Assembly (NCBI RefSeq): GCF_041248615.1
Contig: NZ_CP158426.1
DNA length: 64,000 nucleotides
Strand: one strand, 5' to 3'
DNA from: Escherichia coli
GTDB taxonomy: Bacteria > Pseudomonadota > Gammaproteobacteria > Enterobacterales > Enterobacteriaceae
Shown here: one piece after another, positions 1 to 64,000 of the stretch
How positions within the stretch are numbered: the first letter of the stretch is position 1
How the letters are laid out: the number at the start of each line of letters is the position of its first letter
Position numbers and translations under genes: made by a program
The notes under the pieces: model-generated
The model's database searches: none
What the model was told of the DNA's origin: nothing
Seen by the model: only the letters and a program-made list of their open reading frames with translations

Positions 1-420
1 AAAACCTCGCCTTCCGCACCCATCATTATATTGATGCTCATTGCCGCCGCCTTACTGGTACGCCGGATGCGCTTGCTGGAAATGGGCGATGATACCGCGT
101 GTGCGCTGGGCGTCAGCGTCGAACGTTCGCGTCTGTTAATGATGCTGGTGGCAGTGGTGCTCACCGCTGCGGCAACGGCGCTTGCCGGGCCGATTTCCTT
201 TATTGCTTTAGTCGCGCCGCACATTGCCCGCCGCATTAGCGGCACCGCTCGCTGGGGGCTGACCCAGGCGGCGCTGTGCGGGGCGTTGTTATTACTGGCG
301 GCCGATCTCTGCGCCCAACAACTGTTTATGCCGTATCAACTTCCGGTTGGCGTCGTTACCGTCAGCCTCGGCGGTATTTACCTTATCGTCTTGTTAATTC
401 AGGAGTCTCGCAAAAAATGA
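1..420 (+). CDS. fepG: Ferric enterobactin ABC transporter permease FepG, C-terminal part (gene begins upstream of window)
   Basis: Frame open from position 1, hydrophobic membrane-protein sequence, stop at 418-420 overlapping the fepC ATG (ATGA); synteny with fepC. Confidence 0.85.
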   Translation, partial: KTSPSAPIIILMLIAAALLVRRMRLLEMGDDTACALGVSVERSRLLMMLVAVVLTAAATALAGPISFIALVAPHIARRISGTARWGLTQAALCGALLLLAADLCAQQLFMPYQLPVGVVTVSLGGIYLIVLLIQESRKK

Positions 421-1232
421 CCGAATCAGTAGCCCGTTTGCGTGGCGAACAGTTAACCCTCGGATATGGCAAATATACCGTTGCGGAAAATCTGACTGTA
501 GAAATACCTGATGGTCACTTCACGGCAATTATCGGGCCAAATGGCTGCGGTAAATCCACGTTACTGCGTACCTTAAGCCGCCTGATGACGCCTGCTCACG
601 GGCATGTCTGGCTGGATGGTGAGCACATTCAACATTACGCCAGTAAAGAGGTTGCACGCCGGATTGGCCTGTTGGCGCAAAACGCCACCACGCCGGGAGA
701 TATCACCGTGCAGGAGCTAGTGGCGCGTGGGCGTTACCCGCATCAACCGCTGTTTACCCGCTGGCGCAAAGAAGATGAAGAAGCGGTAACGAAAGCGATG
801 CAGGCCACGGGAATCACTCATCTGGCAGATCAAAGCGTGGATACCCTTTCTGGCGGACAACGCCAGCGAGCGTGGATAGCAATGGTGCTGGCCCAGGAAA
901 CGGCAATTATGCTGCTCGATGAACCAACGACCTGGCTGGATATCAGTCATCAGATTGATCTCCTGGAACTGTTAAGCGAACTGAACCGCGAGAAAGGCTA
1001 TACCCTGGCGGCGGTGCTGCACGATCTTAATCAGGCCTGTCGTTACGCCAGCCATTTGATTGCATTGCGGGAAGGGAAAATTGTTGCTCAGGGAGCGCCG
1101 AAAGAGATTGTCACTGCTGAATTGATCGAGCGCATTTATGGTCTGCGCTGCATGATTATTGACGATCCGGTAGCCGGAACTCCGCTCGTGGTGCCGCTCG
1201 GACGAACGGCACCTTCAACTGCCAAGATTTAA
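417..1232 (+). CDS. fepC: Ferric enterobactin ABC transporter ATP-binding protein
   Basis: 271 aa from ATG at 417 (MTESVARLRGEQ); Walker A GPNGCGKST, ABC signature LSGGQRQR, Walker B MLLDEPT; track ORF 276-1232 extends upstream in frame. Confidence 0.95.
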   Translation: MTESVARLRGEQLTLGYGKYTVAENLTVEIPDGHFTAIIGPNGCGKSTLLRTLSRLMTPAHGHVWLDGEHIQHYASKEVARRIGLLAQNATTPGDITVQELVARGRYPHQPLFTRWRKEDEEAVTKAMQATGITHLADQSVDTLSGGQRQRAWIAMVLAQETAIMLLDEPTTWLDISHQIDLLELLSELNREKGYTLAAVLHDLNQACRYASHLIALREGKIVAQGAPKEIVTAELIERIYGLRCMIIDDPVAGTPLVVPLGRTAPSTAKI

Positions 1233-2362
1233 ACTAAGTGCTCTTCCATCACGGCATCCTGTTTTCTGGATGCCATCGCATAGCGCAACAGCACGCCACC
1301 ACAAGCCACCATCCCGCCGATCATCGCAGAAAGGATCACAATAATCGCCTTACCCGGACCGTCTTTTTTCACTGGCAATGACGGGCTTAACTGATATTTA
1401 AACGGCGTAAAATTCACATCGTTGATATTTGCTTTTGTTAATTGCTCGACAAGATACTGACGATTACGTAATTCACCGTTCAGTTCCGCAACGTCAGTAA
1501 CCGCTTTTTCAATTTCCAGTTTGCGTTCAATACCGTCTGCGCCGAGAGAAATAGAGAAATCGGGGTCATCTTTAACGGCCTGACCATTACTGTAAACGGG
1601 CTTTTTAATTCCTGCCGCGTTGGCAATGTCGAGTGAATAATTGAGGCGCTGAATGTTTGCATCAAGTTGATTTTTCATTTTAATGCGGTCCTGAGCCAGT
1701 TTTTCTTTTTCAAACTGGGTTTTAAGCTCCAGTCTATTGCGCTCATTTTCTATCGACTCTTTCACCACCAGAGCAGAGATATAATCGATATACCCGCTCA
1801 AAACGGTTTGCGCCTCTTCATTGGTTGGCGCGGTAAAACTTAGCGTCCAGGAGGTATAAAGTGACGGTTCATCTTTTTTCTTACTGGCATTGTCATCAAC
1901 CGCTTTCATTTTTTCGCTCAATGCGACAATTGCGCGATGCAAATCCAGTTCGTCGATTTTCGCCTCTTTTAATTGGTCCATCACATAAGGTGTTGAGCGC
2001 AGGTACTCTTCCAGCAAGCTAACCGACTGAAACTTCTTGATAAACAGGTTAAATGCTTCTGTACGATCAATTTTGATATCCAGATCCAGCACTCGAAGCT
2101 TAGTGAATGTTTTCTCCAGCTCTTGCCACTGAACAGGTTCTGGAGGCGTGACAACCGCCGCGCTGGTCCATTTTTGCGGCAGGATGAAAGAGATCAGCAA
2201 GCCTGCGCAGGCAAACGCAAAAATGACCGCCATGACCGTTTTTTTGGCCCGCCATAAAACTGCGATTAGATTAAGTAAATCAATTTCATTATTACTGGGC
2301 GACGCCAGAGGATACTCAGGAAAATGAGCGTCACTTCCCTGTTTAATATTCAGTGATGACAT
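1229..2362 (-). CDS. fepE: Polysaccharide co-polymerase (Wzz-like) ferric enterobactin transport protein FepE
   Basis: 377 aa from internal Met (MSSLNIKQG) of the 394-aa track ORF; two TM segments flanking a coiled-coil periplasmic region; convergent 4-nt overlap with fepC. Confidence 0.9.
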   Translation of the reverse strand: MSSLNIKQGSDAHFPEYPLASPSNNEIDLLNLIAVLWRAKKTVMAVIFAFACAGLLISFILPQKWTSAAVVTPPEPVQWQELEKTFTKLRVLDLDIKIDRTEAFNLFIKKFQSVSLLEEYLRSTPYVMDQLKEAKIDELDLHRAIVALSEKMKAVDDNASKKKDEPSLYTSWTLSFTAPTNEEAQTVLSGYIDYISALVVKESIENERNRLELKTQFEKEKLAQDRIKMKNQLDANIQRLNYSLDIANAAGIKKPVYSNGQAVKDDPDFSISLGADGIERKLEIEKAVTDVAELNGELRNRQYLVEQLTKANINDVNFTPFKYQLSPSLPVKKDGPGKAIIVILSAMIGGMVACGGVLLRYAMASRKQDAVMEEHLV

Positions 2363-2525
2363 GGGGTATAACCTGAAAATGAGTCCAATAGGGGAAATCT
2401 CCACGGCGCTCACTTTACCAGTTGGTGATAATTATCCGAAGCTGAAGTTTGTAAATTCCTTCCACTGAATGCAACATTCACTCTATTTAAGAGAAATATT
2501 CATCAAACCTATAAATCAAACAAAT

Positions 2526-2560
2526 AAAAAACCCATAATTATTTTCTGTAATTATGGGTT
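2526..2560 (-). terminator. Rho-independent terminator downstream of entF (hairpin aaacccataattat...taattatgggttt with flanking T/A run)
   Basis: Perfect inverted repeat read directly from sequence just below the entF stop. Confidence 0.5.
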
Positions 2561-2576
2561 TATAGATAATGTTAAT

Positions 2577-5500
2577 TTATCTGTTTAGCGTTGCGCGAAT
2601 AATCGGCCCAATTTTTTCAAATGCCCCTGGAGAGATAATATCCACATGCGCACAATCCTGACGATAGATATCCAGCTCGGCTATCCACGGCGACCAGACG
2701 CGTTCGGGATTCATACCTTCCTGAAGCGTGCGTTCAGCAACAAACAGCGTCGCTTTACCGTCAAACGGTACGCTATGAGCAGTCGTCAGCAGGCGCACAG
2801 CATCAGCGTAGTTGCCTTCAATGGTGGTAAACAACTCCGTTGAAGTACTTCCCTGCTGTGCCGCCAGGAAGGCCTCGCGCTCGCGGTTAATCTCCGCCAG
2901 CACTTCCGGGTCCAGGCCATTAGCCTCTTTTTCCTGCCAGTTTTGCGTTTCTGGCGGCCAGGTATCCAGCAAGCCAAGAAATGCCACCTGTTCGCCACGG
3001 GCACGCAGCCGCGCCGCAATACCCTGCGCCAGCGTACCGCCCAGCGAATAACCCAGCAGGTAATAAGGGCCGTGCGGTTGATGCTCAAGTAACGTTGCCA
3101 GATGCGCTTCGCAGACTTCATCCAGATTTGCCGCGGTCTGCATGGGGCCATTGGGGCGCGGCGACTGAATGCCGATAATCGACCATTGTGGATCGAGATA
3201 ACGCGAGAGCACGCTGAACTGCCAGGCAAAACCGGACGCAGGATGGAAACAAAACAGCGTCGGGCCATTACCTTCACGCAACGGCAGAATGGTTTCGAAT
3301 CCCATGCGCCGGGAGCTGTCTTCTTCACCATCAATAATCGTTGCCAGTTTGGCGACAGTTGACGCGACCATCACCTGCCCCGGCGTCACCTGGCGGGTAA
3401 ACTGCCGACTTAACTGCGCAGCCAGTTTCATTGCCAGTAGCGAATGACCGCCAAGCGCGAAGAAATCAGCATCGGCATCCTGCACGTCACAACCCAGCAA
3501 CGACGAGAATGCCGCGGCGATAATCGTTTCACTGCCCGCTTTCGGCGCACGCCCCGGCGCTTGTGCCTTCAGTTCAGGCAACGGTAAGGCTTTGCGATCC
3601 AGCTTGCCGTTGGCGCTAAGCGGCAACTGCGGAAGTTGCAGCAGAACCACGGGCACCATATGCGGTGGCAATGTTTCGCGCAACTGCGCCTGCAATGCAG
3701 TGGTATCCAACGGCAGGCCTGATTGCGACACCAGATACCCAACCAACTGACGCGCATCGCCTCCCGTTGCGGCAGCCTGGTTAATAACGCAGGCGTGGGT
3801 CACGGCCTGTTCAACGTCCGGCAGCGCCTGCATCACGCGATCGATTTCGCCCAGTTCGATACGCTGCCCGCGAATTTTTAGCTGATCGTCACTGCGCCCG
3901 AGGTACTCCACCGCGCCGTTATCCAGCCAGCGGGCAACGTCTCCGGTACGGTACATCCGTTCGCCAGGGGCAAAAGGATCGGCAATAAAGCGGCTGGCGG
4001 TCAGATCGGGTCGTCCGAGATAGCCCTGCGCCAGTTGTATGCCAGTGAGATAGAGATCTCCCGCCACACCCGGCGGCACCGGATGCATCATCGCATCAAG
4101 AATACGCAGGCCCGTATTCCACACCGGATAACCAATCGGCACACTGCTGCCGCGCACCTGTGCCAGTTCCTCGCCAAAAGCCGGATACCAGCTCACATCC
4201 ACCGCCGCTTCCGTTGGGCCATATAGATTATGCAACGGCGCGCTGGTTAACTGTTGCCATTCGCGGCATAAATCAGCCGGCAAGGCTTCACCGCTACAGA
4301 AAACCTGTTTCAACGTCGCGCAACTCTGGCGAGCGGTTTCGGGCGTCAGCGATGCAACAAATGCCGCCAGCATCGACGGCACAAAGTGCGTGGTCGTTAC
4401 GCCATATTCGGCAAAGAATTGCTGCATCGCGAGCGGGTCGCGGTGCGCTTCCGGTTCAGCCATCACCAGTTTAGCCCCGGCAATAAACGGCCAGAAAAAC
4501 TCCCACACCGAGACATCAAAACTGCACGGCGTTTTTTGGGCAACGACATCTTCGCCTGTAAGCGGGTAGTGGTTTTGCATCCAAAGCAGGCGGTTAACGA
4601 TAGCCGTCTGCCCGACCATTACCCCTTTCGGCCTGCCGGTAGAGCCAGAGGTAAAGATGATATAAGCCGTGTGGTGCGGTTGTGAAAGTTTCAGCGGCGC
4701 ACTGCCCTGCGGTGTAAGCGGGGCGTTATAGCAAAGGCGGGTTAAATCTGGAACATCGGCAAAGCGCGGCAGTTGATCGTCGGTGGTGATTAACAGCGAC
4801 GGACGCGCATCTTCCAGCATCATTTTCAGGCGATCGTCCGGATAGCCGGTATCCAGCGGTAACCAGGCCGCACCAGCCTCAACAATTGCATGTAGCGCCA
4901 GAGTCAAAAAGACCGAGCGCGGTAGCGCCACCGCCACGCTGTCGCCTGGTTTAACGCCGCGCTCACTCAGCAGATTCGCCAGCGCCACCACCTGCTCGCG
5001 CATTTCCCGATAGCTGAACAGGTAACGCACATCTGCCAGCGCCGGAGCATCCGGTGTTTTTGCCGCTTGTTCCGCCACCAGCGCGCTCAGCGTGGTTTCT
5101 GGAATCTCAACCTGAGTGGCGTTGATCTGCGCCAGCTGCACATATTCACCTGGCAGCATAATATCGACATCGCCGCACAACAGCGCCGGATCCGCGGCGA
5201 ACTGGGCAATCAGCATTTTCAGGCGTTCAGCGTGTTGAATTAACGTTGGCTCATCGTAACGCTGTTTATTGGCGAGGATCTCAATACTCAAATCACCGTG
5301 TTCATCCGGGAACAGTGCCAGTTCAAGGTCATTAACCGGACCGGTTGCCAGGGTATGGGTTTGCGCCTGAACACCAGGAATATCCAGTTGGTAATCAAAT
5401 ACCTTGATATTGAGTACCGGACCAAACAGCGGTTCATCACCTGCCGCTCGCCCGCTGTCACGGACAATTTGTTCGGCATCGTAACGTTGATGACGACGCA

Positions 5501-6458
5501 TTTTTTTCAGTTGTGCTGCCAGTCGGGTTGCCAGTTGCGGCAGCGTTTCTTGCGCCGCAATGTGAATACCCAACGGCAAAACGTTGAGCACGGGTCCGGT
5601 AGCCGTCAGCGCCGCCGAGCCCAGTCGACGCATAAAGATAAATCCGGCAGCGTAGTCCATGCGGTTGCACAATCGCCCCAGCCACAAAGCCGCCAGCGCA
5701 AGGGCTAAATCGGTACGCTGCACACCTGAAAGTTGCGTAGCCAACTGGCGGAATTCCCCGTCGGTAAATTCCAGTTTCAGGCGTAGAATATCTGCCGAGG
5801 CGCTGCGCCCCGGTAAAGGTGCCGGAGAAAGTGACGCGGGCGGCGGCAATTGACGACGCTGTTCCGCCCAGAATGCCGCATCACGCTGCCAGGCTTCGCT
5901 TTCGCGGTATTGCTGGTACTCTTCCACTACATCAGCGAAAGGCGTAAACGGCGAAGCAGGCGTTGGTTCGCCACGCAGCCATGCGCAGTAAATATTGGCG
6001 ATCTGGCGGGTAATGGCTGGGAAACTGAAGCCATCGACCAGCAAATGGTGATAACGCTGATACCAGTACCAGCGGTTATCCACCACCTGTATCAACTGAT
6101 GAAAGACCAGTGGTTTACCGCTATCGACGCGCAGATCTTGTTGCAAATCTGCCTGCATTAATGCCCGCGCAGTACCGTGCGGATCAATGTTGGTTCGCAG
6201 GTCGATAATTTCTGGCAGTTCGAACGTCAGCGCATCATCGACCCACTGCCAGACTTCGCCGTTATCTTCCGTAAAACGCATCCGCAGCGTATCTGCTTGC
6301 GCTAATCCGGCAACCACCGCGCGGGCCAGTAATGGTGCATCAACCTCTCCGGTTAACTCAACGTAATGCGCCACGCTCCAGGCGGAGGGTAAATCCGACA
6401 GTTTTTCTGCCATCCAGATGCCGGGCTGTGCGGCGACCAAAGGTAAATGCTGGCTCAT
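2577..6458 (-). CDS. entF: Enterobactin non-ribosomal peptide synthetase component F (C-A-PCP-TE)
   Basis: 1293 aa from MSQHLPLVAAQ; condensation HHxxxDG (RYHHLLVDG), adenylation core FTSGSTGRPKG and YRTGD, carrier GGHSL, thioesterase GYSLGG; track ORF is extended upstream in frame. Confidence 0.97.
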   Translation of the reverse strand: MSQHLPLVAAQPGIWMAEKLSDLPSAWSVAHYVELTGEVDAPLLARAVVAGLAQADTLRMRFTEDNGEVWQWVDDALTFELPEIIDLRTNIDPHGTARALMQADLQQDLRVDSGKPLVFHQLIQVVDNRWYWYQRYHHLLVDGFSFPAITRQIANIYCAWLRGEPTPASPFTPFADVVEEYQQYRESEAWQRDAAFWAEQRRQLPPPASLSPAPLPGRSASADILRLKLEFTDGEFRQLATQLSGVQRTDLALALAALWLGRLCNRMDYAAGFIFMRRLGSAALTATGPVLNVLPLGIHIAAQETLPQLATRLAAQLKKMRRHQRYDAEQIVRDSGRAAGDEPLFGPVLNIKVFDYQLDIPGVQAQTHTLATGPVNDLELALFPDEHGDLSIEILANKQRYDEPTLIQHAERLKMLIAQFAADPALLCGDVDIMLPGEYVQLAQINATQVEIPETTLSALVAEQAAKTPDAPALADVRYLFSYREMREQVVALANLLSERGVKPGDSVAVALPRSVFLTLALHAIVEAGAAWLPLDTGYPDDRLKMMLEDARPSLLITTDDQLPRFADVPDLTRLCYNAPLTPQGSAPLKLSQPHHTAYIIFTSGSTGRPKGVMVGQTAIVNRLLWMQNHYPLTGEDVVAQKTPCSFDVSVWEFFWPFIAGAKLVMAEPEAHRDPLAMQQFFAEYGVTTTHFVPSMLAAFVASLTPETARQSCATLKQVFCSGEALPADLCREWQQLTSAPLHNLYGPTEAAVDVSWYPAFGEELAQVRGSSVPIGYPVWNTGLRILDAMMHPVPPGVAGDLYLTGIQLAQGYLGRPDLTASRFIADPFAPGERMYRTGDVARWLDNGAVEYLGRSDDQLKIRGQRIELGEIDRVMQALPDVEQAVTHACVINQAAATGGDARQLVGYLVSQSGLPLDTTALQAQLRETLPPHMVPVVLLQLPQLPLSANGKLDRKALPLPELKAQAPGRAPKAGSETIIAAAFSSLLGCDVQDADADFFALGGHSLLAMKLAAQLSRQFTRQVTPGQVMVASTVAKLATIIDGEEDSSRRMGFETILPLREGNGPTLFCFHPASGFAWQFSVLSRYLDPQWSIIGIQSPRPNGPMQTAANLDEVCEAHLATLLEHQPHGPYYLLGYSLGGTLAQGIAARLRARGEQVAFLGLLDTWPPETQNWQEKEANGLDPEVLAEINREREAFLAAQQGSTSTELFTTIEGNYADAVRLLTTAHSVPFDGKATLFVAERTLQEGMNPERVWSPWIAELDIYRQDCAHVDIISPGAFEKIGPIIRATLNR

Positions 6459-6673
6459 TGCGCCTCCTGCAACTGGGTGAAATTCGACGGTGTCAGAGTA
6501 CGCCAGTGGGCTTCCAGCCACTGCTGGCAGGACGCCTGTGACTGCGGCTGACACACAACGTCCCAGCCTGCCGGTAAGGCGCATTGTTGCGGCCACAGAC
6601 TGAATTGCCCCTGCGCATTGCGCAAAATGTAAAACGCTCCCTGCGGATCATCGAAGGGATTACTGAATGCCAT
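6455..6673 (-). CDS. ybdZ: MbtH-like protein, enterobactin synthesis accessory
   Basis: 72 aa from MAFSNPFDDPQGAFYILRN, MbtH-like Trp-rich sequence; overlaps entF start by 4 nt. Confidence 0.9.
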   Translation of the reverse strand: MAFSNPFDDPQGAFYILRNAQGQFSLWPQQCALPAGWDVVCQPQSQASCQQWLEAHWRTLTPSNFTQLQEAQ

Positions 6674-6675
6674 AT

Positions 6676-7878
6676 TCAACTCCTGTCATGGAAAAGTGGT
6701 TGCCAGAGGTCGATTAGCCCCTGCATCAAGCCACCGCGCCAACAAAGCGCATCATGTCCGCCGTCAACCTGACGCCAGAAAATGGATTCTTTTATAGGGT
6801 GTAATTGCGCATACAGCGCCTGATTGGCCCGCATGATCATCGGCTCGCGAATACCCGCTTCCAGCACAATGCGCAGACCTTCGGCGCTAACTTCACCAGC
6901 TTTAAGCTTTTCAAGTAACACGCCCTCTTGCTGCCCGCCCCGATGCGGCCACCAGTACGATCCTGACTGGCTTAATACACAGCCAAAGCGTTCAGGCCAG
7001 TGCAGTCCGGCATACAGCGCGGAAAGCCCACCAAAACTCTGCCCGGCGACTACGGTGCGATCGGCGCGATCGCTAAAAGGGGCAATAGCTTTCACCAGGG
7101 GTAATAACTCTTGCTGTACTGCCAGCCAGAAATCCGCATTACACGGCAGTTCGTGGGCGCGGTGCGTGGTGTCAATAGCGTCGATCAACACATACACGGC
7201 GGGAGGAAGTTGCTGACGATGGGTCAACGAAGTCAGCACAGGCCAGACAGGCATACTCTGCGCCCAAAATTCGCCATCGAGCAAAACTGCCAGCGGGCGT
7301 TCTCCTGCTGTTGCATCGCCGGTGGTAAAAATCCATACACGGCGTGAATTTTTCAACCGCTCACTTTTCCAGATAATTTCTTTGGCAGGCGTTTCTGGCG
7401 CTTGCGGACAATCCCATCCCGGTTGTAGGGGCGCTTGCGGCATTTCGAGTGCAGAAACAGCGTGCCCTCGCCCGCCTTTCCAGCTTTGTGGATTCAGCGG
7501 ATCGGCTATCGCCTGGGGCAATAGTGTTCGCCAGCCTTCACGTAATTCGAGGCGATCGGGGGATGGTACAGAAAAAATGTCATCGCGTTCGGTGGGAATA
7601 AAACAGTAGCTGCCGCGCCAGTTGGCATTAAGTTGTGTCGTCCACTGCCAGACGTTGGTACCTGCAATTCGCTGCATCGACTGGGGCTGGCTGTTCTGAT
7701 GGTGATCGGTCACACCAGTGATGTAGACCCATACGCGCTTTATCGTCGAGTATTCTTCAGAACCTTGGGGATCACGCCACCAGAAAGTGACCTCAAACAT
7801 TTCGTCATTCAGACGCTGCCATTCCGGGCCATGTTTCGACTGCCACCAGCTCTCACTTCCTACTTTTAACGCCGTCAC
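6676..7878 (-). CDS. fes: Enterochelin (ferric enterobactin) esterase
   Basis: 400 aa ORF, esterase GQSFGG serine motif; divergent from fepA. Confidence 0.95.
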   Translation of the reverse strand: MTALKVGSESWWQSKHGPEWQRLNDEMFEVTFWWRDPQGSEEYSTIKRVWVYITGVTDHHQNSQPQSMQRIAGTNVWQWTTQLNANWRGSYCFIPTERDDIFSVPSPDRLELREGWRTLLPQAIADPLNPQSWKGGRGHAVSALEMPQAPLQPGWDCPQAPETPAKEIIWKSERLKNSRRVWIFTTGDATAGERPLAVLLDGEFWAQSMPVWPVLTSLTHRQQLPPAVYVLIDAIDTTHRAHELPCNADFWLAVQQELLPLVKAIAPFSDRADRTVVAGQSFGGLSALYAGLHWPERFGCVLSQSGSYWWPHRGGQQEGVLLEKLKAGEVSAEGLRIVLEAGIREPMIMRANQALYAQLHPIKESIFWRQVDGGHDALCWRGGLMQGLIDLWQPLFHDRS

Positions 7879-7910
7879 ACCATAACCCCATGTTTACTGT
7901 GCAATTTTTC

Positions 7911-7968
7911 ATTGATTGCAGAAATATATTGATAATATTATTGATAACTATTTGCATTTGCAATAGCG
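7911..7968. promoter_or_regulatory. Divergent fes/fepA promoter region with overlapping Fur-box-like sequences (attgataatattattgataactatttgcatttgcaat)
   Basis: GATAAT/ATTATC hexamer repeats characteristic of Fur boxes in the fes-fepA intergenic region. Confidence 0.55.
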
Positions 7969-8120
7969 TAATGGCGCGCCGTGGGAAGCGCGGACATTAA
8001 TTAACCAACTGCACTGCGTGTCTTTCAGGATCAAAGGTTTTCGCGGTAGCGGGATGCGTCGTGTTGATGACGACCATGCCCGACAGTTGCAATTCGTGGC
8101 AAAAATGCAGGAATAAAACA

Positions 8121-10361
8121 ATGAACAAGAAGATTCATTCCCTAGCCTTGTTGGTCAATCTGGGGATTTATGGGGTAGCGCAGGCACAAGAGCCGACCGA
8201 TACTCCTGTTTCACATGACGATACCATTGTCGTTACCGCCGCCGAGCAGAACTTGCAGGCACCTGGCGTTTCGACCATCACCGCAGATGAAATCCGCAAA
8301 AACCCGGTTGCCCGCGATGTGTCGGAGATCATCCGTACCATGCCAGGCGTTAACCTGACCGGCAACTCCACCAGTGGTCAGCGTGGTAATAACCGCCAGA
8401 TTGATATTCGCGGCATGGGTCCGGAAAACACGCTGATTTTGATTGACGGCAAACCGGTAAGCAGCCGTAACTCGGTGCGTCAGGGCTGGCGTGGCGAGCG
8501 CGATACCCGTGGTGATACTTCCTGGGTGCCACCTGAAATGATTGAACGTATTGAAGTTCTGCGTGGTCCGGCAGCTGCGCGTTATGGCAACGGCGCGGCG
8601 GGCGGCGTGGTTAACATCATTACCAAAAAAGGCAGCGGTGAGTGGCACGGCTCCTGGGACGCTTATTTCAATGCGCCAGAACATAAAGAGGAAGGTGCCA
8701 CTAAACGCACCAACTTCAGCCTGACCGGTCCGCTGGGCGACGAATTCAGCTTCCGCTTGTATGGCAACCTCGACAAAACCCAGGCTGACGCGTGGGATAT
8801 CAACCAGGGCCATCAGTCCGCGCGTGCCGGAACGTATGCCACGACGTTACCAGCCGGGCGCGAAGGGGTGATCAATAAAGATATTAACGGCGTGGTGCGC
8901 TGGGACTTCGCACCATTACAATCGCTGGAACTGGAAGCAGGTTACAGCCGCCAGGGTAACCTGTATGCGGGCGATACCCAGAACACCAACTCTGACTCCT
9001 ATACCCGCTCGAAATATGGCGATGAAACCAACCGTCTGTATCGCCAGAACTACTCGCTGACCTGGAACGGCGGCTGGGATAACGGCGTGACCACCAGCAA
9101 CTGGGTGCAGTACGAACACACCCGTAACTCGCGTATTCCGGAAGGTCTGGCGGGCGGTACCGAAGGGAAATTTAACGAAAAAGCGACACAGGATTTCGTC
9201 GATATCGATCTCGATGACGTGATGCTGCACAGCGAAGTTAACCTGCCGATTGATTTCCTCGTTAACCAGACGCTGACGCTGGGTACGGAGTGGAATCAGC
9301 AGCGGATGAAGGATTTAAGTTCCAACACCCAGGCGCTCACTGGGACGAATACCGGCGGTGCTATTGATGGCGTGAGTGCCACCGACCGTAGCCCGTATTC
9401 AAAAGCAGAAATTTTCTCGCTATTTGCCGAAAACAATATGGAGCTGACTGACAGCACCATCGTAACGCCGGGGCTGCGTTTCGATCATCACAGCATTGTT
9501 GGCAATAACTGGAGTCCGGCTCTAAACATATCGCAAGGTTTAGGCGATGACTTCACGCTGAAAATGGGCATTGCCCGTGCTTATAAAGCGCCGAGTCTGT
9601 ACCAGACTAATCCAAACTACATTCTCTATAGTAAAGGTCAGGGCTGCTATGCCAGCGCGGGCGGCTGCTATCTGCAAGGTAATGATGACCTGAAAGCGGA
9701 AACCAGCATCAACAAAGAGATTGGTCTGGAGTTCAAACGCGACGGCTGGCTGGCGGGCGTCACCTGGTTCCGTAACGATTATCGCAATAAGATTGAAGCG
9801 GGCTATGTGGCTGTAGGGCAAAACGCAGTCGGCACCGATCTCTATCAGTGGGATAACGTACCGAAAGCGGTGGTTGAAGGTCTGGAAGGATCGTTAAACG
9901 TACCGGTTAGCGAAACGGTGATGTGGACCAATAACATCACTTATATGCTGAAGAGTGAAAACAAAACCACGGGCGACCGTTTGTCGATCATCCCGGAGTA
10001 TACGTTGAACTCAACGCTGAGCTGGCAGGCACGGGAAGATTTGTCGATGCAAACAACCTTCACCTGGTACGGCAAGCAGCAGCCGAAGAAGTACAACTAT
10101 AAAGGTCAGCCAGCGGTTGGACCGGAAACCAAAGAAATCAGCCCGTACAGCATTGTTGGCCTGAGCGCGACCTGGGATGTGACGAAGAATGTCAGTCTGA
10201 CCGGCGGCGTGGACAACCTGTTCGACAAACGTTTGTGGCGTGCGGGTAATGCCCAGACCACGGGCGATCTGGCAGGAGCCAACTATATCGCCGGTGCCGG
10301 GGCGTATACCTATAACGAGCCGGGACGTACGTGGTATATGAGCATTAATACTCACTTCTGA
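8121..10361 (+). CDS. fepA: TonB-dependent ferric enterobactin outer membrane receptor
   Basis: 746 aa from MNKKIHSLALLVNLGIYGVAQA signal peptide; TonB box DTIVVTA; C-terminal Phe; track ORF starts at an upstream in-frame GTG. Confidence 0.97.
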   Translation: MNKKIHSLALLVNLGIYGVAQAQEPTDTPVSHDDTIVVTAAEQNLQAPGVSTITADEIRKNPVARDVSEIIRTMPGVNLTGNSTSGQRGNNRQIDIRGMGPENTLILIDGKPVSSRNSVRQGWRGERDTRGDTSWVPPEMIERIEVLRGPAAARYGNGAAGGVVNIITKKGSGEWHGSWDAYFNAPEHKEEGATKRTNFSLTGPLGDEFSFRLYGNLDKTQADAWDINQGHQSARAGTYATTLPAGREGVINKDINGVVRWDFAPLQSLELEAGYSRQGNLYAGDTQNTNSDSYTRSKYGDETNRLYRQNYSLTWNGGWDNGVTTSNWVQYEHTRNSRIPEGLAGGTEGKFNEKATQDFVDIDLDDVMLHSEVNLPIDFLVNQTLTLGTEWNQQRMKDLSSNTQALTGTNTGGAIDGVSATDRSPYSKAEIFSLFAENNMELTDSTIVTPGLRFDHHSIVGNNWSPALNISQGLGDDFTLKMGIARAYKAPSLYQTNPNYILYSKGQGCYASAGGCYLQGNDDLKAETSINKEIGLEFKRDGWLAGVTWFRNDYRNKIEAGYVAVGQNAVGTDLYQWDNVPKAVVEGLEGSLNVPVSETVMWTNNITYMLKSENKTTGDRLSIIPEYTLNSTLSWQAREDLSMQTTFTWYGKQQPKKYNYKGQPAVGPETKEISPYSIVGLSATWDVTKNVSLTGGVDNLFDKRLWRAGNAQTTGDLAGANYIAGAGAYTYNEPGRTWYMSINTHF

Positions 10362-10400
10362 TGCTAACGTCAGATTGTTGACAAAGTGCGCGTAGTTCAT

Positions 10401-10499
10401 GCCGGATGCGGCGTGAACGCCTTATCCGGCCTACAAAAATCTTGCCAATTCAATATATTGCAGGACCACGTAGGCCTGATAAGCGTAGCGCATCAGGCA
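10401..10499. repeat. REP/BIME element: two inverted REP units (gccggatgcggcgtgaacgccttatccggcctac and gtaggcctgataagcgtagcgcatcaggca)
   Basis: Canonical enterobacterial REP palindromes in the fepA-entD intergenic region. Confidence 0.6.
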
Positions 10500-10535
10500 G
10501 TTTTGCGTTTGTCATCATTCTCTAATATGGTTGAC

Positions 10536-11156
10536 ATGAAAACTACGCATACCTCCCTCCCCTTTGTAGGACATACGCTGCATTTTGTTGAGTTTGATCC
10601 GGCGAGTTTTCGCGAGCAGGATTTACTCTGGCTGCCACACTACGCGCAACTGCAACACGCTGGACGTAAACGTAAAACAGAGCATTTAGCCGGACGGATC
10701 GCTGCAGTTTATGCGCTGCGGGAATATGGCTATAAATGTGTGCCCGCAATCGGCGAGCTACGCCAACCTGTGTGGCCTGCGGGGGTATACGGCAGCATTA
10801 GTCACTGTGGGACTACGGCATTAGCCGTGGTATCTCGTCAACCAATTGGCATTGATATCGAAGAGATTTTCTCTGTACAAACCGCAAGAGAATTGACAAA
10901 CAACATTATTACACCAGCAGAACACGAGCGACTCGCAGAATGCGGTTTAACCTTTTCTCTGGCGCTGACACTGGCATTTTCCGCCAAAGAGAGCGCATTT
11001 AAGGCATCGGAGAGACAAACTGATGCAGGATTTCTGGATTATCAGATAATTAGCTTGAATAAACAGCAGATCATCATTCGACTAGAGGATGAGCAGTTTG
11101 CTGTGCACTGGCAGATAAAAGAAAAGATAGTCATAACGCTGTGCCAACACGATTAA
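10536..11156 (+). CDS. entD: Enterobactin synthase phosphopantetheinyl transferase
   Basis: 206 aa from MKTTHTSLPF within the 256-aa track ORF; PPTase motifs GIDIEE and FSAKESAFK. Confidence 0.9.
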   Translation: MKTTHTSLPFVGHTLHFVEFDPASFREQDLLWLPHYAQLQHAGRKRKTEHLAGRIAAVYALREYGYKCVPAIGELRQPVWPAGVYGSISHCGTTALAVVSRQPIGIDIEEIFSVQTARELTNNIITPAEHERLAECGLTFSLALTLAFSAKESAFKASERQTDAGFLDYQIISLNKQQIIIRLEDEQFAVHWQIKEKIVITLCQHD

Positions 11157-11175
11157 TTGACAATACCCGGAGCGA

Positions 11176-11207
11176 TTCGCCCGCAGCCAATGCTGACTGC
11201 GGGCGAA
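11176..11207. terminator. Hairpin (ttcgcccgcag...ctgcgggcgaa) between convergent entD and hok; likely bidirectional terminator
   Basis: Inverted repeat read from sequence; a near-identical hairpin recurs at about 11676-11708 in the second hok copy. Confidence 0.4.
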
Positions 11208-11277
11208 AGTGTAAAGCAGGTGCCTTACTACTCTGACCTGACAACCGGATATGCGGGGATTACTCCCCGCACAACGG

Positions 11278-11430
11278 CTACTTCTTCGGTTCGTAAGCGA
11301 GAACAGCCTTAAACTCAATATTACGTTCCTTCACCGTAAACTCACACAGCGAGTCTCCGACCAGAAGCGTAAATCCCAGCACCGTTAAACACAGCACTAT
11401 GACTGCCACAAGGGCATATTTCGTCAGCAT
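11278..11430 (-). CDS. hokE: Hok-family small membrane toxin (type I toxin-antitoxin), copy 1
   Basis: 50 aa [50 protein letters not shown]; single TM helix plus conserved Hok C-terminus. Confidence 0.85.
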
Positions 11431-11575
11431 GTTTATATTGCCTCCATGCGAAGAAGGGACTACCATCCGAGTTGTTGAGGTTCGGAGTGGCAGCCCCAGG
11501 ATTGATAGAAATATCTCCTGGGGCTTCATCTTTCCAGACCTCAGAGTTAACCTGAAACCGGAAAGCTTCAGGCAC
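11342..11575 (-). CDS. mok-like overlapping reading frame of hok copy 1
   Basis: 77-aa ORF starting upstream of hok and ending inside it in a different frame, as in canonical hok/mok/sok loci. Confidence 0.4.
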
Positions 11576-11780
11576 CCGCTGTTATCTTACCCTTCCTTAG
11601 CAAAATAACTGTTTATTTATACAGCAAGTCCTGTTTCGGACTTCTGTTGGCAACACTCGTTATTGCTCGTAAAACGAAATCGCCCGCAGCCATCACTGAC
11701 CACGGGCGAAAGTGTAAAGCAGGTGCCTTACCACCCTGACCTGACAACCGGATATGCGGGGATTACTCCCCGCACAACGG

Positions 11781-11933
11781 CTACTTCTTCGGTTCGTAAG
11801 CGAGAACAGCCTTAAACTCAATATTACGTTCCTTCACCGTAAACTCACACAGCGAGTCTCCGACTAGAAGCGTAAATCCCAGTACCGTCAAACACAGCAC
11901 TATGACTGCCACAAGGGCATATTTCGTCAGCAT
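11781..11933 (-). CDS. hokE: Hok-family small membrane toxin, copy 2 (identical 50-aa protein; in this copy the upstream mok-like frame is fused in frame, track ORF 11781-12077)
   Basis: Same 50-aa Hok sequence; 98-aa extended ORF in track. Confidence 0.85.
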
Positions 11934-12364
11934 GTTTATATTGCCTCCATGCGAAGAAGGGACTACCATCCAAATTGTCTGGTTTGGAGTGGCAGCCCCA
12001 GGGTTGATAGAAATATCTCCTGGGGCTTCATCTTTCCAGACCTCAGAGTTAACCTGAAACCGGAAAGCTTCAGGCACCCGCCGTTATCTTACCCTTCTTC
12101 AGCAAAATAGCTGTTTATTTATACAGTGAGTCCTGTTTCGGACTTCTCACTCCTCATTTGATCAACTGAAGCTGAACCCGTTTTTTTCTGCATGCCTCAA
12201 TCGTCAAAATTCTTCGCCACCAGTCCGCACTGCCATAACTTGTCATATTGCAAAATGTAGCCAATTTGCTTCAGTCACCATCATCAAAAAAAGAAACATT
12301 CCAGAACTTCCGCATCTCGCCCAGTCGCTCCCACTTCTATACTGAATAGAAAACGCCAACATAA

Positions 12365-13492
<1,128 letters not shown>

Positions 13493-13557
13493 GCCGGGAA
13501 TTGCCTTACAGAAGAATATCCCTGACAATGGTGTTTTAACTTACATTTAACAATGTT

Positions 13558-13806
13558 ATGAAACACCCTTTAGAAACCTTGACCACCGCAGCAGGCATTT
13601 TGCTGATGGCTTTCCTTTCTTGCCTGCTGCTACCCGCCCCCGCACTGGGGCTGACGCTGGCACAAAAACTGGTGACCATGTTCCATCTGATGGATCTTAG
13701 CCAGCTTTACACTTTATTGTTTTGTCTGTGGTTTTTAGTGCTGGGCACTATTGAGTATTTTGTTCTGCGCTTTATCTGGCGACGCTGGTTCTCGCTGGCG
13801 GATTAA
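13558..13806 (+). CDS. ybdJ: Small inner membrane protein YbdJ
   Basis: 82 aa, two hydrophobic helices; synteny. Confidence 0.8.
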
Positions 13807-13870
13807 ACGTCGATTATCGCCGTACTTCGCGGCATACTTTGCTTATTCTCCTTCGCCTAAAGGAACGTTT

Positions 13871-14239
13871 ATGGATAAGCAATCACTGCACGAAACGGCG
13901 AAACGCCTGGCCCTTGAGTTACCCTTTGTCGAGCTTTGCTGGCCTTTTGGCCCGGAGTTCGATGTTTTTAAAATTGGCGGCAAGATTTTTATGCTGTCGT
14001 CGGAGCTGCGCGGCGTCCCCTTTATCAATCTGAAGTCCGATCCACAAAAATCCCTGTTAAATCAGCAAATATACCCGAGCATCAAGCCAGGGTATCACAT
14101 GAATAAAAAGCACTGGATTTCAGTGTATCCCGGCGAGGAAATCTCCGAAGCGTTACTTCGCGATCTGATCAACGATTCGTGGAATCTGGTGGTTGATGGT
14201 CTGGCTAAACGCGATCAAAAAAGAGTGCGTCCAGGCTAA
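13871..14239 (+). CDS. ybdF: Conserved protein YbdF
   Basis: 122 aa from [14 protein letters not shown] inside the 162-aa track ORF; synteny. Confidence 0.85.
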
Positions 14240-14332
14240 AGCGGAAATCTATAGCGCATTTTTCTCGCTTACCATTTCTCGTTGAACCTTGTAATCTGCT
14301 GGCACGCAAAATTACTTTCACATGGAGTCTTT

Positions 14333-14986
14333 ATGGATATCATTTCTGTCGCCTTAAAGCGTCATTCCACTAAGGCATTTGATGCCAGCAAAAAACTAAC
14401 CCCGGAACAGGCCGAGCAGATCAAAACTCTCCTGCAATACAGCCCATCCAGCACCAACTCCCAGCCGTGGCATTTTATTGTTGCCAGCACGGAAGAAGGT
14501 AAAGCGCGTGTTGCCAAATCCGCTGCCGGTAATTACGTGTTCAACGAGCGTAAAATGCTTGATGCCTCGCACGTTGTGGTGTTCTGTGCAAAAACCGCGA
14601 TGGACGATGCCTGGCTGAAGCTGGTTGTTGACCAGGAAGATGCCGATGGCCGCTTTGCCACGCCGGAAGCGAAAGCCGCGAACGATAAAGGTCGCAAGTT
14701 CTTCGCCGATATGCACCGTAAAGATCTGCATGATGATGCGCAGTGGATGGCAAAACAGGTTTATCTCAACGTCGGTAACTTCCTGCTCGGCGTGGCGGCT
14801 CTGGGTCTGGACGCGGTACCCATCGAAGGTTTTGACGCCGCCATCCTCGATGAAGAATTTGGTCTGAAAGAGAAAGGCTACACCAGTCTGGTGGTTGTTC
14901 CGGTAGGTCATCACAGCGTTGAAGATTTTAACGCTACGCTGCCGAAATCTCGTCTGCCGCAAAACATCACCTTAACCGAAGTGTAA
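14333..14986 (+). CDS. nfsB: Oxygen-insensitive NAD(P)H nitroreductase
   Basis: 217 aa from [17 protein letters not shown]; nitroreductase family. Confidence 0.95.
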
Positions 14987-15045
14987 TTCTCTCTTGCCGG
15001 GCATCTGCCCGGCTATTTCCCCTCAGATTCTCCTGATTTGCATAA

Positions 15046-16341
<1,296 letters not shown>

Positions 16342-16350
16342 TTAAAAAAA

Positions 16351-16377
16351 CCGCTCTCATCGAATGGATGAGAGCGG
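16351..16377. terminator. Bidirectional rho-independent terminator between convergent ybdG and pheP (ccgctctcatcgaatggatgagagcgg, A-run before and T-rich after)
   Basis: Perfect 11-bp stem hairpin with flanking A/T runs. Confidence 0.6.
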
Positions 16378-16408
16378 ACATCGTTTTGTCGGATGTAGCG
16401 TGAATGCC

Positions 16409-17785
16409 TTATTTCCGACGCAGCGTTTTAAACGCTACAAACAGGAATACAATCCACACTGGCAGCAGAATCGCTGACAAGCGCATATCATCCATCGTGC
16501 ACATCAGCAGCAAAATCATGCCGAGGAAGGCGATGCAGAGATAGTTGCCGAACGGATAGAGCAGCGCCTTAAACTGTGTTTCACGTCCCTGACGTCGCAT
16601 CGCCGCGCGAAAACGCAGATGCGCCAGGCAGATCATAATCCAGTTTAACAGCAGCGTTGCTACCACCAGCGCCATCAGCAGACCAAACGCTTTTTGCGGC
16701 AGCAGATAGTTGATTAACACCACCAGCGAAGTGATGGCTCCGGAAAGCATCAGCGAGTTAATCGGCACGCCGCGACGGCTGACGCGAGTCAAAAACTTCG
16801 GCGCATTACCCTGCACAGAAAGGCCAAACAGCATGCGGCTGTTAGAGTAAACCCCGCTGTTATACACCGATAATGATGCTACCAGAATGACGAAGTTCAG
16901 CGCAGAAGCTACCACGTTGCTGTCGAGATTATGGAAAATCATCACAAAAGGGCTACTGTTGGATTTCACTTCCACCCACGGATAGAGTGCCAGTAAAACC
17001 ACCAGTGAACCGATATAAAACAGCAGGATGCGATACACCACCTGATTCACTGCTTTCGGGATGCTTTTTTCCGGATCGCGCGCTTCAGCCGCAGTAATCC
17101 CAATCAGCTCCAGACCGCCGAAGGAGAACATAATTACCGCCAGCGACAAAATCAGCCCATTCCAGCCGGTGGCGAAGAAACCACCGTAGCGCCAGAGGTT
17201 GTCGATACTGGCTTTCTCGCCGCCGTGCCCAGAAAACAGCAGCCACAGGCCAAAGCCGATCATACCGATGATCGCCAGCACTTTAATCAGCGCAAACCAG
17301 AATTCGGTTTCGCCATATAAGCGCACGTTTACCAGGTTAACGGCGTTGATGATAATAAAGAAGGCGGCAGCCCAAATCCACGTTGGAACATCCGGGAACC
17401 AGTACTGCATATAGATGCCCGCAGCGGTCAGCTCTGCCATTCCCACCAGCACGAACATCACCCAGTAGTTCCAGCCAGAGAGGAAGCCCGCAAACGGTCC
17501 CCAGTATTTATAGGCAAAGTGGGCAAATGAACCGGATACCGGCTCTTCGACCACCATCTCGCCGAGCTGCCGCATAATCAGGAAAGCGATGATCCCGGCG
17601 ACGCCGTAGCCCAGCAATACAGCCGGACCCGCCATCTGAATCGCCGGGCCAATGCCAAGAAACAGACCAGTACCAATTGCGCCACCCAGCGCAATCAGTT
17701 GAATATGACGGTTATGTAATCCGCGATGAAGCGTCGGCTCTTGATTCGACGCAGTATCTTCCGATACGGTTGACGCGTTTTTCAC
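16409..17785 (-). CDS. pheP: Phenylalanine-specific APC-family permease
   Basis: 458 aa from a GTG start (VKNASTVSEDTASNQ); 12-TM amino acid permease. Confidence 0.95.
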   Translation of the reverse strand: MKNASTVSEDTASNQEPTLHRGLHNRHIQLIALGGAIGTGLFLGIGPAIQMAGPAVLLGYGVAGIIAFLIMRQLGEMVVEEPVSGSFAHFAYKYWGPFAGFLSGWNYWVMFVLVGMAELTAAGIYMQYWFPDVPTWIWAAAFFIIINAVNLVNVRLYGETEFWFALIKVLAIIGMIGFGLWLLFSGHGGEKASIDNLWRYGGFFATGWNGLILSLAVIMFSFGGLELIGITAAEARDPEKSIPKAVNQVVYRILLFYIGSLVVLLALYPWVEVKSNSSPFVMIFHNLDSNVVASALNFVILVASLSVYNSGVYSNSRMLFGLSVQGNAPKFLTRVSRRGVPINSLMLSGAITSLVVLINYLLPQKAFGLLMALVVATLLLNWIMICLAHLRFRAAMRRQGRETQFKALLYPFGNYLCIAFLGMILLLMCTMDDMRLSAILLPVWIVFLFVAFKTLRRK

Positions 17786-17886
17786 GCCTTTCCCCTGTGT
17801 GTCTTTTTTGTTGAGGGGCACCTTTTAACATTTAGTGCCCATCGTCGCAAGACACAATCCACACGGTTAAACCGGGTATCCTGCTT

Positions 17887-20800
17887 TTATTTCCGTACCC
17901 GATGTCGGTGCAGCCACATCAGCTTATATGCCGCCGGGATAATAAACAGCGATAGCAAAGGCGCGGTGATCATGCCGCCAATCATCGGCGCGGCAATCCG
18001 GCTCATCACCTCTGAACCTGCTCCCGTTCCCCACAGAATCGGCAGCAGACCAGCGATAATCACCGCCACCGTCATCGCTTTCGGGCGCACGCGCAGGACC
18101 GCGCCGTGATACAACGCCTCATCCAGCTTCTGCTCGCTGAATGTTTGCGGATTATTCAACGACGGCTCGGCCTCTATGGCGTGACGTAAATACATCAGCA
18201 TCACCACGCCAAATTCGGCGGCAACCCCGGCGAGGGCAATAAAACCGGTGCCCGTCGCCACGGAAAGATGAAAGCCCATCCACCACAGCAACCAGATGCC
18301 GCCCACCAGCGCAAACGGTACGCTGCTGATAATCAGCAACGCTTCGCCCACCCGACGGAACGCCAGATATAACAGCACGAAGATGATCATCAGCGTCATC
18401 GGCACCATGAGTTTCAGCTTATGGTTGGCGCGTTCCAGTAGCTCGAACTGCCCGGAGAATGCCACGCTGGTGCCCGGTTTTAACTGTACTTTTTCAGCTA
18501 TCGCTTTTTGCAGATCGTGAACCACCGACACCATGTCACGATCGCGGGCATCGATATAAATCCAGCTCGTCGGGCGCGCATTCTCGGTTTTCAGCATCGA
18601 CGGTCCGGTAGAGACTTTAACGTCAGCCACGTCTGCCAGGGTGATTTGCTGCTTCATCGGCGTCAGAATCGGCAACTGGCGCAGCGCCTGCGGACTATCG
18701 CGCCAGCTTTGCGGATAACGCAGATTAATTGGATAACGGGCAATCCCTTCCACCGTTTCGCCAACCATCGCCCCGCCCACCGCAGATGTCACAAACAATT
18801 GCACATCCGCCACCGTCATACCGTAACGCGCGGCTTTTTCACGGTTAATCTCAACGTTGATATAGCGCCCACCTTCCAGACGCTCGGCAAGCGCAGAAGC
18901 TACGCCTGGCACCGTTCGCGCCACTTCTTCAATTTGCTCCGCCATCGCGTCGATATCCGCCAGCACAGTGCCGGAAACTTTAATGCCGATGGGGCTTTTA
19001 ATGCCGGTTGAGAGCATATCGATACGGTTACGAATTGGCGGCACCCACAGATTCGCCAGCCCCGGCAGACGCACGGCGTTATCCAGTTCCTCAATGATTT
19101 TGTCCATCGTCATGCCTGGCCGCCACTGATCCTGCGGCTTAAGCTGGATGGTCGTTTCTACCATCTCCAGCGGAGCAGAATCGGTGGCGGTTTCCGCTTT
19201 CCCGGTTTTGCCAAATACCCGCGCCACTTCAGGTACGCTCATAATCAGCTTGTCGGTTTTTTGCAGCATACTCGCCGCCTCTGCTGCGGAAATCCCCGGC
19301 AGCGTCGATGGCATATACAACAAGTCGCCTTCATTGATCTGCGGTAAAAATTCCCCGCCAACTTTATTGAGCGGCCAGAGAACCGTCAGCACCGAAAGCG
19401 CCGCCACCAGCAGCGTGGTTTTCGGCCAGTGCAGTACTTTCAGCAACAGCGGATGATAAACACGAATCAAAAAGCGATTGAGCGGGTTACTGCTTTCCGG
19501 CGGAATTTTGCCACGGATCCAGTAGCCCATCAGGATAGGGATCACTACGATCGCCAGCAGCGCCGCACCCGCCATCGCATACGTTTTGGTGAACGCCAGC
19601 GGGCCAAACAGACGCCCTTCCTGCCCTTCCAGGGTGAAGATCGGGATAAACGACAACGTGATAATCAGCAGACTGATAAACAGCGCCGGCCCCACTTCAA
19701 CAGACGCATCGGTAATCACCTGCCAGCGCGTTTTATTATCCAGCGTGGCGTCAGGATGCTGGTGCTGCCACTCTTCCAGCCGTTTATGCGCATTCTCGAT
19801 CATGACGATAGCGGCATCGACCATCGCCCCGACGGCAATCGCAATGCCGCCCAGCGACATAATATTGGCGTTCAGTCCCTGAAAGTGCATGACAATAAAA
19901 GCAATACACAACCCCAGCGGCAACGAAATAATCGCCACCAGCGCCGAGCGCACATGCCAGAGAAACAGCGCACAGACTACCGCCACCACAATAAACTCTT
20001 CCAGCAACTTGCCGCTGAGGTTGTCGATGGCGCGGTCAATGAGCTGGCTGCGATCGTATGTTGTAACTATCTCCACGCCTTCCGGCAGACTGCTTTTCAG
20101 CGTTTCCAGTTTGTCCTTCACGGCGGCGATCACTTCACGGGCGTTTTTGCCGGAGCGCAGGATCACCACTCCGCCCGCCACTTCGCCTTCGCCGTTCAGT
20201 TCGGCAATGCCCCGGCGCATCTCCGGGCCAATCTGGACCTTCGCAACATCACGCAGATAAACGGGCACGCCATTTTCACTGGCTTTTAAAACGATGTGAT
20301 TAAAGTCGTCGAGCGTTTGCAGATAGCCGCTGGCGCGCACCATATATTCCGCTTCCGCCAGTTCGATCGACGAACCGCCCGCTTCCTGGTTTGAAGCATC
20401 CAGCGCGCTTTTTACTTCGGCGAGACTGATGCCATATTGCGCCAGGCGCTGAGGATCGATAACCACCTGATACTCTTTCACCACACCGCCTACCGACGCC
20501 ACTTCCGCAACGTCAGGGATGGTTTTTAGCTCATATTTGAGAAACCAGTCCTGCAATGAGCGTAAATCGGCCAGATCGTGCTTACCGCTGCGATCCACCA
20601 GTGCATATTCATAGATCCAGCCAACACCCGTGGCATCTGGCCCCAGCTCGGCGCTGACTCCCGCAGGCAGCTTACCCTGTACCTGGTTGAGGTACTCCAG
20701 CACCCGCGAGCGCGCCCAGTATGGATCGGTGCCATCTTCGAAAATGACATACACATAAGAGTCGCCAAACTGCGAGAAACCGCGCACAATCTTCGCGCCA

Positions 20801-21030
20801 GGCACCGACAACATGGTGGTAGTTAGCGGATAAGTCACCTGATTTTCAACGAGTTGCGGTGCCTGACCGGGATAGCTGGTTTTAATAATCACCTGTACAT
20901 CAGAGAGATCCGGCAGTGCATCCACTGGCGTGTTAATGATGGTCCAGGTGCCCCAGATACTCAGAAACAACGCGCCCATCAGCACCAGAAAACGGTTCGC
21001 CACCGAGCGACGAATAATCCATTCAATCAT
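17887..21030 (-). CDS. cusA: Copper/silver efflux RND inner membrane transporter
   Basis: 1047 aa RND permease. Confidence 0.97.
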
Positions 21031-21041
21031 TGGCTATTCCC

Positions 21042-22265
21042 TCAATGCGCATGGGTAGCACTTTCAGAGCGCATCCGCTCCAGTGCGCCAGAAATATTGG
21101 CTTCAGAATCAATCAGGAACAGGCCGCTGGAAACCACCTTTTCACCTTCCGCCAGACCAGAGCGTAACGCGGTGACGCCTTGCGATGCCTGGAAAACGGC
21201 AACGCGTTTCGGTACAAAGCGTCCGTCGGCATCAACGGTAATCACCCGCTGTTCGTTGCCGGTATCAATCAGCGCTTGTGACGGAATGAGCAGCATCGGT
21301 TCGCTGGCGGTGTTGAGTTGCAACCAGGCGTTCATTCCCGGCTTTAGCGCCTCGTCGGTGTTGTCGACTTCCAGGCGCAGCTGCAGCGTGCGGGTTGCGG
21401 CATCCACGCCGGGTAGCAGCGTCCATTTGCGGATGGTGAGTGTTTTATCAGGTCGTGCCGGAACGGTGAGCGTAAACTGCGAGGCATCTTTCACCAGCCA
21501 GGCGATGGACTCCGGGATCGCGGCAGTGATCCACACCGGATCCATACCCTGAATTTTCGCGACCACGTTATCTTTGGCGATATTCATTCCCGCGCGCAGA
21601 TCAAACGCGGTGATCACGCCATCAATGGGCGCTTTGAGCGTAAAGCGAGTCTGTATTTTTTGCGTGGCGATCAGGCGGCGAATATCCGCCTCCGGCATTC
21701 CCGCCAGTCTCAGCCGCTCAAGAATGCCTTCAGTCTGGGTCGCCGTACCGCCGGTTTCACGCAGCAGTAAATACTCACTCTGCGCTTCCACCCAGTCAGG
21801 AATGGTCAGGTCGAGAAGCGGTGTGCCCTTTTGTACTTTATCGCCCACGGTAAGCGGATACACCTTGTCGATAAACCCGGCAGCGCGAGCCTGCACAATG
21901 GCATACTGATACTCGTTGTAACTGACATTCGCCGGGAAACTCTGGGCAAAAGTCAGCGGTCCGCGCGTGACGGTAGCCGTTTTCACCCCCAGATTCTGCG
22001 TCTGAGTCGGGTCAATGCGCACACCAGACGCAGAACTCTCTTCATCGGCATATTTCGGCACCAGATCCATATCCATAAACGGCGATTTACCTGGTTTATC
22101 GAACCGCGTATTGGGATACATCGGGTCGTACCAGAATAAGATTTTACGTTCTGCGGTCGACGTTTTTTCTGCGGGTGGTTCCGCCTTTGCAAACCAGGTA
22201 AAACCTGCCGCAGAAATAATACCGCCCGCGATCATGCTGCCGATAATAAGCGCGATTTTTTTCAT
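21042..22265 (-). CDS. cusB: Copper/silver efflux membrane fusion protein
   Basis: 407 aa, periplasmic adaptor. Confidence 0.95.
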   Translation of the reverse strand: MKKIALIIGSMIAGGIISAAGFTWFAKAEPPAEKTSTAERKILFWYDPMYPNTRFDKPGKSPFMDMDLVPKYADEESSASGVRIDPTQTQNLGVKTATVTRGPLTFAQSFPANVSYNEYQYAIVQARAAGFIDKVYPLTVGDKVQKGTPLLDLTIPDWVEAQSEYLLLRETGGTATQTEGILERLRLAGMPEADIRRLIATQKIQTRFTLKAPIDGVITAFDLRAGMNIAKDNVVAKIQGMDPVWITAAIPESIAWLVKDASQFTLTVPARPDKTLTIRKWTLLPGVDAATRTLQLRLEVDNTDEALKPGMNAWLQLNTASEPMLLIPSQALIDTGNEQRVITVDADGRFVPKRVAVFQASQGVTALRSGLAEGEKVVSSGLFLIDSEANISGALERMRSESATHAH

Positions 22266-22280
22266 CTCATTAAACCTGGG

Positions 22281-22613
22281 TTACTGGCTGACTTTAATAT
22301 CCTGTAATAAAGAAAGGTTGCCCTGCTGGACAAAATTAAACGCCACTTTGTCGCCAGTTTTAATTTCACTCATTTTCGTCTGCGGAGTGATGGTAAAGCG
22401 CATGGTCATCTCCGGCCAGTTCACGGCAGCAATCGGATCGTGATGGATGGTGATTTTTTTGCTTTCCAGATCAATACCCTTTACCACGCCAGTGGCGCTA
22501 ATAACCTGTGGTTTTGCTTCGCTCATGGTTTCATGATGATGTTCGTTAGCCTGGGCATTAAAGCCAATAACGGTAAACAGACTGAACATTGCGACTTGCA
22601 GTGCTTTTTTCAT
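22281..22613 (-). CDS. cusF: Periplasmic copper/silver metallochaperone
   Basis: 110 aa with signal peptide. Confidence 0.93.
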   Translation of the reverse strand: MKKALQVAMFSLFTVIGFNAQANEHHHETMSEAKPQVISATGVVKGIDLESKKITIHHDPIAAVNWPEMTMRFTITPQTKMSEIKTGDKVAFNFVQQGNLSLLQDIKVSQ

Positions 22614-22636
22614 TTATTCTCTCCTGGAGTTAAAAA

Positions 22637-24019
22637 TTATTGCTGCCAACCGCCCCCTAAGGCGGTATACAAAGAAATTTCGTTAACCTGACGGGCATAA
22701 TTCAGGTCGAGTAAAGTTTGTCGGGTTGCAAATAAAGAACGCTCGGCATCCAGCACTTCCAGATAACTTACCGCGCCGTGCTGATATAATGCCCGCGCCC
22801 GTTGCAAAGTAATTTGCAGCGACGCCAGATAACGCTGCTGGGCGCTGATTTGATCGTTCAGGCTTTGACGTAATGCCAGCGCATCTGCCACTTCTTTAAA
22901 GGCGTTCTGGATTTTCTGTTCATAATTCACTACCGACTGCTGCTGGCGAATTTCGGCGATATCCAGATTGGCCTGGTTGCGTCCGGCATTAAAAATGGGG
23001 ATCTCAATTTTAGGAATAAAATTCCACATCCCGCTGCTAGCGTTAAATAATGAAGACAGATCGCTGCTGGCGGTTGATATTCCGCTGGTCAGGCTGATAG
23101 ACGGGAAAAATGCCGCACGCGCAGCGCCAATATTGGCATTAGCCGCCATTAACGCGTGTTCAGCTTCCATAATATCCGGGCGCTGCAATAAGATTTGCGA
23201 CGACAATCCCGCCGGTAATTTAACGCTTTGCAGGCTGTCGCTGTTTACTGTCTGCGCTTGCGGCAGCTTGCCGTAGCTTCCCAATAACAGTTGCAATGCA
23301 TTATTCGCCTGCGCCAGTTCCCCCTGACGTTTAGCGATGTCGCTGCGGGTACTTTCAATCACCCCGCGAGCCTGTTCCAGCGCCAGAACATTGCTGCTAC
23401 CGGTCAACAGTTGTTTTTCGACAAACGCATATGACTGCTGATAATTACGCAGCGTTTCTTCGGCTATTTGCAATTGCGCATACGCCAGCTGCTGATTGAA
23501 ATAGCTTTGCGCGACATTAGAAACCAGCAGAATATGCACCGCGCGCTGGGCTTCCTCAGTGGCTAAATAATTTTGGCGCTCGGCTTCGCTCATGTTCTTT
23601 AAGCGACCGAAAAAATCGAGATCAAAGCTGGCGTTAAGGCCAGTCGAGAACTCCCGCATCGTGGCTGAATCGCCTTTAAGATTGCCGCTCCAGCTGCCGC
23701 TGCCCTCGCCATTGAGCTGTGGGTAGCGGTCGGCATCGGTCAGACGATATTGCGCCCGCGCTTCCTGCACTTTCAGCGTCGCCATGCGCAAATCCCGGTT
23801 ATTCACCAGCGCCTCGCTAATCAGCGTCTTCACCTGATTATCAACAAAAAAGGTGCGCCAGCCCGCGTTCTGGTAGTTATCTGCTGCGTTAACCAGGCCG
23901 TTCTGGTTGAGTGAGAACTGCTGCGGCACGGGCATTGCCGGGCGCTGATAAACCGGTGCTAGTGAACAACCGGTTAGCGCAAGGGCCACACAAAATGGCA
24001 GAAGTTTACAAGAAAACAT
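22637..24019 (-). CDS. cusC: Copper/silver efflux outer membrane factor lipoprotein
   Basis: 460 aa, lipobox LTGCS, TolC-like. Confidence 0.95.
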   Translation of the reverse strand: MFSCKLLPFCVALALTGCSLAPVYQRPAMPVPQQFSLNQNGLVNAADNYQNAGWRTFFVDNQVKTLISEALVNNRDLRMATLKVQEARAQYRLTDADRYPQLNGEGSGSWSGNLKGDSATMREFSTGLNASFDLDFFGRLKNMSEAERQNYLATEEAQRAVHILLVSNVAQSYFNQQLAYAQLQIAEETLRNYQQSYAFVEKQLLTGSSNVLALEQARGVIESTRSDIAKRQGELAQANNALQLLLGSYGKLPQAQTVNSDSLQSVKLPAGLSSQILLQRPDIMEAEHALMAANANIGAARAAFFPSISLTSGISTASSDLSSLFNASSGMWNFIPKIEIPIFNAGRNQANLDIAEIRQQQSVVNYEQKIQNAFKEVADALALRQSLNDQISAQQRYLASLQITLQRARALYQHGAVSYLEVLDAERSLFATRQTLLDLNYARQVNEISLYTALGGGWQQ

Positions 24020-24088
24020 AGGCTCATAATTTCTGGTGATTTTATGCCGCCAACTTTACTCGCCAGGCTCTGATTTTCCGGTGACAGG

Positions 24089-24110
24089 AAAATGACAAAA
24101 TTGTCATTTT
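24089..24110. promoter_or_regulatory. CusR box palindrome AAAATGACAAAATTGTCATTTT in the divergent cusC/cusR promoter
   Basis: Perfect inverted repeat matching the known CusR/copper-box consensus. Confidence 0.7.
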
Positions 24111-24175
24111 GCCAATAAGCGATTGCCATCTGATCCCGCTACTCTAGAATTGCCCGGGCAACATGCGGAGGAAAT

Positions 24176-24859
24176 ATGAAACTGTTGATTGTCGAAGATG
24201 AAAAGAAAACCGGAGAATACTTGACCAAAGGGTTAACCGAAGCCGGTTTTGTGGTCGATTTGGCCGACAACGGGCTGAATGGCTACCATCTGGCGATGAC
24301 CGGTGATTATGATCTGATAATCCTCGATATTATGCTGCCGGACGTGAACGGCTGGGATATCGTGCGCATGTTGCGTTCCGCCAATAAGGGGATGCCGATT
24401 CTGTTGCTTACCGCGCTTGGCACCATTGAACATCGCGTCAAGGGGCTGGAGTTGGGGGCGGATGACTATCTGGTGAAGCCGTTCGCTTTTGCTGAACTGC
24501 TGGCGCGGGTGCGCACTCTACTGCGGCGCGGGGCGGCGGTGATTATCGAAAGTCAGTTTCAGGTTGCCGATCTGATGGTCGATCTCGTCAGCCGCAAAGT
24601 CACCCGCAGCGGCACGCGCATCACTCTGACCAGTAAAGAATTTACTTTGCTGGAGTTTTTCCTCCGCCATCAGGGTGAAGTGCTGCCCCGCTCGCTTATC
24701 GCCTCGCAGGTGTGGGACATGAATTTCGACAGCGATACCAACGCCATTGATGTGGCGGTGAAGCGGCTGCGCGGCAAAATCGACAACGACTTTGAGCCAA
24801 AGCTGATTCAGACCGTGCGCGGCGTGGGTTACATGCTAGAGGTGCCGGATGGTCAGTAA
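24176..24859 (+). CDS. cusR: Copper-responsive OmpR-family response regulator
   Basis: 227 aa, receiver domain plus winged-helix. Confidence 0.97.
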
Positions 24860-26297
24860 GCCATTTCAGCGCCCGTTTTCGCTGGCAACCCGCCTGACCT
24901 TTTTTATCAGCCTCGCCACCATCGCGGCGTTTTTCGCCTTTGCATGGATCATGATCCACTCGGTAAAAGTGCATTTTGCCGAGCAGGATATTAATGATTT
25001 AAAAGAGATTAGCGCCACCCTTGAACGGGTACTTAATCACCCTGACGAAACGCAAGCCCGACGCTTAATGACGCTGGAAGATATCGTCAGTGGTTATTCC
25101 AATGTATTGATCTCCCTGGCAGATAGCCACGGTAAAACGGTGTATCACTCCCCCGGTGCGCCGGATATCCGCGAGTTTACGCGTGACGCCATACCCGATA
25201 AAGACGCGCGGGGCGGCGAGGTGTATCTCCTTTCCGGCCCGACGATGATGATGCCAGGCCACGGTCACGGGCATATGGAACACAGCAACTGGCGGATGAT
25301 TAGCTTGCCGGTTGGCCCACTGGTGGACGGCAAACCGATTTATACGCTCTACATTGCGCTTTCGATCGATTTTCATCTTCATTACATAAATGATTTGATG
25401 AATAAACTTGTAATGACCGCATCGATCATTAGCATCCTGATCGTCTTTATCGTGCTGTTGGCGGTACATAAAGGTCACGCGCCGATCCGCAGCGTCAGCC
25501 GTCAAATCCAGAATATCACCTCGAAAGATCTCGACGTTCGCCTTGACCCGCAGACCGTGCCCATTGAGCTGGAACAGCTGGTACTGTCGTTCAACCATAT
25601 GATCGAGCGTATTGAGGATGTCTTTACCCGCCAGTCCAATTTCTCAGCGGATATCGCTCACGAAATTCGCACGCCGATTACCAATCTCATCACGCAAACG
25701 GAAATCGCCCTCAGCCAGTCGCGCAGCCAGAAGGAGCTGGAAGATGTGCTCTACTCTAATCTCGAAGAGCTGACGCGAATGGCGAAAATGGTCAGCGATA
25801 TGCTGTTTCTCGCTCAGGCCGATAACAACCAGCTAATCCCCGAAAAGAAAATGCTCAACCTGGCGGATGAAGTCGGCAAAGTGTTCGATTTTTTCGAGGC
25901 GTTAGCGGAAGATCGCGGCGTGGAGTTGCGGTTTGTTGGCGACAAATGTCAGGTTGCGGGCGATCCGCTGATGCTGCGTCGGGCGTTAAGCAACCTGCTT
26001 TCTAATGCCCTGCGTTATACGCCACCCAGTGAGGCTATTGTAGTGCGCTGCCAGACGGTCGATCACCAGGTGCAAGTTTCCGTCGAAAACCCCGGTACGC
26101 CCATTGCGCCCGAGCACTTACCGCGATTGTTTGACCGTTTCTACCGCGTTGACCCCTCCCGCCAGCGAAAAGGCGAAGGTAGCGGTATTGGGCTGGCGAT
26201 AGTGAAATCGATTGTTGTCGCGCATAAAGGCACGGTTGCAGTAACGTCAGATGCTCGGGGGACAAGGTTTGTGATTATGCTGCCGGAGAGAGAGTGA
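24849..26297 (+). CDS. cusS: Copper/silver sensor histidine kinase
   Basis: 482 aa, two TM helices, H-box [12 protein letters not shown], ATPase domain; overlaps cusR stop. Confidence 0.95.
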
Positions 26298-27033
26298 TTA
26301 TTAAGTTCAAATTCAGGGCGTGGTGCATCACCTCCTGGTATTGTTGATCAACAAATTAGAGAAAAACTTATTAAACATATGAAATATCGAAGGCTTTTAT
26401 TTTTCAAAGTTTCACGAGATGTTTGTATATGAAACTTAGTTAAATCTGTGTTTCTTCCAATTGTAGATCACAATGCCCTTTCTAAATTTTCATCGTTATA
26501 AACAAGCCATCTATCATATAAAGCAATGAATAATTTAATCGCGATTAATCATCATTAATTGTTATATTATTCACTCAATCTATTTATCAAGTGAATTTGA
26601 TAAATTCCTAATTTAAAATATCCACTATTGAGCCAGTATTTAACAACGTTAAGATGTGCAATGTGCAGATCATGTTATCAGGGTGGAGCGGTAGCATATA
26701 TTTCTTATGCAATCATTCATTTTAATAATGTTAATTGGATTATTTATTGCTGTGAATAAAAATATATTATGAATATTGGTTTAACTTTGCGTTTTTGTTA
26801 CTCGTTGTGATATGCGTACCTGTCCTGAATAACGCCAAGAAACAAGAGGTTGAGCTTGTGATTATTTTTTTGACTGAACAGACACCCGTTTCTGTAAAGT
26901 AATATTTAAACAAAATTCTCACATAACCATAGCATTTTCTGTTCCTTCCCTAATAACGTCTGAAGTCGTCCCGCTTATCACATTATCCGCAGTTGTACGG
27001 TACGGATCATTATTCATTTTACTGGAGGTTGCT
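26298..27033. promoter_or_regulatory. AT-rich, ORF-free leader (about 735 bp) upstream of vgrG; left edge of the Rhs island
   Basis: Markedly AT-rich, no ORF of 60 aa or more in any frame. Confidence 0.3.
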
Positions 27034-28935
27034 ATGTCAACCGGATTACGTTTCACACTGGAAGTGGACGGCCTGCCGCCGGATGCTTTTGCGGTGGTTT
27101 CCTTTCATCTGAACCAGTCACTCTCTTCGCTCTTTTCCCTCGATCTCTCCCTGGTCAGCCAGCAGTTTCTCTCCCTTGAATTTGCGCAGGTGCTGGACAA
27201 AATGGCCTACCTGACGGTATGGCAGGGCGATGACGTACAGCGCCGGGTGAAAGGCGTGGTGACCTGGTTTGAACTCGGGGAGAACGACAAAAACCAGATG
27301 CTGTACAGCATGAAGGTGCACCCGCCGCTGTGGCGTGCCGGTCTGCGCCAGAACTTCCGTATCTTCCAGAACGAGGACATCAAAAGCATCCTCGGCACGA
27401 TGTTGCAGGAAAACGGGGTGACCGAATGGAGTCCGCTGTTCAGCGAGCCGCATCCTTCCCGTGAGTTTTGTGTCCAGTACGGTGAGACTGATTACGATTT
27501 CCTGTGCCGGATGGCGGCGGAGGAAGGCATCTTCTTTTATGAGGAGCATGCTTACAAAAGTACCGACCAGAGCCTGGTGCTGTGCGACACAGTCCGCCAT
27601 CTGCCCGAATCTTTTGAAATCCCATGGAACCCGAACACCCGTACCGAGGTGAGCACCCTCTGCATCAGCCAGTTCCGCTACAGCGCACAAATCCGCCCTT
27701 CTTCCGTGGTGACCAAAGACTACACCTTTAAACGCCCCGGCTGGGCCGGACGTTTTGAACAGGAAGGCCAGCACCAGGACTACCAGCGCACGCAGTATGA
27801 AGTGTATGACTACCCCGGACGTTTCAAGGGTGCCCACGGGCAGAACTTTGCCCGCTGGCAGATGGACGGCTGGCGAAACAATGCAGAAACCGCGCGGGGA
27901 ATGAGTCGCTCGCCGGAGATATGGCCGGGACGACGAATTGTGCTGACGGGGCATCCGCAGGCGAACCTGAACCGGGAATGGCAGGTGGTGGCAAGTGAAC
28001 TGCACGGCGAACAGCCACAGGCGGTGCCAGGACGGCAGGGAGCGGGGACGGCGCTGGAGAACCATTTTGCGGTGATCCCGGCAGACAGAACATGGCGACC
28101 ACAGCCGTTGCTGAAACCGCTGGTCGACGGCCCGCAGAGCGCTGTCGTGACAGGACCGGCAGGCGAGGAAATCTTCTGCGACGAACATGGTCGCGTGCGG
28201 GTGAAGTTCAACTGGGACCGCTATAACCCGTCAAACCAGGACAGTTCGTGCTGGATCCGTGTGGCACAGGCGTGGGCAGGCACCGGTTTTGGCCACCTGG
28301 CGATACCGCGTGTGGGTCAGGAGGTGATTGTAGACTTCCTCAACGGCGATCCGGACCAGCCGATCATTATGGGGCGCACCTACCACCAGGAAAACCGCAC
28401 CCCCGGCAGCCTGCCGGGAACAAAGACGCAGATGACCATCCGCTCCAAAACGTACATGGGCAGCGGATTTAATGAGCTGAAGTTTGATGATGCGACAGGG
28501 AGAGAACAGGTCTACATCCACGCGCAGAAGAACATGGATACCGAAGTGCTCAACGACCGTACCACCACCGTAAAACACGATCACCACGAAACCGTAAAAA
28601 ATGACCAGACGGTCACGATCCAGGAAGGTAACCGCCTTCTTACGGTGGAAAAAGGCCACAAGATCACCGGAGTACTGAAAGGGTCTTTATCTGAGGATGT
28701 CTTTCAGGACAGAGGCACGATTGCCGGTTCGGTGCATGTTGACGCTGTAAACAATGGTGGCGAAGGCGACGGTATACAGGCTTATACGGCGATTAAGGAA
28801 ATTTTGCTGGCCGTGGAGGAAAGCAAAATTGCGCTGACGCCGGATGGCATTCAGCTACAGGTCGGGGAATCGACGGTAATCAGGCTGTCGAAGGATGGCA
28901 TCACCATCGTGGGCGGTTCTGTTTTCATCAACTGA
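27034..28935 (+). CDS. vgrG: VgrG spike protein (type VI secretion; Rhs-associated Vgr)
   Basis: 633 aa, gp27/gp5-like VgrG sequence directly upstream of Eag-like and PAAR-Rhs genes. Confidence 0.9.
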   Translation: MSTGLRFTLEVDGLPPDAFAVVSFHLNQSLSSLFSLDLSLVSQQFLSLEFAQVLDKMAYLTVWQGDDVQRRVKGVVTWFELGENDKNQMLYSMKVHPPLWRAGLRQNFRIFQNEDIKSILGTMLQENGVTEWSPLFSEPHPSREFCVQYGETDYDFLCRMAAEEGIFFYEEHAYKSTDQSLVLCDTVRHLPESFEIPWNPNTRTEVSTLCISQFRYSAQIRPSSVVTKDYTFKRPGWAGRFEQEGQHQDYQRTQYEVYDYPGRFKGAHGQNFARWQMDGWRNNAETARGMSRSPEIWPGRRIVLTGHPQANLNREWQVVASELHGEQPQAVPGRQGAGTALENHFAVIPADRTWRPQPLLKPLVDGPQSAVVTGPAGEEIFCDEHGRVRVKFNWDRYNPSNQDSSCWIRVAQAWAGTGFGHLAIPRVGQEVIVDFLNGDPDQPIIMGRTYHQENRTPGSLPGTKTQMTIRSKTYMGSGFNELKFDDATGREQVYIHAQKNMDTEVLNDRTTTVKHDHHETVKNDQTVTIQEGNRLLTVEKGHKITGVLKGSLSEDVFQDRGTIAGSVHVDAVNNGGEGDGIQAYTAIKEILLAVEESKIALTPDGIQLQVGESTVIRLSKDGITIVGGSVFIN

Positions 28936-28962
28936 TTCACTCAGATTATCAGGGAGTATTTT

Positions 28963-29424
28963 ATGCAGTTCACTTTTAATGAAGGCCACATTCAACTGCC
29001 GTCTCAATGGCAGGATCAGTCAATGCAGGTCCTGGTGTCCACAGATAACAGTGGCATCAACCTGGTCATTACCCGCGAAGCCGTTCCACAGGGAACCCTG
29101 ACACCAGAGCTGTACCAGGAAACGCTGGCGCTGTACCAGGGCAAACTTGATGGGTACACCGAACATGCCTGCCGGGAAATCACTCTGGCAGAGGCCCCGG
29201 CCTGGCTGCTGGATTATTCCTGGAACGGTCCGGAAGATGAGGGGAATCAGGGGCGGATTAGCCAGATAGCCGTATTCCAGCGGCGTGGAGATACGCTGCT
29301 GACCTTCACTTTCAGCACCTCCTTATCCCTGAAGAACAGTCAAAAGACGATGCTGCTGGAGGTGATAAAGAGCTTCACCCCGTTGCCACCGGAGAATGAC
29401 ATCCAAAAGGACCAGCCGCGCTGA
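28963..29424 (+). CDS. DUF1795 (Eag-family) effector-associated chaperone
   Basis: 153 aa small protein immediately upstream of a prePAAR-Rhs effector; position and size typical of Eag chaperones. Confidence 0.7.
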   Translation: MQFTFNEGHIQLPSQWQDQSMQVLVSTDNSGINLVITREAVPQGTLTPELYQETLALYQGKLDGYTEHACREITLAEAPAWLLDYSWNGPEDEGNQGRISQIAVFQRRGDTLLTFTFSTSLSLKNSQKTMLLEVIKSFTPLPPENDIQKDQPR

Positions 29425-29443
29425 CATAAACGAGGGATAACAC

Positions 29444-32400
29444 ATGAGTGAAGGACCAGGCGGGCCACAGGGAGCGACCGCAGGCGGTACGCTGGCAATG
29501 CGAATGCTGTCACAGCAGGCGATGGTCGCCAGCCAGATGAAACGGGCAGCCAACGACAAAGCCATTGCACAGATGCTGGCATCAAAAAAGTCCGGCCCCC
29601 CCGCCGCCAGGCTGGGCGATGAAATTCAGCACAAGAGTTTTTTGGGGGCGCTGGCAGGGGCCGTGCTGGGGGCGATAGTGACCATCGCAGAAGGTTGCCT
29701 GATTATGGCCGCCTGTGCCACCGGCCCTTATGCGCTGGTTCTGGTGCCTGCGCTGATGTATGCCAGCTATAAGGCGAGTGATTATGTGGAGGAGAAACAG
29801 AACCAGCTTGAATCATGGATAAACAGCTTTTGTGACACGGACGGCGCCATCAATACCGGTTCTGAAAATGTAAACATTAACGGAAAGCCCGCTGCCAGGG
29901 CCGCCGTCACCCTTCCCCCTCCTCCCCCACCTGGAGCAATACCTGAAATCCCACAGGGGGAACCCTCATGGGGTGATATTGCCACTGACCTGCTTGAATC
30001 GGCAGCGGAAAAAGCAGTACCACTGGCGAAGGCCTGGGGGAACGCTGTTATCACCCTGACGGACAGCAATGCCGGTTTTATGGATCGCGTCAGCGCCGGC
30101 GCATCGCTTCTGTTTCCCGCCGGTCCGGTATTAATGGAGTTTGCCACCATGGTGGGCGGGCGTGGCGAAATCAAAAAAGACGTGGATTTCCCGGAAGCCG
30201 GTGAGGACACGGCGCTCTGCGACAAGGAGAACAAACCGCCGAGGATAGCCCAGGGCAGCAGCAACGTCTTTATCAACAATCAGCCTGCTGCACGCAAGGG
30301 GGACAAACTGGAGTGCAGTGCGGCAATCGTGGAAGGTTCGCCGGACGTCTTTATTGGGGGTGAGCAGGTCACCTATCTGGATATCCAGCCGGAGTTCCCG
30401 CCGTGGCAGAGAATGATCCTGGGGGGAATAACGATAGCCAGCTATCTTCTGCCGCCAGCGGGACTGCTGGGAAAACTGAAGAATCTGGCGAGACTCGGCA
30501 AACTGGGAAACCTGCTGGGGAAAAGCGGGAAGCTGCTGGGGGCAAAGCTCGGCGCGTTGCTGGGGAAAACAGGTAAGTCGTTAAAAAGTATTGCCAATAA
30601 AGTCATCAGATGGGTAACAGATCCTGTCGATCCGGTAACCGGCGCATACTGCGACGAACGTACCGACTTTACGCTGGGCCAGACACTCCCCCTCTCCTTC
30701 ACCCGTTTCCACAGTTCTGTACTGCCACTGCATGGCCTGACGGGCGTGGGCTGGAGCGACTCCTGGAGCGAATACGCCTGGGTGCGTGAACAGGGAAACC
30801 GGGTGGATATCATCAGCCAGGGAACCACGCTGAGATTTGCCTTCGACGGTGACAGTGATACGGCGGTTAACCCGTATCACGCCCAGTACATTCTGCGCCG
30901 CCGCGATGATTACCTGGAGCTGTTCGACAGGGATGCACTGAGCAGCCGCTTCTTTTATGACGCCTTTCCGGGAATGCGTCTGCGCCACCCGGTGACTGAC
31001 GATACCAGCGATGACCGTCTGGCACACAGCCCCGCAGACCGGATGTACATGCTGGGCGGGATGAGCGACACCGCCAGCAACCGCATCACGTTTGAGCGCG
31101 ACAGCCAGTACCGGATCACAGGTGTCAGTCACACTGACGGGATCCGGCTTAAACTGACGTACCACGCCAGCGGCTACCTGAAAGCCATTCACCGCACGGA
31201 TAACGGCATACAGACGCTGGCGACCTACGAACAGGATGCGCGGGGGCGGCTGACAGAAGCGGATGCGCGGCTGGACTACCACCTGTTTTATGAGTACGAC
31301 GCTGCGGACCGGATCATCCGCTGGTCCGATAACGACCAGACGTGGAGCCGTTTCACCTACGATGAACAGGGCCGGTGCGTGAATGTCACCGGGGCGGAGG
31401 GCTATTACAACGCCACGCTGGACTATGGTGACGGCTGCACCACCGTGACGGACGGCAAGGGCATTCACCGTTATTACTATGATCCTGACGGCAATATTCT
31501 GCGGGAAGCAGCGCCGGACGGCAGCACCACCATGTATGAATGGGATGAATTCCATCACCTGCTGGCCCGTCACTCCCCTGCCGGGCGGGTGGAGAAATTT
31601 GAATACAACGCCGCACACGGTCAGTTAAGCCGTTACACGGCGGCAGACGGCGCGGAGTGGCAGTACCGCTATGATGAGCGCGGCCTGCTCAGCAACATCA
31701 CCGACCCTGCCGGGCAGACGTGGACACAGCAGTGTGATGAACGCGGCCTGCCGGTAAGTCTGGTGTCGCCACAGGGCGAAGAGACCCGGCTGGCATACAC
31801 CGCTCAGGGGCTGCTGTCGGGAATATTCCGCCAGGATGAACGGCGTCTGGGCATAGAGTACGACCACCACAACCGGCCGGAAACACTCACCGACGTGATG
31901 GGCCGCGAACACCACACCGAATACAGTGGTCACGACCTGCCGGTGAAGATGCGCGGCCCCGGCGGTCAGTCAGTGCGCTTACAGTGGCAGCAGCACCATA
32001 AACTGAGTGGCCTTGAGCGCACTGGCACCGGCGCGGAAGGATTCCGCTACGACCGCCACGGCAACCTGCTGGCCTGGACGGACGGTAACGGTGTTGTCTG
32101 GACAATGGAATACGGCCCGTTTGATTTGCCGGTGGCGCGAACGGACGGTGAAGGCCACCGCTGGCAGTACCGCTACGATAAAGACACGCTGCAACTGACA
32201 GAAGTCATTAACCCGCAGGGTGAGTCATATCTTTATGTTCTGGATAACTGCGGCCGGGTGACGGAAGAGCATGACTGGGGCGGCGTGGTCTGGCGTTACC
32301 GCTATGACGCCGATGGCCTGTGTACCGCCAGGGTCAACGGCCTGGAGGAAACCATCCTCTACAGCCGGGACGCCGCAGGCCGCCTGGCAGAAGTCATCAC

Positions 32401-34303
32401 GCCGGAAGGCAAAACGCAGTATGCCTATGACAAATCCGGCAGGCTGACGGGTATCTTCAGCCCGGACGGCACATCACAGCGCACCGGCTATGACGAACGC
32501 GGGCGGGTGAATGTCACCACTCAGGGCCGACGGGCCATTGAATACCACTACCCCGACGAACACACCGTCATCCGCTGTATCCTGCCACCGGAAGATGAAC
32601 GCGACAGACACCCCGGTGAATCCCTGCTGAAAACCACGTACCGCTACAACGCCGCCGGAGAACTGACGGAGGTCATTCTGCCGGGGGATGAGACGCTGAC
32701 GTTCAGCCGTGATGAGGCAGGACGTGAAGTGCTCCGGCACAGTAACCGGGGTTTTGCCTGTGAACAGGGCTGGAATGCAGCCGGTCAGCCTGTCAGTCAG
32801 CGCGCCGGACTTTTCCCGGCAGAAGCCACATGGGGCGGGCTGCTCCCCTCACGGGTACGGGAGTACCGTTACGACAGCGCGGGTAATGTGTCAGGCGTCA
32901 CCAGCCGGGAAGATTACGGACGGGAAACACGGCGGGAATACCGGCTGGACCGGAACGGCCAGGTCACGGCGGTGACAGCCTCAGGCACCGGGCTGGGCTA
33001 TGGCGAAGGCGATGAGTCCTATGGCTATGACAGCTGCGGCTACCTGAAGGCGCAGTCTGCGGGCTGGCACCGGATAAGTGAAGAGACTGACCAGTATGCC
33101 GGAGGCCACCGGCTGAAACAGGCCGGAAACACGCAGTATGACTATGACGCCGCAGGCCGGATGGTCAGCCGCACCAGACACCGTGACGGCTATCGCCCGG
33201 AAACAGAGCGGTTCCGGTGGGACAGCCGTGACCAGCTGACCGGGTATTGCAGCGCACAGGGTGAGCAGTGGGAATACCGCCACGACGCCAGCGGCAGACG
33301 AACAGAGAAACGCTGCGACCGGAAGAAAATCCGCATCACGTACCTGTGGGACGGCGACAGTATTGCGGAAATCCGGGAATACCGCGATGATAAACTGTAC
33401 AGCGTACGGCACCTGGTGTTTAACGGCTTTGAGCTGATAAGCCAGCAGTTCAGCCGGGTACGGCAGGCGCATCCGTCGGTGGCCCCGCAGTGGGTGACAC
33501 GGACGAATCATGCGGTGAGCGACCTGACGGGCCGTCCGCTGATGCTCTTTAACAGTGAAGGTAAAACCGTCTGGCGACCGGGACAGACCAGCCTGTGGGG
33601 GCTGGCACTCAGCCTGCCCGCGGACACCGGCTACCCGGACCCGCGCGGGGAGCTGGACGCGGAAGCCGCCCCCGGCCTGCTGTATGCGGGACAGTGGCAG
33701 GATGCGGAATCGGGGCTGTGCTATAACCGGTTCCGGTACTACGAGCCGGAAACCGGGATGTACCTGGTGAGTGATCCGCTGGGGTTGCAGGGAGGGGAAC
33801 AGACTTACCGGTATGTGCCTAATCCGTGTGGGTATGTTGATCCGCTGGGGCTGGCAAAAACTTCTGTTCCCGTATCAATAGTAGAACCAAAAAAAATCAC
33901 TGGTAACTTTAAAACAATTCGAGAAAAATTAAGGCTTGCCAGGAATGGTGATGTTTCTGCACAAGCCGAAATTGCATACGCAAAATATATGCGTAGTTTG
34001 GGAAAGGATGTGCATTTCAATACACCTCCGAATCGCTCAGTATCAATGGCAGATTTTACAATTGATGGAATCCAGGTTGATACAAAATTATTGAGTGGTA
34101 TAGGCGGAAATGCTGCAAAAAATGTTAACAAGGGAGTTGGCCAGGTGGGAGATAATGGTATCGTCCTGGTAATTAGAAATTCTAATTCCAAAAATACACT
34201 TGAGGAATTTCATGAATTCTTTGGAAACTTCAAACCTAATAATTCAACAGTTCGAGTTGAAGTGATTGATCAATCCGTTTTAGAACCTTTTTGGAGATTT
34301 TAA
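29444..34303 (+). CDS. rhs: prePAAR/PAAR-Rhs polymorphic toxin (full length) with variable C-terminal toxin domain CT1
   Basis: 1619 aa; prePAAR motif AARLGDEIQH (29603-29632), two TM helices, PAAR-like region, many YD repeats, demarcation PxxxxDPxGL (PCGYVDPLGL), then AT-rich 149-aa CT. Confidence 0.95.
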   Translation: MSEGPGGPQGATAGGTLAMRMLSQQAMVASQMKRAANDKAIAQMLASKKSGPPAARLGDEIQHKSFLGALAGAVLGAIVTIAEGCLIMAACATGPYALVLVPALMYASYKASDYVEEKQNQLESWINSFCDTDGAINTGSENVNINGKPAARAAVTLPPPPPPGAIPEIPQGEPSWGDIATDLLESAAEKAVPLAKAWGNAVITLTDSNAGFMDRVSAGASLLFPAGPVLMEFATMVGGRGEIKKDVDFPEAGEDTALCDKENKPPRIAQGSSNVFINNQPAARKGDKLECSAAIVEGSPDVFIGGEQVTYLDIQPEFPPWQRMILGGITIASYLLPPAGLLGKLKNLARLGKLGNLLGKSGKLLGAKLGALLGKTGKSLKSIANKVIRWVTDPVDPVTGAYCDERTDFTLGQTLPLSFTRFHSSVLPLHGLTGVGWSDSWSEYAWVREQGNRVDIISQGTTLRFAFDGDSDTAVNPYHAQYILRRRDDYLELFDRDALSSRFFYDAFPGMRLRHPVTDDTSDDRLAHSPADRMYMLGGMSDTASNRITFERDSQYRITGVSHTDGIRLKLTYHASGYLKAIHRTDNGIQTLATYEQDARGRLTEADARLDYHLFYEYDAADRIIRWSDNDQTWSRFTYDEQGRCVNVTGAEGYYNATLDYGDGCTTVTDGKGIHRYYYDPDGNILREAAPDGSTTMYEWDEFHHLLARHSPAGRVEKFEYNAAHGQLSRYTAADGAEWQYRYDERGLLSNITDPAGQTWTQQCDERGLPVSLVSPQGEETRLAYTAQGLLSGIFRQDERRLGIEYDHHNRPETLTDVMGREHHTEYSGHDLPVKMRGPGGQSVRLQWQQHHKLSGLERTGTGAEGFRYDRHGNLLAWTDGNGVVWTMEYGPFDLPVARTDGEGHRWQYRYDKDTLQLTEVINPQGESYLYVLDNCGRVTEEHDWGGVVWRYRYDADGLCTARVNGLEETILYSRDAAGRLAEVITPEGKTQYAYDKSGRLTGIFSPDGTSQRTGYDERGRVNVTTQGRRAIEYHYPDEHTVIRCILPPEDERDRHPGESLLKTTYRYNAAGELTEVILPGDETLTFSRDEAGREVLRHSNRGFACEQGWNAAGQPVSQRAGLFPAEATWGGLLPSRVREYRYDSAGNVSGVTSREDYGRETRREYRLDRNGQVTAVTASGTGLGYGEGDESYGYDSCGYLKAQSAGWHRISEETDQYAGGHRLKQAGNTQYDYDAAGRMVSRTRHRDGYRPETERFRWDSRDQLTGYCSAQGEQWEYRHDASGRRTEKRCDRKKIRITYLWDGDSIAEIREYRDDKLYSVRHLVFNGFELISQQFSRVRQAHPSVAPQWVTRTNHAVSDLTGRPLMLFNSEGKTVWRPGQTSLWGLALSLPADTGYPDPRGELDAEAAPGLLYAGQWQDAESGLCYNRFRYYEPETGMYLVSDPLGLQGGEQTYRYVPNPCGYVDPLGLAKTSVPVSIVEPKKITGNFKTIREKLRLARNGDVSAQAEIAYAKYMRSLGKDVHFNTPPNRSVSMADFTIDGIQVDTKLLSGIGGNAAKNVNKGVGQVGDNGIVLVIRNSNSKNTLEEFHEFFGNFKPNNSTVRVEVIDQSVLEPFWRF

Positions 34304-34307
34304 AAAT

Positions 34308-34784
34308 ATGATCACCAAATCAAGTATACTCATAGAGTATAAAGATAAAAGTAAACTAACCGAAAGTATTTATAAGTTTGTAAATGCTCTAGATATTGAC
34401 TTTTCGATATTAAAATATGACTACTTTGATGTAAATGAGTATAAAAAAAATATTACTTATGACACATCTTTTATTGACAAAGATGCAGAATATATTGAAT
34501 TATTAGCGAAGATTGATTTTTCTTATGAAGTTGATTTCGGCACATCAACAACATCGATTGAAAGCAAGTATCTTCCATCTCTAACTGATTTCATCGCTCA
34601 ATCACTATCACAACAATTAAATTGTAACATAATAACCAGCTTTAAACCATTAAGTGGAGATGAGTTTTGCCCAATAACATATTTTTCAAAAGGTAAAGAA
34701 GTTATCAATTTTACGACATTTAATTCAAATTGTTGGGATGGGGTATACTGGGTAAAAAAAAGGAGGCAAACAAATATCCGCTAA
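34308..34784 (+). CDS. Putative cognate immunity protein for Rhs CT1
   Basis: 158 aa, AT-rich ORF 5 nt after the rhs stop, in the usual immunity position. Confidence 0.6.
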   Translation: MITKSSILIEYKDKSKLTESIYKFVNALDIDFSILKYDYFDVNEYKKNITYDTSFIDKDAEYIELLAKIDFSYEVDFGTSTTSIESKYLPSLTDFIAQSLSQQLNCNIITSFKPLSGDEFCPITYFSKGKEVINFTTFNSNCWDGVYWVKKRRQTNIR

Positions 34785-34902
34785 CGTAGTTTTTCAATAG
34801 CTACACCATGTCACGTAACATGATGCCTGGATATTAACAGAAAGACAGAAGTGGACTCAGCGGTGAGATGAACGCAGCCTGAGTCTGAAGTACGACCTGC
34901 CG

Positions 34903-37233
34903 GTGAAGATGCGCGGCCCCGGCGGTCAGTCAGTGCGGTTGCAGTGGCAGCAGCACCATAAACTGAGTGGCCTTGAGCGCACTGGCACCGGCGCGGAAGG
35001 GTTCAGCTATGACCGCCACGGCAACCTGCTGGCCTGGACGGACGGCAATGGTGTTGTCTGGACAATGGAGTACGGCCCGTTCGATTTGCCGGTGGCGCGA
35101 ACGGACGGTGAAGGCCACCGCTGGCAGTACCGCTATGATAAAGACACGCTGCAACTGACAGAAGTCATTAACCCGCAGGGTGAGTCATATCTTTATGTTC
35201 TGGATAACTGCGGCCGGGTGACGGAAGAGCATGACTGGGGCGGCGTGGTCTGGCGTTACCGCTATGACGCCGATGGCCTGTGTACCGCCAGGGTCAACGG
35301 CCTGGAGGAAACCATCCTCTACAGCCGGGACGACGCAGGCCGCCTGGCAGAAGTCATCACGCCGGAAGGCAAAACGCAGTATGCGTATGACAAATCCGGC
35401 AGGCTGACGGGTATCTTCAGCCCGGACGGCACATCACAGCGCACCGGCTATGACGAACGCGGGCGGGTGAATGTCACCACTCAGGGCCGACGGGCCATTG
35501 AATACCACTACCCCGATGAACACACCGTCATCCGCTGTATCCTGCCACCGGAAGATGAACGCGACAGACACCCCGGTGAATCCCTGCTGAAAACCACGTA
35601 CCGCTACAACGCAGCCGGAGAACTGGCAGAGGTCATCCTGCCGGAGGATGAGACGCTGACGTTCAGCCGTGATGAGGCAGGACGTGAAGTGCTCCGGCAC
35701 AGTAACCGGGGTTTTGCCTGTGAGCAGGGCTGGAATGCAGCCGGTCAGCTTACCAGCCAGCGCGCCGGACTTTTCCCGGCAGAAGCCACATGGGGCGGGC
35801 TGCTCCCCTCACGGGTACGGGAGTACCGTTACGACAGCGCGGGTAATGTGTCAGGCGTCACCAGCCGGGAAGATTACGGACGGGAAACACGGCGGGAATA
35901 CCGGCTGGACCGGAACGGCCAGGTCACGGCGGTGACAGCCTCAGGCACCGGGCTGGGCTATGGCGAAGGCGATGAGTCCTATGGCTATGACAGCTGCGGC
36001 TACCTGAAGGCGCAGTCTGCGGGCTGGCACCGGATAAGTGAAGAGACTGACCAGTATGCCGGAGGCCACCGGCTGAAACAGGCCGGAAACACGCAGTATG
36101 ACTATGACGCCGCAGGCCGGATGGTCAGCCGCACCAGACACCGTGACGGCTATCGCCCGGAAACAGAGCGGTTCCGGTGGGACAGCCGTGACCAGCTGAC
36201 CGGGTATTGCAGCGCACAGGGTGAGCAGTGGGAATACCGCCACGACGCCAGCGGCAGACGAACAGAGAAACGCTGCGACCGGAAGAAAATCCGCATCACG
36301 TACCTGTGGGACGGCGACAGTATTGCGGAAATCCGGGAATACCGCGATGATAAACTGTACAGCGTACGGCACCTGGTGTTTAACGGCTTTGAGCTGATAA
36401 GCCAGCAGTTCAGCCGGGTACGGCAGGCGCATCCGTCGGTGGCCCCGCAGTGGGTGACACGGACGAATCATGCGGTGAGCGACCTGACGGGCCGTCCGCT
36501 GATGCTCTTTAACAGTGAAGGTAAAACCGTCTGGCGACCGGGACAGACCAGCCTGTGGGGGCTGGCACTCAGCCTGCCCGCGGACACCGGCTACCCGGAC
36601 CCGCGCGGGGAACTGGACGCGGAAGCCGACCCCGGCCTGCTGTATGCAGGACAGTGGCAGGATGCGGAATCCGGGCTGTGCTATAACCGGTTCCGGTATT
36701 ACGAGCCGGAAACAGGGATGTACCTGGTGAGTGATCCGCTGGGGTTGCTGGGGGGTGAGCAGACTTACCGGTATGTGCCGAATCCGTGTGGGTATGTTGA
36801 TCCTTTGGGATTAGCAACATGTCCCATAATCAGACAACGGGTGCTGGCTAACCTTGAAGCCAGTCGGGCAGCAAGGGCTGCATCTAATTTTGGTAAGAAA
36901 AATATCTATGATTTTATCAAGGCAACTCAATCTGCTATCCCTGGCACCTCTATCCCAAAATCTTTTGAGATTATAACTGCTAATGGTACTTTCTGGGTAC
37001 ACCCAAATGCTACAAAACATATGGCTGAATATTTGACTCGGAACGGTCTCTCACATTCAACTTCTGTAGAGAGCCAAATAATGTTAACAAGTTTTCACGA
37101 AGCTGTAAGTTTGGCTAGTGCTCAAGGTATAAAGTATGAAGAAATGATGAATGTTGGCGGCTGGGAACTAGTATTTAGTCAAGCTAAATCTGACTCGGCT
37201 TTATCAGTTATTAAACATGCTCTTTATAAATGA
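34903..37233 (+). CDS. rhs: Orphan 5'-truncated rhs fragment (core repeat plus distinct C-terminal toxin CT2)
   Basis: 776-aa ORF with GTG start; 34892-36813 nearly identical to main rhs 31932-33853; PxxxxDPxGL followed by unrelated 139-aa CT. Confidence 0.85.
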   Translation: MKMRGPGGQSVRLQWQQHHKLSGLERTGTGAEGFSYDRHGNLLAWTDGNGVVWTMEYGPFDLPVARTDGEGHRWQYRYDKDTLQLTEVINPQGESYLYVLDNCGRVTEEHDWGGVVWRYRYDADGLCTARVNGLEETILYSRDDAGRLAEVITPEGKTQYAYDKSGRLTGIFSPDGTSQRTGYDERGRVNVTTQGRRAIEYHYPDEHTVIRCILPPEDERDRHPGESLLKTTYRYNAAGELAEVILPEDETLTFSRDEAGREVLRHSNRGFACEQGWNAAGQLTSQRAGLFPAEATWGGLLPSRVREYRYDSAGNVSGVTSREDYGRETRREYRLDRNGQVTAVTASGTGLGYGEGDESYGYDSCGYLKAQSAGWHRISEETDQYAGGHRLKQAGNTQYDYDAAGRMVSRTRHRDGYRPETERFRWDSRDQLTGYCSAQGEQWEYRHDASGRRTEKRCDRKKIRITYLWDGDSIAEIREYRDDKLYSVRHLVFNGFELISQQFSRVRQAHPSVAPQWVTRTNHAVSDLTGRPLMLFNSEGKTVWRPGQTSLWGLALSLPADTGYPDPRGELDAEADPGLLYAGQWQDAESGLCYNRFRYYEPETGMYLVSDPLGLLGGEQTYRYVPNPCGYVDPLGLATCPIIRQRVLANLEASRAARAASNFGKKNIYDFIKATQSAIPGTSIPKSFEIITANGTFWVHPNATKHMAEYLTRNGLSHSTSVESQIMLTSFHEAVSLASAQGIKYEEMMNVGGWELVFSQAKSDSALSVIKHALYK

Positions 37234-37763
37234 CGATTATGCTTACATTAGAAAATGAAACAAACTACAAAGATGTTGTTGTTAATATAGATGAATTTGT
37301 ACCTTTTGATATAACTTTTGGAAAGGGGAGCGAACAGTGTTTGTACTGGAGAGGCGGCAATGGTAAAAGTTCTTTGGTTGAAGTTGGGTTAAATATGTAC
37401 AGCGGAGAAGTAAGTAACATCACACTAGCAAATATCGATTCAGGTGAAATTAACATTACAGATGAGATGTTAGCCAACAACCTTCCTGAAATACAAGGGT
37501 CTGTTATATTTCAGACAAGCGAGTGGCTTAATAAAGACATTTCCGAATACTCAAACAGATTTATTGATGATTTTGATTGCAATATCAAGTTAATAATTGG
37601 TAGTAATTACATTAAATTATTATTTAAAAAAGCAACAAATCCCATTTGTTATATCATTAATAGGAATATAAGATTTGGTTTTTCTTTGAGTAGGGAACTT
37701 TCGACATTGGAAATATTAGACCTCAATCAAGAAAAATTAGATATTCTAAAGTTATTTAAATAG
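37230..37763 (+). CDS. Putative cognate immunity protein for orphan CT2
   Basis: 177 aa AT-rich ORF whose ATG overlaps the rhs-CT2 stop (ATGA). Confidence 0.6.
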   Translation: MTIMLTLENETNYKDVVVNIDEFVPFDITFGKGSEQCLYWRGGNGKSSLVEVGLNMYSGEVSNITLANIDSGEINITDEMLANNLPEIQGSVIFQTSEWLNKDISEYSNRFIDDFDCNIKLIIGSNYIKLLFKKATNPICYIINRNIRFGFSLSRELSTLEILDLNQEKLDILKLFK

Positions 37764-38242
37764 TTTTAGTGTTTGAAACTTACCGAGAGATGATAGCTAT
37801 GAATGAATACAAAAACATCCATCTTGGAGGAAACAATGGAATGTTAATCCATTAAAAAACATACTTCAATATCTTTAGTGAAGAAAGAGTTGTATGAAAG
37901 AAATATATCTTATGTGAGCGACATGATGCATGCTAATTATATTATTGGCCGGAAATTTTATGATGATAGCAAAAAGGAGGGGTTATTTCTGTAAGAATGG
38001 ATATACCCGCAGGGTTTGAACCAGACATTTATTTGTTGAAGTCTAAGATCCAAATGGAAGCATTTATATCCCTCAGATATTATGCGTTGACGGGTTGATA
38101 AAGATACTTTTAGAGGGTTAATAAATGGAGAACGTATAATAAATCTCTTAAACAAACTATAACCTGTACTAATGAAAAAAATGGGAATAGATAAGTTAAT
38201 AGCCTATTCTAAAAATGGTAAAGTGGTTTTACTTCCAAAATA

Positions 38243-38686
38243 ATGGAGTTTAGTATGAAAATCGAAGCTAATTCCCTTACTCATCCCTATGACTACAACG
38301 CCTCACTGAACAATTATTTACATTATTTTGAGAATTTCTCTCGTAATGACTGGAATAAAGATTCATGTGGAGGATATTTTACTTTTAGAGATGATGACAG
38401 AGAGTGTGTTTTGTTTTTTGTGAATTATGGTGATAATTTTTCATTGCGCTATGATTGTACACAAAGTTCTGATGGAATAGTGTCATGCTGGTATAGTAAC
38501 CATGAAGATGATAAAATGAATATCATCGTCGATGCTGATACAGAACAATTTATCCCTTTAGGTTCTTGCTTACCTCCTGATATTACTTTATCAGTAATAA
38601 AAGATTTTTTCAAAAATCCTTTAGAGAAATCAAAAAAAGTAAAATGGATGAATGCAGATGACATTGACTGGTCATCTGTGTATTAA
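38243..38686 (+). CDS. Hypothetical protein, possible orphan immunity protein
   Basis: 147 aa AT-rich ORF inside the Rhs island with no adjacent toxin; no recognised motif. Confidence 0.4.
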   Translation: MEFSMKIEANSLTHPYDYNASLNNYLHYFENFSRNDWNKDSCGGYFTFRDDDRECVLFFVNYGDNFSLRYDCTQSSDGIVSCWYSNHEDDKMNIIVDADTEQFIPLGSCLPPDITLSVIKDFFKNPLEKSKKVKWMNADDIDWSSVY

Positions 38687-38911
38687 AGTTGGATTGGATA
38701 ATTATCTGTTTCAAAAATCATTAAATTTAGAACCTATCTGTTCAACAGAGCTGCCTTGAACAGCAGGTTCTTTTATGATGTCCAGGAGCGAATATGCCTG
38801 TGATGTCTGGCACTCAGCATCTGACTGACCTGGACTACTGATCCTACTCACACAGGGAGCTAGACCTGGAAGCAACCTACTGTAAGCAGTGCAGTAGCAG
38901 CCCACCTCACA

Positions 38912-38950
38912 TCAGTCCTTGCAAGGTGTGGGCCTTTGTGATCTTGCTCT
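38912..38950. mobile_element. Degenerate remnant resembling the right terminus of an H-repeat/ISAs1-family element
   Basis: About 31 of 40 nt identical to the right end of the complete H-repeat copy at 44492-44531. Confidence 0.3.
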
Positions 38951-39297
38951 GTATTGCTGAGATCCTCAGGAAGGACTCGAAATTTAATCAGGAAGGCCGT
39001 TGCTAAAAATCAAAAAATAAATTCAAGAGCAATTTCTAAAACTTTTGAATCTACTGTATCGGATGAGGTTTTCACTCCTTTCCAAAAGGTGAGTTTTCAA
39101 GCATTCAAGTTTCTGTTATGACCAAAACTTCACCATTTAACACTAATCCGAGTATTATGTTACCATGAAGAAAAAAGATATTAGATTTGCAATATCCATT
39201 AACTCCAACTCAAGTAAGATAGAATTAATGGAAAAATTAAAAACATAATCCCAGGGCTTATTGAAATAACTCCCAGTGCATTAAGAGAAGAAAAAAC

Positions 39298-39513
39298 ATG
39301 GTAGTTATTGAAGATAATGATCTTTATGACCCTATAAAAGCAGAGGGAGTTGATGGATGGATGTATTATAAATTCATATTATCCATATTCCCATTAAAGG
39401 GAGTAGACACAACATTAGAATATCAACGGGAATTATCTTTTCTTTTCTTAAAGAAATTAAAAGATGCGGGTCTGTTAGGTGAACTTATATGCGAGGATGA
39501 TTTTCATGACTGA
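39298..39513 (+). CDS. Hypothetical small protein (71 aa), possible immunity-gene remnant
   Basis: ORF only; AT-rich; within Rhs island. Confidence 0.25.
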   Translation: MVVIEDNDLYDPIKAEGVDGWMYYKFILSIFPLKGVDTTLEYQRELSFLFLKKLKDAGLLGELICEDDFHD

Positions 39514-39577
39514 TGACCTCTACATATATCCTCAGTTCGTGGCTGGTATTACATGATCTGACAGGGAAAGATCGTAG

Positions 39578-39873
39578 CGAAATCAAAAAAGACGTGGATT
39601 TCCCGGAAGCCGGTGAAGACACAGCGCTCTGCGACAAGGAGACTAAACCGCCGAGGATAACCCAGGGCAGCAGCAACGTTTTTATCAACAATCAGCCCGC
39701 CGCGCGCAAGGGGGACAAACTGGAGTGCAGTGCGGCGATCGTGGGAGGTTCGCCGGACGTCTTTATTGGGGGTGAGCAGGTCACCTATCTGGATATCCAG
39801 CCGGAGTTCCCGCCGTGGCAGAGAATGATCCTGGGGGGAATAACGATAGCCAGCTATCTTCTGCCGCCAGCGC
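39578..39873 (+). pseudogene. Fragment of a PAAR-Rhs N-terminal (PAAR) region
   Basis: About 296 bp nearly identical to main rhs 30166-30461; lies in track ORF 39513-39890; abutted on the right by H-repeat end sequence. Confidence 0.75.
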
Positions 39874-39960
39874 AGGGAAAGATCACGTAACGCTGCTTTT
39901 TTGTACTAAATAATTCGCACTAAATGTTCAATAATTGAGATATTCCTTATTACCTAAATA
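39874..39960. mobile_element. Left-terminus remnant (about 85 bp) of an H-repeat/ISAs1-family element
   Basis: Matches the first ~90 bp of the complete H-repeat at 43242-43335 (cagggaaagatca...ttgtactaaataattcgca...ttgagatattcct). Confidence 0.55.
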
Positions 39961-40003
39961 CAGTTCCACCAAGATTACCTAAACCCAAATGAGGTAAAAG
40001 ATA

Positions 40004-40372
40004 GTGGGTATGAATAAAAATGAAATCCATTTCCCTATAGGATATGGTTGGTTGAATGAAAAAAAAATTATTGGCACCAGTGAATTTAGCCAATTAGAAC
40101 CATGGTTTTATCTAGATGAGAACAGGTGTTTTTTTGCGAATAAAAAATGGCCAAATGTCATAGGTGAACAATTATTCGCTTTTGCTAAACGTCAAGATAA
40201 TGATGAATTGGCTTGTTTCAAAATTAATGAATCTGGAGTCTGTGAGGGTGTTTATTTAATTAATGGGTGGACTCCTAACGGGTTTGATATTATACAATTT
40301 TACCCTGATTTTTGGGAATGGGTACATTTGGTTATACAAGATGTCTCGGAGTGGATTGATAATAAAGGATAA
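40004..40372 (+). CDS. Hypothetical protein, possible orphan immunity protein
   Basis: 122 aa AT-rich ORF upstream of orphan rhs-CT3; no recognised motif. Confidence 0.4.
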   Translation: MGMNKNEIHFPIGYGWLNEKKIIGTSEFSQLEPWFYLDENRCFFANKKWPNVIGEQLFAFAKRQDNDELACFKINESGVCEGVYLINGWTPNGFDIIQFYPDFWEWVHLVIQDVSEWIDNKG

Positions 40373-40401
40373 TTTGAAACAAAAGTAAAAAACCGCCTTC
40401 A

Positions 40402-41100
40402 TTGAAGGTAACGTGGAGTGGTGGGCGGAGCAGCCTGCCCGCAGACACAGACTACCCGGACCCGCGCGGGGAGCGGGACGCGGAAGCCGACCCCGGCCTG
40501 CTGTATGCAGGACAGTGGCAGGATGCGGAATCCGGACTGTGCTATAACCGGTTCCGGTATTACGAGCCGGAAACCGGGATGTACCTGGTGAGTGATCCCC
40601 TGGGGTTGCTGGGGGGTGAGCAGACTTACCGGTATGTGCCTAATCCTAGTGGGTATGTTGATCCTCTGGGATTAGCAACGTGTCCTATACTCAGACAGTG
40701 GGCGCTGACTAACCTTGAAGCCAGTCGGGCAGCAAGGGCTGCATCTAATTTTGGTAAGCCTCTGGTCCAGCGAAATAAAACGATTGGCGATAAAGTAAGG
40801 GATATGATTGCCAAAGAGAGGGGAACCACTCTAATTGAACAAAATTATAGAGTGACAGGAGGATTAAAGCGTATTGACGTTGTTGATGGAGTAACGGGTA
40901 TAGAATCTAAAGTCGGTCGAACAGGGTTAACAACCCGAGTACGGCAAGAGGTAGCGCGGGATATTAAGATTTTGAGAAGTGAGCAACTTGATCAAATTGA
41001 ATGGGTGTTTACAAGAAGTTCAACTACAGGGAAGATTGGGCCAACTAAACCACTTGAAGATCTTTTAAATAAACATGGTATACCGATTATTTATCGATAA
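40402..41100 (+). CDS. rhs: Orphan rhs C-terminal fragment (short core remnant plus toxin CT3 with possible PD-(D/E)xK-like motif)
   Basis: 232-aa ORF with TTG start; 40432-40674 homologous to the end of the main rhs core; PxxxxDPxGL then 141-aa CT containing RIDVVDGVTGIESK. Confidence 0.8.
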   Translation: MKVTWSGGRSSLPADTDYPDPRGERDAEADPGLLYAGQWQDAESGLCYNRFRYYEPETGMYLVSDPLGLLGGEQTYRYVPNPSGYVDPLGLATCPILRQWALTNLEASRAARAASNFGKPLVQRNKTIGDKVRDMIAKERGTTLIEQNYRVTGGLKRIDVVDGVTGIESKVGRTGLTTRVRQEVARDIKILRSEQLDQIEWVFTRSSTTGKIGPTKPLEDLLNKHGIPIIYR

Positions 41101-41111
41101 GGAGTGATAGT

Positions 41112-41681
41112 GTGAAACTCAAACCGATTGGTGACTTTTTAAACAAAAATGGGTTTATAAAAAATGGTAACAATGATTTTTATAAAGTTCATGATAAGTT
41201 TGTAAATTGTATAAATTTTCAAAAAAAGAGTACAGGTGATATTTTTTTTATAAACACAGGTGTTCATCCTGTGTTCGAAAATTTTTGCAATGAACCACCG
41301 AAAAAAGAAATAGATTGTTACATCCGTAACCGTGTGTGTGATGGACTAAGTATATCTTTGCTGCATTCTTTTGAAGGTAGTGAGTTTGTTATCAGTGAGA
41401 TAAAAAACAAAGCGTTTTGTTTTTTTGAATACTTTGATTCATTGAATAAAATATTCGATGCTATTCGTGTTGTAGATATTGAAGAGAGAAATATTTGCGA
41501 TGAGCTAAGTGGTGTAAGCAGCGTAAGATTAGCTTTGATGTGTATGAACTACCAGTATGAGAAAAAAAAATTTAGCCTTGTTTCTGATTTTGCGAACTAT
41601 GGTCTTGCTATATCTAGAGGCCCGGTACCGAAAAAAGCATTGGATTTGCCCCTATATTTCCAGACACCTGTTATCACTTAA
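41112..41681 (+). CDS. Putative immunity protein for CT3, 3' end disrupted by IS2
   Basis: 189-aa ORF; last 13 codons lie inside IS2; the original frame resumes after the IS2 target duplication. Confidence 0.55.
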
Positions 41682-42557
41682 CCCATTACTGGCCTGCTGC
41701 CGCAGATATTCCCGTGGCGAGCGATAACCCAGTGCACTATGCGGATGCCATTCGTTATAATGCTCGAACGCCTCTGCAAGGTTCTTTGCTGCCGTTAACC
41801 CGTCTGGTTTAGGCATGATACTGATGTAGTCACGCTTTATCGTTTTCACGAAGCTCTCTGCTATGCCGTTACTCTCCGGACTCCGCACCGCCGTGTTCTT
41901 CGGTTCAAGCCCCAATATCCGGGCAAACTGCCGTGTTTCATTAGCCCGGTAGCATGAACCATTATCCGTCAGCCACTCTACTGGAGACGCCGGAAGCTCG
42001 TTGCCGAAGCGGCGTTCCACCGCTCCCAGCATGACGTCCTGTACTGTTTCACTGTCGAAGCCGCCCGTAGTGACTGCCCAGTGCAGTGCCTCACGGTCAC
42101 AGCAGTCCAGCGCGAACGTGACTCGCAGTTTTTCTCCGTTATCACAGCGGAACTCGAACCCGTCAGAGCACCATCGTTGATTGCTTTCTTTCACGGCCAC
42201 TTTGCCAGTATGTGCCCGTTTCGATGGCGGTACAGCGGTTTTTCGCTCAAGCAACAGCGCATTCTGGCGCATGATCCGGTAAACACGTTTGGCATTGATC
42301 GCAGGCGTACCATCAAGTTCGGCCTGTCTGCGAAGCAGCGCCCATACCCGACGATAACCATACGTGGGCAGCTCTCCGATAACATGGTGTATACGGAGAA
42401 GCACATCCGTATCATCTGAGTGACGGCTGCGGCGACCATCTTTCCAGTCATCGGTTCGTCTGAGAATTACGTGCAACTGCGCACGCGACACCCGGAGACA
42501 ACGGCTGACTAAGCTTACTCCCCATCCCCGGGCAATAAGGGCGCGTGCGCTATCCAC
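41652..42557 (-). CDS. insD: IS2 transposase OrfB
   Basis: 301 aa integrase-core protein recognised as IS2 InsD. Confidence 0.95.
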
Positions 42558-42880
42558 TTTTTTGCACGCCCGTATTCAACGGCTTCTTTAAGGAGTTCAT
42601 TTTCCATCGTTTTTTTGCCGAGCAGGCGCTGGAGTTCTTTAATCTGCTTCATGGCAGCAGCAAGTTCAGAGGCAGGAACGACCTGCTCTCCTGCGGCCAC
42701 AGCAGTAAGACTTCCCTCCTGGTATTGCTTGCGCCAGAGAAATAACTGGCTGGCTGCCACACCGTGTTGCCGGGCAACAAGGGAGACCTTCATTCCCGGT
42801 TCAAAACTCTGCTGAACAATAGCGATCTTTTCCTGTGTAGTACGCCGTCTGCGTTTCTCCGGTCCTAAGACATCAATCAT
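42515..42880 (-). CDS. insC: IS2 transposase OrfA (HTH)
   Basis: 121 aa from [14 protein letters not shown]; overlaps insD by 43 nt, consistent with the IS3-family frameshift window. Confidence 0.9.
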
Positions 42881-43023
42881 CTGCTCTCCAATGACTAGTC
42901 TAAAAACTAGTATTAAGACTATCACTTATTTAAGTGATATTGGTTGTCTGGAGATTCATGGGGCCAGTCTAAGCATTTAAGGATATGATAAAAATAACAG
43001 AGTGATACCTAATCCGGTGTAAT

Positions 43024-43242
43024 ACTTGCTGCCTGTGTACCGCGAAGATTAACGGCCGGGAGGAAACTATTCTCTACAACCGGGACGCCACAGGCCGCCT
43101 GGCAGAAGTCATCACGCCGGAAGGCAAAACGCAGTATGCGTATGACAAATCCGGCAGGCTGACGGGTATCTTCAGCCCGGACGACACATCACAGCGCACC
43201 GGCTATGAAGAACGCGGGCGGGTGAATGTCACCACTCAGGGC
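43024..43242 (+). pseudogene. Internal rhs core fragment (about 215 bp)
   Basis: Homologous to main rhs about 32322-32535; bounded by the IS2 flank on the left and the H-repeat terminus on the right. Confidence 0.7.
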
Positions 43243-44531
43243 AGGGAAAGATCATCCAAAGTACACTTTTTGTACTAAATAATTCGCATTTTATGTTTAA
43301 AAATTGAGATATTCCTCATTACCTAAAGCTGTTTTTATTGCTTATACATGATCAAATACTCCTTACATAATTAAGGAGAACAAAATGGAACTTAAAAAAT
43401 TGATGGAGCATATTTCTATTATCCCCGATTACAGACAAGCCTGGAAAGTGGAACATAAATTATCGGATATTCTACTGTTGACTATTTGTGCCGTTATTTC
43501 TGGTGCAGAAGGTTGGGAAGATATAGAGGATTTTGGGGAAACACATCTCGATTTTTTAAAACAATATGGTGATTTTGAAAATGGTATTCCTGTTCACGAT
43601 ACCATCGCCAGAGTTGTATCCTGTATCAGTCCTTCAAAATTTCACGAGTGCTTTATTAACTGGATGCGAGATTGCCATACTTCAGATGATAAAGACGTTA
43701 TTGCAATCGATGGAAAAACACTCCGGCATTCTTATGACAAGAGTCGCCGCAGGGGAGCGATTCATGTCATTAGTGCGTTCTCAACAATGCACAGTCTGGT
43801 CATCGGACAGATCAGAACGGATGAGAAATCTAATGAGATTACAGCTATCCCAGAACTTCTTAACATGCTGTATATTAAAGGAAAAATCATCACAACTGAT
43901 GCGATGGGTTGCCAGAAAGATATTGCAGAGAAGATACAAAAACAGGGCGGTGATTATTTATTCGCTGTAAAAGGAAACCAGGGGCGGCTTAATAAAGCCT
44001 TTGAGGAAAAATTTCCACTGAAAGAATTAAATAATCCAGAGCATGACAGTTACGCCATTAGTGAAAAGAGTCACGGCAGAGAAGAAATCCGTCTTCATAT
44101 TGTTTGCGATGTCCCTGATGAACTTATTGATTTCACGTTTGAATGGAAAGGACTGAAGAAATTATGTGTGGCAGTCTCCTTTCGGTCAATAATAGCAGAA
44201 CAAAAGAAAGAGCCAGAAATGACGGTCAGATATTATATCAGTTCTGCTGATTTAACCGCAGAGAAGTTCGCCACAGCAATCCGAAACCACTGGCACGTGG
44301 AGAATAAGCTGCACTGGCGTCTGGACGTGGTAATGAATGAAGACGACTGCAAAATAAGAAGAGGAAACGCCGCAGAATTATATTCAGGGATACGGCACAT
44401 CGCTATTAATATTTTAACGAATGATAAGATATTCAAGGCAGGGTTAAGACGTAAGATGCGAAAAGCAGCCATGGGCAGAAACTATCTCGCGTCAGTCCTT
44501 GCGGGGAGCGGGCTTTCGTAATCTTGCCCTG
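43242..44531 (+). mobile_element. H-repeat (ISAs1-family) insertion element, complete copy of about 1.29 kb
   Basis: Imperfect terminal inverted repeats cagggaaagatca / (reverse complement) cagggcaagatta; encodes a 378-aa transposase. Confidence 0.8.
43385..44521 (+). CDS. H-repeat-associated (ISAs1-family DDE) transposase
   Basis: 378 aa, recognised as the H-repeat protein family found next to Rhs elements. Confidence 0.9.
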
Positions 44532-44718
44532 CGTTAACCTCCCCTCCTTGACACCACGCTTTTGTCTACATTCTACGCAAACGGCAACTTTTATAACCAG
44601 TGTAAAAATAACGTGCCGCAATAGTCATACCTATTAATGGTAAAAAGCTGTCACAATTCATAAAAAACCTTAATATACGCCACCCTAAACATAACCAGCG
44701 TTAATGTAAGGTTTTTGT

Positions 44719-46956
44719 GTGGACTGGCTTCTTGATGTTTTTGCTACCTGGCTCTACGGCTTAAAAGTAATCGCGATAACGTTAGCGGTCATCATGTTCA
44801 TCAGCGGGCTGGACGATTTTTTTATTGATGTCGTCTACTGGGTACGCCGCATTAAACGCAAGTTGAGTGTTTATCGCCGCTACCCGCGAATGAGTTACCG
44901 CGAACTGTATAAACCAGATGAAAAACCGTTAGCGATTATGGTTCCGGCGTGGAATGAAACGGGCGTCATCGGCAATATGGCCGAGCTGGCGGCGACCACG
45001 CTCGACTATGAAAACTATCATATCTTTGTTGGCACCTACCCCAACGACCCCGATACTCAGCGTGATGTTGACGAAGTGTGCGCTCGCTTCCCGAATGTGC
45101 ATAAGGTAGTCTGCGCGCGTCCTGGCCCCACCAGCAAAGCCGACTGCCTGAACAACGTGCTGGACGCCATCACCCAGTTTGAGCGTAGCGCCAATTTCGC
45201 TTTTGCTGGTTTTATTCTGCATGACGCCGAAGACGTAATTTCACCGATGGAATTGCGTCTGTTCAACTATCTGGTCGAGCGTAAAGATCTGATTCAGATC
45301 CCGGTGTATCCGTTCGAACGCGAATGGACGCACTTCACCAGCATGACTTACATTGATGAGTTTTCAGAACTGCATGGCAAAGATGTTCCGGTGCGTGAAG
45401 CCCTCGCCGGACAAGTGCCCAGCGCAGGCGTCGGCACCTGTTTCAGCCGCCGCGCCGTGACCGCACTGTTAGCTGACGGTGACGGTATTGCTTTCGACGT
45501 GCAGAGTCTTACTGAAGATTACGACATTGGTTTCCGCCTGAAAGAAAAAGGTATGACGGAAATTTTTGTCCGTTTTCCGGTGGTGGACGAAGTCAAAGAA
45601 CGCGAGCAGCGTAAATTTTTACAGCACGCGCGGACGTCAAACATGATCTGCGTGCGCGAATATTTCCCCGATACCTTTTCGACTGCGGTTCGACAAAAAT
45701 CTCGCTGGATCATCGGCATTGTTTTCCAGGGCTTTAAAACCCACAAATGGACCTCCAGCCTGACGCTGAACTACTTTCTCTGGCGCGACCGCAAAGGGGC
45801 AATCAGTAACTTTGTCAGCTTCCTCGCGATGCTGGTGATGATCCAGCTTTTGCTGTTGCTGGCGTATGAAAGTTTGTGGCCCGATGCCTGGCATTTCCTT
45901 TCTATTTTCAGCGGCAGCGCATGGTTAATGACTCTGCTGTGGCTAAACTTTGGCTTGATGATTAACCGCATCGTGCAGCGGGTGATTTTCGTTACTGGCT
46001 ACTACGGCCTGACGCAGGGGCTGCTATCTGTCCTGCGTCTTTTCTGGGGCAACCTGATTAACTTCATGGCCAACTGGCGCGCGTTAAAACAGGTACTTCA
46101 ACACGGCGATCCACGTCGTGTCGCGTGGGATAAAACAACGCATGACTTCCCCAGCGTGACTGGCGATACCCGCTCGTTGCGTCCGTTAGGTCAAATCCTG
46201 CTGGAAAATCAGGTCATCACTGAAGAACAACTCGATACAGCACTGCGTAATCGCGTCGAAGGTCTACGCCTGGGCGGTTCAATGCTGATGCAGGGGCTGA
46301 TTAGCGCCGAACAGCTGGCACAGGCGCTGGCAGAGCAAAACGGCGTGGCGTGGGAGTCGATCGACGCCTGGCAGATCCCTTCATCACTGATTGCCGAAAT
46401 GCCGGCCTCCGTGGCGCTGCATTATGCAGTACTGCCGCTGCGTCTGGAAAATGATGAGTTAATTGTCGGCAGTGAAGATGGTATTGACCCGGTTTCGCTG
46501 GCGGCCCTGACGCGTAAAGTCGGACGCAAAGTGCGTTACGTCATTGTTCTGCGGGGACAAATTGTCACGGGGTTACGCCACTGGTATGCGCGCCGACGCG
46601 GTCACGATCCGCGGGCAATGTTGTACAATGCGGTTCAGCATCAGTGGCTCACGGAACAGCAGGCCGGTGAAATCTGGCGGCAATATGTGCCGCATCAGTT
46701 CCTGTTCGCCGAAATACTGACCACACTCGGTCATATTAATCGTTCAGCAATTAACGTGTTGTTATTGCGCCATGAACGTAGTTCTCTGCCGCTCGGCAAG
46801 TTTTTGGTCACCGAAGGCGTTATCAGCCAGGAAACGTTGGATCGCGTCCTGACAATTCAACGCGAATTACAAGTTTCGATGCAATCACTATTACTCAAAG
46901 CAGGTTTAAACACAGAACAGGTTGCGCAACTGGAGTCCGAAAATGAAGGAGAATAA
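44719..46956 (+). CDS. nfrB: Bacteriophage N4 adsorption protein B (inner membrane family-2 glycosyltransferase with C-terminal regulatory domain)
   Basis: 745 aa, GTG start, N-terminal TM plus GT2 domain. Confidence 0.95.
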   Translation: MDWLLDVFATWLYGLKVIAITLAVIMFISGLDDFFIDVVYWVRRIKRKLSVYRRYPRMSYRELYKPDEKPLAIMVPAWNETGVIGNMAELAATTLDYENYHIFVGTYPNDPDTQRDVDEVCARFPNVHKVVCARPGPTSKADCLNNVLDAITQFERSANFAFAGFILHDAEDVISPMELRLFNYLVERKDLIQIPVYPFEREWTHFTSMTYIDEFSELHGKDVPVREALAGQVPSAGVGTCFSRRAVTALLADGDGIAFDVQSLTEDYDIGFRLKEKGMTEIFVRFPVVDEVKEREQRKFLQHARTSNMICVREYFPDTFSTAVRQKSRWIIGIVFQGFKTHKWTSSLTLNYFLWRDRKGAISNFVSFLAMLVMIQLLLLLAYESLWPDAWHFLSIFSGSAWLMTLLWLNFGLMINRIVQRVIFVTGYYGLTQGLLSVLRLFWGNLINFMANWRALKQVLQHGDPRRVAWDKTTHDFPSVTGDTRSLRPLGQILLENQVITEEQLDTALRNRVEGLRLGGSMLMQGLISAEQLAQALAEQNGVAWESIDAWQIPSSLIAEMPASVALHYAVLPLRLENDELIVGSEDGIDPVSLAALTRKVGRKVRYVIVLRGQIVTGLRHWYARRRGHDPRAMLYNAVQHQWLTEQQAGEIWRQYVPHQFLFAEILTTLGHINRSAINVLLLRHERSSLPLGKFLVTEGVISQETLDRVLTIQRELQVSMQSLLLKAGLNTEQVAQLESENEGE

Positions 46957-49915
46957 CCTTAATCGCGTCATCGGATGGTCTGGTTTACTGCTGACGTCTT
47001 TATTGAGTACCAGCGCACTCGCAGACAATATCGGCACCAGCGCAGAAGAGCTGGGGCTGAGCGATTATCGCCATTTTGTTATTTATCCCCGTCTCGACAA
47101 GGCGCTGAAGGCACAGAAAAATAACGACGAAGCAACCGCCATCCGCGAATTTGAATATATACACCAGCAGGTGCCGGATAATATTCCGCTAACTTTATAC
47201 CTTGCGGAAGCCTATCGCCATTTTGGTCATGATGACCGGGCGCGGCTGTTGCTTGAGGATCAACTGAAACGTCACCCAGGAGATGCCCGACTTGAGCGCA
47301 GTCTGGCGGCTATTCCAGTTGAAGTGAAAAGCGTTACGACTGTTGAAGAACTGCTTGCCCAGCAAAAAGCGTGCGATGCTGCGCCGACCCTGCGTTGTCG
47401 CAGTGAAGTTGGGCAGAATGCCCTGCGGCTGGCACAATTACCTGTCGCCAGAGCGCAACTGAACGATGCGACGTTTGCTGCATCGCCGGAAGGAAAAACG
47501 CTGCGAACCGATCTGCTGCAACGGGCAATCTACCTGAAGCAATGGTCCCAGGCAGATACGCTATACAATGAAGCACGCCAGCAGAACACATTAAGCGCGG
47601 CAGAACGCCGCCAGTGGTTTGATGTGCTTCTTGCCGGGCAGCTGGACGATCGGATCCTGGCGCTGCAATCACAGGGGATCTTCACCGATCCGCAGTCATA
47701 TATTACTTACGCGACCGCGCTGGCTTATCGTGACGAAAAAGCACGCCTCCAGCGTTATCTCATTGAAAATACGCCGCTATTTACCACGGACGCACAAGAG
47801 AAAAGTTGGCTCTATCTGTTATCTAAATACAGCGGCAACCCCGTTCAGGCGTTGGCGAATTATACGGTACAGTTTGCCGACAACCGCCAGTATGTTGTTG
47901 GCGCGACGCTACCGGTGCTGTTAAAAGAAGGTCAGTACGACGCAGCGCAAAAACTGCTCGCCACCCTCCCCGCCAATGAAATGCTTGAGGAGCGTTATAC
48001 CGTTAGCGTAGCGACCCATAACAAGGCTGAAGCTCTGCGTCTGGCACGATTGCTGTATCAGCAAGAACCGGAAAATCTTACCCGCCTGGATCAACTGACC
48101 TGGCAACTGATGCAGAACGAGCAGTCACGCGAAGCTGCCGATTTATTGCTGCAACGCTATCCTTTCCAGGGCGATGCGCGTGTCAGCCAGACTTTAATGG
48201 CGCGACTGGCGTCTCTGCTGGAAAGTCATCCTTACCTGGCAACGCCGGCGAAGGTGGCGATTTTATCGAAACCCTTACCGCTGGCGGAGCAACGTCAGTG
48301 GCAAAGTCAGTTGCCGGGTATTGCAGATAATTGCCCGGCAATAGTTCGCTTGCTGGGCGATATGTCGCCTTCCTACGATGCCGCCGCCTGGAACCGTCTG
48401 GCAAAGTGTTATCGGGACACGCTACCCGGTGTGGCGTTGTATGCATGGCTTCAGGCCGAACAACGACAACCGAACGCCTGGCAACATCGTGCGGTAGCCT
48501 ATCAGGCGTATCAGGTTGAGGATTACGCCACCGCACTGGCGGCCTGGCAGAAAATCAGTCTTCACGACATGAGCAATGAGGATCTGCTTGCTGCTGCCAA
48601 TACCGCCCAGGCGGCAGGAAATGGTGCGGCTCGCGATCGCTGGCTTCAGCAGGCAGAACAACGTGGGCTGGGAAACAATGCCCTCTACTGGTGGCTGCAT
48701 GCGCAACGTTACATTCCTGGTCAGCCGGAACTCGCACTGAACGATCTCACGCGCTCAATCAATATTGCGCCTTCTGCCAACGCTTACGTTGCGCGGGCGA
48801 CAATTTATCGCCAACGTCATAATGTCCCGGCGGCGGTGAGTGATTTGCGCGCCGCGCTGGAACTGGAACCGAATAATAGCAACACCCAGGCAGCGCTCGG
48901 TTACGCCTTGTGGGATAGCGGTGATATCGCACAGTCGCGGGAAATGCTCGAACAGGCGCATAAAGGGCTACCGGACGATCCGGCACTTATCCGACAACTG
49001 GCCTACGTGAACCAGCGTCTGGATGACATGCCTGCGACGCAGCACTACGCCCGGCTGGTGATTGATGACATTGATAATCAGGCGCTGATAACCCCACTGA
49101 CCCCAGAGCAAAATCAGCAACGCTTCAATTTCCGCCGTCTGCATGAGGAGGTCGGTCGCCGCTGGACGTTCAGTTTCGATTCTTCCATCGGCTTGCGTTC
49201 CGGCGCAATGAGTACCGCTAACAATAATGTCGGCGGCGCAGCGCCAGGGAAAAGCTATCGTAGCTACGGGCAACTGGAAGCCGAGTACCGCATCGGACGC
49301 AATATGCTGCTGGAAGGCGACCTGCTCTCAGTTTATAGCCGCGTCTTTGCCGATACCGGAGAAAACGGGGTGATGATGCCGGTGAAAAATCCGATGTCCG
49401 GCACCGGTCTGCGCTGGAAGCCGCTGCGCGATCAGATCTTTTTCCTCGCAGTCGAACAGCAGTTGCCGCTGAACGGGCAAAATGGCGCATCCGATACCAT
49501 GCTGCGCGCCAGCGCCTCATTCTTTAATGGCGGCAAATACAGCGACGAATGGCACCCGAACGGTTCAGGCTGGTTTGCCCAAAACCTGTACCTCGATGCG
49601 GCGCAATATGTCCGCCAGGATATTCAGGCGTGGACGGCAGATTATCGCGTAAGCTGGCATCAGAAGGTGGCGAACGGACAGACTATTGAGCCTTACGCTC
49701 ACGTTCAGGACAACGGTTATCGTGATAAAGGCACTCAGGGCGCGCAGCTTGGCGGTGTCGGGGTCCGCTGGAATATCTGGACCGGCGAGACGCACTACGA
49801 CGCCTGGCCGCACAAAGTCAGTCTCGGCATCGAATATCAACATACCTTTAAGGCGATTAATCAACGTAACGGAGAGCGCAACAACGCGTTTCTCACCATT
49901 GGAGTGCACTGGTAA
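46943..49915 (+). CDS. nfrA: Bacteriophage N4 adsorption protein A (outer membrane, TPR-containing)
   Basis: 990 aa from MKENNLNRVIGWSG; signal peptide; overlaps nfrB 3' end. Confidence 0.95.
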   Translation: MKENNLNRVIGWSGLLLTSLLSTSALADNIGTSAEELGLSDYRHFVIYPRLDKALKAQKNNDEATAIREFEYIHQQVPDNIPLTLYLAEAYRHFGHDDRARLLLEDQLKRHPGDARLERSLAAIPVEVKSVTTVEELLAQQKACDAAPTLRCRSEVGQNALRLAQLPVARAQLNDATFAASPEGKTLRTDLLQRAIYLKQWSQADTLYNEARQQNTLSAAERRQWFDVLLAGQLDDRILALQSQGIFTDPQSYITYATALAYRDEKARLQRYLIENTPLFTTDAQEKSWLYLLSKYSGNPVQALANYTVQFADNRQYVVGATLPVLLKEGQYDAAQKLLATLPANEMLEERYTVSVATHNKAEALRLARLLYQQEPENLTRLDQLTWQLMQNEQSREAADLLLQRYPFQGDARVSQTLMARLASLLESHPYLATPAKVAILSKPLPLAEQRQWQSQLPGIADNCPAIVRLLGDMSPSYDAAAWNRLAKCYRDTLPGVALYAWLQAEQRQPNAWQHRAVAYQAYQVEDYATALAAWQKISLHDMSNEDLLAAANTAQAAGNGAARDRWLQQAEQRGLGNNALYWWLHAQRYIPGQPELALNDLTRSINIAPSANAYVARATIYRQRHNVPAAVSDLRAALELEPNNSNTQAALGYALWDSGDIAQSREMLEQAHKGLPDDPALIRQLAYVNQRLDDMPATQHYARLVIDDIDNQALITPLTPEQNQQRFNFRRLHEEVGRRWTFSFDSSIGLRSGAMSTANNNVGGAAPGKSYRSYGQLEAEYRIGRNMLLEGDLLSVYSRVFADTGENGVMMPVKNPMSGTGLRWKPLRDQIFFLAVEQQLPLNGQNGASDTMLRASASFFNGGKYSDEWHPNGSGWFAQNLYLDAAQYVRQDIQAWTADYRVSWHQKVANGQTIEPYAHVQDNGYRDKGTQGAQLGGVGVRWNIWTGETHYDAWPHKVSLGIEYQHTFKAINQRNGERNNAFLTIGVHW

Positions 49916-50806
49916 ATGCGTAAGTTCATTTTCGTATTGCTGACACTGCTTTTGGTCAGCCCTTTTTCCTTTGCGATGAAAGGTATTATCTGGCAACCAC
50001 AAAACCGTGATAGTCAGGTTACCGATACCCAGTGGCAGGGGCTGATGAGTCAGTTACGTTTGCAAGGCTTCGATACCCTGGTTTTGCAATGGACCCGTTA
50101 CGGCGATGCATTCACCCAGCCAGAACAGCGCGCGTTATTGTTTAAGCGTGCAGCAGCTGCGCAACAGGCTGGCCTGAAGCTGATTGTCGGGCTGAATGCC
50201 GATCCGGAATTTTTTATGCACCAGAAACAGTCATCCGCGGCGCTGGAAAGCTATCTTAATCGCCTGCTGGCTGCCGATCTCCAGCAAGCCAGATTATGGA
50301 GCGCCGCGCCTGGCGTAACGCCGGATGGCTGGTACATCAGCGCGGAAATTGACGACCTGAACTGGCGCAGCGAAGCCGCCCGTCAACCGTTGCTGACATG
50401 GTTAAACAACGCGCAGCGGTTGATTAGCGATGTTTCAGCAAAACCGGTTTATATCAGTAGTTTTTTCGCCGGAAACATGTCGCCCGATGGCTATCGCCAA
50501 CTGCTGGAACAAGTTAAAACAACCGGCGTTAATGTCTGGGTACAGGATGGCAGCGGCGTGAATAAACTTACCGTTGAACAGCGTGAACGTTATCTACAGG
50601 CCAGCGCCGATTGCCAAAGTTCCGCCCCTGCCAGCGGCATTGTTTATGAACTGTTTGTCGCCGGCAAAGGTAAAACCTTTACAGCGAAACCGAAACCGGA
50701 TGCAGAGATCGCCTCGCTGTTAGCGAAACGTTCCTCTTGCGGTAAAGACACGCTCTATTTCTCTCTGCGCTATTTGCCCGTTGCGCACGGCATTCTCGAG
50801 TATTAA
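49916..50806 (+). CDS. ybcH: Periplasmic protein YbcH (nfrB-nfrA-ybcH operon)
   Basis: 296 aa with signal peptide; start abuts nfrA stop. Confidence 0.9.
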   Translation: MRKFIFVLLTLLLVSPFSFAMKGIIWQPQNRDSQVTDTQWQGLMSQLRLQGFDTLVLQWTRYGDAFTQPEQRALLFKRAAAAQQAGLKLIVGLNADPEFFMHQKQSSAALESYLNRLLAADLQQARLWSAAPGVTPDGWYISAEIDDLNWRSEAARQPLLTWLNNAQRLISDVSAKPVYISSFFAGNMSPDGYRQLLEQVKTTGVNVWVQDGSGVNKLTVEQRERYLQASADCQSSAPASGIVYELFVAGKGKTFTAKPKPDAEIASLLAKRSSCGKDTLYFSLRYLPVAHGILEY

Positions 50807-50988
50807 ATCCCCTCCAGGTAAGTCGGGTACGACCTGGCTTACCTCTTTCGCTCTCGTCAGAATTCCATCAAGATTAATTGCTAAAAAGCGTGCTAAAGAA
50901 AGAAGATCGTTATCGGCGAACGGGCCGATCACTCATGCAGGAAGCATAGATCCTTTGAGCGGAGTTTCTGATATCTGAGGAGTGCGAA

Positions 50989-51750
50989 ATGCAATTGAGC
51001 AGCAGTGAACCTTGCGTAGTGATCCTGACCGAAAAAGAGGTAGAGGTAAGCGTCAATAACCATGCCACGTTTACCCTTCCGAAAAATTACCTGGCCGCCT
51101 TCGCGTGCAACAATAACGTCATTGAACTCTCAACGTTAAATCACGTATTAATCACCCACATCAACCGCAACATCATCAACGATTATCTGTTGTTTTTAAA
51201 TAAGAACTTAACCTGCGTAAAGCCCTGGTCGCGGCTGGCTACCCCGGTTATCGCTTGTCATAGCCGTACACCGGAAGTGTTCCGGCTAGCCGCCAACCAC
51301 AGCAAGCAGCAACCCAGCAAACCCTGCGAAGCGGAGTTGACGCGCGCATTGCTTTTTACCGTATTGTCTAACTTTCTTGAGCAATCGCGGTTTATTGCCC
51401 TACTGATGTATATCTTACGCAGCAGCGTCCGCGACAGCGTCTGCCGCATTATTCAAAGCGATATTCAGCATTACTGGAATCTGCGAATTGTCGCCAGTTC
51501 GCTATGTTTAAGCCCCAGCCTGCTCAAAAAGAAATTAAAAAACGAAAATACCAGCTATAGCCAGATTGTCACAGAGTGTCGTATGCGTTACGCCGTACAG
51601 ATGTTATTGATGGATAACAAAAATATCACTCAGGTAGCGCAATTATGTGGCTATAGCAGCACGTCGTACTTTATCTCTGTTTTTAAGGCGTTTTACGGCC
51701 TGACACCGTTGAATTATCTCGCCAAACAGCGACAAAAAGTGATGTGGTGA
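50989..51750 (+). CDS. envY: AraC-family transcriptional regulator EnvY
   Basis: 253 aa, C-terminal AraC-type HTH. Confidence 0.9.
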   Translation: MQLSSSEPCVVILTEKEVEVSVNNHATFTLPKNYLAAFACNNNVIELSTLNHVLITHINRNIINDYLLFLNKNLTCVKPWSRLATPVIACHSRTPEVFRLAANHSKQQPSKPCEAELTRALLFTVLSNFLEQSRFIALLMYILRSSVRDSVCRIIQSDIQHYWNLRIVASSLCLSPSLLKKKLKNENTSYSQIVTECRMRYAVQMLLMDNKNITQVAQLCGYSSTSYFISVFKAFYGLTPLNYLAKQRQKVMW

Positions 51751-51795
51751 AGGGCAAAGCGGAAACGGATAAGACGGGGATAAATGAAGAAGAAA

Positions 51796-51872
51796 TGGCG
51801 CGCCCTGCAGGATTCGAACCTGCGGCCCACGACTTAGAAGGTCGTTGCTCTATCCAACTGAGCTAAGGGCGC
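51796..51872 (-). tRNA. argU: tRNA-Arg (anticodon UCU), full length, 3' CCA encoded
   Basis: 77-nt cloverleaf on minus strand: GCGCCCTTAGCTCAGTTGGATAGAGCAACGACCTTCTAAGTCGTGGGCCGCAGGTTCGAATCCTGCAGGGCGCGCCA. Confidence 0.95.
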
Positions 51873-52114
51873 GTTGATACCGCAATGCGGTGTAATCGCG
51901 TGAATTATACGGTCAACCCTTGCTGAGTCAATGGCTTTTGATCTGGTTGCTGAACAAGTGAACGACCGCGTCTGATTTTCTGATTTATTTCGCTATAGCG
52001 GCAAACAAACGTACACCGCTGCGCGTCTGAATCAAGAAAACCCGTATTTTCATGTATCAAAGTACAATTTCCCGCCCTAACGGAAAATTGTCCGATCCTA
52101 TGAGACTGGTAACT

Positions 52115-52747
52115 ATGAAACCAACGTCGGTGATCATTATGGATACTCATCCTATCATCAGAATGTCTATTGAAGTTCTGTTGCAAAAAAACAATGAATT
52201 GCAAATTGTCCTGAAAACGGATGATTATCGCATAACCATCGATTATCTCCGAACCCGTCCTGTTGATTTAATTATTATGGATATAGACTTGCCCGGAACA
52301 GACGGTTTTACCTTCCTGAAAAGGATCAAACAAATCCAGAGCACAGTGAAAGTATTATTTTTATCATCGAAATCAGAATGCTTTTATGCTGGCAGAGCGA
52401 TACAAGCTGGTGCTAACGGTTTTGTCAGTAAATGCAATGATCAGAATGATATTTTTCACGCCGTTCAGATGATCCTCTCCGGATACACTTTTTTCCCCAG
52501 CGAAACGCTCAACTATATAAAAAGCAATAAATGCAGTACGAATAGTTCAACGGTCACGGTGCTATCTAATCGTGAAGTGACCATATTACGTTATCTGGTT
52601 AGCGGATTATCCAATAAAGAAATTGCCGATAAGTTATTACTTAGCAATAAAACAGTTAGTGCGCATAAATCTAATATTTATGGCAAGCTAGGTTTGCATT
52701 CAATTGTAGAGCTTATCGACTACGCCAAATTATATGAATTAATATAA
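52115..52747 (+). CDS. fimZ: LuxR-family response regulator (fimbrial regulator FimZ/SfmZ)
   Basis: 210 aa from MKPTSVIIMDTHP; receiver domain plus C-terminal LuxR HTH. Confidence 0.9.
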   Translation: MKPTSVIIMDTHPIIRMSIEVLLQKNNELQIVLKTDDYRITIDYLRTRPVDLIIMDIDLPGTDGFTFLKRIKQIQSTVKVLFLSSKSECFYAGRAIQAGANGFVSKCNDQNDIFHAVQMILSGYTFFPSETLNYIKSNKCSTNSSTVTVLSNREVTILRYLVSGLSNKEIADKLLLSNKTVSAHKSNIYGKLGLHSIVELIDYAKLYELI

Positions 52748-52749
52748 TA

Positions 52750-53265
52750 TTAATTATAATTGATCATAAATATCGCATCCGCTTTCGCCACACCTGGCTG
52801 AACACCGCTGGCTAACGCTCGATAATTGGCAAAAAAGTTTAGTGTGACATTGCCATTTGCATCTACTTCCTCAGTCGGGCTCGCCTCCCCCAGTGCGAGC
52901 CGGGAGCGATCGCTATTACGTAATTCGATGGCGACGGTTTGTGCCATTGCGGGATCATCCAGAGCCAGCAGGTTGGCATCAGATGCCGGCGTTCCCGTAA
53001 ATAAAATCGCAACTGAACCCGGAGGACATCCCTCCAGCCGCAGGCTAAAAGGGACGAGTGCCGTGGTATCGCCAGCGCTCAGTAATTGTGTCGTAGGCCA
53101 TCTGCCTAAATCTACCGTCTTATCCTTATCCGCTGTGTTTACGGTACAGGAGAAATCAACAACGTTACCGTGCAAATTGATATTAATCGTTCCTAAAGGG
53201 TCAACTGCCCATCCACTGGAACTCCACAGTAGCCCGCAGAAACAGCTAAAGAGTACTCTTCTCAT
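52750..53265 (-). CDS. sfmF: Fimbrial-like minor subunit SfmF
   Basis: 171 aa from MRRVLFSCFCG within the 236-aa track ORF; signal peptide, fimbrial C-terminus. Confidence 0.9.
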   Translation of the reverse strand: MRRVLFSCFCGLLWSSSGWAVDPLGTININLHGNVVDFSCTVNTADKDKTVDLGRWPTTQLLSAGDTTALVPFSLRLEGCPPGSVAILFTGTPASDANLLALDDPAMAQTVAIELRNSDRSRLALGEASPTEEVDANGNVTLNFFANYRALASGVQPGVAKADAIFMINYN

Positions 53266-53275
53266 TCTCCGTACC

Positions 53276-54283
53276 TCATTGATAATCGACGCGTAAATAC
53301 CCCAGCGCGCTAAACGGCCCTTCGGTCGGTTTTTGACCGGTAATACTGATAGGCCAGGCGCGAAGTGTGACATTGGCTGCCGCAGCTGCATCCAGACGGA
53401 AAGGAATAACGCTATTGAGATCGTTAGGCGTGATCGGCGTATCGTTCTGATCGGCCACAATAAAACCTAAATCCTGATTGTCCGACACCATCGCCTGACC
53501 AGAAACGGCACTGGCTTCCAGACGCATTGTTAAATAAGCCTGCGCAGCAACATTCGTACATTTGATCGCAATGCTCTTGGTTTGCGGCATGACACCAGCT
53601 GGTCGATTCCCCGGCCCTGCCGCACTAAATAACGATGCGCCGATATCACCAAAATCAAATTCAACAATTTGCCCGGCATTTAATTCGCAGTTTTGCGGTA
53701 CTTCAACCCGGCCACCAAAACTAATGGTATAAACAGGTGTAACCAACGGATCGTTAGGCGTTGATGTCACATACACGGTAAACATCACCTGTCTGGGGAT
53801 CTCCACCATGTTAATAAAGGGACGAATAACCTTTAAACGAAATATCAAACGAGAATCCATCACCCCGAACGGAAGGTTTTGCGAAACGTTAGGATCTGTT
53901 CCCATACGAATATAATTTTGCGGGGGGAATTGAATATCCATCACGCTATCAACCAGACTCATCGCACCTAATAGATAATCATTTAATTGCATATATTTAT
54001 AATTATCGATAGTTTCCTGAACAATAAAGTTGGTGACATAACTACGGTATGTATAATTCACCAGCGTGCCGGGTGGACAAATTGCTGATACACCTACCCA
54101 GCCGGATTTTTCCGGTAAAATAACAATCTGCCCTGGCTGGTTATTGGTGCTATTAAAGACATTTGAGAGATCATAGTGTTCATCTTCTGCTACGCCAGTA
54201 CTATTTGCACAAACAGTAGCCCAGGATATGTTTGTTAACCACAAACATGCCATCGCCAATAATAATCTGCAGATTATCTTCAT
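53276..54283 (-). CDS. sfmH: Fimbrial adhesin-like protein SfmH (start codon uncertain)
   Basis: 335-aa track ORF with signal peptide; chaperone-usher operon context. Confidence 0.85.
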   Translation of the reverse strand: MKIICRLLLAMACLWLTNISWATVCANSTGVAEDEHYDLSNVFNSTNNQPGQIVILPEKSGWVGVSAICPPGTLVNYTYRSYVTNFIVQETIDNYKYMQLNDYLLGAMSLVDSVMDIQFPPQNYIRMGTDPNVSQNLPFGVMDSRLIFRLKVIRPFINMVEIPRQVMFTVYVTSTPNDPLVTPVYTISFGGRVEVPQNCELNAGQIVEFDFGDIGASLFSAAGPGNRPAGVMPQTKSIAIKCTNVAAQAYLTMRLEASAVSGQAMVSDNQDLGFIVADQNDTPITPNDLNSVIPFRLDAAAAANVTLRAWPISITGQKPTEGPFSALGYLRVDYQ

Positions 54284-54295
54284 TGATAATTTCCT

Positions 54296-64000: not shown

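Follow-up and report, generated by a model that had tools for sequence, protein, structure and literature searches.

A vgrG gene followed by an Eag chaperone gene, an rhs effector gene and an immunity gene raises the question of which secretion apparatus, if any, its products use. In the Escherichia coli DNA analysed here (a 64-kb stretch, referred to as the window), four intact, tightly packed open reading frames of this kind occupy positions 27034-34784 on the plus strand. They are separated by gaps of 27, 19 and 4 nt, with a Shine-Dalgarno-like sequence before each start. An earlier note on this DNA had described the four-gene module, had remarked that no type VI structural genes lie nearby, and had left it between an apparatus encoded elsewhere and a silent orphan. 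[quoted passage not shown] The module belongs to an Rhs/vgrG island of ~18.3 kb between cusS and nfrB (26273..44576; BLAST against K-12 and record annotation). When the nfrB-cusS interval of K-12 was compared with the window by BLAST, homology ended at 26272 and restarted at 44577; the island is without a counterpart in K-12.

The spike gene vgrG (tssI; 27034..28935) encodes 633 aa and matches TIGR03361 at 625.6 bits (cut-off 186.35) and TIGR01646 at 443.3 bits. A search for tss and hcp genes beyond the window, as the earlier note had proposed, found a complete T6SS cluster ~0.4 Mb from the island, beside tRNA-Asp (aspV). It was located in the chromosome NZ_LT599825.1 (E. coli NRZ14408), which the window matches at 100%, at positions 4,238,277-4,267,304. 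The cluster contains hcp (two genes, one a pseudogene), tssB, C, E, F, G, tagH, tssJ, K, L (icmH/DotU), H, vasI, tssA and M, and it also carries a vasL-domain gene and vgrG-rhs. Amino acids 1-528 of the island VgrG are 93% identical to the cluster VgrG, the match covering the gp27/gp5 core; beyond this point, in the cargo-binding C-terminus, there is no similarity, and the last ~105 aa are unique with respect to the cluster protein. Since the N-terminal 528 residues are nearly identical, the island spike should be mountable on the distant machine, and compatibility with the T6SS of the same chromosome is predicted.

Measured against the O157:H7 orthologues, dN/dS is 0.074 (vgrG), 0.072 (eag) and 0.147 (rhs core); values this low speak against an orphan in decay. 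Compared as genome totals, the module junction (2175 of 5426 complete E. coli genomes, ~40%) and tssBC of the same T6SS type as the aspV-linked cluster (2183 of the same 5426) are nearly equally frequent. The complete T6SS, the VgrG core match and the dN/dS range favour the apparatus encoded elsewhere over the silent orphan. With a probability of about 0.85, the locus would thus be a satellite T6SS effector island ('vgrG island') that fires via the distant T6SS. The rest of the genome should be checked before a stand-alone vgrG-eag-rhs unit is called an orphan.

By homology with described systems, the four genes of the module would be co-transcribed, and an Eag dimer would shield the hydrophobic helices that come after prePAAR in the Rhs protein. 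The prePAAR segment would complete a split PAAR cone capping the trimer of the island VgrG. The loaded spike would then be mounted on the aspV-linked T6SS and fired into neighbouring bacteria.

The chaperone gene (28963..29424, plus strand) encodes 153 aa with the DUF1795/DcrB fold. The protein matches Pfam DcrB PF08786 at an i-E of 1.7e-27 over model positions 1-127 of 127, and EagT6/PA0094 (PDB 6xrf, 1tu1) at E 1e-5. PF08786 is the family once named DUF1795 (PMC4524185), the name under which the earlier note had placed this protein. The eag stop codon precedes the start of the prePAAR rhs gene by 19 nt and vgrG ends 27 nt before eag, in the order that the note had given. Its further point, that the prePAAR architecture is known to need an Eag chaperone, agrees with the report of this requirement by Ahmad et al. 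2020 (PMC7773334). By family membership, the 153-aa protein is an Eag-family chaperone, and its binding to the effector helices is predicted.

The effector gene (29444..34303, plus strand) encodes a prePAAR Rhs effector of 1619 aa, probably of class I, annotated as an RHS repeat-associated core protein. The prePAAR motif AARLGDEIQH lies at 29603..29632 (aa 54-63; regex match), exactly where AARxxDxxxH had been reported, and Pfam prePAAR_I PF25799 matches aa 54-100 at E 6.4e-5. Residues A11, A12, R13, D16 and H20 (trimmed numbering) are invariant in the N-terminal homologue alignment A3. The claim that the Rhs protein begins with this motif stands as to the motif and fails as to the literal N-terminus, since 53 residues precede it. 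An rhs start at the internal M44, which would bring prePAAR near the N-terminus as in Tse6, was considered and rejected. The annotated start was kept because the ATG at 29444 has a GAGGG Shine-Dalgarno sequence 8 nt ahead of it and because ~30 residues also precede the motif in Photorhabdus Rhs1.

The motif is followed by a hydrophobic, putatively transmembrane region (29633..29764, ~aa 64-107), the presumed Eag-binding site. Two hydrophobic helices followed by a PAAR-like region had been described here, in agreement with hydropathy windows of at least 1.4 over ~aa 63-107 and with the Pfam PAAR_motif matches. Kyte-Doolittle windows of at least 1.4 are centred at aa 72-87 and 90-98, and in the alignment the region corresponds to TMD1 of Photorhabdus Rhs1 (PDB 7pq5). 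Class I calls for one TMD region ahead of PAAR and none beyond it; here a weaker post-PAAR hydrophobic segment (aa ~324-343, hydropathy 1.62) has its counterpart in the post-PAAR helix of the same protein. The PAAR domain is in two parts. Part 1 (29837..29908, aa 132-155) ends in NGKPAARAAV, with Pfam PAAR_motif PF05488 matching aa 132-153 at E 0.0097. Part 2 (30206..30373, aa 255-310) is matched by PF05488 over aa 266-310 at E 4.2e-10, by NF033420 and by the PAAR protein PDB 4jiw at E 2.6e-7. Between them lies an insertion of ~99 aa (29909..30205, aa 156-254), defined by breaks in the alignment. The NF033420 score falls under the full-length cut-off because this insertion splits the domain.

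The insertion is proline-rich first, then predicted to be helical and moderately hydrophobic. The alignment to 7pq5 falls into two blocks (Rhs 48-155 and 254-419), and the insertion appears as a single clean gap in all seven homologues of alignment A3. Among the matches examined, it occurs only in Escherichia and Shigella relatives. More divergent Escherichia matches to the N-terminus were set aside as frameshifted or truncated pseudogene products, and are uninformative on conservation of the insertion for this reason. An AF2 model of Rhs aa 44-345, built from an 8-sequence alignment, had a pLDDT of 46.6 and was discarded. As the insertion is without a counterpart in characterised effectors and the model was poor, folding of the PAAR cone is assumed.

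The Rhs cage is represented by YD repeats in nine stretches (TIGR01643) and by the Rhs-associated core TIGR03696 at 68.2 bits. It is preceded by the N-terminal plug region DUF6531 (30620..30829, plus strand; Pfam, aa 393-462), which begins with DPVDPVTG. This motif (aa 393-400) fits the N-terminal autocleavage signature, and in the alignment the region falls on the residues surrounding D288/P289 of Photorhabdus Rhs1. At the other end, a double DPLGL forms the predicted aspartyl autoprotease site (33773..33853, plus strand; aa 1444-1470), with the two motifs at aa 1444-1448 and 1466-1470, 17 residues apart. This spacing and the D-P...TG plug motif match the published description of Rhs1 and Tc toxins (PMC8636562). 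The G+C content drops from 60% to 36% at the boundary of DPLGL and toxin. By homology, the cage would enclose a 149-residue toxin, and aspartyl autocleavage after the second DPLGL, predicted to follow L1470, would free it.

The toxin domain (33854..34303, plus strand; 149 aa) falls in no named family in the Pfam, NCBIfam and PDB sequence searches, the Pfam search of toxin tips and immunity proteins having been run with a concatenated query. A word-indexed search for homologues returned 9 matches; an exhaustive representative search supplied the usable alignment. The family numbers 54 representative clusters, found on Rhs and other polymorphic-toxin scaffolds. Inspection covered 27 relatives, many being Rhs-type proteins; every one carries the domain at its C-terminus, and the relatives share a conserved E...D...(D/E)xK. 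The predicted fold is PD-(D/E)xK with conserved acidic and lysine catalytic residues, in the group of CdiA-CT(Bp1026b)-like nucleases. The match to Pfam CdiA_C PF18451 has a best i-E of 0.14; among the alignment members none reaches 0.001 or below, and 6 of 27 reach 0.1 or below. The same toxin/immunity cassette is present as a frameshifted remnant in ATCC 43896.

By its closest fold, the toxin is most likely a PD-(D/E)xK nuclease acting as a tRNase, and less likely a DNase. The tRNase comparison is with the CdiA-CT of B. pseudomallei 1026b (PDB 4g6v) and the related E479 CdiA-CT (5j4a), at 21% toxin identity. The E. coli toxin differs from Bp1026b CdiA-CT in remaining below the Pfam CdiA_C threshold (E 0.14) and in its proposed delivery by T6SS and Rhs instead of CDI, and no relation of its immunity protein to known families is detectable. 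A plausible alternative, somewhat less probable than the tRNase reading, is that delivery proceeds as proposed while the toxin cleaves DNA or is a phosphodiesterase of another kind. PD-(D/E)xK is mainly a DNase fold, and the structural matches include the type II restriction enzymes EcoT38I and MspJI and the EC869 CdiA-CT DNase. The D-x-K spacing of the toxin (D76-T-K78) is also classical and restriction-enzyme-like; Morse et al. in 2012 reportedly described a wider spacing in Bp1026b. The matches include tRNases as well as DNases, so the substrate is not readable from the fold. If the toxin tip belongs to a distinct family, it could have another substrate than the Burkholderia CdiA-CT tRNases.

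The cognate immunity candidate (34308..34784, plus strand; 158 aa, 28.7% GC) starts 4 nt after the rhs stop. Its homologues, with 48-52% identity, directly follow a toxin homologue on each of two unrelated contigs (L006, L007), and the immunity assignment of the earlier note is strengthened by this. The 158-aa protein, adjacent to the toxin and co-inherited with it, is thus a candidate immunity partner that would, by homology, neutralise the toxin in sister cells.

Much less probable is the reading of the module as a silent or decaying orphan, that is, a horizontally acquired remnant, transcriptionally silenced and of no use to this strain regardless of any T6SS elsewhere. The leader upstream of vgrG (26298..27033, plus strand), presumed to be the promoter and regulatory region, is part of the island and has 736 bp at 31.5% GC, a composition typical of xenogeneic-silencing targets; the AT-rich leader noted earlier had been put at 735 bp. 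It could be bound by H-NS, and that it marks a silenced locus is a conjecture. When the leader was scanned for promoters and terminators, shuffled sequence gave just as many sites; silencing is neither supported nor refuted by the scan. In 2370 of 5426 E. coli genomes the leader is present at a coverage of at least 80%. Its proximal ~450 bp also recur at other loci, with ~80% identity. Decay is evident in the distal half of the island, with a partial PAAR, rhs pseudogenes and IS elements, and the ATCC 43896 remnant of the cassette points the same way. Against these observations, the four main open reading frames are intact with good ribosome-binding sites, the catalytic and cleavage motifs are all kept, dN/dS against O157:H7 is low, and a matching T6SS apparatus is present in the same genome. 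Expression of E. coli T6SS-2 in the laboratory is often poor, and laboratory silencing does not amount to loss of function.

To our knowledge, K-12 keeps several rhs genes without any T6SS, and this persistence, together with the 0.4 Mb between island and apparatus, might suggest a T6SS-independent Rhs function by another route, as once proposed for K-12 Rhs, with vgrG and eag as vestigial neighbours; this is very improbable, given that prePAAR, PAAR, Eag and VgrG are specific T6SS spike-loading elements, all under purifying selection, that the island is absent from K-12 altogether and that the genome totals of module and tssBC are nearly equal.

The satellite effector island extends further than the module. 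The earlier note had described a self-contained unit ending at 34784, which is too narrow: orphan rhs and immunity cassettes extend the functional unit to ~44576. The first is an orphan rhs fragment (34890..37233, plus strand) with YD repeats and the Rhs core, lacking PAAR. About 1.93 kb of it is ~98% identical to 31930-33855, and this ~1.9-kb repeat shared with the main rhs gene stops at the DPLGL boundary. Its tip, CT2, begins at 36814, and a candidate immunity gene for CT2 (37230..37763, plus strand; 177 aa, AT-rich) overlaps the orphan stop codon. The CT2 tip was assigned to no family in the Pfam, NCBIfam and PDB sequence searches, and the same searches gave no named family for its immunity candidate or for the 158-aa protein. 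Further decayed cassettes (38243..41681, plus strand) consist of small AT-rich open reading frames with PAAR and rhs remnants: a PAAR remnant (39573-39872), a remnant of an rhs 3' end that bears a third tip (40402-41100) and, after it, a DUF4304 immunity-like gene (41112-41681). The distal end (41652..44521) holds an IS3-family element (41652-42925), a short rhs fragment (43031-43242) and an ISAs1 'H-repeat' transposase (43385-44521), both mobile elements being taken from the record annotation.

The orphan fragments and their immunity genes would, by homology, be displaced older tips that keep immunity, and the 1.9-kb repeat would allow tips to be swapped by homologous recombination. A truncated core with another tip and its own immunity gene just downstream is likewise the arrangement in the displacement model of Jackson et al. 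2009. Experimental precedent for orphan rhs toxin/immunity cassettes exists in the literature. It reportedly comes from Poole et al. in 2011 and, for Salmonella, from Koskiniemi et al. in 2014.

The earlier note had implied that the module is unusual, yet the arrangement at the nfrB-cusS site is already in the literature (PMC2935791; PMC7216683). The site is 'Rhs locus 4' (nfrB-cusS) of Jackson et al. 2009 (PMC2935791). The EDL933 island vgrG1 (z0707)-EagR (z0706)-rhsF (z0705), reported to lie outside the T6SS cluster (PMC7216683), occupies the same site beside cusS with the same gene order; STEC experiments of Ma et al. 2017 are cited in the same paper. In the O157:H7 orthologues vgrG and eag are equal in length, the junction DNA is ~98% identical and the Rhs core protein 90-100%, whereas neither the tip beyond the second DPLGL nor the immunity gene is related, and the downstream orphan cassettes differ as well.

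The vgrG-eagR-rhs-immunity order is also that of VgrG-EagR-Rhs1(Tre23)-Tri23 of Photorhabdus laumondii (PDB 7pq5; Jurenas et al. 2021), where the VgrG-EagR-Rhs1 complex and Rhs1 autocleavage have been described (PMC8636562). The N-termini align at E 1.2e-38 over prePAAR, TMD, PAAR and the post-PAAR helix, and the double DPLGL 17 residues apart and the N-terminal DP...TG motif are common to both. Unlike the E. coli module, 0.4 Mb from its T6SS, the Photorhabdus module lies inside a T6SS cluster; its toxin is an ADP-ribosyltransferase and not a predicted PD-(D/E)xK fold, and its Rhs1 has neither the ~99-aa PAAR insertion nor the longer N-terminal extension. Salmonella Rhs1-SciW and P. protegens RhsA-EagR1 (Ahmad et al. 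2020) share AARxxDxxxH, a hydrophobic region before PAAR, the Rhs cage and an adjacent DUF1795 gene. Compared with this class I, the E. coli Rhs is longer (1619 aa against ~1200 aa typical), its prePAAR starts at residue 54, its PAAR is interrupted by the insertion, and it has a moderately hydrophobic post-PAAR segment.

Architecture, locus and chaperone logic were known before, so they teach little that is new. The module would add one more interchangeable warhead to the E. coli arsenal for interbacterial competition, and in its host, a clinical multidrug-resistant isolate, it could affect competition during gut colonisation. Only the unnamed nuclease-like toxin with its immunity protein and the unusual PAAR insertion are worth experiments. 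For the insertion and the toxin family there appears to be no published account. It is tentatively suggested, as a joint claim that is on balance doubtful, that the insertion could be an extra spike-tip element and that the toxin tip may found a distinct PD-(D/E)xK family. The insertion could, for instance, bind Eag a second time, act on membranes, or determine the pairing of this Rhs protein with the C-terminus of its own VgrG.

An Rfam scan of the island, leader included, gave no match at E <= 0.1. A tRNA-linked integration site for the island was also considered and rejected, with no tRNA between 20 and 51.8 kb; the nearest tRNA is argU, 7 kb beyond the island.

The four genes of the module, vgrG (27034-28935), eag (28963-29424), rhs (29444-34303) and the candidate immunity gene (34308-34784), are all intact on the plus strand. 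They are separated by 27, 19 and 4 nt, and a Shine-Dalgarno-like sequence stands ahead of each. The first gene encodes a VgrG (TIGR03361, 625.6 bits; cut-off 186). Pfam DcrB (PF08786; i-E 1.7e-27), the family once named DUF1795 (PMC4524185), covers the 153-aa product from end to end, and a further match is to EagT6/PA0094, a chaperone of solved structure (E 1e-5). In the 1619-aa Rhs protein, Pfam places prePAAR_I at residues 54-100, PAAR motifs at 132-153 and 266-310 and DUF6531 at 393-462, while NCBIfam adds nine YD-repeat stretches and the Rhs-associated core. The profile searches for PAAR, DUF1795, VgrG and the RHS repeat all found matches within the module, in agreement with the vgrG, Eag (DUF1795), prePAAR-Rhs and immunity gene order of the earlier note. 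Purifying selection acts on the island genes: measured against orthologues from one O157:H7 genome, dN/dS values are 0.074 (vgrG), 0.072 (eag) and 0.147 (rhs core).

The genome-wide context was read from the chromosome of E. coli NRZ14408 (NZ_LT599825.1), which is 100% identical over a 12-kb stretch around the module and in which the window occupies positions 3,811,666-3,875,665. Its annotation and the ORF list of the window are in agreement. There are no T6SS core genes within the 64 kb, in line with the earlier note, which supposed that the secretion apparatus is encoded elsewhere or that the module is a silent orphan. Walking this chromosome from K-12 map positions to the dnaQ-tRNA-Asp region located such an apparatus: a complete annotated T6SS cluster lies beside tRNA-Asp/dnaQ at about 4,238,277-4,268,715 (10852-36715 of the extracted stretch L005), with the full gene set at 4,238,277-4,267,304, ~0.4 Mb from the island. 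It comprises hcp, tssB, tssC, tssE, tssF, tssG, tagH, tssJ, tssK, tssL (icmH/DotU), tssH, vasI, tssA, tssM and a VasL-domain gene. The second copy of hcp has an internal stop and is a pseudogene. A divergently placed vgrG has a gene for an RHS element core protein directly behind it, and no Eag gene intervenes. The VgrG of this cluster and that of the island are 93% identical over residues 1-528 and show no similarity beyond. A common machine-facing core with private cargo-facing ends, as these sequences suggest, would be expected for alternative spikes of one machine. The vgrG-eag-rhs junction occurs in 2175 of 5426 complete E. coli genomes, as a single copy in each, and tssBC of the type found here in 2183 of the same set; these near-identical figures, compared as totals, suggest co-inheritance.

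The island is an intact, ordinary satellite T6SS effector island of E. coli, and the complete T6SS at the other chromosomal site probably serves it. Apart from the conjectured silencing, the earlier reading is sound, but it is not new. The same gene order and chaperone logic characterize the class I prePAAR effectors (PMC7773334) and the Photorhabdus VgrG-EagR-Rhs1 complex (PMC8636562). The island itself has been described in EHEC EDL933 as vgrG1 (z0707), EagR (z0706) and rhsF (z0705), "outside of the T6SS island" (PMC7216683). EagR was reported to be essential for Rhs translocation in STEC (Ma et al. 2017, as cited in PMC7216683). Only two features go beyond the published descriptions that were found: the predicted PD-(D/E)xK toxin, which lacks a family name, together with its candidate immunity protein, and an insertion inside the PAAR domain.

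The prePAAR motif AARLGDEIQH lies exactly where it had been placed, at 29603-29632 (Rhs residues 54-63). The Rhs protein had also been said to begin with this motif; the motif is present, but residues 1-53 (29444-29602) precede it. In Tse6-like proteins the prePAAR motif falls within the first ~15 residues. Met at residue 44 is a possible alternative start, yet a good Shine-Dalgarno sequence precedes the ATG at 29444. In keeping with the hydrophobic helices and PAAR-like region described after prePAAR, hydropathy marks out a strongly hydrophobic stretch, about residues 63-107, and the two PAAR motifs lie behind it. The alignment of the N-terminus to Photorhabdus laumondii Rhs1 (PDB 7pq5; E 1.2e-38) is split, with one block at residues 48-155 and another at 254-419. 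An insertion of ~99 aa (residues 156-254; 29909-30205) separates the first "PAARA" strand from the conserved D-x-A-x-C of the PAAR domain. In a multiple alignment of the E. coli protein with Photorhabdus Rhs1 and six Pseudomonas prePAAR proteins it forms a single clean gap in all seven others, which, unlike the E. coli Rhs, do without it. The insertion starts with TLPPPPPPGAIPEIP, after which it is predicted to be helical and is moderately hydrophobic. Among the matches examined, its carriers were Escherichia and Shigella relatives only. An AlphaFold (AF2) model of the region containing the insertion was uninformative (pLDDT 46.6).

Two DPLGL motifs (residues 1444-1448 and 1466-1470) stand exactly 17 residues apart, and DPVDPVTG occupies residues 393-400. 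In sequence they correspond to the signatures of C- and N-terminal autocleavage that experiments established for Photorhabdus Rhs1 (PMC8636562). As far as the second DPLGL the G+C content is 60.5%; the toxin tip has 36% and the immunity candidate gene 28.7%, and the drop at this motif marks a classic Rhs core/tip junction.

The toxin tip, the 149 aa past the second DPLGL (residues 1471-1619), had no sequence match in Pfam, NCBIfam or PDB, and the tip of the O157:H7 orthologue past the same motif is unrelated to it. An exhaustive search of 1.84 billion representatives gave 54 clusters of homologues at E <= 0.001. In all 27 relatives inspected the toxin domain forms the C-terminal end of its carrier protein, in many of them with Rhs-type core or YD-repeat sequence ahead of it. 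The alignment of 27 sequences shows no variation at E39, K78, G99, G102 and R108 and almost none at D67, and position 76 holds either D or E throughout; the conserved residues form an E...D...(D/E)xK pattern. The AlphaFold model built from this alignment is confident (pLDDT 94.1, pTM 0.85), and Pfam CdiA_C gives a sub-threshold hint only (E 0.14). The tip is therefore predicted to be a PD-(D/E)xK nuclease toxin, for which tRNA is the likelier substrate and DNA the alternative.

The 158-aa immunity candidate, which starts 4 nt past the rhs stop, falls into no named family. In two independent contigs its homologues (48-52% identity) come directly after homologues of the toxin, whose identity to the toxin domain is about 70% and 81%. 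Its position and synteny are as expected of a cognate immunity gene, and it is regarded as a candidate. Of 5426 complete E. coli genomes, only 6 have the toxin/immunity cassette (33850-34784) at the main position of rhs, and ~570 keep only a remnant of it, made up of the final ~62 codons of the toxin and the immunity gene. In ATCC 43896 (6001-6667 of the stretch L008) this remnant sits downstream of another main tip, and the immunity ORF is frameshifted. Strain 4621 and MS 69-1, close relatives of NRZ14408, share both its toxin cassette and its T6SS.

Relative to K-12, the island is an insertion at 26273-44576, the AT-rich leader included. The last ~25 nt of K-12 cusS are replaced by island sequence (26273-26297), giving CusS a different short C-terminal sequence (482 aa vs 480 aa in K-12). 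The nfrB-cusS site is listed as conserved Rhs locus 4 by Jackson et al. 2009 (PMC2935791), and the downstream layout is the C-terminal displacement pattern of those authors. The rhs core at 31930-33855 recurs at 34890-36815 as a direct repeat of 1.93 kb, ungapped, ~98% identical and ending at the second DPLGL. Fused to the second copy is an orphan tip 2 (139 aa), followed by a 177-aa immunity candidate (36814-37763 together); neither belongs to a Pfam or NCBIfam family. The repeat is a ready substrate for recombination, which would put tip 2 in the place of tip 1 and remove the immunity gene of tip 1. Decayed cassettes follow at 38243-41681. They consist of small AT-rich ORFs, a relic of PAAR sequence with 96% identity to 30161-30460 and the 3' remains of an rhs gene that carry a third tip; a DUF4304 gene comes next, its 3' end overlapped by an IS3 element. 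This element and an ISAs1 "H-repeat" lie at the distal end of the island.

The AT-rich leader reported earlier upstream of vgrG (26298-27033) measures 736 bp with 31.5% GC. It is conserved in 2370 of 5426 E. coli genomes, and in many E. coli genomes its proximal ~450 bp occur again, ~80% identical, at a second or third locus. These copies may plausibly sit at other vgrG genes, which would suggest a shared regulatory region. Promoter and Rfam scans of the leader were uninformative on its activity, and the silencing that the earlier note read from its AT-richness is conjectural.

Before the island lie, in order, fepG-fepC-fepE-entF-fes-fepA-entD, two hokE genes, ybdK-nfsB-ybdG-pheP and cusCFBA/cusRS; after it come nfrBA, ybcH, envY, argU, the sfm fimbrial genes, folD, cysS and lpxH. 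The hokE type I toxin genes are identical copies (one protein accession) on the minus strand at 11278-11430 and 11781-11933, ~500 bp apart, and a frameshifted pseudogene adjoins the pair. A tRNA-Arg (tct) gene at 51796-51872 adjoins envY; no DLP12-type prophage is present at this site, and ompT and appY are absent from the annotated stretch. The strain also carries a Flag-2 lateral flagellar cluster between dinB and fadE (NZ_LT599825.1 from ~4,186,800 onward; 36797-50000 of the stretch L004), with homologues of lafU, motA, lafA, flgL and flgK.

Follow-up and report, generated by a model that had tools for sequence, protein, structure and literature searches.

The closest described system is found in Salmonella Typhimurium, where fusion of a main rhs gene with its orphan was shown experimentally in 2014 across 522 bp at 95% identity (PMC3967940), so the idea of main/orphan switching is not new. 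In strain LT2, recombination puts the orphan tip onto the portion of the rhs gene that serves delivery (PMC3967940). Jackson et al. 2009 (PMC2935791) described strings of dissociated tips at rhs "position 4", each accompanied by a same-clade core fragment, and proposed as a hypothesis that a circular molecule (core fragment, tip and downstream gene) inserts by homologous recombination and displaces the old tip. Orphan cdiA-CT/cdiI and rhs-CT/rhsI modules were reported by Poole et al. 2011 (PMC3150448). The Vibrio cholerae T6SS is alike in that, as reported in PMC5361080, incoming effector modules displace residents and leave arrays of retained immunity genes.

The window analysed here is a stretch of 64,000 nucleotides from Escherichia coli NRZ14408 (NZ_CP158426.1), and the locus studied is an island between cusS and nfrB, which is position 4 (nfrB-cusS, clade IV) of Jackson et al. 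(PMC2935791). In common with STM0291/STM0292 of LT2 (PMC3967940), it contains a full-length T6SS-linked rhs gene, an immunity gene, a 5'-truncated rhs-CT orphan and the orphan's own immunity gene, with a direct in-frame core repeat between main gene and orphan. The repeat is longer and closer here (1926 bp at 98%, including an 854-bp perfect tract, vs 522 bp at 95% in LT2), the array has extra tips and fragments (CT3 and a PAAR fragment), and the toxins differ. The fusion is experimental in LT2, whereas in NRZ14408 we infer it, with natural alleles as support. Compared with Jackson et al. [quoted passage not shown] With the modules of Poole et al. (PMC3150448) the locus shares orphan toxin/immunity pairs downstream of the main gene that keep upstream coding homology, tips common to CDI and Rhs, and orphan tips that are on full-length genes elsewhere. 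The orphan tip and immunity gene (CT2 and imm2) resemble CdiA-CT/CdiI of EC869, a pair from a CDI system; however, delivery here is of the T6SS/Rhs type and not CdiB/CdiA, and the retained homology is unusually long. This layout is well known from Rhs toxin loci of E. coli, so the island is a routine example of a mechanism already described.

Organisation of the island and its toxin tips

The island begins with vgrG, an Eag/DcrB chaperone gene and the PAAR-Rhs gene, which are followed by the orphan tip array:

27034..28935, + strand: vgrG (T6SS spike protein), first gene of the island; TIGR03361 E=5.7e-188; RefSeq 'type VI secretion system Vgr family protein'
28963..29424, + strand: DcrB/DUF1795 (Eag-type) chaperone gene; Pfam DcrB PF08786 E=9.9e-26; RefSeq 'DcrB-related protein'
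29444..34303, + strand: main PAAR-Rhs effector gene, full-length, 1619 aa, tip CT1 (Pfam, NCBIfam, RefSeq)
31932..33857, + strand: repeat copy A, last 1926 bp (3' part) of the main rhs core, up to the DPLGL-A boundary (self-BLAST, repeat search, alignment)
32798..33651, + strand: 854-bp perfectly identical tract (35758-36611 in copy B; alignment of copies)
33858..34303, + strand: CT1 toxin domain, GC 36% (AF2 model, fold search; no significant Pfam match)
34308..34784, + strand: imm1, presumed CT1 immunity gene by its position directly after CT1, 158 aa, GC 29%, WP_000629024.1
34785..34891, no strand: 107-bp spacer; the orphan core is cut off on its 5' side at the 34891/34892 junction (alignment)
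34892..36817, + strand: repeat copy B, the orphan's 5'-truncated rhs core (self-BLAST, repeat search, alignment)
34903..37233, + strand: orphan ORF, 776 aa, core fragment and CT2, with a mechanical GTG start (ORF list, domain scans, RefSeq)
36818..37233, + strand: CT2 toxin domain (PDB 7VMC_B, E=8.1e-41 over 125 residues)
37230..37763 (RefSeq start 37239), + strand: imm2, CT2 immunity gene, CdiI EC869 homologue (PDB 7VMC_C, E=3.4e-18)
39573..39872, + strand: 300-bp PAAR-region fragment, 96% identical to 30161-30460 (self-BLAST; RefSeq 'PAAR domain-containing protein, incomplete')
40431..41100, + strand: second orphan, core 3' end of about 250-330 bp and tip CT3 (self-BLAST; Rhs_assc_core match)
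41112..41681, + strand: imm3, DUF4304 immunity gene with its 3' end changed by an IS3 insertion (Pfam DUF4304 E=7.5e-9)
41652..42925, - strand: IS3-family element, two transposase ORFs, found only in NRZ14408 among the strains compared
43031..43242, + strand: 212-bp scrap of rhs core with 94% identity to 32316-32527 and 35276-35487 (self-BLAST)
43385..44521, + strand: ISAs1-family (H-repeat) transposase that closes the island on the right, ahead of nfrB (ORF list, RefSeq)

The main gene is an intact CDS in RefSeq. Pfam matches are prePAAR_I (PF25799, E=1.2e-4, residues 54-100), PAAR_motif (PF05488, E=7.6e-10, residues 266-310) and DUF6531, and the NCBIfam matches are YD repeats in nine stretches (TIGR01643, E=2.1e-70) and Rhs_assc_core (TIGR03696, E=6.8e-19). 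The core ends at a DPxGL-x18-DPxGL boundary (SDPLGLQGGEQTYRYVPNPCGYVDPLGLA), after which an AT-rich variable tip and a small immunity ORF are found. The GC content is about 0.61 in the core vs 0.29-0.39 in the tips and immunity genes; across the main-gene boundary it goes from 0.61 to 0.36 (CT1) and 0.29 (imm1). By its domains and neighbours, the main gene fits a T6SS PAAR-Rhs effector (class I prePAAR, Eag-dependent) with predicted delivery. Judged from the sequence, this is an E. coli locus for T6SS-linked Rhs polymorphic toxins, in which displaced orphan tips stand behind the active gene.

Concerning CT1, a joint Pfam scan covering all tips together with their immunity proteins gave no hit for it, and Pfam on the domain alone returned only a non-significant CdiA_C match (E=0.11). 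The AF2 model has a pLDDT of 96. Its best fold match is 4G6V_A, the CdiA-CT of B. pseudomallei (probability 1.00, TM 0.53-0.55, E=2.9e-3), followed by the restriction endonucleases EcoT38I and MspJI. It has 54 relatives among 1.84 billion representatives. E26 and K65 are invariant and D54 is nearly so. CT1 is a predicted nuclease of the PD-(D/E)xK / restriction-endonuclease fold. Family searches with the imm1 protein gave no hit; imm1 is still linked to CT1 in DETEC-S792.

[quoted passage not shown] Mapped from the 7VMC_B alignment and in the numbering of PMC9071432, the positions of His216 and His281 are both His, and at Arg271 CT2 has Ala, then Lys.

In the downstream array, the second orphan is 94% identical to 36570-36897 and 92% to 33610-33857, and in PapRG-06-3 a full-length Rhs at this locus carries the second orphan's tip, CT3. 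The IS at imm3 is absent in other strains, and colinearity with them stops at about 41641.

The direct repeat and the orphan module

Self-BLAST of the island aligned 31932-33857 with 34892-36817 over 1926 bp with 39 mismatches and no gaps (97.98% identity), and a second repeat search of the window gave the identical pair. An earlier note, made from the sequence alone, had described a near-identical direct repeat joining the main rhs gene to the orphan and had suggested comparing the island against itself; that comparison reproduces the pair. Its start positions (31932 and 34892) are correct, but the ends it gave (33853 and 36813) fall 4 nt short. The copies have the same orientation and codon register, at an offset of 2960 bp. 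Both end directly after the second DPLGL-A codon, the usual core/toxin boundary, and their flanks are unrelated upstream (31932 vs 34892) as well as downstream (33857 vs 36817). Of the differing bases, 29 are in codons with the same amino acid and 10 in codons with a changed one; the example quoted in the note, ggattccgctacgac vs gggttcagctatgac, corresponds to differences at 32041, 32045 and 32050. The mismatches are clustered, and the 854-bp perfect tract is the most efficient substrate in the repeat for crossover or gene conversion. In TUM1226 the near-identical stretch lies elsewhere, at about repeat positions 200-1200, with one mismatch.

Upstream, the orphan frame is closed by a TGA at 34864, and homology begins at 34892. 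No Shine-Dalgarno sequence was found upstream of the GTG at 34903, and domain scans of the ORF gave YD/core matches only, with no prePAAR, PAAR or transmembrane region. This agrees with the earlier description of an orphan lacking the PAAR and N-terminal part and having only a GTG start; there is no credible translation start. RefSeq lists the orphan as an intact CDS in NRZ14408 and as 'missing N-terminus' in TUM1226 and 4621. Its own immunity gene, imm2, is directly behind CT2. In GMF065 and XJ6.1 the same locus contains an intact 4830-nt Rhs-CT2 gene; imm2 sits behind the full-length Rhs-CT2 gene in these two strains and in AR_0067. With a truncated in-frame core, its own immunity gene and a tip that is on a full-length rhs elsewhere, the orphan fits a displaced rhs-CT/rhsI module.

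Fused and double forms among E. coli genomes

An in-silico crossover anywhere in the repeat gives an intact in-frame Rhs-CT2 gene of 4830 nt (1609 aa) and removes CT1 and imm1. The natural GMF065 gene is of equal length and differs from the recombinant by 9-13 aa. The fused locus (Rhs-CT2, then imm2) is exactly 2960 bp shorter and is present in GMF065, KE55, XJ6.1, JNEC-KY178 and the AR_0067 group. At least 52 of the best 60 complete E. coli genomes have the fused form, colinear in one 11,682-bp piece, and five complete genomes have the double form (NRZ14408, 4621, MS 69-1, TUM1226 and OX030728); the fused form is thus about ten times commoner. The prediction that recombination would delete CT1 with its immunity gene and fuse CT2 to the full-length Rhs is therefore right in its geometry, and the product is a natural allele in many genomes. 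The main rhs gene has an internal stop in TUM1226, 4621 and AR_0067. In at least some lineages the locus is decaying and not a maintained switch.

Backbones were compared in six genomes. NRZ14408 (double) has 22 cusRS site differences from the fused GMF065 vs 71 from other double strains, and TUM1226 and 4621 (double) differ from the fused XJ6.1 at 17 sites in the left flank and one in the right. Based on these flanks, the double or fused arrangement does not follow the backbone. A four-sequence test found 14 'concerted' sites, at which the two copies of one genome are each distinct from the two of the other genome (11 of them within 118 bp), and 11 'orthologous' sites, all in the last 200 bp beside the tips. 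The junction of the imm1 3' end, spacer and core, with the same core start nucleotide, is found in 20 genomes ahead of different tips. In DETEC-S792, CT1-imm1 is itself the orphan and is flanked by cores 2960 bp apart, so this strain could donate the cassette. The discordance with the backbone and the concerted tracts show that homologous recombination acts in this repeat in nature; the varied positions of the tracts and the shared junction with varied tips, along with the discordance, show that core exchange was repeated and not single. The concerted pattern could instead come from an independent assembly of the double form out of alleles that were locally identical. Insertion of the unit is the reverse of its deletion, and either event would give the same SNP chimeras.

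Origin of the repeat and its possible consequence

The best interpretation of the repeat is that it was left behind by C-terminal tip displacement and is also a substrate for main/orphan fusion; most likely the locus is a T6SS-linked Rhs locus with displaced tips in which the repeat has both of these roles. By the circular-intermediate route of Jackson et al. 2009 (PMC2935791), a 2960-bp cassette (1926-bp core fragment, CT1, imm1 and the 107-bp spacer) would have entered a resident Rhs-CT2 gene by recombination within its core. After insertion CT1 would be the attached tip, and CT2, with a core fragment and imm2, would be displaced downstream as a silent orphan.

That the repeat is a collapsed or falsely duplicated assembly artefact is effectively refuted: the only point for it is that long repeats are a hazard in assemblies generally, and against it are the 39 differing positions, the unique CT1-imm1 region between the copies and the same architecture in another four complete genomes, which are independent and represent two different backbones. 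The claim of a genuine paralogous repeat is upheld on these grounds. There is a minor chance that the repeat is a static relic, the scar of one old tip acquisition, with the orphan core and CT2 having no continuing role and only the downstream immunity genes kept as protection from neighbours that deploy CT2 or CT3. The orphan's missing secretion domains and ribosome-binding site, the main genes with internal stops in several strains and the 99.8-99.96% conservation of the CT2-to-imm3 region across strains (which fits selection on immunity genes) would agree with this, and the fused form may be just ancestral. However, the 776-codon frame of the orphan remains open, the concerted tracts differ in position between lineages, the arrangement is discordant with the flanks, and one junction stands ahead of different tips.

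Salmonella rhs tips are reported to act intracellularly in a toxin-antitoxin-like manner (PMC7043789), and the orphan might likewise be expressed from an internal promoter or start, with no need of fusion. According to Starsta et al. 2020 (PMC7043789), main and orphan rhs genes both have promoters, located 89 nt upstream of the sequence that encodes PxxxxDPxGL, and E. coli has similar promoter sequences; the intact CDS in RefSeq also speaks for expression. Yet in a scan for consensus promoters the + strand had no site within the orphan core or immediately before it, the number of promoter sites (four) is not in excess of shuffled sequence (5.4 +/- 2.5), the GTG lacks a Shine-Dalgarno sequence, and the 1.9-kb repeat would be left unexplained. 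Self-expression is improbable as the explanation of the locus, and it could coexist with tip displacement.

Under tip displacement, the same-frame, 98%-identical copies would be a substrate for RecA-type homologous recombination in NRZ14408. Unequal crossover or loop-out would remove exactly 2960 bp (CT1 and imm1) and leave a full-length secretable Rhs-CT2 with imm2 behind it, non-reciprocal exchange would homogenise tracts of both copies, and re-insertion of the cassette would undo the deletion. The term 'built-in toxin-switching mechanism' in the earlier note is an overstatement, because a simple deletion loses the immunity gene of CT1. The recombinant would then be sensitive to CT1-armed siblings, and stable switching among them probably needs prior duplication or a silent or dead main gene; it is this sensitivity that led to the duplication-first proposal for Salmonella (Koskiniemi et al., PMC3967940). 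It is more economical to regard the repeat as the scar of a core-CT1-imm1 cassette that displaced the CT2 tip, as in the model of Jackson et al. (PMC2935791). If the deletion does occur, a predicted nuclease of the restriction-endonuclease fold (CT1) would be swapped for a predicted EC869-type tRNase (CT2).

Layout of the Rhs island and its direct repeat

The window matches the chromosome of E. coli NRZ14408 (NZ_LT599825.1) at 100% identity. The island lies between cusS and nfrB in surroundings of ordinary core genome, a site that Jackson et al. 2009 (PMC2935791) listed as 'position 4' among the E. coli rhs sites and as occupied by an rhs of clade IV. In the list below, CT1, CT2 and CT3 are the tips of the main Rhs gene and of the first and second orphans, and imm1, imm2 and imm3 their presumed immunity genes.

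Features of the island (window coordinates)
27034-28935, vgrG (TIGR03361, E=5.7e-188)
28963-29424, DcrB/DUF1795 Eag-type chaperone gene (PF08786, E=9.9e-26)
29444-34303, main Rhs gene, 1619 aa (prePAAR motif, PAAR, DUF6531, YD repeats, Rhs-associated core)
34308-34784, imm1 ORF, 158 aa
between imm1 and the orphan, spacer of 107 bp
34892-37233, first orphan, a core fragment with the different tip CT2
37230-37763, imm2
39573-39872, PAAR-region fragment, 300 bp, 96% identical to 30161-30460
40431-41100, second, short orphan with the tip CT3; its DUF4304 immunity gene, imm3, runs up to 41681
41652-42925, IS3 element, inserted in the 3' end of imm3 in NRZ14408
43031-43242, rhs core scrap, 212 bp
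43385-44521, ISAs1 (H-repeat) transposase, right edge of the island

On all sequence-level criteria tested, the locus is a predicted T6SS PAAR-Rhs effector with orphan rhs-CT/rhsI modules, and it has the architecture that recombinational switching between main gene and orphan would require. The GC content of the core is about 0.61, against 0.29-0.42 in the AT-rich tips and immunity genes. H-repeats are classically associated with Rhs elements, and the core scrap with its adjoining ISAs1 is such a case. The segment 37764-40372 is also AT-rich (GC 0.34 over 37764-39572) and contains three small ORFs (38243-38686, 39298-39513 and 40004-40372), which have no family match in Pfam/NCBIfam scans and may represent immunity genes orphaned in earlier displacements. 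Were the PAAR fragment (39573-39872) to recombine with the main gene (30161-30460), about 9.4 kb would be lost, and with it the greater part of the rhs gene as well as the first orphan. Elsewhere in the window, hokE (type I toxin) is present in two tandem copies about 500 bp apart (11278-11430 and 11781-11933, minus strand), both encoding WP_000956465.1.

Comparison of the island with itself shows one long direct repeat: 31932-33857 in the 3' core of the main gene (copy A) and 34892-36817 in the orphan (copy B) align without gaps over 1926 bp, 39 of which are mismatched (97.98% identity), at an offset of 2960 bp. This bears out the scattered substitutions from which the earlier note had described a paralogous repeat; the example differences it quoted are at positions 32041, 32045 and 32050. 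Its coordinates located the repeat correctly and ended 4 nt short of the true end. The 3' end falls directly after the codons of the second DPLGL-A, where an Rhs core usually gives way to its variable toxin tip, and beyond both ends the flanks of the two copies are unrelated in sequence. Both copies share the codon register; of the 39 differing bases, 29 fall in codons that still specify the same amino acid and 10 in codons with an altered one. The mismatches cluster at repeat offsets 46-244, 441-865 and 1720-1921, leaving 854 bp of perfect identity between the last two clusters (32798-33651 = 35758-36611). A perfect tract of this length within 1.9 kb at 98% identity is expected to recombine readily in a RecA-dependent manner. 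An assembly artefact is excluded both by this self-comparison and because the double arrangement (main Rhs-CT1 plus a CT2 orphan) occurs in five complete genomes: NRZ14408, 4621, MS 69-1, TUM1226 and OX030728.

Concerning the orphan, its frame opens only downstream of a TGA at 34864, and its GTG at 34903 corresponds to an internal valine codon of the main protein. As the earlier note had it, this GTG is the only start: no Shine-Dalgarno sequence was found ahead of it, and no PAAR, prePAAR or transmembrane region was found in the orphan. RefSeq annotates the orphan as an intact CDS in NRZ14408 and as 'missing N-terminus' in sister genomes.

Toxin tips and immunity genes

CT2 matches the tRNase domain of CdiA-CT EC869 (PDB 7VMC_B, E=8.1e-41 over 125 residues) and imm2 matches its CdiI (PDB 7VMC_C, E=3.4e-18). 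When the alignment is mapped onto the published numbering, CT2 retains the equivalents of His216 and His281, the proposed catalytic histidines (PMC9071432); at the equivalent of Arg271 it has Ala then Lys. Since CT2 and imm2 are homologous to this pair, one tRNase module appears to serve both type V (CDI) and type VI (Rhs) delivery systems.

CT1 (33858-34303) has no significant sequence match in Pfam, NCBIfam or PDB; the best Pfam hit is CdiA_C (E=0.11). As a word-indexed protein search returned only 9 close matches, an exhaustive search was used instead, which covered 1.84 billion representative proteins and found 54 relatives, each at the C-terminus of its protein; these proteins differ in length, and Rhs and Hint-domain toxins are among them. 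An AlphaFold (AF2) model of CT1 built from 25 relatives (pLDDT 96) is closest to the B. pseudomallei CdiA-CT 4G6V_A (probability 1.00, TM ~0.54), followed by restriction endonucleases. Within the family a Glu and a Lys are invariant and an Asp is near-invariant, a pattern that fits a PD-(D/E)xK nuclease, and CT1 looks like a member of an unnamed toxin family of this fold. For CT3 the PDB sequence search gave nothing significant, and Pfam/NCBIfam scans of the three tips, the three immunity proteins and the three small AT-rich ORFs identified only DUF4304, on imm3. In PapRG-06-3, CT3 is joined to a full-length Rhs at the same locus (locus coordinates 5435-10839), so all three tips of the array are 'live' somewhere in E. 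coli.

Fused and double alleles and signs of exchange

Joining the main gene and the orphan in silico at any point of the repeat gives an open frame of 4830 nt (1609 aa) ending in CT2, which differs by 9-13 residues from the GMF065 protein. The gene that the earlier note had predicted, a full-length Rhs with CT2 in place of CT1 and its immunity gene, is thus found as a natural allele: at the same site GMF065 and XJ6.1 carry an intact 4830-nt Rhs with imm2 directly after it, in a locus exactly 2960 bp shorter than that of the window and otherwise colinear (the fused form). AR_0067 also has the 4830-nt gene followed by imm2, but as a RefSeq pseudogene with an internal stop. We used the fused locus as a query against 5,426 complete E. 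coli genomes, of which 125 reached 80% coverage; among the 60 best matches, at least 52 align as a single colinear piece of 11,682 bp. In GN02461, TUM14771 and ST2747 the query was split into two pieces, and the span they cover exceeds that in GMF065 by about 264 bp. Counts were taken from a tighter 600-bp junction query and from the whole-locus query; the 403 matches of a looser junction query were set aside because it joined core pieces across other tips, ATCC 8739 carrying a different tip.

The main rhs is an annotated pseudogene with an internal stop in TUM1226, 4621 and AR_0067 (locus coordinates 5445-10304 or 5445-10274). Among the matches listed for the fused-locus query, 48 genomes share the identity and bit score of AR_0067 and may belong to the same clone; the delivery gene may therefore be dead in many carriers of the island, which nevertheless keep tips and immunity genes.

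In cusRS, NRZ14408 (double) has 22 differences from GMF065 (fused) and 71 from TUM1226 and 4621 (double). The latter two have 17 differences from XJ6.1 (fused) in the left flank and one in the right, where NRZ14408 has 34-36 differences from all others compared. Architecture is thus discordant with the backbone on either side, and on the evidence of these six genomes, gain, loss or transfer of the 2960-bp unit (core fragment, CT1, imm1 and spacer) has happened repeatedly.

Both copies of the repeat in NRZ14408 were also compared with both copies in TUM1226. At 14 sites the two copies of one genome differ from the two of the other, 11 of them within 118 bp; another 11 sites, all in the last 200 bp adjoining the tips, follow the distinction between main gene and orphan; a single site is crossed. 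The identical stretch lies at offsets 866-1719 in NRZ14408, and a near-identical one at about 200-1200 (1 mismatch) in TUM1226. Concerted sites together with a shifted stretch of identity are the mark that gene conversion leaves on two such copies. It is a less simple alternative that the double form was assembled independently from alleles that were locally identical, and both require exchange within the core.

The 3' end of imm1, the spacer and the core from the same start nucleotide occur together in 20 genomes. The halves of this junction query are about 70 bp further apart in 14 of the 20 (about 72 bp in A17 and 20KM0223N, the two examined). The tip behind the junction is a papain-fold toxin in DETEC-S792, a zincin-like metallopeptidase toxin in A17 and another tip in 20KM0223N. 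In DETEC-S792, CT1-imm1 is itself an orphan and its flanking cores start 2960 bp apart, so that recombination between them would release exactly the 2960-bp cassette.

Probable C-terminal displacement and other readings of the locus

The best reading of the locus is the C-terminal displacement model proposed for Rhs tips by Jackson et al. 2009 (PMC2935791). A unit of core fragment, tip, immunity gene and spacer would recombine into the resident core and supply the new attached tip, while the previous tip, together with a duplicate of part of the core, is moved downstream. That duplicate would be the 1.9-kb repeat, which, once present, is a substrate for the reverse reaction. This reverse reaction was shown experimentally in S. 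Typhimurium over 522 bp at 95% identity (Koskiniemi et al. 2014, PMC3967940), compared with 1.9 kb at 98% here. In that study the deletion removes the main immunity gene and prior duplication of the locus was proposed; the same constraint would apply here, because a plain deletant loses imm1. Ordering insertion and deletion from chimeric SNP patterns was abandoned, since the two are exact reverse reactions and predict the same patterns.

The array could instead be a static relic kept for its immunity genes alone, which fits part of the data: the segment from CT2 to imm3 is conserved at 99.8-99.96% across strains, and TUM1226, 4621 and AR_0067 have internal stops in the main gene. It leaves the repeated signals of exchange unaccounted for, however. 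The orphan may also be expressed independently as a toxin-antitoxin-like module, which has a precedent in Salmonella (PMC7043789) and could coexist with displacement. A simple promoter scan lends this no support: over 33400-37900, promoter and terminator sites were no more frequent than in shuffled sequence, and none was upstream of the orphan.

Beyond displacement as such, we consider it rather improbable that main gene and orphan exchange recurrently and actively in natural E. coli, with the cusS-nfrB Rhs locus changing at an appreciable rate between arming with CT1 and arming with CT2, gene conversion keeping the perfect tract as a crossover site and sibling killing of imm1-less deletants holding the double form. 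If true, toxin switching at the locus would resemble phase variation and have its own stabiliser, and the locus would be more than a passive scar.

Systems of this kind, their site in the chromosome and their mechanism have all been described before; the principle was modelled in 2009 (PMC2935791) and shown in Salmonella in 2014 (PMC3967940). The additions are modest, namely an unusually long homology (1.9 kb, 98%) and a population-level picture from complete genomes. The window is a clean E. coli example, to which public genomes add both forms, discordance of the flanks (six genomes) and concerted evolution, all of which exemplify a mechanism already known and reveal no new one. Because Rhs tips set which neighbours a strain kills and which attacks it survives, the ability to change toxin without acquiring new DNA bears on competition between strains in the gut.

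Follow-up and report, generated by a model that had tools for sequence, protein, structure and literature searches.

Organization of the rhs locus and the CT2 cassette

The analysed window, a stretch of 64,000 nucleotides from Escherichia coli (contig NZ_CP158426.1), holds a full-length prePAAR-Rhs gene and, downstream of it, an orphan rhs fragment ending in a different C-terminal toxin domain, CT2, which is followed by a putative immunity gene. The main gene carries the toxin domain CT1, lies downstream of vgrG and of a gene for an Eag/DcrB-like chaperone, encodes an N-terminus with AARLGDEIQH and hydrophobic helices, and is succeeded by an immunity-like ORF (34308-34784). The features considered here are the following:

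29444-34303, + strand: main prePAAR-Rhs effector with CT1, full length (ORF list; RefSeq annotation of the identical E. coli NRZ14408 locus)
34892-36803, + strand: orphan copy of the rhs core, matching main rhs 31932-33843 at 98.2% identity over 1912 bp (window compared with itself by blastn)
34903-37233, + strand: orphan rhs reading frame of 776 aa, with a GTG start and no Shine-Dalgarno sequence (ORF list)
36784-36813, + strand: PxxxxDPxGL motif (PCGYVDPLGL), read from the sequence, marking where the conserved Rhs core ends
36814-36897, + strand: linker of 28 aa, ATCPIIRQRVLANLEAS(RAA)2SNFGK, common to the CT3 orphan
36898-37233, + strand: predicted BECR-fold tRNase domain of the CdiA-CT EC869 family, 111 aa and stop (7VMC_B match, AF2, Foldseek)
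37018-37020, + strand: His codon corresponding to His216 of CdiA-CT EC869 (H of NATKHM; alignment)
37216-37218, + strand: His codon corresponding to His281 of CdiA-CT EC869 (H of KHALYK; alignment)
37230-37763, + strand: putative immunity gene of the CdiI EC869 family, product WP_001370340.1, starting at ATG 37230 or at the homologue-supported ATG 37239

CT2 occupies 36814-37230 on the + strand, with its stop codon TGA at 37231-37233, and the DPLGL element (36799-36813) of the motif, as defined in PMC3150448, is in frame with the orphan ORF. The ORF and the reading of the sequence therefore agree exactly with a preliminary description of this DNA, which had placed a toxin of 139 codons here. 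That description had also considered CT2 to be unrelated to CT1, and indeed BLASTP gives only a match at chance level (E 0.10). Directly behind DPLGL, CT2 is not unique: its first 28 aa (36814-36897) recur in a third orphan at 40431-40758, with 94% nucleotide identity (blastn, window against itself), so that the toxin-specific part is 36898-37230. The RAA unit of this linker is present in two, three or eight copies depending on the strain.

The 776-aa orphan ORF matches the NCBIfam models for the YD repeat, the RHS core and Rhs_assc_core. Only from main codon ~831-834 onward is it homologous to the main rhs, and it is devoid of prePAAR, PAAR, the transmembrane region and the first ~833 Rhs codons. 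The region encoding the toxin domain and the immunity protein has a GC content of 26-36%, as against ~60% in the core. The fragment combines all the hallmarks of an orphan cassette, namely a truncated core with YD repeats and PxxxxDPxGL that lacks delivery and translation signals and lies after a full-length rhs and its immunity gene.

A 177-codon ORF ending at 37763 starts with an ATG (37230-37232) that overlaps the toxin's TGA (A-TGA), as had been noted earlier, and translational coupling of CT2 and the immunity gene through this ATGA is plausible. The overlap is real, but translation may begin elsewhere, since both RefSeq and the homologues point to the second ATG, at 37239, 5 nt past the toxin stop, which would yield a protein of 174 aa. 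Immunity homologues in other genera begin at the equivalent 'ML(K/T)L', and the start at 37239 thus seems better supported by homologues than the ATGA start. Inspection of the sequence revealed no recognisable Shine-Dalgarno sequence before either ATG.

Affiliation of the toxin domain and of the immunity protein

The toxin had been regarded as being of unknown function and without an assignable family, a view that is overturned by the comparison with solved structures. A phmmer search of these aligned CT2 residues 29-139 with residues 197-306 of 7VMC_B at 64% identity (E 8.1e-41), the match covering query residues 15-139 and reaching the very C-terminus; the nuclease domain corresponds to residues 29-139. 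7VMC_B is the toxin chain of the CdiA-CT/CdiI complex of E. coli O157:H7 EC869 (PDB 7VMC; Wang et al. 2022, PMC9071432; Jones et al. 2017 PNAS as cited there), and the similarity extends over its whole nuclease domain of ~111 aa. A profile search gave an E of 2.5e-54 against the same chain; this profile was built from 20 short, unnamed fragments, the only matches of a word-indexed protein search with the toxin domain. The downstream ORF in turn is homologous to the CdiI of that complex, 7VMC_C (E 3.4e-18), and values of 8e-41 and 3e-18 against one solved toxin/immunity complex place both proteins far beyond chance. The domain is absent only from Pfam and NCBIfam: Pfam-A gave no match to CT2 or to the immunity ORF apart from a single spurious line (LisH_2, E 0.1), and NCBIfam yielded Rhs core models only, with no match in CT2 or the immunity protein.

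The profile and structure searches proposed in the preliminary description converge on this known toxin. The AF2 model of CT2 (pLDDT 90.1) has the order beta-beta-beta-alpha-alpha-beta-beta-beta and shows the two three-stranded sheets around helix alpha3 that characterize the EC869 fold. Foldseek superimposes it on 7vmc_B with a TM of 0.93 and an rmsd of 1.4 A over 111 columns (64% identity), and besides this chain no PDB match had an E below 0.1. RelE/ParE/YoeB type II toxins give a weak fold match (Foldseek probability 0.75-0.85, TM ~0.42-0.44), as expected for the BECR superfold; however, their identity is 10-14% and their E is above 0.1, CT2 has no RelB- or ParD-type antitoxin and is fused to a secreted Rhs carrier. 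Membership in that group was rejected, TM values of ~0.4 reflecting the superfold only. Metallo-beta-lactamases in the fold list (TM ~0.2) are noise.

The residues on which the toxicity of CdiA-CT EC869 depends are largely retained. H216A reduces its toxicity and H281A is catalytically dead (PMC9071432), and both histidines are identical in CT2; among the 150 family representatives listed, the His216 equivalent is invariant and the His281 equivalent is kept in 149. Arg271 is replaced by Lys, with R or K at this position in 140 of the 150, and Arg263 by Gly at a position that is not conserved in the family (Gly in 35 of the 150) and at which R263A has little effect in EC869 (PMC9071432). Moreover, the residues through which CdiA-CT EC869 contacts EF-Tu domain II (Tyr220, Leu221, Gln235, Met237 and Tyr284; PMC9071432) are all five identical in the alignment. 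The conserved-looking histidine-rich patch pointed out earlier, TFWVHPNATKHMAEY, is present and contains the invariant His equivalent to His216, but its first His (WVHPN) varies among H, N and A across homologues. This variability speaks against a metal-type His cluster, and a metal-binding reading of CT2 was likewise discarded, the two invariant histidines being 66 residues apart and matching the catalytic-site histidines of EC869.

On the evidence of sequence and predicted structure, the toxin part of CT2 is a member of the CdiA-CT EC869 tRNase family, ordinary and previously unannotated. This family comprises 840 cluster representatives at 50% identity, carried by CdiA, Rhs, PT-HINT and other proteins, and in the 150 representatives listed of these 840 the domain lies at the C-terminus or a few residues away from it. 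The CdiA-borne form occurs in 35 E. coli genomes at ~70% nucleotide identity, restricted to the toxin domain. A literature search found no papers describing an Rhs-borne EC869-type tRNase. CT2 belongs to this toxin-domain family, yet it is no CDI system: a CdiB/CdiA (type V) effector was rejected, since CT2 is carried by an Rhs core with PxxxxDPxGL and the locus has the order vgrG, Eag chaperone, prePAAR-Rhs.

The earlier view of the two genes as a toxin/immunity pair stands, the proteins being homologues of chains B and C of 7VMC. A gene of the beta-sandwich family of the cognate CdiI EC869 lies directly downstream of the toxin, and the same pairing of toxin and CdiI-like ORF recurs in three other loci, after CdiA in Faucicola and in locus L004 and after Rhs in Paenibacillus, the last of which is Gram-positive. 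The immunity protein was modelled with modest confidence (pLDDT 63), the model's sole significant fold match being 7vmc_C (E 5.6e-12, TM 0.66), and the identity of the protein is about 28-33% to CdiI EC869 and 29% over 170 aa to the CdiI of L004. At such identity and model confidence, neutralisation of CT2 is inferred from homology and gene order, and the ORF is taken to be the cognate antidote of CT2. A word-indexed search with the immunity protein retrieved Escherichia proteins only, and WP_001370340.1 is identical in all loci inspected. Some RefSeq records call it an 'RNA-binding protein'. The 'EC869-like CdiI' islet of S. Typhi (PMC7400221) was set aside, as it concerns an unrelated immunity protein, that of the EC869 o11 DNase, which is of another family.

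Orphan status, proposed function and alternative readings

CT2 and the ORF after it are best explained, with a probability of about 0.82, as an orphan toxin/immunity cassette, displaced within a T6SS prePAAR-Rhs effector locus, silent but re-armable, and encoding a putative BECR tRNase of the EC869 type and its cognate immunity protein. By analogy with CdiA-CT EC869, for which cleavage of the acceptor stem at 71/72, stimulated by EF-Tu, EF-Ts and GTP, is established (PMC9071432), CT2 would bind EF-Tu domain II, use the EF-Tu:GTP:EF-Ts complex as a scaffold and cleave the acceptor stem on its 3' strand, between nucleotides 71 and 72, so that a 2',3'-cyclic phosphate remains. Its substrates would be those tRNAs (Gln, Asn, Trp) in which the discriminator is G73 and the 1-72 pair is weak, and translation in the target cell would halt after cleavage. 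The beta-sandwich immunity protein would mask the active-site face of CT2. In this strain the orphan toxin is most likely silent, because the cassette has neither a PAAR or transmembrane delivery region nor a ribosome-binding site. Recombination across the 1.9-kb repeat with the main rhs could fuse CT2 to the main gene and re-arm it, an event with a precedent in the recombinational activation of an Rhs orphan (PMC3967940), and meanwhile the immunity gene may shield the cell against E. coli bearing CT2 on an intact Rhs.

Such strains exist. In strain A11, a CT2 identical except for the number of RAA repeats sits on an intact Rhs of 1612 aa whose gene follows vgrG and Eag, and in O121:H19 FWSEC0006 an intact 1609-aa Rhs is tipped by a CT2 variant with one residue changed, A to T, beside the second catalytic His. 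In strain JNU, a different incoming toxin domain precedes CT2. Several strains with CT2 on the main rhs have a nonsense codon at position 740 of that gene and, therefore, the toxin is not deployed in every carrier strain. A scan of 34300-38300 for promoters and terminators found no excess over shuffled sequence, the promoter-site count being below the shuffle mean; with no more sites than in shuffled sequence, the scan is silent on expression, and expression of the orphan immunity gene is an assumption.

The existence of intact Rhs-CT2 effectors would give the immunity gene a plausible use of its own, and CT2 might then be a decaying remnant of effector displacement that is kept only as orphan immunity against Rhs-CT2. 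Although the constancy of WP_001370340.1 and the orphan immunity arrays from sequential effector displacement documented in PMC5361080 are in line with this reading, we regard it as rather unlikely: the CT2 frame is intact and without visible decay, the protein equals the intact-Rhs version save for the linker repeat number, and 1.9 kb of 98% identical core has been kept for recombination. It parts from the re-armable cassette solely on whether re-arming ever occurs. The pair could instead be active in its producer as a growth regulator resembling a type II toxin-antitoxin (TA) module, with a promoter within the rhs core and an internal start. Main and orphan rhs-CT/rhsI of S. Typhimurium are expressed from a transcription start site that precedes the PxxxxDPxGL coding sequence by 89 nt, and they act as TA modules (PMC7043789). 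In the window, the corresponding conserved stretch encodes an in-frame Met, the ATG of ETGMYLVSDP, ~95 nt upstream of DPLGL. However, that stretch contains no sigma-70-like site, and this ATG is not preceded by an obvious Shine-Dalgarno sequence; both the regulator and the use of this start appear improbable.

As for the target, CT2 could have the EC869 fold and yet act on other tRNAs or on rRNA, or operate independently of EF-Tu/EF-Ts like CdiA-CT EC3006. The differing 36% of domain residues, chiefly in loops and a surface helix, and the exchanges at Arg263 and Arg271 leave room for this, BECR toxins of similar fold vary in specificity and cofactor need (PMC9071432), and the related CdiA-CT 96.154 reportedly binds EF-Tu weakly (PMC9086364). 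The identity of both key histidines and of all EF-Tu contacts, together with the frequency of Gly263 in the family and the near-neutral R263A exchange, makes a changed target doubtful, even if at 64% identity the tRNA specificity or the EF-Ts requirement could differ from that of EC869. Less probable still is a functionally shifted T6SS tRNase that acts on another set of tRNAs or is less strict in its cofactor need, that is expressed internally with its partner in a TA-like manner, or whose variable (RAA)n linker tunes how the toxin is released or how active it is once Rhs has cleaved itself.

Relation to known systems and significance

The EC869 system and CT2 have in common the nuclease domain with its modelled fold, catalytic histidines and EF-Tu contacts, and an immunity protein of the same family encoded directly after the toxin, and differ at Arg263 and Arg271. 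They also differ in their carriers: EC869 uses a T5SS CdiA, in which VENN marks the boundary and a cytoplasm-entry domain of ~170 aa is present, whereas CT2 belongs to a T6SS prePAAR-Rhs, in which the boundary is DPLGL and the linker measures 28 aa. As an orphan, the CT2 of the window lacks a delivery domain. Since the immunity proteins are only ~30% identical, cross-protection between CT2 and EC869 is unlikely. The arrangement of the cassette resembles the orphan rhs-CT/rhsI modules described previously (Poole et al. 2011, PMC3150448; Koskiniemi et al. 2014, PMC3967940), in which a partial core, PxxxxDPxGL, the toxin domain and the immunity gene follow a full-length rhs, a long repeat is available for recombination and the same toxin domain is found on a full-length Rhs elsewhere. 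However, the orphan modules of Dickeya and Salmonella carry other toxin domains, and re-arming of CT2 is a proposal from sequence. CdiA-CT NC101, CdiA-CT Kp342 and Salmonella Rhs2/SciX also have a BECR-type fold and act on translation through EF-Tu, and Rhs2 (bioRxiv 10.64898/2026.05.10.723254) is likewise an orphan Rhs toxin binding EF-Tu. Nevertheless, no sequence similarity between these toxins and CT2 is detectable, the Kp342 structure 6cp9_E matches the CT2 model with a Foldseek E of 1.3 and a TM of only 0.30, and Rhs2 has an Ntox47 / 5T86-like domain and another immunity fold.

The assignment of CT2 extends a known toxin/immunity family and opens no new kind of biology. Genes of this family remain 'hypothetical' because they have no Pfam or NCBIfam model, and with this assignment a concrete prediction for one T6SS effector becomes available for 135 complete E. 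coli genomes, among them those of O121:H19, of an O103 isolate and of many clinical isolates of human origin. Moreover, the CdiA-borne and Rhs-borne forms, 64% identical, make up a natural pair for the transfer of a presumably EF-Tu-dependent tRNase between type V and type VI delivery, which also lets the speed at which immunity specificity diverges be studied.

Layout of the Rhs island

The window is E. coli chromosomal DNA, with 100% identity to strain NRZ14408 across the CT2 region, and the CT2 cassette sits in a T6SS accessory island bounded by cusS on one side and nfrB on the other, with the following gene order:

vgrG and a DcrB-like (Eag) chaperone gene, the first genes of the island
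29444-34303, full-length Rhs that has a prePAAR motif, TM helices and, at its end, CT1
34308-34784, small ORF of CT1
34903-37233, rhs fragment ending in CT2
37230-37763, ORF after CT2
40402-41100, third orphan, preceded by more small ORFs and a PAAR fragment and followed by IS elements

The CT and immunity DNA has a GC content of 26-36% versus ~60% in the Rhs core, and such a contrast is the usual mark of an imported cassette. Several low-GC small ORFs between the CT2 cassette and the third orphan (among 38243-38686, 39298-39513, 39513-39890, and 40004-40372) have no family match and are possibly orphan immunity genes. Moreover, 39513-39890 is a piece of Rhs PAAR sequence that repeats main Rhs residues ~240-340, and together with these small ORFs it has the look of a leftover from earlier displacements. 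The toxin part of the third orphan, CT3, has no Pfam match and no PDB sequence match, and the ORF that follows it (41112-41681) is a DUF4304 protein according to RefSeq, despite which NCBIfam returned nothing. An IS3-family transposase gene (41652-42557, minus strand) overlaps the 3' end of this ORF, an ISAs1 element lies further downstream in the identical locus of NRZ14408, and these IS3-family and ISAs1 elements form the nfrB-side boundary of the island. CT1 (33844-34303) and its downstream 158-aa ORF gave a sole line, CdiA_C PF18451 at E 0.14, and no significant match in Pfam, NCBIfam, or PDB sequences; of the two toxins, CT2 is now the better explained.

CT2 and the tRNA nuclease of strain EC869

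The DPLGL boundary occupies 36799-36813, CT2 the 139 codons of 36814-37230, and the TGA stop 37231-37233, exactly as in the preliminary description, which also rightly held CT2 to be unrelated to CT1 (BLASTP E 0.10). CT2 has no model in Pfam-A or NCBIfam, which is why neither that description nor RefSeq could name it. A word-indexed protein search returned 20 short unnamed homologues (50-70% identity), whose alignment contains the invariant blocks GT.IP..F, W..PNATKHM.E, and V.KHA.Y. The search of solved structures is decisive for naming CT2: the family profile matches PDB 7VMC chain B, 'tRNA nuclease CdiA', at E 2.5e-54, and CT2 alone does so at E 8.1e-41 with 64% identity, the match extending to the final residue. 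The 111-aa domain as modelled by AF2 (pLDDT 90.1) superposes on 7vmc_B with a TM score of 0.93 and an rmsd of 1.4 A, and no other fold match had E < 0.1. Sequence match and predicted fold thus overturn the earlier claim of an unknown family.

In 7VMC, EF-Tu, CdiA-CT, and CdiI of E. coli EC869 form one complex. Its toxin prefers tRNAs with a G73 discriminator and a weak 1-72 pair, leaves a 2',3'-cyclic phosphate, accepts tRNA-Trp in vitro as well as, with lower efficiency, tRNA-fMet, and works better with EF-Tu, EF-Ts, and GTP (PMC9071432). Toxicity is reduced by H216A, H281A, and R271A, and hardly by R263A or Y220A, and EF-Tu Phe218 and Glu259 touch toxin residues Tyr220, Leu221, Gln235, Met237, and Tyr284 (PMC9071432). 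In CT2, the H of NATKHM (37018-37020) corresponds to His216 and that of KHALYK (37216-37218) to His281 (residue numbers are those of the PDB chain minus 21), and none of the five residues that touch EF-Tu has changed; Arg271 is replaced by Lys and Arg263 by Gly. Among 150 diverse family representatives, H216 and Q235 are present in all, H281 in 149, and R or K at 271 in 140, while position 263 is free to vary, with Gly in 35. Given this mapping and conservation, the histidine-rich patch remarked on earlier holds a single catalytic-site residue, the His216 equivalent, its other histidine being variable in homologues. CT2 would accordingly be expected to cut the acceptor stems of Gln/Asn-type tRNA, with an activity that may depend on EF-Tu, EF-Ts, and GTP; a shifted specificity or cofactor need, for which the two substituted arginines speak and against which the intact contact set does, seems improbable.

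The first 28 residues past DPLGL (36814-36897), a linker in common with CT3 (94% nucleotide identity, divergent beyond), fall outside the ordered nuclease domain. They include a 9-bp Arg-Ala-Ala unit (36862-36879, with equivalents in loci L008 and L009 of other genomes), present in two copies in the window and O121:H19, three in A11, and eight in JNU; a terminator-like hairpin scored in the same stretch (36868-36881) is probably due to chance. CdiA-CT EC869 carries a ~170-aa N-terminal part ahead of its modelled nuclease domain (residues 175-285), whereas CT2 has only this linker; the Rhs form is thus the nuclease alone, tethered by a short and flexible segment. To reach the cytoplasm of the target it would presumably rely on the prePAAR/TM region of the carrier, a role assumed from established knowledge of prePAAR effectors.

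Immunity gene and breadth of the family

The 177-aa ORF is similar to CdiI EC869 (7VMC chain C; E 3.4e-18), and its AF2 model, moderate only (pLDDT 63), has 7vmc_C as its single significant PDB fold match (E 5.6e-12, TM 0.66, 28% identity). By homology, CT2 and this ORF thus correspond to both partners of one complex, which supports the toxin/immunity reading advanced earlier. In three unrelated loci (CdiA orphan arrays of Faucicola and of locus L004, and a Paenibacillus Rhs locus), a homologue of the window's ORF, 165-179 aa long, comes after a CT2 homologue (24-30% identity; BLASTP E 2e-19 and 6e-09). Among relatives, toxins are 50-65% identical and immunity proteins ~25-33%, which argues against cross-immunity; lower identity of immunity proteins than of toxins is typical of polymorphic toxin systems. 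The protein would neutralise CT2 by masking its active site. RefSeq names it (WP_001370340.1; window 37239-37763, 4425-4949 in locus L010) 'hypothetical protein' in most genomes and 'RNA-binding protein' in others, the latter probably a misleading transfer, since its 7VMC homologue is a toxin-binding immunity protein. The overlap of an ATG at 37230 with the toxin stop (ATGA) is real, and the start favoured by RefSeq and homologue alignment is the ATG at 37239, 5 nt past the stop; neither is preceded by a Shine-Dalgarno sequence, and coupling to toxin translation is plausible from either.

An exhaustive profile search (E <= 1e-3) yielded 840 cluster representatives, and in all 150 of those listed the domain ends at the C-terminus or within a few residues of it, in proteins of 98-3382 aa; carriers include VENN-type CdiA, DPxGL-type Rhs, and PT-HINT/intein-type proteins. 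A CdiA-borne form (~70% nucleotide identity, toxin domain only) occurs in 35 further E. coli genomes, including O157:H7 and O111:H8, annotated as 'contact-dependent inhibition effector tRNA nuclease'. A long array of orphans comes after the CdiA locus of Faucicola mancuniensis (CP171363.1, 1-8700); besides the CT2-family toxin and its immunity gene it contains an Ntox47 toxin and fragments of PT-VENN and PT-HINT type, and it adjoins a Rep3 replication gene and the cdiB/ShlB gene.

Orphan status and possible re-arming

Over 1912 bp the orphan (34892-36803) and the main rhs (31932-33843) are 98.2% identical. The orphan begins at about main codon 831-834 and has no Shine-Dalgarno sequence at its start; a promoter and terminator scan of the CT2 region gave nothing above chance. 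CT2 and its immunity gene occur in 135 of 5426 complete E. coli genomes, and the window's CT1/orphan junction in only six. CT2 ends an intact Rhs of 1609 or 1612 aa in O121:H19 FWSEC0006 and A11, lies on a main rhs with a nonsense codon at 740 in AR_0067 and EE72d, is a shorter orphan after yet another CT in JNU, and is an orphan after a CT1-bearing rhs in 4621. The AR_0067 and EE72d stops are identical (EW*YRYDERG; 12922-12924 in locus L001, with an equivalent in L006), the window is intact at that codon (EWQYRYDERG), and 4621 has the CT1/CT2 arrangement of the window with its main rhs annotated with an internal stop.

These arrangements fit a history in which an incoming CT displaced the resident one and left behind a spare still able to recombine, as has been reported for orphans of Rhs and CDI (PMC3150448; PMC3967940). 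The orphan toxin would be silent, its immunity gene expressed, and CT2 re-armed by recombination. That the cassette is an immunity-only remnant is a possible, if doubtful, alternative. In its favour, the immunity protein is identical across all loci checked; against it, the CT2 amino acids are those of the intact A11 Rhs, linker repeats aside. Internal, toxin-antitoxin-like expression of the orphan pair has a precedent in Salmonella (PMC7043789) and is unlikely here.

The sharing of CT domains by CdiA and Rhs has been known since 2011 (PMC3150448), and no paper describing an Rhs-borne EC869-type tRNase was found. CT2 and its immunity gene are an uncharacterised member, with no annotation in databases, of a known toxin/immunity family, carried here by another delivery platform.

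Follow-up and report, generated by a model that had tools for sequence, protein, structure and literature searches.

Two of the Rhs toxins in the window, the whole stretch of 64,000 nucleotides of Escherichia coli DNA analysed here (GCF_041248615.1, NZ_CP158426.1), begin with almost the same short peptide directly after a DPLGL motif and then diverge, which raises the question of what this shared block is and why it stands between an Rhs core and two different toxins. The surrounding rhs array comprised the following features:

27034..28935, + strand: VgrG spike gene in a T6SS rhs cluster context (Pfam Phage_GPD, 3.7e-74; Gp5_trimer_C; Phage_base_V)
28963..29424, + strand: Eag-type chaperone of the DcrB/DUF1795 family (Pfam DcrB, 1.4e-27)
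29444..34303, + strand: main class I prePAAR/PAAR Rhs effector with CT1 (translation; Pfam prePAAR_I and PAAR_motif)
33773-33787 and 33839-33853, + strand: DPLGL motifs of the main Rhs (translation)
34308..34784, + strand: putative CT1 immunity gene (position only)
34903..37233, + strand: orphan 1, a 5'-truncated rhs core fragment followed by the block and the CT2 toxin (ORF list, translation)
36733-36747 and 36799-36813, + strand: DPLGL pair of orphan 1, 17 residues apart (motif scan)
36814..36897, + strand: block copy 1, ATCP plus pre-toxin helix motif, motif proper 36826-36897 (HMM 42.8 bits, AlphaFold2 helix)
36898..37230, + strand: CT2 toxin domain, a predicted CdiA-CT(EC869)-type BECR tRNase (phmmer, Foldseek to 7VMC_B)
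37230..37763, + strand: CT2 immunity gene, CdiI(EC869)-like (phmmer to 7VMC_C, 3.4e-18)
40402..41100, + strand: orphan 2, an rhs core tail of only ~90 aa followed by the block and the CT3 toxin (ORF list, translation)
40594-40608 and 40660-40674, + strand: DPLGL pair of orphan 2 (motif scan)
40675..40758, + strand: block copy 2, with R9W and V10A, motif proper 40687-40758 (HMM 37.2 bits, column statistics)
40759..41097, + strand: CT3 toxin domain (IDVVD...IESK pattern, by eye)
41112..41681, + strand: CT3 immunity gene, DUF4304 (Pfam DUF4304, 5.1e-10)

A Pfam search with the putative CT1 immunity gene (34308..34784) gave no match. The core of orphan 1 was near-identical to that of the main Rhs, its start (VKMRGPGG...) corresponding in translation to the interior of the main protein. 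Both orphans possessed the DPxGL pair, variable CT and downstream immunity ORF of a T6SS PAAR-Rhs C-terminal module and, as expected of orphan rhs-CT/immunity cassettes, both had 5'-truncated cores sited downstream of a full-length rhs with core homology. The two block-bearing Rhs toxin cassettes of the window are silent orphans. A DPLGL pair with 17-residue spacing is an aspartyl-protease autocleavage signature, with which the spacing in the window agrees, and in Photorhabdus Rhs1 cleavage has been placed after the second DPLGL motif (PMC8636562).

In translation, orphan 1 read ...YVDPLGL, then the block ATCPIIRQRVLANLEASRAARAASNFGK, then KNIYDF..., and orphan 2 read ...YVDPLGL, then ATCPILRQWALTNLEASRAARAASNFGK, then PLVQRN.... 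An earlier note on this DNA had described a shared segment of about 27 residues after DPLGL; the segment was indeed present, but it comprised 28 residues, so that ends placed at 36894 and 40755 fell one codon short. The two copies were alike at 24 of 28 residues (differences I6L, R9W, V10A and A12T) and at 77 of 84 bases, with all seven base differences within the first 36 nt and no difference in the last 48 nt. Past the block, CT2 and CT3 were unrelated, as had been noticed: the sole BLASTP signal was the block itself, and a distant homology of CT2 and CT3 was rejected, as the 34% identity over 97% of the query stemmed entirely from it. CT1, also as noticed, diverged straight after DPLGL (continuing AKTSVPVS...), lacked the block and gave no match to the motif HMM, which scored 42.8 and 37.2 bits at the two blocks and below zero elsewhere in a six-frame translation of the window. 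Since the same Rhs core bears CT1 without it, the block is not required for every toxin of the main effector. Both block copies continue a homologous rhs core, so chance is not at issue; the choice lies between a local duplication and a conserved element, and it falls on the latter.

The block was found in 142 of 5426 complete E. coli genomes, and it also followed DPLGL in Rhs proteins of Serratia, Photorhabdus, Superficieibacter and Dickeya, which rules out its occurrence in these two copies alone, the case that the earlier note had set against any wider meaning. In E. coli strain A15 a full-length 1611-aa Rhs carried the block, and this strain had the same pairing of CT3 with a DUF4304 immunity gene as the window. 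That the block merely reflects copying within this genome, by duplication or gene conversion from one orphan to the other, is scarcely credible: the identical 3' 48 nt fits some local gene conversion, but the spread over other E. coli genomes and other genera, and to a full-length Rhs, ahead of many different toxins, refuted this reading. Compared across Rhs C-terminal regions, the block marked a subfamily with varied downstream toxin domains in E. coli and other genera. At least 10 unrelated tails stood downstream of it, including EC869-type tRNase, CT3, HNH (L003), RNase A-like (P0021), LHH-like (L006), TNT-like (P0031) and several unknown domains.

The two toxins of the window differed in how far they could be assigned. 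By homology, CT2 is predicted to be a CdiA-CT(EC869)-type BECR tRNase: it matched PDB chain 7VMC_B by phmmer (8e-41) and by Foldseek (64% identity, TM-score 0.93 normalised by target length), and it kept the equivalents of His216, Tyr220 and His281 (TKHM..EY and KHALYK; alignment to 7VMC_B read against PMC9071432). Its immunity ORF (37230-37763) matched CdiI(EC869), 7VMC_C, over residues 6-136 (phmmer, 3.4e-18). The CT3 toxin domain had no match in Pfam, NCBIfam or PDB; its IDVVD...IESK pattern, recognised by eye only, suggests a PD-(D/E)xK nuclease. An AlphaFold2 model of CT3 from a 4-sequence alignment was unreliable (mean pLDDT 40) and was left out of the fold search.

Because the block runs directly into the toxin and the two would come free as one piece, it might be the N-terminal element of the toxin fold, indispensable for catalysis or for binding of the immunity protein. 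We consider this very improbable. The CT2 toxin domain was found without the block in CdiA-CT(EC869) and in proteins of Pantoea, Erwinia, Photorhabdus and Faucicola, with homology beginning exactly at the block end, which places the block outside the toxin fold; the EC869-type tRNase was crystallised with EF-Tu and CdiI (7VMC) with no such helix, and the same block stood ahead of unrelated folds. Structure prediction of the segment, suggested in the earlier note and run here with AlphaFold2, gave one helix at block residues 4-23, with a pLDDT of only 56-64, separate from the well-folded toxin domain. The block-free crystal structure, the unrelated downstream folds and the separate predicted helix together strongly disfavour a place within the toxin fold. 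The invariant N, S and R of the helix, plus A, S, V and I, lay inside an arc of ~140 degrees on one face.

DNA identity profiles placed breakpoints at the block 3' end in three comparisons, and identity dropped near +80 nt both between L002 and L003 and between CT2 and CT3. L002 (CT3) and L003 (HNH) had the core tail in common, and their blocks differed by 5 synonymous and 0 nonsynonymous changes. The CT3 copy of the window compared with L002 showed 93-100% identity in the toxins, 83-90% in the blocks and 67-70% in the region between the DPLGL motifs; block variants go with the upstream core and not with the toxin. Together with the spread of the block and its at least 10 toxin tails, these breakpoints support the earlier proposal of a common linker or pre-toxin element that is also a second recombination breakpoint. 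Such a junction could also be purely genetic, the block being a passive spacer whose DNA offers a shared patch for recombination of cassettes onto the rhs core and whose peptide is functionless. Consistent with this are the breakpoints at the block 3' end, the final 48 nt shared by both window copies, the dispensability of the block for CT1, some orphan cassette ORFs of Serratia and metagenomes that start at the motif (P0044, P0050), and the tolerance in some E. coli orphans of in-frame AAR expansions in the helix (up to 10 extra units). These expansions, and the R9W and V10A of the window CT3 copy, which fall at otherwise conserved motif positions (column statistics), indicate either that the helix is tolerant of change or that silent copies are decaying. 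We nevertheless regard a passive spacer as unlikely, because the peptide was kept between genera despite saturated synonymous sites (dN/dS 0.05-0.13), which points to strong purifying selection at the protein level, because conservation of one helix face is unexpected for a passive linker, and because N, S, R, S and F vary little or not at all between E. coli and Streptococcus, a distance over which DNA homology plays no part.

This last point rests on profile searches, which gave the core of the block as [KR]Q[RQ]VLxN[IL]xxS[KR]xARx[SA]SNF and the consensus of the wider motif as h-[KR]-[QE]-[RQ]-[VI]-[LM]-x-N-[IL]-x-x-S-[KRQ]-x-A-R-x-[SA]-S-[NK]-F. Searched with a profile, 1.84 billion representatives yielded 32 matches at E<=1e-3, nearly all polymorphic-toxin-like. 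A second search, for which the query was an artificial concatenation of 25 observed motif variants and the matches were re-validated with a local HMM, returned 355, mostly LXG (PF04740) toxins that had 2-3 motif copies in tandem and ended in TNT (PF14021) or another tail. The carriers were streptococcal LXG type VII toxins, DUF637 hemagglutinin-like proteins, Gram-positive Rhs and proteins with PT-HINT, so that the view of the block as the linker of an Rhs subfamily can be extended: it holds a motif common to LXG, hemagglutinin-like and Gram-positive Rhs toxins. A profile built from Firmicutes only scored positive in the window at the two blocks alone (28.5 and 15.2 bits), and the window copies retained the invariant N, S and R and the near-invariant A, S and F, with a toxin-like tail downstream.

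Among the carriers, the motif always lay where the constant part meets the variable one. Across 117 LXG proteins, conservation stayed at ~0.9 through the motif Phe and fell to 0.3-0.4 within ~10 residues, and in Gram-positive and metagenomic Rhs proteins the motif lay 215-340 aa past the Rhs_assc_core domain. Tails after the last motif formed 27 clusters with a median of 192 aa, those of the window blocks being 111-113 aa long. The motif occurred upstream of Ntox15, upstream of PT-HINT plus Peptidase_C39, and within a DUF637 protein; in P0037 a HINT domain came after it, so that the motif does not have to accompany the toxin. Most LXG, Gram-positive and metagenomic carriers whose upstream sequence was long enough had Gly/Ala-rich TM-like segments 50-160 aa ahead of the motif, or 500 aa ahead in P0033; such segments were absent from P0047 and from the enterobacterial CT fragments.

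No Pfam or NCBIfam model covered the block or the motif; PT-VENN (PF04829), PT-TG (PF14449), PT-HINT (PF07591) and DUF637 (PF04830) gave no match to the block at E<=1 or E<=10, and the PT-HINT and DUF637 domains of some motif-bearing proteins sat at positions other than the motif. The ALF repeat (PF03752) gave no match at E<=10 on four motif-bearing segments, the motif profile met only chance matches to designed repeat proteins among PDB chains, and searches of an open-access library, also for LXG linkers or repeats and for pre-toxin motifs, yielded no description of the motif. The motif is short and Ala/Arg-rich and at least one match was spurious, which is a caveat on motif searches: P0034, a repeat protein with domain scores <7 bits, was rejected as a carrier, and P0048, with 4 weak copies and an adjoining phage terminase gene, was of doubtful membership.

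We think it likely that the block represents, with A-T-C-P plus helix, the version found in enterobacterial Rhs of a widespread pre-toxin helix motif and that it forms the constant side of a toxin-swap junction. The motif is a predicted alpha-helical segment of 22-24 residues, the last constant one ahead of the swappable toxin domain in polymorphic toxins. Lying directly past the DPLGL(17)DPLGL autoproteolysis site, the block would become the N-terminus of the released C-terminal fragment, its helix joined by a short loop to the toxin domain; as the comparisons show, toxin/immunity cassettes are swapped by recombination immediately 3' of it, and CT1 uses an alternative junction directly at DPLGL.

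As T6SS Rhs proteins of E. coli and T7SS LXG toxins of streptococci alike keep the helix, under strong purifying selection, we infer that it has a protein-level job independent of the toxin and the secretion route. It is most likely a docking or adaptor helix in a post-secretion step, for instance in freeing the toxin, in its passage through a membrane or in its activation inside the target. More specifically, though with low probability, it may be a secretion-system-independent docking helix for a conserved target-cell or membrane component, through which cytosol-acting toxins of T5SS, T6SS or T7SS are released or moved across the cytoplasmic membrane. A related sub-case of a functional motif, possible but doubtful, is a processing or recognition helix for a protease, chaperone or adaptor of the producer or target, by which the toxin is released or held. 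The block adjoins the Rhs aspartyl-protease site, the motif stands directly ahead of PT-HINT in P0037 and in tandem copies in LXG toxins, and Zhang et al. 2012 proposed pre-toxin domains as possible processing sites (PMC3482391); however, the few gene neighbourhoods that were looked at showed no conserved partner, and there was no invariant scissile-bond signature, the Asn of SNF being variable.

How cytosol-acting toxins of T6SS (Rhs) and T7SS (LXG) quit their carrier and cross the target cytoplasmic membrane is a standing question in the field. The motif is a concrete, mutable candidate for a step common to Rhs and LXG toxin delivery, since a short, strongly conserved helix lies at the junction in both systems and in hemagglutinin-like toxins and has no Pfam, NCBIfam or PDB entry. 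If the docking-helix reading is true, it would give a handle on how these toxins reach the cytoplasm. The motif may also serve as the adaptor to which new toxin domains become attached. If the block is only a linker, it still marks, at a precise position, a second site of recombination in rhs arrays. For annotation, the true toxin start lies ~28 residues past DPLGL in this Rhs subfamily, which refines Rhs and LXG domain boundaries, and the motif can serve as a search handle for new toxin domains and orphan cassettes.

The arrangement resembles CdiA-CT, where a demarcation motif that stays constant precedes a common non-catalytic N-terminal segment, which in turn leads into an exchangeable toxin; CdiA and the window Rhs use the same toxin/immunity pair, EC869-type tRNase plus CdiI. 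The CdiA entry domain, however, is folded and has ~170 residues, whereas the block is a single predicted helix of ~22; modelled residues of CdiA-CT(EC869) begin at 175 (PMC9071432), and nothing in the N-terminal part of 7VMC_B is homologous to the block, so the likeness to the cytoplasm-entry domain is one of position only. The pre-toxin domains of Pfam (PT-VENN, PT-TG, PT-HINT and DUF637; PMC3482391) are like the motif in their site between delivery part and toxin and as the constant side of a recombination junction. The motif is much shorter than these domains, and no Pfam search of it matched them; the named PT domains are also largely confined to one pathway (table in PMC3482391 and general knowledge), whereas T6SS Rhs, T7SS LXG and hemagglutinin-like toxins all include carriers of the motif. 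Vibrio parahaemolyticus RhsP has an ordered 'linker domain' that joins its Rhs core to its toxin (Tang 2022, cited in bioRxiv 10.1101/2024.02.26.582050); as far as that citation describes it, this domain likewise lies past the Rhs cleavage site and ahead of the toxin, of which it is no part. It evidently differs in sequence from the motif, since no PDB chain matches the motif profile. ALF repeats (PF03752) of actinobacterial polymorphic toxins are also short, Ala-rich, sometimes tandem helical units upstream of toxins. Their pattern is presumably unlike the conserved N/S/R/SNF signature of the motif. Among known main/orphan arrays of Rhs (Poole 2011, PMC3150448; Koskiniemi 2014, PMC3967940), the window is a textbook case, with a PAAR-Rhs, two truncated orphans with immunity genes and CT/immunity modules demarcated by PxxxxDPxGL, and an orphan could be activated by recombination through the core homology that it shares with the main gene. 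In the textbook Rhs the variable region begins right after DPxGL, whereas the subfamily in the window has 28 more constant residues, at the end of which lies a second junction.

The window is a segment of chromosome to which many clinical E. coli isolates are 100% identical, and its rhs locus is a T6SS rhs cluster encoding three C-terminal toxin regions, CT1 on the main Rhs and CT2 and CT3 on two orphans.

Features of the rhs cluster and its border in the window
27034-28935, VgrG
28963-29424, DcrB/Eag-type chaperone
29444-34303, class I prePAAR/PAAR Rhs with CT1
34308-34784, putative CT1 immunity gene
34903-37233, 5'-truncated orphan with CT2
37230-37763, CT2 immunity gene
40402-41100, second orphan with CT3, far shorter than the first
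41112-41681, CT3 immunity gene, DUF4304
41652-42557, minus strand, IS3-family transposase (rve, HTH_21)
43385-44521, plus strand, DDE_Tnp_1 transposase

The core of every rhs copy in the window ends in two DPLGL motifs, 17 residues apart, the same arrangement after which Photorhabdus Rhs1 cleaves itself (PMC8636562). The main gene and the first orphan have about 1.9 kb of near-identical core in common, which would permit an orphan-activating recombination of the type described in Salmonella (PMC3967940). Between the orphans lies an ORF (39513-39890) whose product corresponds to part of an Rhs N-terminus, from its PAAR region (Pfam PAAR_motif, 5.7e-12). The product is almost the same as main-Rhs residues ~240-345, and the ORF looks like the leftover of an earlier rearrangement. 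Two small ORFs in the same interval (38243-38686 and 40004-40372; 147 and 122 aa) had no match in Pfam and may, by position, be orphan immunity genes from lost toxin cassettes. The two transposases bound the array directly past the last immunity gene. The only Pfam match of CT1 (33854-34300) was CdiA_C (PF18451), a weak, sub-threshold hit (E=0.064).

Directly 3' of the second DPLGL, translation gave ATCPIIRQRVLANLEASRAARAASNFGK in CT2 and ATCPILRQWALTNLEASRAARAASNFGK in CT3. The 28 residues that follow this DPLGL, hereafter the block, were identical at 24/28 residues and 77/84 bases, with all differences confined to the first 36 nt, and past the final Lys of the block the two proteins were unrelated. 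An earlier note on this DNA had reported such a conserved segment followed by divergence, which holds, but had ended it one codon short: as identity runs through the final Lys, the copies occupy 36814-36897 and 40675-40758. Its observation that CT1 diverges straight after DPLGL agrees with the translation.

The CT2 toxin domain shared 64% identity with the tRNA nuclease domain of CdiA-CT(EC869) (PDB 7VMC_B; phmmer 8e-41; Foldseek TM-score 0.93, normalised by target length). Equivalents of His216, Tyr220 and His281, reported to be catalytic or substrate-proximal (PMC9071432), were conserved, and the CT2 immunity gene was homologous to CdiI(EC869). About 20 homologues (from Pantoea, Erwinia, Photorhabdus and Faucicola) and CdiA carried quite different sequence ahead of the CT2-type domain, homology of these domains starting exactly at the end of the block. 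When the structure of the linker was predicted, as the note had proposed, AlphaFold2 modelled the CT2 toxin with confidence (residues 31-139, pLDDT for the most part above 90) and placed the block in a separate single helix (residues 4-23, pLDDT 56-64); the same helix appeared in CT3, though that model was unreliable. The block could have been part of the toxin itself, a reading made very unlikely by the different upstream sequence of CT2-type domains elsewhere and by the separation of the helix in the model.

The block was not limited to its two copies in the window: among 5426 complete E. coli genomes, a DNA search located it in 142, at 253 places in all. In E. coli A15 (locus L002) the block and CT3 were part of a full-length Rhs of 1611 aa accompanied by a DUF4304 immunity gene, strain DETEC-S792 (L003) had an HNH-type tail after the block, and in a metagenomic fragment (P0021) an RNase A-like domain followed. 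Scanning one genome per species found the block after DPLGL in three further genera, namely Photorhabdus thracensis (three copies, LHH-like toxin), Superficieibacter (toxin of no assigned family) and Serratia silvae (CT2-type toxin), and a search of representative proteins added Serratia fonticola, Dickeya oryzae and more tails (P0026, P0030-P0032), one of them TNT-like. Eleven enterobacterial instances, when aligned, were conserved as far as ...S[NK]F and then continued into unrelated tails. The alignment of Rhs C-termini suggested in the note returned a constant block with variable downstream domains, and a simple local duplication is ruled out by the 142 E. coli genomes, the other genera and the variety of toxin contexts. 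P. thracensis DSM 15199 carried the block and its LHH-like toxin three times, in identical copies (L006, L007 and L008); ahead of two of them the frame was open for 22-36 codons, nearly without rhs core, implying that orphan cassettes keep little beyond the second DPLGL and the block.

The A15 and DETEC-S792 loci have a common core tail (..NPNEYIDPLGL), and their blocks had 5 differences, all of them synonymous; DNA identity stayed at 90-100% as far as +60 nt, counted from the start of the block, and then fell to 73% and to <=70%. Window CT2 and CT3 lost identity at the same place. Between window CT3 and A15, the toxins were 93-100% identical, the blocks 83-90% and the inter-DPLGL region only 67-70%. 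These alignments assign the block to the constant side and place a recombination junction at its 3' end; the classical junction at DPLGL is in use as well, as CT1 shows. The proposed second breakpoint downstream of DPLGL is supported, since identity breaks at the block's 3' end while CT1 uses the DPLGL junction. Were the block a mere patch of DNA homology, the pattern between genera would not be expected: synonymous sites were saturated, dN/dS was 0.05-0.13 where computable, and the retention of the peptide in spite of this saturation shows, as judged from substitution rates, purifying selection at the protein level.

The CT3 orphan block (window 40699-40710) carries R9W, V10A and A12T in block numbering. 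The first two hit positions of the motif, the predicted helical core of the block, where 19/25 instances have R and 21/25 have V, respectively. As the full-length A15 Rhs-CT3 retains the consensus at this site and dN/dS between the CT3 and CT2 blocks was 0.45, these substitutions suggest drift in a silent orphan. In other E. coli strains, a 9-nt unit inside the block, GCTGCAAGG (Ala-Ala-Arg), was expanded in frame from SRAARAAS to SRAAR(AAR)nAAS, with 1 extra unit in strain 503440, 5 in JNU and 10 in UC4224 (L001 1501-1596; L004 1501-1572 and downstream; L005 1501-1686; homologous window site 36865-36888). All expanded copies were CT2 orphans annotated as pseudogenes; the repeat constitutes a micro-VNTR prone to slippage and puts the conserved helix face out of register. 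In E. coli strain 1579 (NZ_CP103718.1 3623773-3625749) the CT2 region matched in two pieces over an annotated IS1 transposase, indicating an IS-interrupted cassette.

Searching 1.84 billion representative proteins with a 30-column block profile gave 32 matches at E<=1e-3, spread over several phyla.

Matches of the block profile beyond the Rhs proteins described so far
P0033, 2161-aa DUF637 hemagglutinin-like protein, two copies (E=1.8e-12)
P0036, Streptococcus ruminantium Ntox15 toxin, two copies
P0035, protein of a T7SS-like locus, its gene adjoining an FtsK/SpoIIIE ATPase gene
P0037, two copies, then PT-HINT and Peptidase_C39
P0043 and P0047, Streptococcus suis and metagenomic, Rhs_assc_core, motif 215-340 aa downstream of the core
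P0040 and P0044, Serratia, deaminase-like tails assigned by eye
Further matches, fragments from Deltaproteobacteria and Gemmatales MAGs

Concatenated motif variants as query returned 355 matches, mostly LXG toxins (PF04740) of Streptococcus mitis/infantis, in which 2-3 copies in tandem, repeating about every 55-58 aa, sit between a Gly/Ala-rich hydrophobic region and TNT (PF14021) or another tail. Tails past the last motif fell into 27 sequence clusters (median 192 aa; 151 fetched proteins). With 117 LXG proteins anchored on the motif Phe, column conservation dropped from about 0.9 in the motif to 0.3-0.4 within ~10 residues, so that the predicted junction behaves as in Rhs proteins. A Firmicutes-only profile run on the six-frame translation of the window scored the two blocks as sole positives (28.5 and 15.2 bits; next best -5). 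Among 25 instances N9, S13 and R17 (motif numbering) were invariant and A16, S20 and F22 stood at 96%; these six, V6 and I10 all lie within a ~140-degree arc on one helix face. In numbering that starts at Ala1 of the predicted released fragment, the invariant residues are N13, S17 and R21. LXG, Gram-positive and metagenomic toxins (P0060, P0095, P0043, P0045, P0052, P0035, P0037) had a Gly/Ala-rich TM-like segment 50-160 aa upstream of the first copy, which the enterobacterial Rhs CT fragments lacked; TM helices of enterobacterial Rhs lie in the prePAAR N-terminus. A metagenome contig (L013 2732-3679) encodes a 315-aa protein (P0048) whose gene immediately precedes that of a phage terminase large subunit. 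The protein contained four weak, degenerate motif-like copies (22/20/17/9.5 bits), which match by chance or else hint at helix relatives in phage proteins.

The note's interpretation of the block as a pre-toxin element and second junction gains support from its position ahead of unrelated toxins, the breaks at its 3' end and purifying selection, and the structural and genetic account, taken together, is in our judgement probably correct. The helix would have a function in the protein independent of toxin type; our best guess is a docking or adaptor helix that would act post-secretion, in release, membrane passage or activation. Against a function of the block stand CT1, which lacks it on the same core, the motif upstream of HINT in P0037, the AAR expansions tolerated in orphan copies, and R9W and V10A in CT3. 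The strong reading, that the motif is a universal delivery signal, we consider unlikely.

Even with a threshold of E<=10, neither the block nor the motif was matched by any Pfam or NCBIfam model, no PDB chain contained the motif, and no description of it was found in open-access full-text literature. What began as a local observation is now a candidate for a new pre-toxin motif in polymorphic toxins, novel on condition that no earlier description exists elsewhere. The concepts nearest to the motif are the pre-toxin domains described by Zhang et al. 2012 (PT-VENN, PT-TG, PT-HINT, DUF637), the bipartite CdiA-CT (VENN, entry domain, toxin) and, as cited in bioRxiv 10.1101/2024.02.26.582050, the RhsP 'linker domain'. 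The curated PT families fill the same architectural slot as the motif, yet it belongs to none of them, and it is unusual in being common to toxins of different secretion routes.

Follow-up and report, generated by a model that had tools for sequence, protein, structure and literature searches.

Toxin stubs and orphan immunity genes as a probable record of toxin-tip replacement at an Escherichia coli T6SS Rhs locus

Introduction

What are three small, AT-rich open reading frames doing between the toxin cassettes of an E. coli Rhs locus, and do they still serve the cell? They lie in a 64,000-nucleotide stretch of E. coli contig NZ_CP158426.1 (assembly GCF_041248615.1), referred to here as the window, to whose numbering all coordinates refer. 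An earlier note on this DNA had placed the three ORFs (ORF1, 38243–38686; ORF2, 39298–39513; ORF3, 40004–40372) and a PAAR fragment in the segment 37764–40372, and had read the ORFs as orphan immunity genes with no adjacent toxin, possibly of uncharacterised immunity families. All four features are located where it put them.

The ORFs lie in an Rhs effector array

The window carries an E. coli type VI secretion system (T6SS) Rhs effector locus of the vgrG–eagR–PAAR–Rhs type that adjoins nfrB. vgrG, eagR, PAAR-rhs (29444–34303) and the array that follows them lie on the + strand throughout, and the three ORFs occupy DNA of 28–33% GC flanked by rhs core segments of about 60% GC. E. coli NZ_LT599825 carries the whole segment with 100% identity; at a coverage of at least 80% it is present in 96 of 5,426 complete E. 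coli genomes, and in 129 records the best place matches it with 99% identity or more.

RefSeq names all three ORFs only 'hypothetical protein'. With single ORF sequences as queries, Pfam returned only marginal or spurious matches, none of them significant, and neither NCBIfam nor PADLOC returned any, as might be expected of chance open frames in AT-rich junk. Against this, the ORFs have homologues in other genera with up to 38–50% identity, family-level dN/dS values of 0.07–0.25 indicate purifying selection in all three families, and the structure models, which are confident or moderately confident, match known immunity folds. Because the homologues of all three are under purifying selection, the ORFs are not chance frames; that reading, whose probability we put close to nil, is refuted for ORF1 and ORF3, and the 71-residue frame of ORF2 is part of a genuine gene.

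The ORFs share orientation and array with the resident toxin tips CT1, CT2 and CT3, and could for that reason be extra immunity or accessory genes serving these tips rather than orphans. We assign this a very small probability and rejected it, as directly behind every resident tip there is already a gene of its own (34308–34784, 37230–37763 and 41112–41681). Moreover, each ORF stands behind the 3′ remnant of another toxin, and relatives of the ORF pair with that toxin elsewhere. In the neighbourhood comparison that the earlier note had proposed, homologues of each ORF adjoin full toxin genes in other genomes, and these neighbourhoods indicate that all three derive from immunity genes that lost their toxin, in agreement with the orphan reading. 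The loss was not clean: no intact toxin remains, but stubs of 26, ~71 and 10 codons do. With the 3′ end of its own toxin gene lying ahead of each ORF, the statement that no toxin is adjacent holds for intact toxins only.

A deaminase toxin stub precedes ORF1

The first stub, found by DNA homology and tblastn, is the 3′ end of a MafB19-like deaminase Rhs C-terminal toxin (38162–38242, + strand; 26 codons plus stop). In E. coli CFSAN064035 the toxin gene is full-length, and DNA homology to it begins exactly at 38162, with 98% identity; tblastn aligned the C terminus of the deaminase toxin to the stub with 24 of 27 identities. The toxin itself matches MafB19-deam (PF14437) with an E-value of 1.4e-12. 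Within the open frame 38243–38686, ORF1 is an intact orphan immunity gene of 143 amino acids on the + strand (38255–38686), starting at the RefSeq ATG at 38255 with GGAG 6 nt upstream, and it is full-length relative to its homologues. Directly upstream of ORF1 homologues lie a full Rhs-MafB19 toxin in E. coli and MafB19-deam genes in Salmonella; in Achromobacter an ORF1 relative sits in an orphan array behind a filamentous-haemagglutinin gene.

At the DNA level, the antidote without its toxin is the commoner arrangement: among complete E. coli genomes, 135 carry the stub and ORF1 only, versus just 31 with the full deaminase tip, in one place per genome. Genomes with the stub and ORF1 have a single matching place and no full deaminase tip. 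In the 31 genomes the toxin sits at the same locus, and ORF1 therefore has a plausible target. The ORF1 of the window differs from a toxin-linked copy at seven sites (four non-synonymous, three synonymous), and because four residues are changed we treat neutralisation of the deaminase toxin by this copy as an assumption.

The earlier note had proposed immunity-family profile searches, which for ORF1 stayed below threshold: the match to Pfam Imm1 (PF14430) covers the C-terminal half with a non-significant E-value of 0.14–0.15, and the best of eight relatives reached 1.3e-3. PDB sequence searches with ORF1 and with its profile gave nothing, or spurious matches to repeat proteins. In the structure model, by contrast with these sequence-level results, ORF1 is predicted to adopt an alpha+beta fold in common with a solved deaminase-immunity protein, including a conserved C-terminal tryptophan. 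That protein is DddI (PDB 6u08), which confers immunity to DddA, a dsDNA deaminase toxin, and whose structure was determined in complex with this deaminase; DddI has the fold of the ORF1 model with only about 10% sequence identity to ORF1 and no sequence-level match. We therefore describe the predicted fold as DddI / Imm1-like. The toxin partner of ORF1 belongs to the MafB19 clade, for which Iyer et al. 2011 give SUFU and SUKH as immunity partners, and not Imm1.

An E. coli Rhs-MafB19 deaminase effector is treated as characterised in a preprint (bioRxiv 10.1101/2024.03.05.583533), which cites Ma et al. 2017 (Environ Microbiol 19:345). The effector strains carry the same vgrG–eagR–rhs island as the window and their immunity gene corresponds to the ORF1 family; their toxin is intact and the immunity gene cognate, whereas the window lineage keeps only the stub and the immunity gene. 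O22:H8 154, a strain described in the preprint, is among our matches.

ORF2 is a pseudogene

The second stub belongs to a Rhs C-terminal toxin of nucleotidyltransferase (NTase) fold and was recognised by tblastn and DNA homology (38951–39168, + strand; about 71 codons, with one frameshift). Two tblastn segments in different frames align with the final 71 residues of the toxin of two loci (L007/L008), at 60% and 72% identity, and the DNA is 95.9% identical to a complete toxin–immunity module of E. coli strain N3. The NTase toxin matches NTP_transf_2 (PF01909) with an E-value of 1.1e-5.

Aligned with the intact copy in L003, ORF2 is a pseudogene of a 116-residue immunity gene (39165–39513, + strand), whose start overlaps the toxin stop (ATGA). 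Two single-nucleotide deletions in A runs inactivated it, leaving an N-terminal part (39165–39248) that stops after 27 residues and the C-terminal 71 residues at 39298–39513. The open frame that had been listed as a gene thus exists, but as the end of a frameshifted gene and not as a separate one. ORF2 is dead, and its decay occurred independently in two lineages, that of the window and that of L004. Intact homologues lie downstream of the NTase toxin in L007/L008 (64% identity, 12-bp gap) and in N3 (97% identity, overlapping). A complete NTase tip was found at the DNA level in only 2 other genomes. ORF2 had no match in PHROGs, and the family looks rare, since a profile search of genome contigs with its alignment came back empty. 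ORF2 is the one ORF for which the description as an uncharacterised immunity family holds; ORF1 is the partner of the Rhs-MafB19 deaminase with a predicted DddI fold, and ORF3 is a divergent SUKH / SMI1-KNR4 protein, as set out below.

A PAAR fragment and an ISAs1 end

Between ORF2 and ORF3 lies the PAAR fragment (39573–39872, + strand), which measures 300 bp, not the 296 bp given earlier, and matches 30161–30460 of the main rhs gene with 96% identity; its RefSeq annotation is that of a partial PAAR pseudogene. It represents the 5′ end of a second rhs gene that lacks its N-terminal part: the same PAAR junction runs on into a 4.1-kb Rhs-AHH gene in L004. With just 100 codons, corresponding to residues 240–339 of the main Rhs protein, and both the N- and C-terminal parts missing, it is a gene fragment and not a complete PAAR domain able to cap VgrG.

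The fragment is truncated by a solo left end of an ISAs1-family (H-repeat) element (39868–39958, + strand), 82% identical to 43237–43327, just upstream of the ISAs1 transposase gene of the window. Its 79-bp core (39880–39958), which we considered as a novel repeat and rejected as such on recognising the ISAs1 left end, is present about five times in almost all E. coli genomes, and in K-12 it is separated by 58 bp from an ISAs1 transposase gene downstream. In N3 the PAAR fragment is followed by a complete ISAs1, whose transposase gene occupies the equivalent place; at this site of the window only the left end of ~91 bp is present, without that gene.

ORF3 and an unclassified toxin domain

The third stub (39960–39992, + strand) comprises ten codons plus stop, TVPPRLPKPK, and is identical at all ten residues to the C terminus of the Rhs toxin that precedes an ORF3 homologue in the metagenomic contig L006. 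The same toxin domain precedes ORF3 relatives in six metagenomic contigs (L006, L014, L021 and L022–L024), including on a non-Rhs carrier, and the toxins of L014, L021 and L022 keep the PPRLP-type C terminus. ORF3 is an intact orphan immunity gene (40010–40372, + strand) of 120 amino acids from the RefSeq ATG at 40010, or of 122 from a GTG at 40004, and is full-length relative to its homologues.

ORF3 itself had no SUKH-clan match in Pfam; among 54 relatives, SMI1_KNR4 was matched by 2 at an E-value of 1e-3 or below and by 7 at 0.1 or below. Foldseek with ORF3 returned nothing, and PDB sequence searches with the ORF3 profile, and with the third toxin, yielded no matches or spurious ones to repeat proteins. 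The ORF3 model has the SUKH fold, as in YobK and RhsPI, and ORF3 is a divergent member of the SUKH / SMI1-KNR4 superfamily. It differs from known members (YobK, 2prv; RhsPI, 8bd1; Tdi1, 8g0k) in having no Pfam match and a partner toxin domain that is unclassified; at 120 residues it is also shorter than typical SUKH-1 proteins.

The partner domain carries the motifs DPxxLRWTQxTAGGxGRA and VDHTRAAVALELGI and the PPRLP C terminus. It had no Pfam, NCBIfam or PDB sequence match, with weak ParB-like signals only. We advance tentatively, as possible rather than probable, that this domain represents an undescribed polymorphic toxin class with a dedicated family of short SUKH-like immunity proteins, that the NTase Rhs tip and the 116-residue ORF2 family form an uncharacterised pair, and that the window keeps 'fossils' of both. 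Were this so, the fossils would lead to complete pairs available for cloning from N3 and the metagenomic contigs. The third toxin had no DNA match among the 5,426 complete E. coli genomes, and a current selective benefit of ORF3 in E. coli is therefore doubtful.

A nested series of toxin tips

Four strains form a nested series. N3 has the NTase tip in the main rhs gene; L004 and L002 have the deaminase tip in the main gene and the NTase stub behind it; L003 has CT2 in the main gene followed by the deaminase and NTase stubs; and the window has CT1 in the main gene, then CT2 as an orphan and then the remainder. At each step the new tip leaves the stub and the antidote of its predecessor, and in DNA-level searches the cognate toxins of the leftovers are absent from genomes of the window lineage. 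We infer the order of displacement events from this series, which is a logical ordering of four strains (N3, L004, L003 and the window) and not a dated phylogeny. The segment is very probably a layered record of toxin-tip replacement at a single E. coli T6SS Rhs locus.

In the mechanism we propose, a new C-terminal toxin and immunity module would enter with its left crossover in the conserved rhs core. The right joint would fall within the C-terminal coding region of the old toxin, so that this toxin would be destroyed and its last codons and immunity gene shoved downstream. Displacement has been published as a model for V. cholerae T6SS arrays (PMC5361080). Three such events may account for the deaminase stub with ORF1, the NTase stub with frameshifted ORF2, and the unclassified-toxin stub with ORF3. 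The 5′ end of the N-truncated second rhs gene would have come to lie between the second and third leftovers, where ISAs1 and a later deletion may have trimmed it to 300 bp. Immunity proteins of this kind bind their cognate toxin domain one to one and block it, and ORF1 and ORF3, if transcribed, could protect the cell from neighbours still firing those toxins.

Expression and present-day function

The segment contains no convincing sigma-70-like promoter (8 sites versus 16 expected by chance), and no plus-strand terminator-like site was found in 37000–40700. Published work shows that transcripts of tip plus immunity gene can be driven by internal promoters in the rhs core (PMC7618764). ORF1 and ORF3 are probably transcribed by read-through from upstream rhs promoters, and may protect the cell today.

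Alternatively, both genes could be neutral immunity leftovers of no benefit today that, unlike ORF2, have not yet decayed. Several observations fit such a course: ORF2 is broken in the window lineage and, independently, in L004; the toxin of ORF3 is absent from the 5,426 genomes; promoter-like sites show no excess; and the seven differences between the window ORF1 and the toxin-linked copy are too few to reveal constraint. However, neither ORF1 nor ORF3 is truncated, near-identity of the segment extends across the 129 records, and the deaminase toxin still circulates at the same locus in 31 complete genomes. A 143-codon open frame in DNA of 32% GC would also decay fast without selection. On balance we consider neutrality somewhat unlikely.

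Another use has a precedent in RhsFI of enterohaemorrhagic E. coli (EHEC), a T6SS Rhs immunity protein at a possibly equivalent locus that binds sRNAs and affects gene expression (PMC7618764), and the neighbouring Imm2 gene is named 'RNA-binding protein' in some RefSeq records. At least one of the small proteins could likewise have been repurposed for a non-immunity role such as RNA binding or gene regulation. Neither ORF1 nor ORF3 shows any sign of this; the structures nearest to them are those of immunity proteins bound to toxins, and their relatives occur in strict linkage with toxin genes, which leaves repurposing a small chance next to an immunity function.

Orphan antidotes can decide survival on contact with toxin-armed relatives. 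That ORF1 is intact while its toxin circulates, whereas ORF2 is decaying and its toxin has all but disappeared, agrees with the view that an immunity gene is kept only for as long as the threat lasts.

Relation to known systems

Orphan toxin/immunity modules produced by C-terminal displacement reportedly lie downstream of rhs and cdiA, in work by Jackson in 2009, Poole in 2011 and Koskiniemi in 2014. The window shares with them the locus type, the orientation, the AT-rich modules behind a GC-rich rhs core and the downstream movement of old modules on the arrival of a new tip. Classical orphans consist of a piece of rhs core with a complete toxin tip, like CT2 and CT3 of the window. The leftovers of ORF1–ORF3 differ in that the toxin is cut to 10–71 codons; thus the immunity gene alone survives, and recombination cannot re-arm the toxin.

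A second known system is the orphan immunity arrays of V. cholerae T6SS loci (PMC5361080), in which successive module insertion likewise replaces the effector and keeps the immunity gene, with an illegitimate right joint as here; the proposed benefit is protection against kin still carrying the old effector. Those arrays belong to another organism and involve cargo effectors, whereas the window involves Rhs tips, was also shaped by an IS element and has one immunity gene visibly decaying.

Orphan immunity genes left by toxin-tip replacement are an ordinary, well-described outcome for such loci, and our results leave the current understanding of Rhs systems unchanged. They add an Rhs effector locus that records its own history in a clinically common E. 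coli lineage, assign folds and partners to three RefSeq 'hypothetical proteins', and flag one unclassified toxin domain.

Two pieces outside the model

Two parts of the segment fall outside the displacement model. The first is an AT-rich relic (37764–38161, + strand) that separates the CT2 immunity gene from the deaminase stub and contains stop-free runs of 48, 42 and 23 codons in alternating frames. Possibly it is what remains of a fourth small gene after decay. A conceptual 122-residue reading of it had no relative in 100,044 species genomes, and the relic had no match by tblastx against all fetched loci, nor in plasmids or phages. A diverged deaminase tip was considered and rejected, as tblastn matched only the 27-codon stub (26 amino acids plus stop). 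The relic always travels with CT2/Imm2 and ORF1 (135 genomes).

The second is a 264-bp tail of about 42% GC (38687–38950; no strand assigned). It had no Rfam match, and folding of 38690–38960 gave an unremarkable z-score of −1.1. Homology to N3 begins only beyond it, at 38951, and the tail travels with the ORF1 module, being contiguous with ORF1 in L002, L003 and L004.

Orphan immunity genes between two Rhs toxin tips

The earlier note placed three solo small ORFs and a PAAR fragment between two Rhs toxin tips, CT2 and CT3, and read them as likely orphan immunity genes. All four features are real and their coordinates were confirmed, with RefSeq starting ORF1 at 38255 (38255–38686, 143 aa; preceded by GGAG at 6 nt) and ORF3 at 40010 (40010–40372, 120 aa). 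The orphan-immunity interpretation is essentially right, with corrections, as toxin stubs remain in the window and homologues lie behind toxins elsewhere. The phenomenon is already well understood; the modest new content consists of partners and folds for three proteins annotated as hypothetical, together with one toxin domain that is unclassified.

The segment and its flanks (37700–40460) are 100% identical to E. coli NZ_LT599825 and occur at ≥80% coverage in 96 of 5,426 complete E. coli genomes. In the RefSeq annotation of NZ_LT599825, the genes for a type VI secretion system (T6SS) VgrG and then a DcrB-related (EagR-type) chaperone lie 5′ of the PAAR-Rhs gene. RefSeq gives this gene (1,619 aa, 29444–34303) with a small gene directly downstream, an N-truncated Rhs that bears a second tip (34903–37233), the small gene of that tip (37230–37763) and then the studied segment. 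On its 3′ side follow a short piece of Rhs core carrying the third tip (40402/40432–41100) and, in order, a DUF4304 gene, IS3, ISAs1, nfrB and nfrA. GC content is around 60% in the rhs core versus 28–33% in tips and small genes, the usual signature of horizontally exchanged toxin–immunity modules.

On the minus strand, an IS3-family transposase ORF (41652–42925) overlaps the final 30 bp (41652–41681) of the DUF4304 immunity gene (41112–41681), and the insertion may therefore have changed the C terminus of that protein. A further short rhs-core fragment (around 43030–43270), a partial pseudogene in RefSeq, lies between IS3 and ISAs1, and an antisense ORF at 43074–43199 repeats one at 35319–35444.

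ORF1 is the orphaned partner of a deaminase toxin

Searching complete E. coli genomes with 37764–38700 by blastn returned two classes of match. The first covers the entire stretch (135 genomes); in the second (about 30 genomes, 98% identity), homology begins at 38162 and falls under an Rhs gene and a hypothetical protein. One such strain, CFSAN064035, has the same vgrG–eagR locus beside nfrB with a full-length PAAR-Rhs, whose stop lies 11 bp 5′ of a 143-aa protein differing from ORF1 at four residues. Positions 38162–38242 are the final 26 codons and stop of this Rhs gene (24 of 27 identical), the tip of which carries HAEAH...CPNC motifs and matches Pfam MafB19-deam (E = 1.4e-12). In Salmonella enterica, a 70% identical homologue lies 12 bp 3′ of MafB19-deam genes, and in Achromobacter a 50% identical one ends a small-gene array 3′ of a filamentous-haemagglutinin gene. 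Among complete E. coli genomes, 31 carry the full deaminase tip and 135 the 82-bp stub alone; because these 135 hold only the stub, at one place each, ORF1 is a true orphan in the window's lineage.

Pfam Imm1 matches were marginal (0.14 for ORF1; 1.3e-3 for its best relative), and the C-terminal tryptophan invariant in the ORF1 family agrees with the description of Imm1 by Iyer et al. 2011. This Rhs-MafB19 effector and the immunity protein encoded downstream of it are described in a preprint on O22:H8 154, one of the strains matched here (bioRxiv 10.1101/2024.03.05.583533); the preprint cites Ma et al. 2017 and regards the pair as already characterised.

ORF2 is the remainder of a gene paired with a nucleotidyltransferase toxin

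ORF2 lies at the noted position, but its extent needed correcting: alignment with two related strains showed that 39298–39513 covers only the C-terminal portion of a longer gene, 116 aa in full. This gene starts at 39165, and two single-A deletions in A runs break its frame in the window, the N-terminal piece ending after 27 residues at 39248. It is intact in N3 and in an O121:H19-type strain. The homologue in an O114:H49 strain (L004 8479–8793) has its own 5-nt deletion and an altered C terminus, so that at least two lineages show separate decay of this immunity gene.

In a metagenomic Rhs array (L007, L008), a homologue with 64% identity lies 12 bp 3′ of a toxin tip that matches NTP_transf_2 (E = 1.1e-5) and, weakly, nucleotidyltransferases in NCBIfam. 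The last approximately 71 codons of this toxin type, with one frameshift, form 38951–39168, and the toxin stop and the start of the ORF2 gene overlap as ATGA. Toxin DNA from this array found the whole tip in two E. coli genomes. In N3 it forms the tip of the main Rhs, again at this locus; next come an intact 116-aa gene with 97% identity, a shorter PAAR fragment and an ISAs1 element that is complete. The window's ORF2, PAAR and IS-end segment appears to derive from such an arrangement. That main Rhs (1627–8323 in N3) is annotated as frameshifted. A further homologue (79% identity) sits in a small-gene array with only around 13 toxin codons upstream. The ORF2 protein had no match in any family library searched, and a scan of 100,044 species genomes gave no additional copies of its family.

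The PAAR fragment (39573–39872) is 96% identical to the main rhs gene at 30161–30460. In the O114:H49 strain, sequence 3′ of ORF2 runs on into an N-truncated Rhs-AHH gene of 4.1 kb, which identifies the fragment as the 5′ end of a second rhs gene without its first ~240 codons. The window's rhs homology ends at around 39872–39875, followed by 91 bp of IS sequence that match the ISAs1 left end at 43237–43327 with 82% identity. The 79-bp core of these 91 bp has about five copies in nearly every E. coli genome, and in K-12 lies 58 bp 5′ of an ISAs1 transposase gene. At 39958/39960 the IS fragment meets the toxin stub of ORF3, implying a deletion from within the IS to near the end of the toxin gene.

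ORF3 follows an unclassified toxin domain

A word-indexed search with ORF3 returned only three clusters, one named SMI1/KNR4 by UniRef; an exhaustive HMMER search returned 125 representative clusters. A 73% identical homologue in locus L006 lies 18 bp 3′ of an Rhs tip ending TVPPRLPKPK, and 39960–39992 encodes those ten residues and a stop. The same toxin domain precedes more distant homologues in L014, L021 and L022–L024 (46%, 41% and 38% identity, respectively). The domain (L006 2–556; L014 3–467; L021 1–363; L022 around 2227–2610) always lies directly 5′ of ORF3-family genes, carried by Rhs, as in L006, and by a long non-Rhs protein in L022. Its motifs are DPxxLRWTQxTAGGxGRA and VDHTRAAVALELGI, with PPRLP at the C terminus. 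It had no Pfam, NCBIfam or PDB sequence match and only weak ParB-like PHROG matches, and its DNA was found in no complete E. coli genome.

The ORF3 structure model is confident (pLDDT 95), and Pfam SMI1_KNR4 matched 2 of 54 relatives at E ≤ 1e-3, which places ORF3 in the SUKH superfamily as a short, divergent immunity protein. A Foldseek search with the model gave no match.

Arrangements at the locus form a nested series

N3 has a main Rhs with the nucleotidyltransferase tip, then ORF2. The O114:H49 strain and CFSAN064035 have a main Rhs-deaminase, ORF1, the nucleotidyltransferase stub and ORF2. The O121:H19-type strain has a main Rhs-CT2, Imm2 (the small gene of CT2), a relic, the deaminase stub, ORF1, the nucleotidyltransferase stub and ORF2; the window has a main Rhs-CT1, Imm1 (here the small gene of CT1), orphan CT2 and Imm2, then the same downstream string. 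Each step would have added one module at the front and truncated the preceding tip. We infer the order of events by logic from the nesting, with no dated phylogeny behind it. The series follows the displacement model described for rhs genes (C-terminal displacement) and for Vibrio cholerae T6SS immunity arrays (sequential displacement; PMC5361080). Family-level dN/dS of 0.07–0.25 across the ORF1, ORF2 and ORF3 families shows that these are real protein families; the window and toxin-linked copies of ORF1 are too similar for constraint on the orphan to be measured.

The relic (37764–38161, 398 bp, AT-rich) contains stop-free stretches (48, 42 and 23 codons) that alternate between plus-strand frames and can be joined into one reading, about 122 aa long, that begins near 37800. 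It is always found together with CT2/Imm2 and ORF1, had no relative in any collection searched, and may represent a fourth orphan gene that has decayed completely. A 264-bp tail (38687–38950), at ~42% GC above its neighbours, accompanies ORF1 in all strains examined; it gave no coding signal, Rfam match, unusual RNA fold or match beyond this locus.

Function and expression

The immunity proteins DddI, YobK and RhsPI, whose folds ORF1 and ORF3 share, act by binding the toxin domain, as established from solved complexes, and by analogy ORF1- and ORF3-type proteins would act in this way. A promoter scan found no excess of promoter-like sites in the segment. With no plus-strand terminator-like site within 37000–40700, read-through from the main rhs promoter or internal core promoters is plausible; internal promoters in the rhs core have been reported in EHEC (PMC7618764).

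The CT2 immunity gene (37230–37763, WP_001370340.1) is called an ‘RNA-binding protein’ in some RefSeq records, and RhsFI, an Rhs immunity protein of EHEC, is reported to bind sRNAs (2025 paper, PMC7618764). SymE_toxin-family genes adjoin Rhs orphan arrays on the opposite strand in several unrelated contigs (L005 853–1284; L006 974–1405; L007 1914–2375; L016 3727–3960).

Follow-up and report, generated by a model that had tools for sequence, protein, structure and literature searches.

In one strain of Escherichia coli (GCF_041248615.1, NZ_CP158426.1), a reading frame resembling the detached end of an rhs gene is followed by a small gene that runs into a copy of IS2, which raises the question of what this orphan encodes, where it came from, and whether the small gene can still protect the cell against its product. 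The original prediction named the product CT3 and read it as an orphan toxin, possibly of the restriction-endonuclease type, with an immunity gene clipped by the insertion. Here we report a computational analysis of the locus in its genomic context, where the window denotes the whole stretch of DNA analysed, 64,000 nucleotides in length. The explanation that we consider likely is that of a displaced CT3/DUF4304 cassette, with a predicted PD-(D/E)xK toxin and an immunity gene probably damaged by IS2.

The stretch shown belongs to a type VI secretion Rhs element, which sits between cusRS (cusS) and nfrBA (nfrB) and whose features are collected in Table 1. On the 3' side of CT3 and the DUF4304 gene, there follow IS2, a piece of rhs core, an ISAs1 (H-repeat) element and finally nfrB. 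The rhs cores have about 60-65% GC versus 28-47% in the tips and small ORFs, a GC-rich core with AT-rich tips being the usual composition of Rhs elements. An Rfam scan of positions 26000-45000 found nothing. The rhs core is also duplicated in tandem over about 2 kb (31932-33909 and 34892-36869, at a spacing of 2960 bp), with the main CT1-bearing rhs gene preceding the 776-aa core remnant that carries CT2. At the corresponding place, strain ST2747 has a single rhs gene tipped by CT2, and therefore CT1 and the 158-aa ORF behind it look like the newest arrival.

Table 1. Features of the Rhs element and of the CT3 locus, in positions of the window.
Feature	Position	Strand	Remarks
vgrG	27034-28935		First gene of the Rhs element
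DcrB-related, Eag-type chaperone gene	28963-29424		After vgrG
PAAR-Rhs protein, 1619 aa, tip CT1	29444-34303		Followed by a 158-aa ORF
CT1, tip of the main Rhs	33854-34303		Contains DFTIDGIQVDTK
rhs core remnant, 776 aa, tip CT2	34903-37233		A 177-aa ORF comes next
Several small AT-rich ORFs and a PAAR-region fragment			Between the CT2 unit and the CT3 orphan
122-aa ORF	40004-40372		Directly 5' of the orphan CT3
rhs core 3' remnant, 244 nt	40431-40674	+	Ends in the YVDPLGL demarcation motif
CT3 linker, first 29 residues	40675-40761	+	ATCPILRQWALTNLEASRAARAASNFGKP; common to CT2, outside the toxin fold
Predicted PD-(D/E)xK toxin domain	40762-41100	+	CT3 residues 30-141 and stop
CT3 candidate catalytic residues	40837-40839; 40876-40878; 40903-40905; 40909-40911		E55; D68; E77; K79
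Native part of the DUF4304 gene	41112-41640	+	Codons 1-176 and first base of codon 177
Target-site duplication, left copy	41636-41640		AGCAT
IS2 (IS3 family), 1331 bp	41641-42971	-	orfA 42515-42925, orfB 41652-42557
IS2-encoded extension of the DUF4304 ORF	41641-41681	+	With base 41640, 13 codons and stop
Target-site duplication, right copy	42972-42976		AGCAT
Displaced native 3' end	42977-43005	+	Last two bases of codon 177, KDMIKITE, stop

The surroundings of the orphan hold further rhs debris. A 300-nt PAAR-proximal rhs fragment at 39573-39872 (96% identity to 30161-30460) is joined by a 91-nt copy at 39868-39958 (82% identity to 43237-43327, the sequence preceding the ISAs1 element), and the pair, judged from sequence comparison, looks like the scar of an earlier rearrangement. 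The 122-aa ORF next to it has no NCBIfam match, and its identification with the SUKH-3 gene of strain A15 was rejected, as the two have no similarity; perhaps it is an immunity gene left behind after the loss of its toxin. Beyond IS2, an internal rhs core fragment at 43031-43242 (94% identity to 32316-32527) is cut off beside an ISAs1-family (H-repeat) transposase gene at 43385-44521.

What remains of an rhs gene at 40402-41100 is a 3' fragment that lacks a promoter and has CT3 as its tip. Similarity to rhs starts at 40431, with in-frame stop codons upstream, and the resulting core remnant is 92% identical to 33610-33853 and 94% identical to 36570-36813; it matches the Rhs_assc_core model TIGR03696 (1.2e-18; 67.4 bits versus a cut-off of 32.5). 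The YVDPLGL motif is translated from 40654-40674, so that the PxxxxDPxGL sequence required of an Rhs core stands directly before the variable tip. The fragment has neither an N-terminal delivery region nor a YD-repeat shell and is labelled by PGAP as a pseudogene with a "missing N-terminus", while a scan for promoters and terminators found promoter-like sites no more enriched than in shuffled sequence. CT3 itself comprises exactly 141 codons (40675-41097, with the stop codon at 41098-41100), and its toxin ORF is intact with all catalytic candidates present. Its first residues are a linker rather than part of the toxin: distant homologues of CT3 align from residue 30 onward only, and DNA homology with the CT2-bearing rhs copy runs 84 nt past DPLGL, to 40758. 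This linker of about 28 residues, common to CT2 and CT3 (36814-36897 and 40675-40758, respectively), reads ATCPI[IL]RQ..L.NLEASRAARAASNFGK, and on the nucleotide level it appears to lengthen the recombination tract past the rhs core.

The same tip is found on a complete protein elsewhere. At the corresponding chromosomal locus of E. coli A15 (NZ_CP028759.1), CT3 tips an intact 1611-aa Rhs protein and differs from CT3 of the window at two of the 112 residues of the toxin domain; directly behind it stands a DUF4304 gene of 185 aa. As the CT3-tipped Rhs of A15 is intact and is followed by DUF4304, CT3 and DUF4304 form a genuine toxin/immunity module, and the reading of CT3 as an orphan toxin, with 244 nt of core and no N-terminal part, is borne out. 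The module is present in 114 of the 5426 complete E. coli genomes (about 2%), as one chromosomal copy each, and the identity of CT3 and DUF4304 is at least 99% in 110 of these 114. In strain WL297, no more than a remnant of the locus is left. The arrangement in the window agrees with the established process of C-terminal displacement, in which newer rhs tips push older ones downstream.

Neither CT3 alone nor profiles of its family had a significant match in Pfam, NCBIfam or PDB sequences, and the fold was therefore inferred from predicted structure. An exhaustive profile search with the CT3 domain collected 953 representative clusters, 326 of them at E <= 1e-10. Among the matches listed, the domain occupies the extreme C-terminal end in 136 of the 137 full-domain proteins. 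The proteins range from 110 to 3630 aa, their carriers are RHS/YD-shell, HINT-domain and filamentous haemagglutinin proteins, and their hosts belong to Enterobacterales/Proteobacteria, Actinobacteria, Firmicutes, Bacteroidetes and Planctomycetes. On plasmids, a tblastn search for annotated CT3 relatives gave four weak matches only, which are annotated as "hemagglutinin repeat-containing protein" or "hypothetical protein" or carry no annotation. In an alignment of 78 diverse family members, down to 32% identity, residues G9, D39, E48, K50, G52, F83, G93 and P94 of the domain never vary, and at least 90% of the members have E26; E26, D39, E48 and K50 correspond to E55, D68, E77 and K79 of CT3. 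The segment RIDVVDGVTGIESK (CT3 residues 66-79) ends in this ExK. Since D, E and K are invariant across the 78 members, the D...ExK of CT3 is not a chance pattern.

A first AF2 run with a 10-sequence alignment was unreliable: a single model reached pLDDT 83, and the other four stayed near 50. With the 78-sequence alignment, AlphaFold returned a model of pLDDT 96.7 and pTM 0.88, all five models being above 94. Its order of elements is helix, three strands, helix and strand, as in the alpha-beta-beta-beta-alpha-beta core, and strands two and three carry D68 and E77-x-K79, respectively, in the canonical PD-(D/E)xK layout; within the predicted strands, the aspartate of beta2, the (D/E)xK of beta3 and the upstream acidic residue are all in place. 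The strongest structural neighbours of the model are AF1548, NucS/EndoMS, SfsA, restriction enzymes (including many of type II), the EC869 CdiA-CT DNase and the Tox-REase-5 effector TseT. A Foldseek search against PDB was weaker, yet it ranked BamHI, AF1548 and EndoMS first, whereas against AFDB it returned polymorphic-toxin tips at TM 0.8-0.96, four of which, at 26-43% identity, are named "Tox-REase-7 domain-containing protein". CT3 residues 30-141 are thus predicted, from modelled structure and motif together, to be a small PD-(D/E)xK nuclease, in agreement with the restriction-endonuclease-like motif suggested by the original prediction.

The strongest structural neighbours act on DNA and the full E-D-ExK metal-binding set is conserved, which both speak against a quite unlikely alternative, namely that CT3 has this fold but acts as an RNase (for example a tRNase), as some CDI toxins with a PD-(D/E)xK fold are known to do; toxins of the PD-(D/E)xK class can be RNases. 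It is also opposed by the Tox-REase-7-labelled relatives, which have been reported or predicted to be DNases, including CdiA2 of A. baumannii (10.64898/2026.03.25.714310; 10.1101/2025.05.08.652813). From its nearest structural neighbours and these reports, the substrate of CT3 is most likely DNA.

Ten Tox-REase families were catalogued by Zhang et al. 2012 (PMC3482391), and among them Tox-REase-7 fits CT3 best. This family is described there by the motifs GxxxE, IxD, ExK and Q, by RHS, HINT, FilH and tail-fibre proteins as carriers, and by partners that include Imm54. Like Tox-REase-7 (PF15649), the CT3 family consists of restriction-endonuclease-fold tips on RHS, HINT and filamentous-haemagglutinin carriers, CT3 has the D, ExK and Q, many family members have GxxxE, and the partner DUF4304 has GF...Q as in the Imm54 signature. 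In contrast, CT3 itself has GTTLIE in place of GxxxE, and an arginine stands two positions before its catalytic D (RxD) versus the published IxD. The Pfam Tox-REase-7 model does not match CT3 at E <= 10 or any of the 78 family members at E <= 0.1. Filing CT3 in this Pfam family was rejected; a Microbacterium protein named Tox-REase-7 in UniProt (P0193) is unmatched as well. The models of Tox-REase-2, -3, -5 and -9 and of DpnII-MboI gave only sub-threshold matches to single members among the 78, with DpnII-MboI in three members (best 2.5e-3) and Tox-REase-3 in one (2.8e-2). CT3 is probably a branch of restriction-endonuclease-fold toxins outside Pfam coverage and close to Tox-REase-7. A bolder reading, that the 953 clusters constitute a large unmodelled REase-fold toxin family distinct from all ten Tox-REase families, with DUF4304 as one dedicated immunity family, we regard as unlikely; if true, DUF4304, so far a domain of unknown function, would thereby receive a function for the first time.

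The original prediction also saw a resemblance between the segments of CT3 and CT1 and suggested distant kinship of the two tips, which was not supported: a profile-profile comparison by hhalign gave a probability of 0.2%, CT1 has no sequence relative in PDB, and a specific relationship was rejected. The sole Pfam match of CT1 is non-significant (CdiA_C, PF18451; E = 0.14, residues 66-140). CT1 may be a different nuclease-type tip, perhaps likewise of the PD-(D/E)xK fold or superfamily.

The gene behind CT3 is an ORF of 189 aa at 41112-41681 that starts with GTG; an AAGGAG ribosome-binding site precedes it by 7 nt. Its product matches Pfam DUF4304 (PF14137; E = 6.7e-10), with residues 7-75 aligned to positions 2-75 of the 115-position model, and PF14137 is recorded among precomputed assignments for homologues. 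Besides A15, DUF4304 stands directly downstream of a CT3-type domain in two distant metagenomic Rhs proteins (P0027 and P0018), with toxin domains that share roughly 55-60% identity with CT3. The presumptive immunity function proposed originally gains from this association, and the DUF4304 protein is likely to be the cognate immunity protein of CT3. It was rejected as a universal partner, given that three more distant members of the CT3 family are followed by unrelated small ORFs, and the family therefore uses several immunity families, as is usual for polymorphic toxins. In an alignment of the window gene (41112-41640) with L005 6820-7431 and L007 13893-14504, GF...Q is invariant, the same as the "GF, Q" signature of Imm54, which was described as pairing with Tox-REase-4, -7, -9 and -10 (PMC3482391); by this shared signature, DUF4304 may be the same family as Imm54. 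Literature searches found nothing on DUF4304/PF14137, and no experimental study of the CT3 tip or of its DUF4304 partner.

Among alleles of the gene, the native one is by far the commonest, being present on 902 contigs. The gene contains a run of nine A at 41562-41570, and an allele with one A lost (P0260, 179 aa, frameshifted after YEKK) occurs on 63 contigs. This frameshift is a second, independent disruption of the DUF4304 gene, found in other E. coli, and its existence suggests that selection on the orphan immunity gene may be weak.

The insertion itself can be followed base by base, and everything that the original prediction stated about the sequence proved correct. The element is about 1.33 kb long with two overlapping ORFs and a 5-bp target duplication, as expected of IS2; its proteins score 700.8 bits (TnpB, NCBIfam cut-off 597) and 272.9 bits (TnpA, cut-off 229), and PGAP labels it an IS3 family transposase with programmed frameshift. 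The insertion point lies 28 nt short of the immunity gene's stop codon. The displaced 3' end, found just beyond the right flank as predicted, reads TT AAG GAT ATG ATA AAA ATA ACA GAG TGA and is contiguous with the DUF4304 gene in IS-free genomes; removal in silico of IS2 and one AGCAT copy restores the 185-aa ORF. The native and fused proteins have a common prefix of 176 aa, after which FKDMIKITE (nine codons) is replaced by 13 IS2-derived codons, and the exchange of nine codons for 13 that the original prediction described is therefore exact. The empty site is represented by dozens of complete E. coli genomes, in which the two flanks match as an uninterrupted 1665 bp. Among the 5426 complete genomes, IS2 is present at this site in one only, NRZ14408 (NZ_LT599825.1), a 100% match to the window. 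The fused 189-aa protein (WP_192459761.1) occurs on 11 contigs under several accessions, which argues that the insertion is real and inherited in a small clone, not an assembly artefact. Compared with copies annotated as canonical IS2, the one at 41641-42971 has an identity of only about 95%, and it occurs at 13 places in its own genome; this variant therefore is or was active in the strain.

The consequence of the fusion depends on the importance of the lost tail. The clipped PKKAFKDMIK resembles PKKAFKDILK in a DUF4304 homologue that is 23% identical overall, other homologues have related FK..[IL]K strings there, and in homologues at 21-23% identity no other part of the C-terminal half is as conserved as the clipped segment (AFKDxxK). 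The 13-residue substitute contains three prolines. As the clipped tail is conserved and its replacement has three prolines, loss or weakening of immunity by the IS2 fusion is plausible on comparative grounds. The same conservation and the same prolines count against the somewhat unlikely alternative that the last nine residues are dispensable, the insertion neutral and the fused protein still a working immunity protein, even though 176 of the 185 residues remain intact, including the whole region matched by Pfam DUF4304. The inheritance of the allele on 11 contigs shows that it is not strongly deleterious, which would accord with a functional fusion, but such persistence is equally expected if the gene is unneeded while CT3 is silent.

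For the history of the locus, we propose that CT3 and DUF4304 were once the tip cassette of the main rhs gene, as they still are in A15, and that newer tips, CT2 and then CT1, would have pushed CT3 downstream, leaving 244 nt of core. As it lacks both a delivery part and a recognisable start, CT3 is probably stored, not deployed. It could be re-armed by recombination of its core remnant with an upstream rhs core, by analogy with an orphan rhs of Salmonella for which such re-arming was shown experimentally (PMC3967940). Once delivered, the toxin would bind a metal ion through E55, D68 and E77-x-K79 on strands beta1 to beta3 and cleave phosphodiester bonds of target-cell nucleic acid, most likely DNA, and the DUF4304 protein would probably block CT3 by binding to it. 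In the sublineage of this strain, IS2 has swapped the conserved C-terminal motif for unrelated, proline-containing residues, probably weakening or abolishing immunity. A cell with the clipped gene should tolerate it, given that the resident CT3 is presumably silent. Such a cell would probably be sensitive to CT3-armed E. coli such as A15, and re-arming its own CT3 would be self-damaging.

Several features of the cassette could also belong to a decaying relic that is neither expressed nor selected and has no present or future role, with IS2 as one of several neutral lesions: the orphan is annotated as a pseudogene and has neither N-terminal part nor start, promoter-like sites are not enriched, two independent disruptive immunity alleles circulate (on 11 and 63 contigs), and WL297 has kept only a remnant. 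We hold such an end state to be on the unlikely side, because the toxin ORF is intact and 99% conserved in 110 of the 114 complete genomes carrying it, the native immunity allele predominates, and orphan immunity genes guard against neighbours while orphan toxins can be reactivated, as demonstrated experimentally in Salmonella (PMC3967940, PMC7043789). The displaced cassette with its stored toxin and IS2-damaged immunity gene, which we prefer, gives a testable function to a "hypothetical" Rhs tip and a likely role as immunity protein to DUF4304, and it draws attention to a toxin family that is large yet unmodelled in Pfam. Its natural alleles (native, IS2-clipped and frameshifted) could help to decide whether selection maintains orphan immunity genes or they are decaying. 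The understanding of Rhs systems is unchanged, as architecture, fold class and IS damage in rhs loci are all familiar.

Comparison with known systems places the locus accordingly. AF1548 and NucS/EndoMS (PDB 1y88, 2vld, 5gke) serve housekeeping or repair in archaea and bacteria as nucleases with extra DNA-binding domains and, unlike CT3, are neither toxins nor paired with an immunity partner. The EC869 CdiA-CT(o11) DNase and the Tox-REase-5 effectors TseT/PA3907 (PDB 4g6u, 7dym, 9oz0) are structural neighbours without detectable sequence similarity to CT3, and they have other immunity families and are delivered by CDI or as T6SS cargo, not as an Rhs tip. The CT3/DUF4304/IS2 locus is an ordinary orphan Rhs toxin/immunity cassette, and nothing essential distinguishes it from the orphan rhs-CT/rhsI modules of E. 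coli, Dickeya and Salmonella (PMC3150448, PMC3967940). Like these, it pairs a small immunity gene with a variable tip that follows a short stretch of core closing on DPxGL. A full-length, vgrG-linked rhs gene stands upstream of it, its tips are AT-rich behind a GC-rich core, and insertion sequences and an H-repeat are nearby; it differs from them in that its immunity gene is truncated by IS2.
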